A DNA stretch of 26,456 nucleotides. It comes from a virus (taxonomy: Duplodnaviria > Caudoviricetes). Position numbers and translations under genes: made by a program. Positions 1 to 26,456 of this stretch are shown here, one piece after another. Every line of letters begins with the position of its first letter. Position 1 is the stretch's first letter. The notes beneath the pieces are model-generated. The model was not told the DNA's origin, searched no databases, and worked only from the letters and a program-made list of their open reading frames with translations. The stretch covers positions 1-26,456 of IMG/VR virus record IMGVR_UViG_3300027887_000043, one strand, 5' to 3'.

Positions 1-172
1 ACCATGTTGCATTACCAGCAGCAACATTAATTCGGTCACAAAGAACACAAAGATCAGTTTGATAATAATCAACAGAATAATCTTTTGAATGTGAAATTGC
101 TCCGAGGAAATGAACATAGATTAAACAATCCTCAAAGCAAGTTATTTCCTTTAACTTCAATAGAATGTGCAT
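1..172 (-). CDS. hypothetical protein, truncated at window edge (MHILLKLKEITCFEDC...)
   Basis: Hand-translated; ATG at 172 preceded by AGAAAGGA; frame open to the edge; absent from the ORF track. Confidence 0.7.
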   Translation of the reverse strand, partial: MHILLKLKEITCFEDCLIYVHFLGAISHSKDYSVDYYQTDLCVLCDRINVAAGNATW

Positions 173-183
173 ATCGGTCCTTT

Positions 184-405
184 CTATTTCTTTTCAAGAT
201 TATTCATTGCCATCATTCCACAACAGAAACAATACAATTCATTCACTTTTAACCTTTCTGAAATATCTCTTCCTTCTTTTCCATTAGCATCAAATTCAAA
301 TATTCTCCCTCCTTGGGAATTAATATCCAAATCAATCCAATATCCTTTTCGTCTGAGATATTCCATGATTTGAAAAATCTTATGTTTCTTTTCATTAGTA
401 GTCAT
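184..405 (-). CDS. hypothetical phage protein, 73 aa
   Basis: ORF with TAGAAAGGA SD, packed co-directionally with neighbours. Confidence 0.75.
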   Translation of the reverse strand: MTTNEKKHKIFQIMEYLRRKGYWIDLDINSQGGRIFEFDANGKEGRDISERLKVNELYCFCCGMMAMNNLEKK

Positions 406-423
406 TAGATTTTATCCTTTCTA

Positions 424-606
424 TTAATCAACTAAGTGAAGAATAACTGAATCATACTTATCAGCAATTTCCAAAGCTCTTTTTATTGCCTTGTTAATAG
501 TACTATTCAAATTTCCTTTTTTGGTAAAAGAAAAGGGAATTTCCCAAATCTGCTTTATCATTTTGTTTGCATCTACCAATACAACTCTTATGTTATTTCC
601 TTCCAT
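424..606 (-). CDS. hypothetical phage protein, 60 aa (start MEGNN)
   Basis: AGAAAGGATAATACA-ATG at 606; the track's longer start lacks an SD. Confidence 0.75.
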   Translation of the reverse strand: MEGNNIRVVLVDANKMIKQIWEIPFSFTKKGNLNSTINKAIKRALEIADKYDSVILHLVD

Positions 607-619
607 TGTATTATCCTTT

Positions 620-877
620 CTATAGATAGAATTTAGCAACATGCTTCAAAACACAAACAGTATCCGACAATGACCAGGATAATCTAAGACTATAAGCCAA
701 ATGTCTAACAGAAAAATCCTTATTATCCCAAGGACCATTTCCCCATTTATTCAAATGCTGATCCCCTTCTTTTAATGCTTCAATAATTTTTTCTTTAGAA
801 AAGGGAACTAATCTTTTGAGATTATTAATTCCCAATTTCCTTGCTTTTTCATCACAAGACAATTCAAATTCAGTCAT
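620..877 (-). CDS. hypothetical phage protein, 85 aa (start MTEFE; DQHLN...WD...SLSDTVCVLKH)
   Basis: AGAAAGGATAATACA-ATG at 877, same leader as the 606 gene. Confidence 0.75.
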   Translation of the reverse strand: MTEFELSCDEKARKLGINNLKRLVPFSKEKIIEALKEGDQHLNKWGNGPWDNKDFSVRHLAYSLRLSWSLSDTVCVLKHVAKFYL

Positions 878-881
878 TGTA

Positions 882-1370
882 TTATCCTTTCTTTTTAGGT
901 ACTGGATCTTTATCCAAGTATTCAGTAAAATATCCAATAGACCAACACCTATTATCAGGATCAAATGTTGCTTCTTCCAAATTAGGAAGATTATTATCCA
1001 ACCAGTTTTCAATCTCTTGATAAACAAAATCATCATCTGATTTCATATATCTTGCTGATGATCTTTCTGCTCCAACTATTCTTTTAATCTCAAAAGCCTT
1101 TGGAACAATGAAATACTTAAAAATACTCGTAGGTATTCCAAAGATATTGAACAAGTTTTTTGGAAACAACTGCCATTCAATATAATACTTTTCATAACCG
1201 TTGTGATAACCATTACAGTCCATTGAATAACGATCAAACCTAACTATCAGTTTATTGTTATCTATTTTATGAACACAAGTTGATAAAGAACTTCCATAAT
1301 TATACATTTCAAACAAACTTACAAAAGCAATCGAGTCTACTGCATTGATTTGGTACTCTGTATTCTTCAT
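882..1370 (-). CDS. hypothetical phage protein, 162 aa
   Basis: Long ORF with GGAGGA SD. Confidence 0.8.
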   Translation of the reverse strand: MKNTEYQINAVDSIAFVSLFEMYNYGSSLSTCVHKIDNNKLIVRFDRYSMDCNGYHNGYEKYYIEWQLFPKNLFNIFGIPTSIFKYFIVPKAFEIKRIVGAERSSARYMKSDDDFVYQEIENWLDNNLPNLEEATFDPDNRCWSIGYFTEYLDKDPVPKKKG

Positions 1371-1374
1371 TGTT

Positions 1375-1518
1375 TTATTCCTCCACTATTTCAAAGTAAT
1401 TATTGAAACCACGAGTTAATTTGTAAGAATGGTTACAAAAGAAATTAAAAAACAAATGAAATGTTTCTGTTGATGCTCCAGAAATACGATACAATTCCAT
1501 AAATCTTGCCCAAAACAT
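1375..1518 (-). CDS. 47-aa aromatic-rich micropeptide (MFWARFMELY...)
   Basis: Hand-translated; AGAAAGGA SD; fills the gap between genes. Confidence 0.65.
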   Translation of the reverse strand: MFWARFMELYRISGASTETFHLFFNFFCNHSYKLTRGFNNYFEIVEE

Positions 1519-1555
1519 AGTTTTTTTCCTTTCTATTAATTGTTATTGGTTTATT

Positions 1556-1617
1556 GTTTACTTCTCCAATGAAAATAGGGATTACTCCTGATCCCTATTT
1601 CCCTAAAAGAAATAAAC
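1556..1617 (-). promoter_or_regulatory. long imperfect hairpin, candidate RNase III processing site or attenuator
   Basis: Perfect core AAATAGGGAT (1573-1582) / ATCCCTATTT (1591-1600), extendable to about 27 bp with G-U pairs on the minus strand. Confidence 0.55.
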
Positions 1618-1630
1618 TATGTATAAAATA

Positions 1631-1903
1631 TTAATATGGATGAAAGATTAAAGCTGGAAGTCCAGCTTCAGCAAATGGATACATACGTCCTCTATAAGTA
1701 ACAGACATTTGAGTAAATCCTTTTGGAGTTATTCTCAATTCTAAAATATCTGTTGTATTAGTTTTTCTTTTGATAATCAATTCGTCACTGCCATTATCAA
1801 TTACAGTAAACGAATCATTTTCATAAACAACTTTTAACGATGGAGCATATTTTGACGGTTCAAAAACAAAAGCTTCTTTTCCACTAATGGTTGTTTTAGT
1901 CAT
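1631..1903 (-). CDS. hypothetical phage protein, 90 aa
   Basis: AGAAAGGA SD. Confidence 0.75.
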   Translation of the reverse strand: MTKTTISGKEAFVFEPSKYAPSLKVVYENDSFTVIDNGSDELIIKRKTNTTDILELRITPKGFTQMSVTYRGRMYPFAEAGLPALIFHPY

Positions 1904-1921
1904 TGGTTTTATCCTTTCTAA

Positions 1922-2056
1922 TTATACATTGAACATATAGAAACGGTCACATTGCCATTGGGGAATAGTTGCCACAATAGTTCCGGCAATATAAAACTTC
2001 TTTTTATACCCATTACTGAAAAACAGTGTGTTATGAAAGAAATTAATCCAAAACAT
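1922..2056 (-). CDS. 44-aa aromatic-rich micropeptide (MFWINFFHNT...)
   Basis: Hand-translated; AAGGAGGA SD; starts 2 nt after the upstream stop. Confidence 0.65.
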   Translation of the reverse strand: MFWINFFHNTLFFSNGYKKKFYIAGTIVATIPQWQCDRFYMFNV

Positions 2057-2058
2057 AA

Positions 2059-2325
2059 TTATTCCTCCTTTCTCACTCCGAAAAATGATTCTTTTTTAGT
2101 ATACCTACAAGTACAAGGACCAATTACTTTAGAAAATAGAGAAGCAGCGAAAGTGCAAGTTCTTCCTGTATACCACTCTTCTGTTATTTCAATACCATGA
2201 TTAAATCTATTACAACCAAGAGCGGAAACAACCACTCTCTTTTCTCCTGTTTCCATATTAAATTCTTGATCCAAAATTTCCTTTTTTATCATAGCGAAGA
2301 ATACATAATCTTTGTTTTCAATCAT
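2059..2325 (-). CDS. hypothetical Cys-containing protein, 88 aa
   Basis: AGAAAGGA SD; ATGA overlap with the upstream gene. Confidence 0.75.
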   Translation of the reverse strand: MIENKDYVFFAMIKKEILDQEFNMETGEKRVVVSALGCNRFNHGIEITEEWYTGRTCTFAASLFSKVIGPCTCRYTKKESFFGVRKEE

Positions 2326-2498
2326 TGTTTTATTCCTTTCTTAAAGGGTTTCCATGCAGTACACAAATAAATCTTCTTTTCATTGTGAATGTTATGTTTC
2401 TTATCAATCCTTTCCATTTGATTTGCCCTTTGCATTACAATAGATTTGACAAAGGACACACTAACCAATGACTTCAAATCAATAACTTTTATAATCAT
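2322..2498 (-). CDS. hypothetical protein, 58 aa (start MIIKV)
   Basis: AAGGAG SD before the ATG at 2498. Confidence 0.6.
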   Translation of the reverse strand: MIIKVIDLKSLVSVSFVKSIVMQRANQMERIDKKHNIHNEKKIYLCTAWKPFKKGIKQ

Positions 2499-3132
2499 AC
2501 TTTTCAATCTCCTTGTTGGCATCCCAATAACCGATGTGAACCCGATCATGAATTCCACTCCACCTTGTTAATTCAAAAACATCTTCTATATCCATTTCCT
2601 CAAATCTTGCAAAGAAATCATAACAAGCACAACAACCACCATAATGTTCTCCAATATAGATCATCGGTTTATCTTTAGGCCAAAAGGCTAAATCATCAAC
2701 TATAGCAGTATCATCAAAATACGGCCAGGAAACTATAATAGCATCAACCTGATCTGCATAAGTATATGTTGCTTCAACTCGATCCATTTCTATTATTTCA
2801 AAAGGTTTAATTCCATCTTTCATTGTTTTCCAAGAAAAATCATCAGTAGCAATAACTTCCACTCCATGTTTAGTCAATGCTTTTGCCAACCAACCTTTGC
2901 CAGCTTGTATTTCTAACACTTTCTTAATGTTATTCTTTTTCATCCAACTAGCAAGCTGTTCTGTCCAATATAAATCTACTAATGCATACATTCCAAATTC
3001 TTTTCTTATTATTTCTCGACATTCACACATTTCTTTCCAATTATCATTGTAAATAGAATCATTACAATCTTCTTTGGAAAAGCGTTCGGGAATTTCACCA
3101 ATAGACAATAAATCAATGTTGAATTTAAGCAT
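2479..3132 (-). CDS. class I SAM-dependent methyltransferase-like protein
   Basis: Motif I-like VLEIQAGKGWLA, then VIATD, IVSWPY and YIGE..GGCCA. Confidence 0.75.
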   Translation of the reverse strand: MLKFNIDLLSIGEIPERFSKEDCNDSIYNDNWKEMCECREIIRKEFGMYALVDLYWTEQLASWMKKNNIKKVLEIQAGKGWLAKALTKHGVEVIATDDFSWKTMKDGIKPFEIIEMDRVEATYTYADQVDAIIVSWPYFDDTAIVDDLAFWPKDKPMIYIGEHYGGCCACYDFFARFEEMDIEDVFELTRWSGIHDRVHIGYWDANKEIEKYDYKSY

Positions 3133-3171
3133 AGTTATTTCCTTTTTGATTGTTGTTGGTTAGACTTCATT

Positions 3172-3209
3172 CTTGACTACTATCTCACAATTGATTAATA
3201 GTAGTCAAG
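3172..3209. promoter_or_regulatory. 12-bp perfect inverted repeat containing a sigma70-like promoter
   Basis: CTTGACTACTAT-N14-ATAGTAGTCAAG; the minus strand reads TTGACT-N18-GATAGT with TGn. Confidence 0.6.
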
Positions 3210-3217
3210 CAAAAAAT

Positions 3218-3601
3218 CTAGCAATAAAAGTTAAAGGGATACATTTTTTGCCAATAATTAACTAAATCTGCAAACTTCCAATCCCAATTTTCAACCAAAC
3301 TATAATCAACTTTTGGTTTATATTGGAAATTCTTTTGTAGACTCTTACAAATACGGATTGCAGTTCCTTTGGAACATTTAAAACTTTGAACTGCTATACC
3401 AGTACCTTTATAAGTAATTGTGTAACTATCCTTTTTGAATCTATTTGTAACAGTTTGATTGTACAACTTATTATCCCCCATCAACACTCTATTCACAGCA
3501 AAGTGTTCCGTTTCAAACAACAACGGAATTGTTTGGTGATAAGGTGCTAAATCATAGTTGATATCCAAGTTATATATCTTTACTACAATAAACTTTTCCA
3601 T
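3218..3601 (-). CDS. hypothetical phage protein, 127 aa
   Basis: AGAAAGGA SD. Confidence 0.8.
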   Translation of the reverse strand: MEKFIVVKIYNLDINYDLAPYHQTIPLLFETEHFAVNRVLMGDNKLYNQTVTNRFKKDSYTITYKGTGIAVQSFKCSKGTAIRICKSLQKNFQYKPKVDYSLVENWDWKFADLVNYWQKMYPFNFYC

Positions 3602-3619
3602 TTTTCTTTTTCCTTTCTA

Positions 3620-3811
3620 TTAGAAGCGGGAACCAAGATTGTTATTGTACTGCCATTTCTTCGCCAGGAACATTTCCTTGGTAGAATGATAGTAAACAAA
3701 ACCATCATAAACCAAGTTACATTTGAGACTCAAATACAATTGATACCAATGTTGAGTCTCTTTGCCATAGTTTGTGTCCTGAATGAACTCGACAAAACGT
3801 AACCAAAACAT
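3620..3811 (-). CDS. 63-aa aromatic-rich small protein (MFWLRFVEF...)
   Basis: AGAAAG SD; N-terminus resembles the 1518 peptide. Confidence 0.7.
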   Translation of the reverse strand: MFWLRFVEFIQDTNYGKETQHWYQLYLSLKCNLVYDGFVYYHSTKEMFLAKKWQYNNNLGSRF

Positions 3812-3825
3812 AGTTATTTTTCTTT

Positions 3826-3978
3826 CTAATTGAGGAAATAAGCAAAGTGATTGTAGTGGTAGGAATGAAAATACAAACTACCACATGCCAACAACTGAAA
3901 TTGCCTAGTTACTCCATTTTGATGAAAAGTAACCTGATTGGCAACTTCAATACAATCTTCAATGAATAAATAAAACAT
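3826..3978 (-). CDS. 50-aa aromatic-rich micropeptide (MFYLFIEDC...)
   Basis: Hand-translated; AGAAAGGA SD; directly downstream of a promoter. Confidence 0.65.
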   Translation of the reverse strand: MFYLFIEDCIEVANQVTFHQNGVTRQFQLLACGSLYFHSYHYNHFAYFLN

Positions 3979-4029
3979 AGCATTATTCCTTTCTGTTAGT
4001 TATTGGTTTATTGTGTTCAATGTGAATGC

Positions 4030-4059
4030 ACTATAGCAAATCAATAAAAACCCTGTCAA
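4030..4059 (-). promoter_or_regulatory. strong sigma70-type promoter
   Basis: TTGACA (4059-4054) N18 TATAGT (4035-4030), extended -10 TGn, A/T-rich upstream. Confidence 0.75.
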
Positions 4060-4068
4060 GAGAAATTT

Positions 4069-4281
4069 TTATTTAATCACAGCATAAACATAACCAGATT
4101 TGGTTTTTTGAATAACAGGCAATTCATTTTCTTTAGTTTCCTTTTTAAATTTTTTACTCATGGTTTCATACTTTTTGATTTGACCAATATCAATTAAATG
4201 TTGAATGAATTCTTTCCGAGAATAATCAAAGATTTCCTTGCCAATGTAAACATGATAATTCTTACTAGCATTATAATTCAT
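4069..4281 (-). CDS. hypothetical phage protein, 70 aa
   Basis: AGAAAGGA SD. Confidence 0.75.
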   Translation of the reverse strand: MNYNASKNYHVYIGKEIFDYSRKEFIQHLIDIGQIKKYETMSKKFKKETKENELPVIQKTKSGYVYAVIK

Positions 4282-4301
4282 TGTTTTATTCCTTTCTTTT
4301 T

Positions 4302-4413
4302 GAATTTTGATTTTGAAAAAACAAAGTCTTTCAATTGGCTTGTAAATGATCTTATATTAGAATTTGAAATTGAAAAAACTAAGTCTTTCATTTGGCTTGT
4401 AGACGTTTATAAT
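4302..4413. repeat. imperfect tandem duplication, about 57-bp unit x2
   Basis: TTGAAAAAAC(A/T)AAGTCTTTCA(A/T)TTGGCTTGTA occurs twice, 57 nt apart. Confidence 0.85.
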
Positions 4414-4451
4414 ATACTTGGATTCCTCCCCCGCCTATCATCCAGGGGAAT

Positions 4452-4504
4452 ATAAGAATCACTATTAGATAAGAATAAGAATCATTGTCAGTAGTGATTC
4501 TTAT
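4452..4504. repeat. 13-bp inverted repeat with an internal ATAAGAATCA copy
   Basis: ATAAGAATCACTA (4452-4464) / TAGTGATTCTTAT (4492-4504). Confidence 0.8.
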
Positions 4505-4549
4505 TGATATTTTGAGTTAGGAAAGACTAACTGGCATTGCTTTTGCCCT

Positions 4550-4706
4550 AACAAAAGATGATAAGACAAATGAGATTAGTATTAACAACTATTTTGAGCC
4601 TATTCCATCTTTCTTTCCCAGAGAATACTTTTTGAGCCTCGTTTAATAACTTTCGCCGTGGCTGATACTTTTTGAATATCCCAACAAAAGATGATAAGAC
4701 AAATGA
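4550..4706. repeat. 24-bp exact direct repeat
   Basis: AACAAAAGATGATAAGACAAATGA at 4550-4573 and 4683-4706, with several TTTTGA(G) motifs between. Confidence 0.85.
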
Positions 4707-5171
4707 ATTATGTCTTGCCCAATAAAACCACGTAATTAAATGAAATCATTGACAAAATCAATTTACTTATCCGAAAAAGCCAATAATTTCATTTTGTTAT
4801 CAGAATTGATTACAGATTAATAAACTGGAAAAGATAAGGTGAAAAAATGATTGAAACGAGGAAAAACCAAGGTGATACAATAGACAAAGAATCAATCAAA
4901 ACGATATCGGCAAGGATTGAAATCAAATGCCTTACGATATCTACAACGATATATGTATTGACTAACGTATCTGTCAGCCAAGGAATAGCAACGATTTACA
5001 GGCACCCTATCAAACGGAAAAAATGGCTGTCAATACCTAATTTCTAACCTATTGAAATCGACTATTAAATACGATTTCTTTCTAGGATATAAAATTAGTA
5101 TTGTTCCCTAGATCGAGATTTCAAGCCAATTGACGAGACAGTATATGAATAAGTACTGAAGTTTATTTTTC

Positions 5172-5200
5172 TTGACCATAATATCAATTGTCTATAAGAT
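5172..5200 (+). promoter_or_regulatory. sigma70-type promoter for the plus-strand island
   Basis: TTGACC-N17-TAAGAT, 75 nt upstream of the 5276 ATG. Confidence 0.65.
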
Positions 5201-5275
5201 TGCCAAAGTTACATATTGATTTTGCGCTGAAAACGAGCGCAGCAACAAAAACCCATTAATAGAAGGGAAAACAAA

Positions 5276-6178
5276 ATGCAAAGAATAAGGGCGCCAAGCA
5301 ATTGCAACATTAGTAAAATATATTATGAGGACTTTCCATTGTGTTCAAGTGAATCACTGGGTTGCTGTAAATACTTTATCAATGAATGCAAACTAACAGA
5401 AGGGACAAAAACCATGAAGTTGAACCTCAAGAAAGTAGTAGAGTCTAATGTATCTTCCTTGGTTATTAACAATGTAATCGAGGAAATCCTCAAAAGAATT
5501 GAAACTCTTATTACGGAGAGGTTTGCCACTACGCAAAAGATGATATGGAATCAGCAAAAAGCCATTGAAGCAATTACCATTGAACTTTCCAATATCAAAG
5601 CATCGGTAAAAGGAAATAGTACTGTCGTTGAGAATTTGGCGGCAGCAATTAACATGTATTCCAAAATATCGGCACCAAGTAACAATATGGAAAAAAGCAA
5701 GGAAGCATTGCAGGCAAAAAAGGAAGTTGTTGCTTCTACTGCTAGTACCAACAACAGTGAATTGATTAAGTCCATTAACAAAGCATCATTGACTGAATTG
5801 CGAAGTATCTATATGGACAACAAAGAATTGTTTGCAGGATTGAAGCGTCCCGGTGGAAATCCTGCAATGTATTCTGACGCAAAGATCAAAGAACTAAAGG
5901 CAAGTTACATTGCAAGAATTGCCGGAAATACTGGCCCTGTTGTTTCTACTCCGACAAAAGAAACGACTACTAACCCGGAAATCCTCAAAGCAACATATTG
6001 GGAACAAGCTTTTTCTTGTTCGCATGACGATATGGTTTCAATCGTGAAATGGGCAAGAAGTGTGAAGGGGCAATTCACGAAAGATGTATTGGAAGAGCAA
6101 TTCGAGGAAGTTAATGAATTGCCCGATACTTTCATTACTTTCTTGAGACACTGCCAGGAACAATCGGCAAGCAAGTAA
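5276..6178 (+). CDS. hypothetical coiled-coil protein, 300 aa; second in-frame start at 5414 (254 aa)
   Basis: AGAAGGGA SD precedes both ATG 5276 and ATG 5414; helical heptad-like segment. Confidence 0.85.
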   Translation: MQRIRAPSNCNISKIYYEDFPLCSSESLGCCKYFINECKLTEGTKTMKLNLKKVVESNVSSLVINNVIEEILKRIETLITERFATTQKMIWNQQKAIEAITIELSNIKASVKGNSTVVENLAAAINMYSKISAPSNNMEKSKEALQAKKEVVASTASTNNSELIKSINKASLTELRSIYMDNKELFAGLKRPGGNPAMYSDAKIKELKASYIARIAGNTGPVVSTPTKETTTNPEILKATYWEQAFSCSHDDMVSIVKWARSVKGQFTKDVLEEQFEEVNELPDTFITFLRHCQEQSASK

Positions 6179-6240
6179 CTCCCCAACAATCAATAGGTGC
6201 TTTGGCTTGTGACTGCAAAGCACCTTGAAAGGACAAGGAT

Positions 6241-6699
6241 ATGGCATTGTTATTGAAGTTGAAAAAGAAAGCTGCACCAAAAGCAAAGGCAGTAGTTATG
6301 CACAATAATCCTGTTGTTGCCAAGGAAAAGCCGAAAGCAATCATTGCCAAGCAATCGGCAAGCAATATCTTTGGAATTGATGCTTCCACTATGCTTCTCA
6401 CTGATCTTGGTCGCTTGACAAAGGCAGGGTTCATATTGGAGTTTTATAAACTCCGATCTCCCATCTGTATCAAGATGTTCGATGAAATCAAGGCTTTGCT
6501 TGCTGAAAAAGCCTTTATGGTGTCCGAGTCTGTTCATTTGGACTTCTTGCTGAAGTCCTTTGATCGCGTCTGTGTCTCTGTTTACAACAAGAGGGATAAA
6601 ATTACCATTGAACAAATGAAAGAAACAATAATGCGAACATTGCGTGATATACAGTCTAATATTGTTTCCAATATCATCACAATTCTACCCGATTGCTAA
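6241..6699 (+). CDS. hypothetical protein with Lys/Ala-rich N-terminus, 152 aa
   Basis: GAAAGGA/AAGGA SD; preceded by a 10-bp hairpin at 6195-6225. Confidence 0.8.
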   Translation: MALLLKLKKKAAPKAKAVVMHNNPVVAKEKPKAIIAKQSASNIFGIDASTMLLTDLGRLTKAGFILEFYKLRSPICIKMFDEIKALLAEKAFMVSESVHLDFLLKSFDRVCVSVYNKRDKITIEQMKETIMRTLRDIQSNIVSNIITILPDC

Positions 6700-6796
6700 A
6701 ACCATAAGGGCTAATATGCAACTAGTATTAGCCCTTCCATTGTAGCAGGCAGGCAAGAAACCAATAACATTCAACCAATAGATGGGAGTCAATACA

Positions 6797-7045
6797 ATGA
6801 TTGATATCAATGACACTTGGAAAGTTTTACTGGCAAAAGGACATAGCAAGAAACATATAGAGATTGCTTTGGCTATAACAAAGGGAATGCAAACTATAAG
6901 CATTGCTTCTCTTGATTGGCTTATAACTGATATGATTAAGAGTGATATCAATGTGAATAAGTACTTGGAAAAATCAGCACGTACCAGAAACTTCAATACG
7001 ATATATGAAAATAAAAGAACGTCTATACCTGTAAGGCGCAAGTAA
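6797..7045 (+). CDS. hypothetical protein, 82 aa (start MIDIN)
   Basis: GGGAG SD before ATG 6797; preceded by an 11-bp hairpin at 6706-6736. Confidence 0.7.
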   Translation: MIDINDTWKVLLAKGHSKKHIEIALAITKGMQTISIASLDWLITDMIKSDINVNKYLEKSARTRNFNTIYENKRTSIPVRRK

Positions 7046-7073
7046 GTATTAGAAGTAATATACAATTCAATAT

Positions 7074-7113
7074 AAGCCTCGATTGCTTTCCATTGTAATC
7101 GAGGCTTTTCTTT
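7074..7113 (+). terminator. intrinsic terminator closing the plus-strand island
   Basis: AAGCCTCGATT / AATCGAGGCTT stem followed by TTCTTT. Confidence 0.8.
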
Positions 7114-7326
7114 GTCCTTCATTTGGATATCAGCATTGATTCTATATTGCCATTTAAAGGCCCATTTTAGCGTCTACAGTCGATTTCAATTGAAAGCAAG
7201 TCCTTTGCATCCTGTTTTTTCAATTCGCCTGTAATAGCCATTTATAATCAATTCTAATAACTATTCCATTATGGCACAGTACGAGGCGGCCTACCGTCTA
7301 GTTTTTTTTGCCCTGGAACTAAGAGG

Positions 7327-7479
7327 ACCACCCGCAGTAAATTTGTAATTTTTTTTCAATTTAAGAGACATTCATATTAATAACTACCCACCATAAATTT
7401 TTTATTAAAATGTAAAATCAAAAAATTTTATTTACTATATATATTCAACAACCACCCCCGAAAAATTTGTAATTTTTTC
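7327..7479. repeat. ACCACCC-N5-AAATTTGTAATTTTTT direct repeats (two good copies, one degenerate)
   Basis: Copies at 7327-7357 and 7451-7479; degenerate copy near 7383-7406. Confidence 0.75.
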
Positions 7480-7511
7480 TTAGTATAGATACTATTCAGT
7501 TTTCAAAGAAC

Positions 7512-7574
7512 AAAAAAAATAGCCAACAATCTTCCTACCTCTCTCCTGTAGAGGTTAGGAAAACTATTGGCTAT
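7512..7574 (-). terminator. long hairpin terminator ending the minus-strand block
   Basis: ATAGCCAA / TTGGCTAT outer stem, inner TTCCTA/TAGGAA and CCTCT/AGAGG stems, followed by a U tract on the minus strand. Confidence 0.75.
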
Positions 7575-7583
7575 ATATACTGA

Positions 7584-7826
7584 TTAGTCTTTCTCTATTC
7601 TCATACTACTCTCACCTGTTTCGTAATCTATACCTACTATTAATTTTCCTCTATCTTTTGGATCAATGTTTTCTAAATTGTTCATGTAAATACTAACTTC
7701 CTTTATTCCTCTTATCATCCTCCATTCTGTCATTTCTCCTTCCAATAACATTCTTGATTCACCACAGTCATTACAGTATTCTATATCAGTATATATTTTA
7801 GAAATATTGTTATGCTTACACTTCAT
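7584..7826 (-). CDS. hypothetical protein with CxH...CxxC zinc-ribbon-like motif
   Basis: AGGAGG SD; CKH and CNDC. Confidence 0.7.
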   Translation of the reverse strand: MKCKHNNISKIYTDIEYCNDCGESRMLLEGEMTEWRMIRGIKEVSIYMNNLENIDPKDRGKLIVGIDYETGESSMRIEKD

Positions 7827-7992
7827 TTTGATCCTCCTTAACTATAATCTTTGTATATTGTTCCGTTTGTTGAATCATATACCTTTTGTCCTTATAATAG
7901 AGTACTTGTCCTTTTTCTGGAGGAAATATAAAAACAAAATCTGTTAAAAATTTTCCAGTGGAATCAAAAACTTTTGTTTTATACTTTTCCAT
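7816..7992 (-). CDS. hypothetical protein, 58 aa (MEKYKTKVFDS...)
   Basis: Hand-translated; AGGAG SD; short overlaps with neighbours. Confidence 0.6.
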   Translation of the reverse strand: MEKYKTKVFDSTGKFLTDFVFIFPPEKGQVLYYKDKRYMIQQTEQYTKIIVKEDQNEV

Positions 7993-8170
7993 TTTTATTG
8001 TCTCCTATTATTTCGATTTCGGTTAAGACTCTTTTGATTATTTTTCCTCCTATCTTTCTTTGTAAATCAATAGCATCTTGTAATTTGTCTTCAGGGAAAA
8101 AATTAACAATAACGTAATTTTTTTTTATTTTAGAAAAATGTTTTAATACATAATCAGTTGTAATATTCAT
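7979..8170 (-). CDS. hypothetical protein, 63 aa
   Basis: GAAAGGA SD. Confidence 0.7.
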   Translation of the reverse strand: MNITTDYVLKHFSKIKKNYVIVNFFPEDKLQDAIDLQRKIGGKIIKRVLTEIEIIGDNKNGKV

Positions 8171-8171
8171 T

Positions 8172-8279
8172 TTATTTCCTTTCTTCCCACAATTCTTCTA
8201 TCCAAATTCAAAAAGATATAGTACACCCCATAAAAAATATTACAATAATTCTTATTGTAAAAATAAAGAATACATTCAT
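8172..8279 (-). pseudogene. 35-codon single-TM peptide with in-frame TGA at 8208-8210 (pseudogene or UGA readthrough)
   Basis: MNVFFIFTIRIIVIFFMGCTISF*IWIEELWEERK; AAGGA SD; the read-through form ends 1 nt before the next ATG. Confidence 0.5.
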
Positions 8280-8374
8280 TTTTGATTTTCCTTCTTATAT
8301 ATTGCATAATTAACTTTAACTAAATCTCTTAAATTTTTATACTTTTCAAAAAACTCTTTTTGTTTTTCATCCAT
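8276..8374 (-). CDS. hypothetical peptide, 32 aa
   Basis: AAGGAG SD; ATGA coupling to the next ORF. Confidence 0.5.
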   Translation of the reverse strand: MDEKQKEFFEKYKNLRDLVKVNYAIYKKENQK

Positions 8375-8377
8375 AAT

Positions 8378-8554
8378 TTACTCCTTTATATTATAATATT
8401 TTTTATACCTTTGTTTATCTTCCATAGATAAACCTTCACCCTTCCAATCTAATATTCCTAAATTTTTATCTATTATCCACTGATATTCTGAAGAAAGATG
8501 AAAATAATTTCTAGGTCTTTTAAAAGACATTTCAAACATCTCTCTTTCTGTCAT
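8378..8554 (-). CDS. hypothetical protein, 58 aa (MTEREMFEMSFKRPRNYF...LGILDW)
   Basis: Hand-translated; AGGAG SD. Confidence 0.7.
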   Translation of the reverse strand: MTEREMFEMSFKRPRNYFHLSSEYQWIIDKNLGILDWKGEGLSMEDKQRYKKYYNIKE

Positions 8555-8564
8555 TTTATTTCTC

Positions 8565-8774
8565 CTACCAAAAAGAAGGAATATCTCTTTCTACTTCTTT
8601 GAAGTGAGTAACTAATTCGTCCTTATCCATAGCAAAATATATACAAGCACTTTCATCTTCCCCCGCCACAAATTGGTTGTATTTTTGACAGAGTTCCTTG
8701 TATTCACTAAGGAAAGAATTAGTTTTTCGTAATTCTTTATCTAGTTTGGAATCTTGTTCAATAGTAAAGGACAT
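8565..8774 (-). CDS. hypothetical protein, 69 aa
   Basis: GGGAGGA SD. Confidence 0.75.
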   Translation of the reverse strand: MSFTIEQDSKLDKELRKTNSFLSEYKELCQKYNQFVAGEDESACIYFAMDKDELVTHFKEVERDIPSFW

Positions 8775-8786
8775 TATTTTCCTCCC

Positions 8787-8817
8787 AAAAAAGGCAGGGG
8801 TAAGTGTACCCCTGACC
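8787..8817 (-). terminator. intrinsic terminator
   Basis: CAGGGGTA-N4-TACCCCTG followed by CC and six U on the minus strand. Confidence 0.7.
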
Positions 8818-8927
8818 TGTAGCGTCGATTGTAGAGCAATCTCGTATTAAAAATTTTTGATATATTTGTTTAGTTTTTAATAAAAAGAAGAGATTTTGTA
8901 AATAAAGTAGTGTTTTTGCTAATAAAA

Positions 8928-9272
8928 CTATTGTTTTTCTTCAGGTTTATAATCCTCTATATTATAATTAATTTTGTCCATATCAACTGACCAAGATTTG
9001 GTATATTGTTGAGTTTTAACTAAAAAAGGACGTGGGAGATTTATTTTAATAAAATTATTTACTTCAATTTGATTAGTTATTGTTACAGTTTCCTTTATTA
9101 ATTTAAAAGGTTTAGTAATTGTATAATATAAACTGAAACTAAAAAGAAAAATAAGAAAAAGTAGAAATACAAAAATTCCAATATGTTCTCCTAATAATTC
9201 TTCTCTAATGAAAATAGCAAAAGGGAATAAAGCAATAAGTATCATAATAATTATAACACAAATAAGTTCCAT
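8928..9272 (-). CDS. membrane protein with two TM helices, 114 aa (start MELIC)
   Basis: GAGGA SD; two hydrophobic stretches. Confidence 0.75.
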   Translation of the reverse strand: MELICVIIIMILIALFPFAIFIREELLGEHIGIFVFLLFLIFLFSFSLYYTITKPFKLIKETVTITNQIEVNNFIKINLPRPFLVKTQQYTKSWSVDMDKINYNIEDYKPEEKQ

Positions 9273-9273
9273 T

Positions 9274-9576
9274 TTATTCCTCTCGTAATCCAAGAGCATA
9301 TTCAACACATTGAGTATAATAATCATCCCAATTTTTTGAAGGCAAAGAATTATCATCAATTCCTTCTCGACATAAATAATTTCTAATACTCATTCCCCAA
9401 TTAGTATGGTAGGGAGAACTCCAATTAATAGGATCACGATTATACATTAACTTTATTTCTTGTTTATCATATTCTCCCAAACCTTGTAAAAGAATCTCTT
9501 TAGCTTTATGTTTAATTTCTATTGAGAGTTCTTTCCATTTATTATCATTATATTCTTTAAATTCTTGATTAGTCAT
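9274..9576 (-). CDS. hypothetical protein, 100 aa (HxxWGMxIRN motif, DUF6794-like)
   Basis: ORF with ATGA coupling; family resemblance by eye only. Confidence 0.7.
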   Translation of the reverse strand: MTNQEFKEYNDNKWKELSIEIKHKAKEILLQGLGEYDKQEIKLMYNRDPINWSSPYHTNWGMSIRNYLCREGIDDNSLPSKNWDDYYTQCVEYALGLREE

Positions 9577-9761
9577 ATTATTGGATTCCCCTTAGAAAGT
9601 TCAATGGCTTGTTGTTCAGTAAATCCTTCATCCAATAAAGCTAAATATTTAGCCCTGGTCAATTTAGCATTTAATATTATATACTCAATATGTATTTCAA
9701 TAGAATTTTTAAAATTTCTAACTGTCTCTTTCATATTTGATGGGGAATTTACACCTTCCAT
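9573..9761 (-). CDS. hypothetical protein, 62 aa (ALLDEGFTEQQAIEL)
   Basis: Packed ORF; start uncertain. Confidence 0.7.
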   Translation of the reverse strand: MEGVNSPSNMKETVRNFKNSIEIHIEYIILNAKLTRAKYLALLDEGFTEQQAIELSKGNPII

Positions 9762-9763
9762 TT

Positions 9764-9934
9764 TTATTTATCTTTATCTGGTTTTTTAGTTTTATTCCAA
9801 TAATGTTTAGCTATTTCTGCGGTTGTTCCTTTTGGTCCAAGAGCACCACAATTTTTACATTCTATTTGCCAAAGATGAATGTTAATCATTTTATAAACAA
9901 CATGATTACTTTCACAAAAAATACAGTTTTTCAT
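9764..9934 (-). CDS. Lar-family (restriction alleviation-like) zinc finger protein, 56 aa
   Basis: Hand-translated MKNCIFCES...IECKNCGALGP...AKHYWN fits the CPFC...CxxCGAxGP...WN pattern; AAGGAG SD. Confidence 0.7.
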   Translation of the reverse strand: MKNCIFCESNHVVYKMINIHLWQIECKNCGALGPKGTTAEIAKHYWNKTKKPDKDK

Positions 9935-10070
9935 AATACACTCCTTTTCTAATTTTATCTAATCTTAATTTTAAATTTTTCCGTCTATTATGTCTTTCAA
10001 AAAAATAATGAGTTGTTATTAACAAAACAGCCAACAAAATTCCAATTGGAACAAACCAGTAAATATTCAT
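9912..10070 (-). CDS. small single-TM protein with basic tail, 52 aa
   Basis: Hand-translated MNIYWFVPIGILLAVLLITTHYFF...; AGGAG SD. Confidence 0.6.
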   Translation of the reverse strand: MNIYWFVPIGILLAVLLITTHYFFERHNRRKNLKLRLDKIRKGVYYEKLYFL

Positions 10071-10071
10071 T

Positions 10072-10656
10072 TTATAATTCTCCTATTTCTTTTAAATAAC
10101 TTCTTACATCTGTTAAAGTCATTCCTGCACAAACATCCTTGTAAATAAAATTATTCCTTTTTAAATTATCTTCCCATCCTTGTTGCCGATCAACCAATAC
10201 AATTATTGTTTGTACTTTTCCAGTTTTTTCTTTTGCAGTAGTTAATGGAACTATTTTGGATTCACCATTTGTAATTACATCATCAATGATTGGAACAATG
10301 GTTCCTTTAAATTCTCCAATCATTTTAGAAAATAATCTTCCTTCTTTTGATTGATCTCTAATAGTCACATATGGTATTTTTAAATTTATAGAAATTAATG
10401 GTGCAAAACAACTGACACTATCAGGAACTTCTATAAAAGATTGAGCACCTAAATTTTTCAATGGAGTAATATACAAACCAGATATATATTCCAACGCATC
10501 TGGATTCCTTCTTGCATTTCTAAGATTGATGTATATATCAGTAGTACCTCCACTCTTCAATGGTAGATTTCCTTTTCTATCCCATTTAATAAGATCACAA
10601 TTAAAACTAATTAAATTTCTAATTACCAATTTTTTGTTTTTAATCCAATTTTCCAT
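10072..10656 (-). CDS. pyrE: orotate phosphoribosyltransferase
   Basis: LKSGGTTDIYINLR, PRPP-binding IIDDVITNGESK, VLVDRQQG; adjacent to pyrF; AAGGAG SD at MENWI. Confidence 0.88.
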   Translation of the reverse strand: MENWIKNKKLVIRNLISFNCDLIKWDRKGNLPLKSGGTTDIYINLRNARRNPDALEYISGLYITPLKNLGAQSFIEVPDSVSCFAPLISINLKIPYVTIRDQSKEGRLFSKMIGEFKGTIVPIIDDVITNGESKIVPLTTAKEKTGKVQTIIVLVDRQQGWEDNLKRNNFIYKDVCAGMTLTDVRSYLKEIGEL

Positions 10657-10669
10657 TTTAATCTTCTCC

Positions 10670-11359
10670 TTATCCCAATTGGTGTATTTCTCCAATTTCC
10701 ATTTTAGTTTTAAATAATGCTTCTAAAGGATTTTTTGCTTTTAATATAGGCTTACCAATTACCAATAAATCTGCTCCTAATTCAATTGCTTGTTTTGGAG
10801 TAACAAATCTCTTTTGATCATCTTGTTCTAAAATACTCCATTCTGGTCTAATCCCAGGACAAATTTTAATTACATCTTTTAAACTGTCTTTAATAACAAC
10901 ATCTTTTAAATCTTTTGCTGAACAAACAGAATATTTATAACCATATTCTTTTATTTTTTTAGAAAAAAATTGAACCATATTTATTACATTACTAGTATAA
11001 ATTTCTATACATTGTTCATCTGTCATGGTTGTAAGAATAGTAACTCCCACAAGAAAATCTTTTAAATAAAAACCATTTGAACATTCATTTGTATTCAATC
11101 CAGCAGCAGCATGAATTGTAATTATATCTGCCCCCGAAATTATATAATTATTGATTTCATCTATCATATCCATTGGAGTATCATGAAGTTTTGGATCAAC
11201 CATAACTTTACCATATTTTTTTAATTCTTTAATTACCAAAGGATTTGCCAAAAATCCTTTTATTTTAAATCCCCAACAGAAATCCTGAAAATTTTGAGCA
11301 TATTCTATTGCTTGTTGATTAGTCATATTTTGTAAAGCAATAATAATTTTTGAATTCAT
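10670..11359 (-). CDS. pyrF: orotidine-5'-phosphate decarboxylase (divergent)
   Basis: GFKI, DPKLHD, ITIHAAAG, VGVTILTT, PGIRP, DDQKR..TP..AI..GAD.LVIG.PI. Confidence 0.9.
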   Translation of the reverse strand: MNSKIIIALQNMTNQQAIEYAQNFQDFCWGFKIKGFLANPLVIKELKKYGKVMVDPKLHDTPMDMIDEINNYIISGADIITIHAAAGLNTNECSNGFYLKDFLVGVTILTTMTDEQCIEIYTSNVINMVQFFSKKIKEYGYKYSVCSAKDLKDVVIKDSLKDVIKICPGIRPEWSILEQDDQKRFVTPKQAIELGADLLVIGKPILKAKNPLEALFKTKMEIGEIHQLG

Positions 11360-11360
11360 C

Positions 11361-11750
11361 TTAATTTTCCTCCATTACTAAATATATGGTTTTATTTTTC
11401 ATTACTCCTAATTTAAATGCTTCCTTAGCAGAATCAACACAAACATCTATTTGATTCCCTTTTGCTTTTGGTCCCATTAAATCTTCAACAATAAAATGTC
11501 CTAAATTGGGTATAAATACTTTAGTTCCTGGTTTAACTCCTTTTTTATACATACTTCGTGAAATAGCAATAGTTCTCCGAGATTTTGGTCTAGCACCGAA
11601 AGAAGTTTTATTGTGGGGATTACCATTAATCCCTCCTGCTGATGGAGCATAAAAACTAATTTTTACATTTACTTTTGGGTAATACACTTCTTCTGTATAT
11701 CCATGAATTGGGGATAAGATGATGAAGAGCATTATTACTATTGTTTTCAT
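11361..11750 (-). CDS. secreted 3D-domain (MltA/RlpA-like) peptidoglycan-active protein
   Basis: Signal peptide; TIAIS...GTKVFIP..G.FIVED...IDV......A..LG pattern. Confidence 0.8.
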   Translation of the reverse strand: MKTIVIMLFIILSPIHGYTEEVYYPKVNVKISFYAPSAGGINGNPHNKTSFGARPKSRRTIAISRSMYKKGVKPGTKVFIPNLGHFIVEDLMGPKAKGNQIDVCVDSAKEAFKLGVMKNKTIYLVMEEN

Positions 11751-11788
11751 TCATTTCTCCTATCTCCTTTCCATGCTTGACCAAGAGA

Positions 11789-11992
11789 TTATTCCTTTAA
11801 AATTTTTTCTATAGATTTTAAAAATGTTTCACTCATCCTCCTTTGTAATTCATCTAAACAAGCATTCCATCCTTCTTTGTAAGCTCTATCCCAAGCTGCC
11901 CTTGCTACAGACATTTGCCCGGATGATCCCAATAGTACATATCTTTCTCTAAACTCTTTACTATGTTCTTGATATCATTCTTCAAATTCCAC
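11789..11992 (-). pseudogene. 67-codon ORF with in-frame TGA at codon 6 (11975-11977); pseudogene or UGA readthrough
   Basis: GTG start with GGAG SD: MEFEE*YQEHSKEF...ARAAWDRAYKEGWNACLDEL...; otherwise an unexplained ~230-nt gap. Confidence 0.6.
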
Positions 11993-12140
11993 AATTGTTC
12001 TTCTCCATATTAGAGTATTTATTTAGTCTTGTCAACAATAGATGTTGATTTCTTTTTTTTCTGTAAATTAAGTAGAAAATTAACAAGAATAAAATGCCAG
12101 CTATGGCAGCACAAATTAATTGTATAGTGTTCATCGTCAT
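11982..12140 (-). CDS. small single-TM protein next to the wall hydrolase (holin-like candidate), 52 aa
   Basis: MTMNTIQLICAAIAGILFLLIFYLIYRKKR...; ATGA overlap with the hydrolase stop; holin role inferred from position only. Confidence 0.55.
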   Translation of the reverse strand: MTMNTIQLICAAIAGILFLLIFYLIYRKKRNQHLLLTRLNKYSNMEKNNCGI

Positions 12141-12562
12141 AACTCCTTGTAAAAGATATGATTACCAATTTCTATTGTTTTTTGCATAAGATGGTGATTA
12201 TTTGTCCAACTTGGCTTAATTTGTTTAGTATGATAATGAGTTGCCCCGTTAGTATTATCTACTAATTCAAGATTTACTGCTTTACATGCAATGGCTACTT
12301 GTTTATCCAGTTTAAGATGAATAGAAAGCAAAAGATTAAAATTTGGATCACTTTCTAACCAACATGAGAACTGATATGGTTTTAAAATAACATCATGAAC
12401 AGTTTTACCATACCATCCTTGTCTTTTAAGTCTATTTATAATTACATTAGCTACTGCTTCTTGTCCTGCTGTGGATTCCCCCCGTGCTTCCCCATAAATT
12501 GTTCTAGCCATTAAATTAACACTATCCATTGCTAAAAGATAATCTTTATGTTCTTGTTTCAT
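12137..12562 (-). CDS. SleB/CwlJ-like cell wall hydrolase (Hydrolase_2), probable endolysin
   Basis: ARTIYGEARGE, AVANVIINR, PYQFSCW, TNGATHYH, IGNHIFYK. Confidence 0.92.
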   Translation of the reverse strand: MKQEHKDYLLAMDSVNLMARTIYGEARGESTAGQEAVANVIINRLKRQGWYGKTVHDVILKPYQFSCWLESDPNFNLLLSIHLKLDKQVAIACKAVNLELVDNTNGATHYHTKQIKPSWTNNHHLMQKTIEIGNHIFYKEL

Positions 12563-12756
12563 TAATTATTACTCCTATATTCTTGTTCCATACAATATCC
12601 ATTTTCATCTAAAGAAATTCTTTTCAATAAACAAATAGTATTCCCCTCTGTTTTATCACCATTATTTAAACAATTTGTATTTAAACAAGTAATTTTAACT
12701 AATGACATTAAATCTGAAGTAGCATCCACAATAATTTTCATTCTATTTGAACTCAT
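12562..12756 (-). CDS. small Cys-rich protein (DUF1540-like spacing)
   Basis: CxxxxCxNN...C...ISLDxNGxC. Confidence 0.65.
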   Translation of the reverse strand: MSSNRMKIIVDATSDLMSLVKITCLNTNCLNNGDKTEGNTICLLKRISLDENGYCMEQEYRSNN

Positions 12757-12757
12757 A

Positions 12758-13012
12758 TTACTCTACTCCTTGACAACATCTTCTATAATCTTTTACAATA
12801 TCTTCTAATATAGATTTATCTATTTCATTAATTAAATAATTCAAACAAGATTTACAAATATAAATAGTCATTTTACTTGTACTAATTCCTATAATATTTA
12901 GTGAATTTGCTTCTTTTCCTTTACAATCAAATTCAGCCTCACAATACCAATCTTTGGTAAATCCTCCATCATCCAGTTTTTTATTTTTTACTATCTTATA
13001 AGATACTATCAT
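12758..13012 (-). CDS. small zinc-finger-like protein
   Basis: CEAEFDC...ICKSC. Confidence 0.7.
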   Translation of the reverse strand: MIVSYKIVKNKKLDDGGFTKDWYCEAEFDCKGKEANSLNIIGISTSKMTIYICKSCLNYLINEIDKSILEDIVKDYRRCCQGVE

Positions 13013-13230
13013 GAATGTCTCTCCACATTGTTTGCTGGTTGTATAACTTGTTTTATACTATATTCTATTGGTTTTGAGTCCATTGGAATTTCTTCAAACA
13101 AATGAGAATTAATTCTAGACATTTTTGATTTTAAAGCAGGAAAATAAGTTTTGATATTAGTATCATAATCTGGCTTTTCAGTATAAAGCCAAAGTTGATT
13201 TTTATCATCCCTTCTGAGCCAAACTTGCAT
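13009..13230 (-). CDS. hypothetical protein, 73 aa
   Basis: GGAGGA SD; WLRRD....LWLY..KP. Confidence 0.75.
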   Translation of the reverse strand: MQVWLRRDDKNQLWLYTEKPDYDTNIKTYFPALKSKMSRINSHLFEEIPMDSKPIEYSIKQVIQPANNVERHS

Positions 13231-13248
13231 TTATTCCTCCAATTTTTA

Positions 13249-13599
13249 TCAATTAAGTTTTGCTCCAGATTTTTCTCTTTCTTTCATAGCATTAAACAAT
13301 GTTTCTATTTCATCTTCAATTAGTCTACCACAATTCTCTTCTTTTGTTCCATTTTTTTCTTCTATTTTTTCCAATATTTCTTCTGCATGTCTAGTAAATT
13401 TGTTTAACATTCCTGTTTTTGGATTTCCAAGTATTTCAATAATCATGTTAAATAAAGACTCTTCGTGTATTACAGCAACCTGTTTAACAAGTTTATCCTC
13501 TTTATTTGTAGGATTATGTTTAATAAAAAAAAGAAAAAGTTCATCACATTCATCTATAGCATTCATAATGCTATCTTTTACTTCTGTATCCAATTCCAT
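13249..13599 (-). CDS. hypothetical acidic protein, 116 aa
   Basis: AAGGGGA SD; TGA-TAA double stop. Confidence 0.75.
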   Translation of the reverse strand: MELDTEVKDSIMNAIDECDELFLFFIKHNPTNKEDKLVKQVAVIHEESLFNMIIEILGNPKTGMLNKFTRHAEEILEKIEEKNGTKEENCGRLIEDEIETLFNAMKEREKSGAKLN

Positions 13600-13602
13600 T
13601 TA

Positions 13603-13983
13603 TTAACTTCCCCTTTTATTTTTTGGATTATAAATTAATGGTTCAGTAGAAAAAAGTGTATAAAAATTTTCATCTACAAAATAATGGCTTTTAGCAACAA
13701 AAATAATCGTATTTTTATTATATTTTATTTCTTTAATACGGGAATCTTCATAAATAACTAAATCAATAAATTTCTGCAAGAATTTATCTGCAATAGGGTG
13801 ATTGGTTTTATCAGTAAATTCTAAGGGAGATGTGCTAGAAGCATAAGATTTACATTTACCAAATACTTTAAGAATTTCATCTTTATTTTCAAAAACAGAT
13901 ATTGCTTTTAGTCTTTTTCTAAGAGATTGTGTAGTATTTAAATTAAGTTTTTTCTTATTATTAGAAACCCTCGTCAAAATCAC
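13603..13983 (-). CDS. hypothetical protein, about 126 aa (start uncertain: GTG 13983 or TTG 13977)
   Basis: 3' part of track ORF 13603-14148; the upstream part overlaps another gene. Confidence 0.6.
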   Translation of the reverse strand: MILTRVSNNKKKLNLNTTQSLRKRLKAISVFENKDEILKVFGKCKSYASSTSPLEFTDKTNHPIADKFLQKFIDLVIYEDSRIKEIKYNKNTIIFVAKSHYFVDENFYTLFSTEPLIYNPKNKRGS

Positions 13984-14329
13984 TCTTTTTGATTTTAGTT
14001 GATTCCTTTTTGTTTCTTTCTTTAGCTCCTGTTTCTTTAATAGTTTCTTTAACAGTTTCTTGGATGATTTTCTCAATGTCACTTTTATTTTTTCCATCTT
14101 CAAATTCAATTTCTTCAAAATAACCCTCCCTACCAATCTCAGTAGCAATATTAGGAGAAATAGCTAATAGAAATTCTTTTATTTTAGTATATTTTTCTGA
14201 TTCTGAAAGCATATTAAAACTGCAAGTATTTTGTCCAATAAATAAATCTATATTTTTGTTATTATCATCAAACTTAATGAAATTAATGTTATCTGTATTA
14301 AAAACAAATTCTTCTATTCTAATTAACAT
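13961..14329 (-). CDS. hypothetical protein, 122 aa (start MLIRI)
   Basis: AAGGGGA SD before ATG 14329. Confidence 0.75.
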   Translation of the reverse strand: MLIRIEEFVFNTDNINFIKFDDNNKNIDLFIGQNTCSFNMLSESEKYTKIKEFLLAISPNIATEIGREGYFEEIEFEDGKNKSDIEKIIQETVKETIKETGAKERNKKESTKIKKSDFDEGF

Positions 14330-14347
14330 AGTTTTCCCCTTTAATGT

Positions 14348-14413
14348 TGGGGTTGCAGGTACAAATAGCATACATTCTTATATTCCCCTGCCATTACCGT
14401 ATGCAACGACCCC
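14348..14413 (-). other. relatively GC-rich structured intergenic element (possible ncRNA or pseudoknot)
   Basis: GGGGT...ACCCC ends; interleaved GCATAC/GTATGC and GCAGG/CCTGC pairs. Confidence 0.4.
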
Positions 14414-14422
14414 TAAAATTAA

Positions 14423-14812
14423 TTATTCCTCTTCTGATTCTTCTTCAGTAGGAATAGTTCCTTCAGCTTTATTGAGATCAATACAAGAAGAATTACCTAC
14501 CATCTCAATATGCTCTTCAATGATTACTTCTTTAATTTCTCCACGCCAACGATGTACATTAATTGGAGTTCCCCGTTTTTTATCAGCTAGATAAACTACT
14601 TTCCAATTTGTTGCAGCAATAGTTAAAGCAATTTCTTCTTCTGATTGATCAGAATTGTAAATTAGAAAATTTAATTCTCCACTTTCCCCAATTTGAATAT
14701 TATCAGCATAAATATAAATTTCTTCAGATTGAGAAATACTTTTAGGAACTTTGACACAATAGTAACAAGAGCAATGTTCAGAAAAATTTTTAACTTCATA
14801 CAATTCACTCAT
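14423..14812 (-). CDS. hypothetical acidic protein, 129 aa
   Basis: AAGGAG SD. Confidence 0.78.
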   Translation of the reverse strand: MSELYEVKNFSEHCSCYYCVKVPKSISQSEEIYIYADNIQIGESGELNFLIYNSDQSEEEIALTIAATNWKVVYLADKKRGTPINVHRWRGEIKEVIIEEHIEMVGNSSCIDLNKAEGTIPTEEESEEE

Positions 14813-14814
14813 TT

Positions 14815-15339
14815 TTATTTCTCCTTTTTAACCTCTTTTTTGTAAATATCCCGATCTTGAACAACAAATAAAAAATTTTTAAATCTTGGTTTACTTTTAC
14901 TAGACATAGTTTTAATAAAAACTTTAATCAACTCATCATCAATTTCTTTTAATACAAAGCCTTCTTCTTTAGTGGTTTTGAGAAAAGTAAATTTTTTTCC
15001 TTTGGTAGATAAATGAAATCCCAATGGATGTAAGATTTTTCTATTTATTTCATAGATTACTCCTTTTTTAATTAACCATTGTAAGTCAGATTGATTTATT
15101 GGTGTTGGTATTCCATTTGTGTGTTTATCTATTTTTAATTTTAATCTTTTTAAATCATTATCAAATCTCTTAAAAGGAAATTTCTTTACTATTCTGCCAG
15201 TTCTACAATTAATACATTTATTGGATATCAATTTACATTTTAGTTCATCCTCCTTGTCTAGTACTGATTTCAACAATTGTTTTTGGCGTAATAAACAAGT
15301 TTTAGTTGAAATCAGAGCATTATATCTTTTACATTTCAT
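14815..15339 (-). CDS. hypothetical two-domain protein (Cys4 N-terminal domain plus EINRxILHPLG domain)
   Basis: GGGGA SD; C...C...CINC; GVIYEINRKILHPLGFHL. Confidence 0.78.
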   Translation of the reverse strand: MKCKRYNALISTKTCLLRQKQLLKSVLDKEDELKCKLISNKCINCRTGRIVKKFPFKRFDNDLKRLKLKIDKHTNGIPTPINQSDLQWLIKKGVIYEINRKILHPLGFHLSTKGKKFTFLKTTKEEGFVLKEIDDELIKVFIKTMSSKSKPRFKNFLFVVQDRDIYKKEVKKEK

Positions 15340-15820
15340 AGGATTCCCCCATCAAAGGTAATAATGGAGGAAAATCATCTAAAGTTACAGGAATAAAATC
15401 AATAAATGAATCTATAATGTTAAAAAAAGGATCAGTAACTTCAATATTATTAGTAAATAAAGCAGGAATACTTAGAAGAATGGCAAATAGAATTTGAACA
15501 AATAAAAATGGGGATAAGTTTCTTCTATTGGGGATAACAAATATAACCGTGTTTGCTTTTTTTATTTTGTCAAATATAGTTAAGTTAATTAATTTTTTTA
15601 ATTCTTGTAGATAAACTGCCTTTCTATCCCGGTTATAAAGTTGAAGATAAGAAAGAATTGCTAGTTCTTTACCATCGTATTTAATTGTTCCTTTTAAAGA
15701 TAGTTGATAATTATACCCTCTTTTCTGTAGTTCCTCTTCCCATATTAATGCTGGTAAATAATCTTCCTCTTCAGCACAAATTAGAAAAGATTTCTCTTCT
15801 TTAAGTTTTAACTTTCCCAT
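15329..15820 (-). CDS. nucleoside 2-deoxyribosyltransferase-like fold protein, possibly inactive (start MGKLK)
   Basis: Pattern ELQKRGY...DKIKKANTVIFVIP...LSPFLFVQILFA....IPALF, with Q where the catalytic Glu is expected; GGAG SD. Confidence 0.45.
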   Translation of the reverse strand: MGKLKLKEEKSFLICAEEEDYLPALIWEEELQKRGYNYQLSLKGTIKYDGKELAILSYLQLYNRDRKAVYLQELKKLINLTIFDKIKKANTVIFVIPNRRNLSPFLFVQILFAILLSIPALFTNNIEVTDPFFNIIDSFIDFIPVTLDDFPPLLPLMGESYEM

Positions 15821-15838
15821 TTTTTCTCCAAAAATGTT

Positions 15839-15878
15839 AATAAAAGTAGGAAGAACCAAAGTCCCTCCTACTTTTATT
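15839..15878. terminator. bidirectional-type hairpin terminator after the histone-like gene
   Basis: AATAAAAGTAGGA / TCCTACTTTTATT 13-bp inverted repeat. Confidence 0.7.
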
Positions 15879-15909
15879 ATGTAGAAATTGTTAATGGAAA
15901 AGTTACATT

Positions 15910-16317
15910 TTAATCATCATCGTCATCATCATCGTCACTAGCTTTCTTGGGAGCAGGTGCAGTCTTAATAGCTTCCTTAGCTTCTTGCAAAATCTTACGC
16001 AATTCTTTTCCAGTAACAATCATTTCCTGTAGACAAGCACGAATATCCTTAATTGCACTCTTACTTCCCTTTTCCTTCACCTTTGTTTTGATTAGAGCTT
16101 TAGCAGTATCAAAAGCATCTTCAATTACTTCAAAGGTATCTTCAATTGCTTCCATGTTCTTCTTAGGAACAACGTAGATTACTCCAACAGGTCGCCCCTT
16201 TTGTTTTTCTTCCTTTTTAGATGCTTTCTTAGTTGCCTTCTCTTCACGCTCAACCTTACTCTTCTTCTTGGGAGCTTCTTCTTTAGCCGCTTTCTTCTTA
16301 GTTACAGGTCTTGCCAT
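15910..16317 (-). CDS. Hc1-like (histone H1-like) DNA-binding protein with Lys-rich N-tail and poly-Asp C-tail
   Basis: KGSKSAIKDIRACLQEMIVTGKELRK resembles the Hc1 KGNKAA..R.R....... K..RK helix; AAAGGA SD at MARPV. Confidence 0.65.
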   Translation of the reverse strand: MARPVTKKKAAKEEAPKKKSKVEREEKATKKASKKEEKQKGRPVGVIYVVPKKNMEAIEDTFEVIEDAFDTAKALIKTKVKEKGSKSAIKDIRACLQEMIVTGKELRKILQEAKEAIKTAPAPKKASDDDDDDDD

Positions 16318-16377
16318 TTTTTTAATCCTTTTCATCAAATTAGTTTAAGTTAGTAAGACAGTTTTAACTACATGCAA

Positions 16378-16581
16378 TTAAATATTGCTCATTCTATTAT
16401 CCTCCTTTTCTAAATTTTGTCTTAAACCATCAACAATTTGTCTAATTGCCATTGCTGGTGTTAAATGATCCCCTCCACGAATTACAAATGCAGGAGATTT
16501 TTTTGGGTCATCTAACCATTCTGCTATTTCTAACATTTCATTAATTCTTATTAATGCTTCAACATTTCTTACTACTGTCAC
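16378..16581 (-). CDS. hypothetical protein, 67 aa
   Basis: GTG start, GGAGG SD, GTGA overlap. Confidence 0.7.
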   Translation of the reverse strand: MTVVRNVEALIRINEMLEIAEWLDDPKKSPAFVIRGGDHLTPAMAIRQIVDGLRQNLEKEDNRMSNI

Positions 16582-16997
16582 AATTTGCCTCCAATGAATG
16601 GATGAGGATCTAAATTGAATAATCCTATTGGCCTATTTTTTTCTATATCAAATACTAAAACTTTACCTAAAGCACTTTTTCCCCTAAATTCTTTCAATAA
16701 AAAAAATTTAATTTCCTTGTTGTTTTCTTTGAAGTGATTAAAGTAAAGTAGTTCTATTTTTCCTGGTTCAAATATAGCGTAGTTATGGTTTAACACAGGC
16801 TTAACTTCCTTGTCAAGAGAAAAAGTTAAATCAGCCTCAAAAAAGTCAAATTTTTTGAAGGTGTAGTTTAACTTAGGGAATTTCTTGACAAAAAACTGAC
16901 AGAAATTTTTGTTATCTGTCAAAGCAAATCCTGAGTAGTAAAGTACATCCCCGGTATTAAATATGGTTTTCTTTTTAAGAATAACCTTTTTAGCCAT
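16578..16997 (-). CDS. hypothetical protein, 139 aa
   Basis: GAGGGA SD. Confidence 0.78.
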   Translation of the reverse strand: MAKKVILKKKTIFNTGDVLYYSGFALTDNKNFCQFFVKKFPKLNYTFKKFDFFEADLTFSLDKEVKPVLNHNYAIFEPGKIELLYFNHFKENNKEIKFFLLKEFRGKSALGKVLVFDIEKNRPIGLFNLDPHPFIGGKL

Positions 16998-16999
16998 AA

Positions 17000-17521
17000 C
17001 TAGTATCCCTCATTTAATCGGGCATCATCTCTTAGAGTATATCTTTCTTCTCTATAATCCCTGATTGCCTCTTTACCATAATCAACAAAATAATTACAAC
17101 TATAAGGATAAGGTCCGTAGTATTTTCTAATACTATAATAAATTAACTGTTTCCAAAACATTTTAGGATACCACTCATAACAAACATAATCATATTTCAC
17201 TGCGGCATAGGGAGGAATTTTGCAACATCCATATAGAACACTAACCCCTTGATGTCTATTTATTGGAGATTCCCCTATGTAATTTTCACAATATTCACAA
17301 GAACCTACTTTGTCAAGTACTTTTTTTAGCTTATCAAAATGTTTATCAATATCAACAAGTTGTAAAATATTAGCTTTAACGAAAAGGTTAATTTTTTGAC
17401 CAAATTTAACTTTTCTTTCAGCACTGAAACGATTTCTACACCATTGTTGAATAACTTCTATCTGTAAATCTTTTCTATCAATTTCTCGATATCGTTGTCT
17501 TAGACTATTGAATGGAAACAT
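17000..17521 (-). CDS. hypothetical protein with Cys cluster (CEYC...CC...C)
   Basis: AAGGAG SD; packed ORF. Confidence 0.78.
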   Translation of the reverse strand: MFPFNSLRQRYREIDRKDLQIEVIQQWCRNRFSAERKVKFGQKINLFVKANILQLVDIDKHFDKLKKVLDKVGSCEYCENYIGESPINRHQGVSVLYGCCKIPPYAAVKYDYVCYEWYPKMFWKQLIYYSIRKYYGPYPYSCNYFVDYGKEAIRDYREERYTLRDDARLNEGY

Positions 17522-17524
17522 GAT

Positions 17525-19291
17525 CTACTCCTTTTCAGCTTTATCAGGATTGAGTCTATCATATTCTTCTTGAATTTTATCCTCTTTTTTCTTTCTGGCA
17601 AGCAAAACTTTCTTTGGAGTACCAAAATCCAAATCACCAGTATCTTCGATCATTTGTCCGTAATAGTTGATTAAGTTGTCTTTCTTAGTTAAGTATGCGA
17701 GAGTAGGTCTAAAATTACGTCCACTTTTAAATTTGCGTAAAAATTCAAAAAACGATTTTAAATATTCTTCAACACGCATACCACCAACATGATTAGTTTG
17801 ATGTTCATCTACTAAGAAATCAATCCAATCAACAAAAGCAGAATAATTAGTAGTGATTTCTCGATTAGCTAATTTTTTGTTTCCTCCATAAAAATATTCA
17901 GAAAACAAATTAGTAACTCGTTCAGAGGTTAATTTGAAATCAGTAGTTTTGACAAATACTTCTTGCCGTGCTTCTTCTTGAGACTTCAAACAAATATTAA
18001 ACCAAGGTCTAGTTCTAGAAGTATTGAACAGGAAATCATTTAAGGGATCAAGATTCTTTCTTTTACGTTTTAATTGTCCATGACTTTTGGCAAATAATGA
18101 AAAGTTATCAATAGCTTTCATACATTTAACAATACTAATTTTATTTGAATGAAGTCTATAAGTTAAAGCTAATTTTAGGTGAGCAAAACTTTGACTAGTT
18201 ACTCGTGGAGATTTTTTAGCAAGATGGTTATTATCAACAGCATTCCAATAATTTAAAAATTTCCAGATATCCTTCTCATCAATAGGATAAACATTATTGT
18301 CTCGAACATAGTCTAAAGCTTCCTGCAAGAATCTATGTAATTCAACCTTAGTGTATAATTTTGAATCTTTTACTCCATAATCAGCAGCAGTAATCTGTAT
18401 ATCAGTTTTCAATTTATATCTTTTACTAGTCAAAGGTTTATTAGCTATCAAGATTCTTTCTTGTTTTAATTCTGCTGCTTTTTGTTTGGCTGTTTTATAT
18501 TTACTGTTAATAGTTAGCTTTAGTCTTTTACTAGTCATCTTTGCCTGCTCCTTATAATCTTGAAAAAAGGGATCACAGCGCGATGCATTTTCGCGCCTTG
18601 TATAGTTTACTGCGTATGCAGTAAACATACAAAGATAGTCTATTGGTTGTATAGTGTAGTGTATAGGTAGTTTATAGTAGGGGCTTGCAGATATTTGAAT
18701 TCCTTGATCTTTTGGGATTACGCGATAACCCTTTGGTGTTAAACGATAACCCTTTGGTGTTAAACGATAACCCCCCTTACTATTTTTGACACCGTATTTT
18801 TTATCATAAACGATAACCCCCTTCGTAAACGATAACCCCTCTTCAGAGGAAGTAAATGTTAGTTCTATTCTATATATCCTATAATCAAAATCAGGAATTA
18901 TTTCTTTGAGTTTCTTGCAAAAATTGGGTGGAGCAAGGTAATAGCGTTTTTCAGAGAATGTGCGGTCATTTCCCTCAAATTCAAATCTTGATGGAAGACC
19001 AATTAGAAGCATACCCATATTTTGTGTAATTAATTTCAAACTATTACTTATTCTTGGTACAGATGTTTTGAAATACCCGGCTAATTCTTTTTCTGAATAA
19101 TACCATTTACGTTTTTCTGTTACTGAACCTTTTATTGAGTTTAAAATTTTCTCAATTGTAGTTCCCCATCTCTTGAAATATTTCCAAGAGGATTTTCTGA
19201 TATTGCTTTCGGAAAAGAAGGGGGAATTAGGATTATTGATTTCTTCTTCCCAATAGGATTCTAATGATTGTATTATATTGTAATAATCCAC
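17525..19291 (-). CDS. putative replication initiator (N-terminal HTH-like segment, internal iterons), 588 aa
   Basis: YSEKELAGYFKTSVPRISNSLKLI is HTH-like; iteron cluster inside the gene as in lambda O-type initiators; GTG start with GGGAAAGG SD. Confidence 0.65.
   Translation of the reverse strand: MDYYNIIQSLESYWEEEINNPNSPFFSESNIRKSSWKYFKRWGTTIEKILNSIKGSVTEKRKWYYSEKELAGYFKTSVPRISNSLKLITQNMGMLLIGLPSRFEFEGNDRTFSEKRYYLAPPNFCKKLKEIIPDFDYRIYRIELTFTSSEEGLSFTKGVIVYDKKYGVKNSKGGYRLTPKGYRLTPKGYRVIPKDQGIQISASPYYKLPIHYTIQPIDYLCMFTAYAVNYTRRENASRCDPFFQDYKEQAKMTSKRLKLTINSKYKTAKQKAAELKQERILIANKPLTSKRYKLKTDIQITAADYGVKDSKLYTKVELHRFLQEALDYVRDNNVYPIDEKDIWKFLNYWNAVDNNHLAKKSPRVTSQSFAHLKLALTYRLHSNKISIVKCMKAIDNFSLFAKSHGQLKRKRKNLDPLNDFLFNTSRTRPWFNICLKSQEEARQEVFVKTTDFKLTSERVTNLFSEYFYGGNKKLANREITTNYSAFVDWIDFLVDEHQTNHVGGMRVEEYLKSFFEFLRKFKSGRNFRPTLAYLTKKDNLINYYGQMIEDTGDLDFGTPKKVLLARKKKEDKIQEEYDRLNPDKAEKE
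18723..18838. repeat. iteron cluster, putative replication origin
   Basis: Five CGATAACCC cores (18723, 18744, 18765, 18811, 18830), four as TAAACGATAACCC; the first three have a 21-bp period. Confidence 0.8.
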
Positions 19292-19332
19292 TCAGCTTTT
19301 CCTTTCCCAATTTATTTTTTATTCGTTGGCTA

Positions 19333-19362
19333 AGTGTCTCATAAAATTGGATATTTTGTCAA
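19333..19362 (-). promoter_or_regulatory. promoter for the initiator-like gene
   Basis: TTGACA (19362-19357) N18 GACACT with TGn. Confidence 0.55.
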
Positions 19363-19373
19363 GAGTTAAGAAC

Positions 19374-19403
19374 TTGACACTTTGTTTCTTTTTTTGTTAT
19401 TCT
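19374..19403 (+). promoter_or_regulatory. divergent sigma70-type promoter with no downstream ORF
   Basis: TTGACA-N18-TATTCT with TGn; back-to-back with the minus-strand -35. Confidence 0.65.
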
Positions 19404-19409
19404 TATTTT

Positions 19410-19486
19410 GCCTTTCCCAAGGTTGTTTATTTTTTTCCCTCCACCTAAACCCTAATGAGTCCTCCTGCTCATTAGGGTTTTCCTTT
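19410..19486 (+). ncRNA. putative ~75-nt C/U-rich small RNA complementary to the initiator SD region
   Basis: Bounded by promoter 19374-19403 and hairpin 19447-19480; 19411-19420 = 19301-19310 and 19426-19435 = 19311-19320. Confidence 0.5.
19447..19486. terminator. bidirectional intrinsic terminator
   Basis: AAACCCTAATGAG-N8-CTCATTAGGGTTT perfect 13-bp stem. Confidence 0.8.
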
Positions 19487-19877
19487 ATTCCTCCATAAAA
19501 TCTTTAAATACCTCATAAAACCTCCTTATTTCCTTGGTAATAAATCGTTTTTTTACTTTTACAAACGGGGGTTTATCTGTTTCACCAGAATAATAGGCAA
19601 TGAACCATTTAATGATAAATTTGACAAATTCTTCCATTGTCCAAATACGATCACGATCAATATCACTTAAAATATTCTGTAATTCTAGAAAATCTTTTAT
19701 ATCAATACCAGCAAAGACCGGATAACGCTTTTCTCTGGTTTCAAAATAATATTGTAGTTGTGATTTAGTTTTTGGTTCTTCATCTTTGACTAATTTCTCT
19801 AATAATTTTATTCGGTTAAGATAGGTTGTCTCTGTTCTTTTTCTATTTAGGGCTTTGGGTAGGGTACTTTCTCTCAT
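19485..19877 (-). CDS. hypothetical protein, 130 aa (start MREST); C-terminal half possibly ribbon-helix-helix-like
   Basis: AAGGA SD; strand-helix-helix pattern by eye (RYPVFAGID...LELQNIL...TMEEFVKFIIKWF). Confidence 0.7.
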   Translation of the reverse strand: MRESTLPKALNRKRTETTYLNRIKLLEKLVKDEEPKTKSQLQYYFETREKRYPVFAGIDIKDFLELQNILSDIDRDRIWTMEEFVKFIIKWFIAYYSGETDKPPFVKVKKRFITKEIRRFYEVFKDFMEE

Positions 19878-19912
19878 AAAATTTTCCTTGTACTTTTGTT
19901 CTTGTATTGTTA

Positions 19913-19921
19913 TGGTATAAT
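19913..19921 (+). promoter_or_regulatory. extended -10 promoter for the packaging operon
   Basis: TGgTATAAT with no recognisable -35. Confidence 0.5.
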
Positions 19922-19958
19922 TCAATCTGAAACCAAAACTCATGGAGGGACTTCTAAT

Positions 19959-20507
19959 ATGAAAAGACTAAAGTTAAAAGTATCTAAAAATGGTAAGGAT
20001 CAACCTTATCATGGGGAAAGTATCTCTGTCAAGGGAAAAAGTAATGAGTTTGTTAAGTCTAAGATAGTTTTTTATTTAACTAAGGGATTAGATATAAATG
20101 ATGCTTGCAAACTTGCTGATTGTTCCGATAAAAAATTTAAACAATTCAGATTAGACCCTGATTTTGAAGATATAATTCAAAAGAGTTTTGCTGAGAATGA
20201 ATTAGAACATATTGATAATATTGGTACTGCTGGAAGTAAAGGATTTTGGCAAGCTTCTGCTTGGTATTTAGAAAGAAGATTTCCTGAGAAATATGGTAGA
20301 AAAGATACAGTTGTTCATGAATATCGCATTAAAATGCAAACCTTACAAAGAGTGTTTTTGGAAGTATTAGATGAAGTTGATCCTAATCTTAGATATAAAG
20401 TTTTAAATAGATTGCGTAGTTATAAATTTGATGGTTCTGCTGCTTTAGTAGGAGATTTTTCTTTAAAAAAACTACTTCCTTCCCCGGATGATGTTGTAGA
20501 TATTTAA
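19959..20507 (+). CDS. terS: terminase small subunit (start MKRLK)
   Basis: HTH-like GLDINDACKLADCS, WQASAWYLERRFPEKYG motif, directly upstream of TerL; GGAGG SD. Confidence 0.75.
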   Translation: MKRLKLKVSKNGKDQPYHGESISVKGKSNEFVKSKIVFYLTKGLDINDACKLADCSDKKFKQFRLDPDFEDIIQKSFAENELEHIDNIGTAGSKGFWQASAWYLERRFPEKYGRKDTVVHEYRIKMQTLQRVFLEVLDEVDPNLRYKVLNRLRSYKFDGSAALVGDFSLKKLLPSPDDVVDI

Positions 20508-20519
20508 TGGAGATTACTT

Positions 20520-22070
20520 ATGCCTGTTGCAGCAAATATATTAAATGCTGATTTAAAAACATTTGTGGAAGAAAATATAAAAGAAGTATGTTGTCAAATT
20601 GGTGCTGATGCTAGACCTACTTTACCAAAACATCCTGAATTTTTTATTCAAAAGATAATGAAAGATAAAAATGGAGGATATTATAAGAACGAAGCAGTCC
20701 ATAATGCTATGCACCAATTTAGGAGAAGAGCACATAGAAATGGTTTTAAAAAAATATTAGTTCTTGGTCTATTTGGACATGGGAAGTCGGAGCAGTTATG
20801 TATTGGTTTGTGTTTGTATTTAATTGCGAAAGATCCTAATATACGAATAAAGATTGTTCATGTTAGTGATGATGAAGCTACTAACCGTGTTAGAGCTATT
20901 AAAGATTATATTGATAAAGATGAAGATTTTAAGAATATATGTCCACATGTTATACCTACAAACATTTGGGGTTCCAAAAAATTATTTGTAAAACGTGATT
21001 TTACCTCGAAAGACCCCACTGTTCAAGCCTTTTCGGTTATGTCGGCATCAATTGGTGGTCGTGCTGATGTTCTTATATTTGATGATCCCCAAGATTATAA
21101 AACAGCAGTTATTGAACCGACTACTAGAGAAAATATAGAAAATATATTTAAAAATATTTGGATGAGTCGTTTGGCTACTGATGGTGATGTTGAAACTATA
21201 GTGATGATGAATAAATGGCACGAAAATGACCTTGCTAGTTTTTTGATGAAAAATTCTATGTGGGCATGGATGCAAATTGGTGTGAATGAGGATAAAGAAA
21301 GCCTTTTTTATGAAGACTCTTTTGGATTAAAGCGGGATATTCCCTTATGGAGTAAATTTGGTAAACAAGAATTAATTAATAGGCATATTGAGTTAGGAGA
21401 TAGAGATTATAATCGGGGTTATCGACTCATTGCCTATTCAGATAGTGATAAAACTTTTCCAAATTTTGCAAAATGTATCCAATATGGTGTAAAACCTATA
21501 AGACTGATTGACGATCCGCGTGATTGGATCTTTGTGGGTGGAGTGGATTTTTCAGGTGCTCAACGTCCGGGTACAGCATTAACAATTTTAGCAGTACATA
21601 GACAAACTGGAAAAAAGATTCCTGTTGAATTGAGAGCATATTCGGGAAGTATTGGTTTAGCTGAAGGACTTGTAGAAACTTGGCGACAATATGGTATTGA
21701 ACTATTTAAAGCAGAAAATAATGCAACTCAGTCGGCCATCATTGATATGCTAACCACTAAATTAGGAGAAAGGGAATTTCAAAAGTACAATATTAAGATT
21801 GAAGGGTTTCAAACTGGTAGGAATAAAGCTGATCCATTAGTTGGTTTACCTGCTATTCAAAAAGAGATGGAAAATAACGAATGGATATTTTGTTTTGATA
21901 GACAATTTACTACTGATGATGATCCTGAAAAAAATTTATGGTATCGGTTTTATTTAGAAATGTTGAATCATCCATTTTATGTTACTTCTGACTTTACAAT
22001 GAGTTTGTGGTTTGCTAGAGCATGTGCAATTGATCTAATTAGAACAGGAAAAGGACCAAATATTTATTAA
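20520..22070 (+). CDS. terL: terminase large subunit
   Basis: Walker A GHGKS, Walker B GGRADVLIFDDP, KWHENDL, RNase H-like GGVDFS and AENNA. Confidence 0.92.
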   Translation: MPVAANILNADLKTFVEENIKEVCCQIGADARPTLPKHPEFFIQKIMKDKNGGYYKNEAVHNAMHQFRRRAHRNGFKKILVLGLFGHGKSEQLCIGLCLYLIAKDPNIRIKIVHVSDDEATNRVRAIKDYIDKDEDFKNICPHVIPTNIWGSKKLFVKRDFTSKDPTVQAFSVMSASIGGRADVLIFDDPQDYKTAVIEPTTRENIENIFKNIWMSRLATDGDVETIVMMNKWHENDLASFLMKNSMWAWMQIGVNEDKESLFYEDSFGLKRDIPLWSKFGKQELINRHIELGDRDYNRGYRLIAYSDSDKTFPNFAKCIQYGVKPIRLIDDPRDWIFVGGVDFSGAQRPGTALTILAVHRQTGKKIPVELRAYSGSIGLAEGLVETWRQYGIELFKAENNATQSAIIDMLTTKLGEREFQKYNIKIEGFQTGRNKADPLVGLPAIQKEMENNEWIFCFDRQFTTDDDPEKNLWYRFYLEMLNHPFYVTSDFTMSLWFARACAIDLIRTGKGPNIY

Positions 22071-22116
22071 AATTTGCAAAACCAGTTTATGACTGAAGTG
22101 CAAATTAGGAGAAAAC

Positions 22117-24048
22117 ATGAAGATTGGCCCAATTGAAGTATATTGGCACAAGGGGAAAAAGTCATATAGTGATTTAGTAACTATTTTAAACCGAGAAAAA
22201 GGAAATCCTTCTTTTGATCCTAGAACAAATGTAAATTCTCAATTAAGTGAATATAAAAGTTGGACTGCTACTTGTGTTTCTTTAATTAAAGACCGTGTTG
22301 GACAAATTCCTTATAAATTTTATTTAAAAGATTCTGATTCAGAAGTAACAAGTAATAAACATGGTTATAAAGATTTTACTAAACCTTTTTTTAATCCAAA
22401 TCCATTAATGTCCTTCCAGTTTATTAAACAATTCTGCCAAATTCAATTAGATTTATGTGGTATGGCAATAATTTACAAAGCTAAAAATGCTTTGGGACAA
22501 GTGTGGGAACTTTGGCCTTTAAATATGAATAATTTTATGGGTACTTATGATCCTAGTGGAAAACCCATAGAAATGTCTACTCAAATACTTCCAAGTGATG
22601 TTTTTTATTCATTTGATTTTAATGGTAGTAATTATATGTTTAGTAGTACTGAATTAGTGGTACTATATTATCCCCATCCAAAAAATCCTTTTCTTTCTGC
22701 TTCACCAATACAACAACAAGCATACGGTGTAGATATCCAACAATATGTAGAAATTTATGAAAGGGATTTTTTTGCTAATTCTGCTAGAATAGATATGGTA
22801 TTGAGTACTGAGTTGCCTATTGATGAAAAGAAAGCAGTAGAATTAAAAGAAAGGTGGTTAGAGAAATATGGTTTTGCTAGAACAGGTAGATTTAATGATA
22901 TCGCTGTTTTAGATTCAGGTTTAAAGCCTATTCCGATGAAATGGACAAACAAAGATTTTGAATTTATGGAATTGGCTAAATGGACTAAAGAAATGATTTT
23001 TGGTGCTTATAGGATTCCTGCAAGTAAGGTAGGAAGTTCTAATTCTGAAAATAGACAAAATTCTGTTTATGTAGATATTAATTTTAATACAGATTGTATT
23101 GCTCCTAGATTAAGTATGTGGGATATTGAATTAACTAAAGAAGTATTAATTAGTTTTGATCCTAAAATTGAAATCAGACATGATAATCCTATTCCTAGAG
23201 ATCGACAAATAGAAGTACAAGAGGGTAGAATTTACATGGCTGGATTTCCTTCTATGACTCCTGATGAATTTAGAAAGAGGGTACATAATCTTCCCCCTAT
23301 TGAGGGTGGAGATAAATTGTATGTTCCTAGTAGCTTTATTCCATTAGATAAATTAGATAAATATGTTGATTCTAATATAAAGAGAAATACTGCACCTAAA
23401 CCTGCAAAAGATCCAAATGATACTGATCCTTCTAGACATGATGGGGATACTCCTAATACTAATCCTGATGGTTCTGATGATAGAGATACATTACCTACTT
23501 CGGGGAGAATGTTAATTAATCTTCTTACAGAAACTTTTGCTTTTGAATTTTATTTGAGAAATGCTTGGAATGTAGGAATAATGAAGTATTTTGAAAATTT
23601 AGAATTTACTGAGGCAAATTTAGTTGATTTATTTAAATTTCTTTGTAAGTCTAGTGTTAATCTATACATTAAGTATAGAAAAGAAGGATTTACAATAGAA
23701 AATAATAAATGGATTGATGATTATTGTGTTAAAATATCTAGTGAAGTTTTTAAAATGGTTAATCCCTCAGATTTTAAAAGTATTACTGACATTTTTAACA
23801 CTAATCCAAGAATTTCCAAAATTTGCAATACGGCAGTAAGATCGTGTATTAATAATGCTAAGTTTCTTATATTAGTGGAACATGGAACAGAAAAAAAATG
23901 GGTATGTAACTCAAATGAGTGTGGACATCGGGGAAGAATTAAAGATTTTGCTGTTGGTAATAATGAAAAATTTAAAATAGGTAATTCTGAAGTTGATTGG
24001 CCGGGACAGGTATTTAATCTGGCTTGTGATTGTACTCTTGATATTTGA
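22117..24048 (+). CDS. HK97-family portal protein with C-terminal MuF-like extension
   Basis: ELWPL, SPIQ, FFAN, VLDSGL, IFGAYRIP, MTPDEFR..HNLPPIEGGD; tail KKW...F.IG....WPG...CDCTL. Confidence 0.9.
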   Translation: MKIGPIEVYWHKGKKSYSDLVTILNREKGNPSFDPRTNVNSQLSEYKSWTATCVSLIKDRVGQIPYKFYLKDSDSEVTSNKHGYKDFTKPFFNPNPLMSFQFIKQFCQIQLDLCGMAIIYKAKNALGQVWELWPLNMNNFMGTYDPSGKPIEMSTQILPSDVFYSFDFNGSNYMFSSTELVVLYYPHPKNPFLSASPIQQQAYGVDIQQYVEIYERDFFANSARIDMVLSTELPIDEKKAVELKERWLEKYGFARTGRFNDIAVLDSGLKPIPMKWTNKDFEFMELAKWTKEMIFGAYRIPASKVGSSNSENRQNSVYVDINFNTDCIAPRLSMWDIELTKEVLISFDPKIEIRHDNPIPRDRQIEVQEGRIYMAGFPSMTPDEFRKRVHNLPPIEGGDKLYVPSSFIPLDKLDKYVDSNIKRNTAPKPAKDPNDTDPSRHDGDTPNTNPDGSDDRDTLPTSGRMLINLLTETFAFEFYLRNAWNVGIMKYFENLEFTEANLVDLFKFLCKSSVNLYIKYRKEGFTIENNKWIDDYCVKISSEVFKMVNPSDFKSITDIFNTNPRISKICNTAVRSCINNAKFLILVEHGTEKKWVCNSNECGHRGRIKDFAVGNNEKFKIGNSEVDWPGQVFNLACDCTLDI

Positions 24049-24063
24049 TGGGAGATTATATGG

Positions 24064-24438
24064 ATGAAAACACCACGTTTACAAACAGTTCAAATAGATT
24101 TATATGATTGTACTAAACTTCCTAGAACGGTTGAAGATACCAATGATTTTTTAACCAATTTAGTTGCTTTTGTAGGAATGAGGATTATTCCTGAAAATAT
24201 AATTGGAAATGGAAATCCCCATTCTTTTTATTTTGATGTGAAAAAGTTATGTCTTCCTGATATTGAAGCAGGAATTACCGGAACAGTTACTTTATTTGAA
24301 AGTCATGCGGCGATACATACTTGGTTTGATATGGATTTTGCTTGTGTAGTTCTTACTTCTTGTAAACAGTATATTCCTGATGCTGTTGCTGAATTTTGTA
24401 GAAAATATTTTGGTGCAAATATTTGGGAAATTTCATAA
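24064..24438 (+). CDS. speD: S-adenosylmethionine decarboxylase proenzyme (class I, pyruvoyl)
   Basis: GITG...LFESHAAIHTW...TSCK, containing the Glu-Ser self-cleavage site. Confidence 0.85.
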   Translation: MKTPRLQTVQIDLYDCTKLPRTVEDTNDFLTNLVAFVGMRIIPENIIGNGNPHSFYFDVKKLCLPDIEAGITGTVTLFESHAAIHTWFDMDFACVVLTSCKQYIPDAVAEFCRKYFGANIWEIS

Positions 24439-24449
24439 GGAGAAAATTA

Positions 24450-26456
24450 ATGGCTAAAGAAATTAAAGCTAATGGTTTAACAATTAAAACTAAAGATGGA
24501 GTAGAAGTACTTGGTTCAGATTTTAATGTTGAAATAAAGGAGATGGATGAGGCTACTAAGAGTTTTTGGGCCACAGCTAGTTCGGAAAACCCGGATAGGG
24601 ATAATGATATTATTCGGGTATCTGGTTGGAATTTAAAGAATTATAAATTAAATCCTGTGGGTTTGTGGGCACATAACTATTTTGAACATCCTCATTTTAA
24701 AACAGAAACAATTAAAATAGATAAACAAAATAAAACTTTAATTTTTAAACCTGTATTTGATACTCATGATCGTGCTTTGATTACTTGGAATCAATATAAA
24801 AATGGTTTTCTTACTTCTTTTTCTGTTGGTTTTAGCCCTCAAGAATTTGAATATCGTGATCCTAATGAACGATGGTCTGGTGGTAGAGAATTTACTAAAC
24901 AAGAATTGTTAGAGATTTCTGCTGTTCCTGTTCCTGCCCATCCTGATGCAAGAGTAAATTTGGATGGTTTTATTTTTGAAGAAGATAATTTATTAAAAAA
25001 TGGTTTCTCTGAGAATTTTGGTTTTGATGAATTGAAAAATATGTGGTGGGTTCCTATTGATGATTTAGGATCTTATAAATCAGCTAAAACTCACCAAGTA
25101 TTTCCGGGAGTTCTTGCTGTTACTGCTCAACCCCTTTATTCTAAAAGGTCCACTATTTTTCCTGTTGTTGGTTATTATTTTGAACAATCTGAGGGATTTG
25201 ATTCTATTAATTCTGTTAAGGGTTTTCTTGATAGTAGAAAGATTAAAAATACTGTTAAAAGATATTATGTTTTTGATTATGATAAAGATGGTAATTTTGA
25301 TTCTTCTATTCATGCTGAAGTAAAAGAGTTAGAATTAAAGGGGGAAGATGAAGCAGATTATAAAGGTATGCCTGAGTGTGATCCTGATAGTTCTGATTAT
25401 GATCCCGATATGTGTGAAGAGAACACTTATATTGATGAAAATGGTTGTAGGAAACCAAAACCTAAAAAGTCTGAAGAGGAATGGGAACTTATTGATATTA
25501 CTCCAGTAAAAGATTTTGTTGAATCGGAATATGATGAAATAATTGAATCTAAGGATTATGCAGAGAAACCTTTTCCTAATGAACATGCTTGTCGTTTAAA
25601 AAGTCCTGATGAATATGATAAATTTGCTAGAAAAAATTGTGCTGCAAAGCATTCGGGTAAATGTATTGATTTTATTTATGGTATTAAAGATAGTAAATCT
25701 GAATTACAAACTATGCGTTATAAGAAATCTATTTGGGATGTTGAAGATGCTAAGAAACATTGTTCTTCTCACAAGGGGAGTTTTGAAGCTGCTAGTGATA
25801 AAACCGAAGAAGACTTATCTATAAAAGAAATTAAATTTAATATTCAAATGTATAATAGTAGTGAAGAATTGGTAGAATACCGCACTATTGTTTTAACAGA
25901 TGAAGAAGTGACTAAAACTTTTGTGCAACTATTTGACAAATCCTTCTTGTCTGAAGTAAAGTCAATGTTGGAAGGACTCAATTCTCAACTTGTAGAATTG
26001 AAAAAGTCTGTAGAGGAATTGAGAAATTCCACAAAAAGGATTGATGATACTTTTGAGATTGATAACAATTTAATTGAATTTAATTCTGAAGAGTTTACTA
26101 CCCCTAGTTCTCAGAAGAAGGAAAATTCAGAAGAAATTGAAAGTACTGTTTGGATTCTGGATACGCAAAGCAATCTGAAAAAATGGAACCCGAAAACTGA
26201 CAGTTTTGAGATTGTTCTTCACGGAGGTATTCCGCTCACAGCCAGCGGGAAACCAGACACCATCCGGTGGATATCAAAAGCAAGGAACAACAGACTTCTG
26301 TTAAATGGCGATCGTACTTTCCATGTTTATGACGCCCAAAACCAACAGGTTTTAAAAAGTTATGAAAGTTCAGGCGGCAAATCCGGTGGATTGGTTGCTG
26401 ATATTATTGTGGCTGCCTCGGAAGACGAAGAGGGGTATTATTGGCTGATGCACAAG
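24450..26456 (+). CDS. HK97-type prohead protease with long C-terminal extension (open to window edge; last ~100 codons appear foreign)
   Basis: Hand-translated with no stop: DRDNDII, NPVGLWAHNY, SFSVGF, ELLEISAVPVPAHPDA; AAGGAG SD; missing from the ORF track. Confidence 0.88.
   Translation, partial: MAKEIKANGLTIKTKDGVEVLGSDFNVEIKEMDEATKSFWATASSENPDRDNDIIRVSGWNLKNYKLNPVGLWAHNYFEHPHFKTETIKIDKQNKTLIFKPVFDTHDRALITWNQYKNGFLTSFSVGFSPQEFEYRDPNERWSGGREFTKQELLEISAVPVPAHPDARVNLDGFIFEEDNLLKNGFSENFGFDELKNMWWVPIDDLGSYKSAKTHQVFPGVLAVTAQPLYSKRSTIFPVVGYYFEQSEGFDSINSVKGFLDSRKIKNTVKRYYVFDYDKDGNFDSSIHAEVKELELKGEDEADYKGMPECDPDSSDYDPDMCEENTYIDENGCRKPKPKKSEEEWELIDITPVKDFVESEYDEIIESKDYAEKPFPNEHACRLKSPDEYDKFARKNCAAKHSGKCIDFIYGIKDSKSELQTMRYKKSIWDVEDAKKHCSSHKGSFEAASDKTEEDLSIKEIKFNIQMYNSSEELVEYRTIVLTDEEVTKTFVQLFDKSFLSEVKSMLEGLNSQLVELKKSVEELRNSTKRIDDTFEIDNNLIEFNSEEFTTPSSQKKENSEEIESTVWILDTQSNLKKWNPKTDSFEIVLHGGIPLTASGKPDTIRWISKARNNRLLLNGDRTFHVYDAQNQQVLKSYESSGGKSGGLVADIIVAASEDEEGYYWLMHK

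Follow-up and report, generated by a model that had tools for sequence, protein, structure and literature searches.

A predicted small RNA beside a likely replication initiator gene of an uncultivated phage, with possible antisense pairing to the initiator leader

The window, a stretch of 26,456 nucleotides from the uncultivated virus record IMGVR_UViG_3300027887_000043, carries on its plus strand at 19374-19491 what we tentatively read, at a little less than an even chance, as the gene of a terminated small RNA (sRNA) of ~80 nt whose 5' end would pair with the SD region of the 588-aa gene, a likely lambda O-like replication initiator, and lower its translation. The control logic is familiar, while the layout is unusual; compared with described systems, the predicted RNA is like lambda OOP in its placement, like RNAII of pMV158 in its shape and like IstR-1 in its trans position. 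Promoter hexamers, a plus-strand terminator and a layout kept in four lineages are evident from sequence comparison, as is the doubling of a block complementary to the initiator ribosome-binding site (RBS) in the window and its nearest relatives.

Two TTGACA elements stand back to back, as the sequence-only reading had stated, and their coordinates were confirmed on both strands. The promoter scan places the predicted sRNA promoter at 19374-19403 (+), with TTGACA at 19374-19379, an 18-nt spacer containing TG at 19395-96 and TATTCT at 19398-19403 (10/12). The putative promoter of the 588-aa gene at 19333-19362 (−), with TTGACA at 19362-19357 and GACACT at 19338-19333 separated by 18 nt that end in TGn, was read by eye and was not called by the promoter scanner. 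A start 7 nt past the −10 element and an end in the T tail would yield an RNA spanning 19410-19491 (+), and such a short terminated plus-strand transcript is predicted as the best reading of the promoter and terminator signals. The same signals recur at the syntenic place in four lineages, with compensatory changes in the stem, which supports the earlier expectation of a short terminated plus-strand RNA starting near 19410.

The predicted fold of the sRNA (−22.6 kcal/mol, z −6.5, equalled by 0/200 shuffles) has one terminator hairpin between a single-stranded 5' tail and a U tail. Part of the seed, CCUUUCCC, is held in the fold predicted for the window by a weak 5' hairpin (GCCUU/AAGGU), and the C-rich motif CCCTCCACC (19437-19445, +) is predicted to stay unpaired. 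The CCCUCC ascribed to the RNA beforehand is found as CCCTCC at 19437-42, and TCCCTCCA (19436-19443) complements the RBS of TerS exactly over 8 nt. At the gathering threshold the sRNA had 0 matches in Rfam 15, with five weak matches, all at E >= 1.9, and a search for tRNA and tmRNA found none. That the plus strand holds no ORF here, as had been claimed, does not hold strictly, as TTG-started frames of 40 and 38 aa run across the sRNA stretch; a small protein in place of the RNA was nevertheless rejected, since these 38-40-aa frames are broken by indels of the relatives, one of them spanning 7 columns. Four DNA runs contained only short contigs, which are identical to the window where they overlap the region (X5, 19283-19524, 0 differences) and therefore offer no natural variation to use.

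The terminator hairpin at 19447-19480 (+) has arms of 13 nt (19447-19459 and 19468-19480) which are 100% complementary, in agreement with the 13-bp terminator previously noted behind the plus-strand promoter, and a TCCTCCTG loop; it is followed by TTTTCCTTTATT, a T-rich tail which reaches the stop codon (19485-19487) of the leftward 130-aa gene (19485-19877, −), the gene upstream of the module. A stem containing G+C and a T tract on the transcribed strand, as in intrinsic terminators, are thus both present on the plus strand. The predicted sRNA ends at that stop codon and overlaps the 130-aa gene with its tail only, the hairpin itself ending at 19480. Changes on both sides were observed at 4 of 10 stem pairs (window, L004, L006), a number reached by 8/500 shuffles. 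The T tract lies on the plus strand in the window, in L003/L002 and in L054, and is weak in L008; the hairpin was rejected as a terminator of the 130-aa gene because, in the window, L003/L002 and L054, the T tract is on the strand opposite to that gene.

The 5' tail of the predicted RNA (19411-19435, +) is an antisense copy of the initiator leader, with CCTTTCCCAA at 19301-10 and 19411-20 and TTTATTTTTT at 19311-20 and 19426-35, where the second copy of the latter is preceded by the five extra bases GGTTG that split the two blocks. The putative leader of the 588-aa gene, 36 nt long (19292-19327, −), has AAAAAAUAAA-UUGGGAAAGG over the SD region (19320-19301). Duplicated blocks complementary to this leader had been described before, and all coordinates fit; the two-block repeat, with 2 occurrences in the window, was found in 0/100 shuffles, and GGGAAAGG is confined within the window to the two repeat copies. 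The 10-mer alone, with at most one mismatch, is found twice, in line with expectation (mean 2.62).

In the course that we infer from the predicted transcript and its ends, the 5' CCUUUCCCAA of the sRNA would bind UUGGGAAAGG of the initiator leader and, with a bulge of 5 nt in between, UUUAUUUUUU would bind AAAAAAUAAA, and the duplex would cover about −30 to −11 of the ~36-nt leader. In vivo, such pairing would occlude the 30S subunit at the initiator RBS and initiator translation would drop, an effect on replication being a further inferred step. Complementarity to the translation start region of the initiator amounts to 10 + 10 nt over the SD in the window and to 12 + 9 pairs in L003, and the initiator RBS offers the sRNA its longest exact complement among 86 SD-bearing starts in the window and among 22 in L004. 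Against the pairing, the duplex of the window ranks second of 69 leaders and its energy of −20.6 kcal/mol is attained by 193/1000 shuffles of the RNA and 185/1000 of the leader, because U-rich sequence pairs against A-rich sequence, and a word of 10 shared between RNA and RBS is attained by 96/2000 local shuffles. The match of a pyrimidine-rich RNA to purine-rich leaders is partly an effect of composition. GAAAGG occurs within 30 nt upstream of 8 of the 37 listed minus-strand starts, that of the 588-aa gene included. The pairing claim is thus only half supported.

Comparison across lineages supports the small RNA gene, since one layout, a small leftward gene, an opposite-strand terminator, a divergent promoter pair and a large gene, is kept in four lineages despite an identity of only 25-50% between their flanking proteins. 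On the plus strand, TATTCT and TTGAC(A/T) stand 17-18 nt apart in the window, L003/L002 and L008 with diverged spacers, and L054-56 have TTGACA-16-TATAAT (12/12) at the place of the sRNA promoter. On the minus strand, TTGACA and TGnRACACT are kept in L003/L002, and the initiator-side promoter of L008 is TTGACA-17-TATAGT. In the window, L003/L002 and L054, after a further 33-37 nt, comes a stable hairpin with a same-strand T tract that runs up to the stop codon of the small gene, and L008 has a tail of ~21 nt and a weak T tract.

The specific match to the leader is distributed more narrowly than this layout. Both copies in L003/L002 read CCTTTCCCACAA and carry the same change relative to the window (CCCAA to CCCACAA), with 7/8 matching positions in the second block, a co-variation that counts as one event between two lineages, L003 and L002 being near-identical outside the hairpin. 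The L003 duplex of −25.7 kcal/mol is attained by 1/1000 and 0/1000 shuffles and its shared word of 12 by 0/2000. In L008, RNA and leader share a 7-mer only (412/2000 shuffles) and the duplex is attained by 773/1000 and 487/1000 shuffles; in L054 no specific match between RNA and leader was found, and the duplex is attained by 945/1000 and 698/1000. Both lineages thus keep the RNA gene without specific complementarity to the leader, which argues that pairing with the RBS is not its conserved core function. The covariation of the two blocks that had been asked of related phages is hence seen in L003/L002, as the same change in both copies, and finds no counterpart in L008 and L054, which have no comparable repeat. 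Likewise, of the earlier proposal that an adjacent, trans-type antisense RNA controls the initiator, the duplication kept in the nearest relatives and the top rank of the initiator RBS speak in favour, whereas the duplex in the window is no better than shuffles and none is specific in L008 or L054. The more distant relatives L054 and L013 may also possess the form of an overlapping countertranscript.

The sRNA gene appears from this distribution to be older than the specific RBS match. Two lineages carry nothing but C-rich anti-SD motifs of a generic kind, and the copy of the RBS is therefore most plausibly a lineage-specific target gained by duplication of the leader block. The weak statistics in the window (193/1000 and 96/2000 shuffles), promoter-like sites at chance level across window positions 1-19999 (102 against 102 expected) and the T/C-rich character of the region would also suit a locus with no dedicated function, in which the hairpin keeps stray plus-strand transcription out of the small gene and of the late region and the repeat stems from low-complexity chance or neutral duplication. 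We consider this very improbable in view of the promoter hexamers at fixed spacing in four lineages, the compensatory changes in the terminator, the significance of the repeat in L003 and the identical change in its two copies.

An identical change in both copies is likewise predicted by a shared protein site. The two CCTTTCCCA blocks, of which each of the three contigs holding the sequence has exactly two, might be DNA sites through which a phage regulator, e.g. the 130-aa protein, acts on both divergent promoters, with the short transcript being incidental. A protein bound at either copy could obstruct RNA polymerase, as copy 2 spans +1 to +11 relative to the sRNA promoter and copy 1 ~+17 to +26 relative to that of the mRNA; the copies are spaced by 110 bp in the window, against 113 bp in the relatives. 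Their likeness moreover reaches a few bases past the inferred RNA start on its upstream side, an extension which RNA pairing leaves unexplained. We nonetheless hold such an operator to be quite unlikely: there are two copies only, without dyad symmetry, the second block is shifted by 5 bp in one of them, which a bulged duplex tolerates better than a protein site, and L008 and L054 keep the promoters without a comparable repeat. Neither does an operator explain the conserved plus-strand terminator, and the likely iterons of the initiator differ from the blocks in sequence.

These iterons are part of what identifies the 588-aa gene (17525-19291, −; GTG start) as a likely O-like replication initiator, with an N-terminal winged helix that is confident in the AF2 model, a disordered linker and a helical C-terminal domain. 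Within the linker-coding part, five exact copies of GGGTTATCG at 19- and 21-bp spacing, followed by an 11-bp repeat, form a likely iteron array or origin (18723-18838, −); GGGTTATCG has 6 matches in the window, a number reached by 0/100 shuffles. As in lambda O-type genes, tandem repeats of 19-22 bp accompany an A+T-rich stretch in the interdomain part of the gene, and lineage-specific arrays with a period of 20-22 bp are located at the matching place in L003, L008 and L054. Initiator iterons were tried as the source of the two-block repeat and were rejected on account of their other sequence. Neither Pfam nor PHROGs gave a match for the 588-aa protein itself. Foldseek against the PDB had no match at E <= 0.001, its winged-helix matches being generic and all at E >= 0.15, and PDB matches by sequence profile had E values of 0.29 and 0.79 only. 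Members of its family, however, match RepL above the cut-off (P0005) and phrog_270 (2/25), and P0019 also matches phrog_428 and phrog_678, the three PHROGs being annotated as O-like or as replication initiation. The label of initiator, first given without database searches, is thus backed by the internal iteron-like repeats and by the PHROG matches of family members, and the family probably represents initiators with the origin embedded in their own gene.

It is an orphan family with 26 representatives among 1.84 billion proteins. The 588-aa protein alone matched nothing in viral contigs and only itself among 5.8 billion proteins, close relatives in phage records were found neither by DNA nor by protein, and alignment-based scans of viral and metagenome contigs gave nothing beyond three contigs already known. 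A first genome scan for a host recovered no relative, and a terminase scan only a contig binned into a Thermoplasmata MAG and a short contig of a Pirellulales MAG.

The lambda O gene carries iterons within its coding sequence, as the 588-aa gene appears to do, and lambda encodes OOP, an RNA of 77 nt. With OOP the predicted sRNA shares its position in 4/4 lineages, since both would be short terminated RNAs which lie between a small early gene and that of the initiator and point at the small gene, and lambda has the order cII, oop, O. There, oop is antisense to cII and its promoter pO affects replication by interference (PMC3985674). The sRNA and its promoter might act on RNA that is read through from the 130-aa gene, be it by antisense pairing, by cleavage of the RNase III type or by interference with transcription, and the RBS copy would then be an evolutionary remnant or only a secondary target. 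The only relation conserved in all four lineages is indeed positional, in that the sRNA gene is directed towards the 3' end of the small gene and stops at its stop codon; as the small gene has no T-tract terminator on its own strand in the window and L003/L002, its read-through RNA would be fully complementary to the sRNA. Such read-through transcription is itself hypothetical, and the coding overlap with the small gene is limited to the stop codon and a few bases, in contrast to OOP, whose overlap takes in the 3' part of cII. OOP acts on cII mRNA and is stated to leave O-P mRNA unaffected (PMC3985674). Here, the specific match is to the initiator RBS, and the conserved, co-changing block complementary to it in the window and L003/L002 would be left unexplained; no sequence or Rfam relationship to OOP was found. 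An action on read-through transcripts of the small gene is judged unlikely.

For the preferred reading, an sRNA acting on the initiator leader, the closest counterparts in shape are plasmid countertranscripts. R1 CopA and pT181 RNAI block rep translation. In RNAII of pMV158, which blocks translation of repB, a 5' tail that is single-stranded precedes one hairpin and a U tail (PMC4485353), and the predicted sRNA shares with this RNA the 5' tail, the single hairpin doubling as terminator, the U tail, the complementarity of the tail to the translation start of an initiator and the proposed inhibition of translation. RNAII-type RNAs are nevertheless encoded on the opposite strand and overlap their target, while here the inferred starts at ~19410 (+) and ~19327 (−) lie ~83 bp apart and diverge, with both promoters between them, and the two transcripts would not overlap. 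Complementarity arises from a direct repeat instead, and the carrier is a phage.

Divergent, non-overlapping neighbours are found among the type I antitoxin RNAs IstR-1/tisB, OhsC/shoB, OrzO/zorO and AgrB/dinQ (PMC4147584). Like IstR-1, the RNA predicted here adjoins its target without overlap and has short complementarity to the 5' UTR of a divergent, likewise predicted, transcript. The targets there are small toxic proteins with long leaders, whose translation start site, as that review states, the antitoxins leave uncovered (PMC4147584), whereas here the leader has ~36 nt, belongs to a 588-aa winged-helix protein and is matched over its SD. Among phage sRNAs that act on a nearby gene via short complementary blocks and are not encoded opposite to it, comparable cases are RalA/RalR of the rac prophage, reportedly using such blocks on a nearby gene, and the P1 c4 and P4 CI RNAs, which are processed out of the transcript that also carries the target; these have other targets and another gene order.

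The orientation of the sRNA gene permits a further reading. Lambda pR' is a late promoter with a short terminated leader RNA, and the structural genes of the window are on the same strand as the sRNA and begin ~470 bp downstream of it, and promoter and terminator might start the late operon, with a constitutive short RNA and an antiterminator that allows read-through antisense over the 130-aa gene into terminase and portal. A near-consensus promoter closely followed by a hairpin terminator in four lineages (strong in three, weak in L008), without a common target sequence, would suit such a leader. It appears improbable, though, as a 390-bp opposite-strand gene separates the terminator from TerS, TerS is served by an extended −10 element of its own, TGGTATAAT, kept between the window and L003, with plausible TerS promoters also in L008 and L054, and the RBS copy would have no explanation. 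No Q-like gene was recognised. The neighbouring genes of the window mostly have no Pfam or PHROGs match.

Taken at its widest, the locus would belong to a clade of uncultivated soil and wetland phages with an undescribed sRNA family that is placed like OOP, next to an O-like initiator whose gene contains the origin, where in one branch a generic anti-SD RNA became a gene-specific repressor of the initiator by copying a leader block, the copies co-evolving since; this full scenario is possible, and we regard it as rather doubtful. To our knowledge, known replication countertranscripts overlap their targets, and the known neighbours without such overlap act on small toxins. If confirmed, the sRNA would clearly exemplify the control of initiator dosage by a non-overlapping antisense RNA and would found a new phage sRNA family absent from Rfam models, and it provides a first functional handle on the orphan 588-aa gene family, likely of initiators with an embedded origin. 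The graded series from a generic C-rich RNA over an exact anti-RBS seed of 10-12 nt to possible overlapping countertranscripts in distant relatives could show how such a regulator originates and, if true, would be a natural snapshot of a trans-acting antisense regulator born beside its target.

The site of interest is a 193-bp spacer separating the 588-aa gene (17525-19291, minus strand, GTG start), which probably encodes a replication initiator, from a lone 130-aa gene (19485-19877, minus strand). The window, a 26,456-bp IMG/VR virus record taken whole, has an estimated completeness of 52%; minus-strand genes occupy it left of 19291, while plus-strand genes for the small and large terminase subunits, the portal and a protease/capsid fusion run from ~19959, with the 130-aa gene lying between the leftward and the structural genes. 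The promoter and terminator which the sequence-only reading had placed here are both present on the plus strand, as TTGACA (19374) separated by 18 nt, TG among them, from TATTCT (19398-19403), and as a hairpin with perfect 13-nt arms (19447-59 and 19468-80), the loop TCCTCCTG and then TTTTCCTTTATT. For the predicted RNA of 82 nt, the computed folding energy is -22.6 kcal/mol (z -6.5), and no Rfam family matches it; promoter-like sites are no more numerous in the window than expected. It appears quite improbable that promoter and hairpin belong to the late operon as a terminated leader of the pR' type. Upstream of the small terminase gene, 19902-19927 holds a conserved extended -10 element (TGGTATAAT); over 22-26 nt it shows 73-82% similarity to the small-RNA promoter spacer (19379-19400) and to the opening codons of the 588-aa gene.

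A repeat shared by the RNA 5' end and the initiator leader, also claimed from sequence alone, is indeed found: CCTTTCCCAA and TTTATTTTTT at 19301-20 recur at 19411-35 with GGTTG in between, a two-block pattern reached in none of 100 shuffles, and GGGAAAGG is confined to these two copies in the whole window. The proposed pairing with the leader fared unevenly, as the window duplex (-20.6 kcal/mol, rank 2 among 69 leaders) is equalled by 193/1000 and 185/1000 shuffles, whereas that of the related phage contig L003 (-25.7 kcal/mol) is equalled by 1/1000 and 0/1000. Of 2000 local shuffles, 96 attain a word such as the 10-mer shared by RNA and ribosome-binding site in the window, and none the 12-mer of L003. 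Among 86 candidate starts in the window and 22 in the related contig L004, the large gene has the ribosome-binding site that best complements the RNA by exact match. By itself the window is not convincing, as duplex energy, 10-mer and promoter statistics are all weak; that the spacer has no dedicated function is considered highly improbable.

Most of the small-RNA question is decided by the relatives. In the two contigs L003 and L002, the counterpart of the 130-aa protein has 134 aa and 48-50% identity to it, and L003 also encodes a 693-aa protein 37% identical to the 588-aa protein (the L002 contig ends after the first 45 bases of the large gene). Their spacer layout is that of the window: both -35 elements, TATTCT and its spacing, the RNA start, the ribosome-binding-site block and a same-strand hairpin tailed by TTTTCTTTTTT are kept, while the stretches in between have diverged. 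Four of ten stem pairs are changed on both sides, compensatory changes that also distinguish L003 from L002. In L003/L002 both repeat copies read CCTTTCCCACAA, against CCTTTCCCAA in the window; the copies have therefore changed in step. The second block is complementary there too, in other sequence (GUUUCUAC vs GUAUAAAC). Repeat blocks serving as shared DNA operators would be a rather improbable explanation. The likeliest reading, though at somewhat below even confidence, is that a constitutively made small RNA would pair through its 5' tail over the Shine-Dalgarno region of the ~36-nt leader and so lower translation of the initiator.

An 8-nt inverted repeat (window 19289-19296/19331-19338; related contig L004 3752-3759/3796-3803, CACTTAGC/GCTAAGTG) encloses the whole leader including the start codon, one arm overlapping the putative -10 element, so that the two arms may not share a transcript; the one difference in the window would give a G-U pair on the minus-strand RNA and a C-A mismatch on the plus-strand RNA. 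A ~39-bp tandem duplication with ribosome-binding site and start codon (…CATATTAATCTCCTTTCCTTTTAAGGG… twice) in L009 (~1330-1410) and L040 (~470-550) provides another example, within this clade, of leader-block duplication.

Two further lineages carry the RNA gene without the match. In L008, whose large protein is 29% and small protein 25% identical to that of the window, TTGACT-17-TATTCT stands back to back with TTGACA-17-TATAGT, followed by a 10-bp hairpin, and CCCCTCC is the sole stretch shared by RNA and ribosome-binding site, not significant against shuffles. L054, L055 and L056, identical across this region, combine a perfect TTGACA-16-TATAAT with a C-rich tail of 28 nt and a hairpin of 11 bp, whose UUUUUU lies where the small-gene homologue has its stop codon; specific complementarity to their leader was sought and not found. 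The RNA gene is thus the conserved unit, and the anti-ribosome-binding-site copy is particular to the branch of the window. More distant relatives (~53% terminase identity) have a different spacer design. Among these, L013 (3770-3830) and, at the same place, L019, L024, L026, L027, L034 and L035 share a strong leftward promoter (TTGACA/TATAAT) and, after it, a long hairpin whose loop, GGGGTTGGTC(G/T)CCTG (plus strand), is nearly invariant while the stems differ; the hairpin may act as an RNA element of the 5' UTR or as a site for a protein. Possible overlapping countertranscripts lie at L054 1400-1494 (minus strand) and L013 3634-3715 (plus strand), with a promoter-like site within the first large-gene codons and a T-tailed hairpin just beyond the anti-ribosome-binding site; because the L013 -35 element overlies conserved codons, its conservation is no proof.

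The GAAAGG Shine-Dalgarno sequence ascribed earlier to left-end genes occurs upstream of eight of 37 listed minus-strand starts. Six left-end genes (minus-strand starts 405, 1903, 2325, 3601, 4281 and 8170) have nearly one leader, (T/A)AGAAAGGA(A/T)AAA…ATG, suggestive of a shared translation signal or of recurring module boundaries. In the predicted RNA, unpaired UCCCUCCA (19436-19443) is the exact 8-nt complement of the small terminase ribosome-binding site UGGAGGGA (19937-19944), a match absent in L004. Short contigs that match the window without any difference, over 19283-19524 and elsewhere, occur in the soil metagenome runs X3-X6, samples other than its wetland source, so the same or a near-identical phage is present in several samples. 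The 27.6-kb contig L051, assigned by binning to a Thermoplasmata archaeon MAG, encodes a large terminase 53% identical to that of the window; it may be a phage contig in the wrong bin and is no firm pointer to a host.

For the putative target, a direct family match to the 588-aa protein was sought and not found, and Foldseek with its model gave generic winged-helix matches only. In the model, a confidently predicted winged helix at the N terminus is followed by a disordered linker and then by a C-terminal domain made of helices. Members of its family (26 representatives) match RepL above the cut-off, HTH_36 just under it, and phrog_270, phrog_428 and phrog_678, annotated as replication initiation and O-like, all within the N-terminal domain. 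Five exact iteron-like repeats (GGGTTATCG; 18723-18838, minus strand) fall within the stretch that codes for the linker, and an 11-bp repeat comes after them; further repeat sites are 18648-18678 in the window, L003 5089-5210, L008 3201-3279 and L054 1871-2062. Such arrays, with periods of 19-22 bp (20-22 bp in L003, L008 and L054) and short A+T-rich repeats after them, occupy the matching place in all four lineages, each with its own sequence, and likely represent a candidate replication origin embedded in the initiator gene. Winged helix, family matches and internal arrays indirectly support the initiator label of the sequence-only reading. The arrangement resembles that of lambda O, an initiator gene with the origin inside its own coding sequence.

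The predicted RNA resembles pMV158 RNAII in shape and logic, although RNAII overlaps its own target (PMC4485353). In being divergent and non-overlapping, the layout is like that of IstR-1/tisB and kin, whose targets are small toxins (PMC4147584), unlike the 588-aa gene. Its map position resembles that of lambda oop (PMC3985674), but its overlap with the upstream gene is minimal. That the RNA acts in the manner of OOP, on transcripts reading through from the small gene, seems unlikely. For this predicted RNA, the combination would amount to known control types in a new arrangement.
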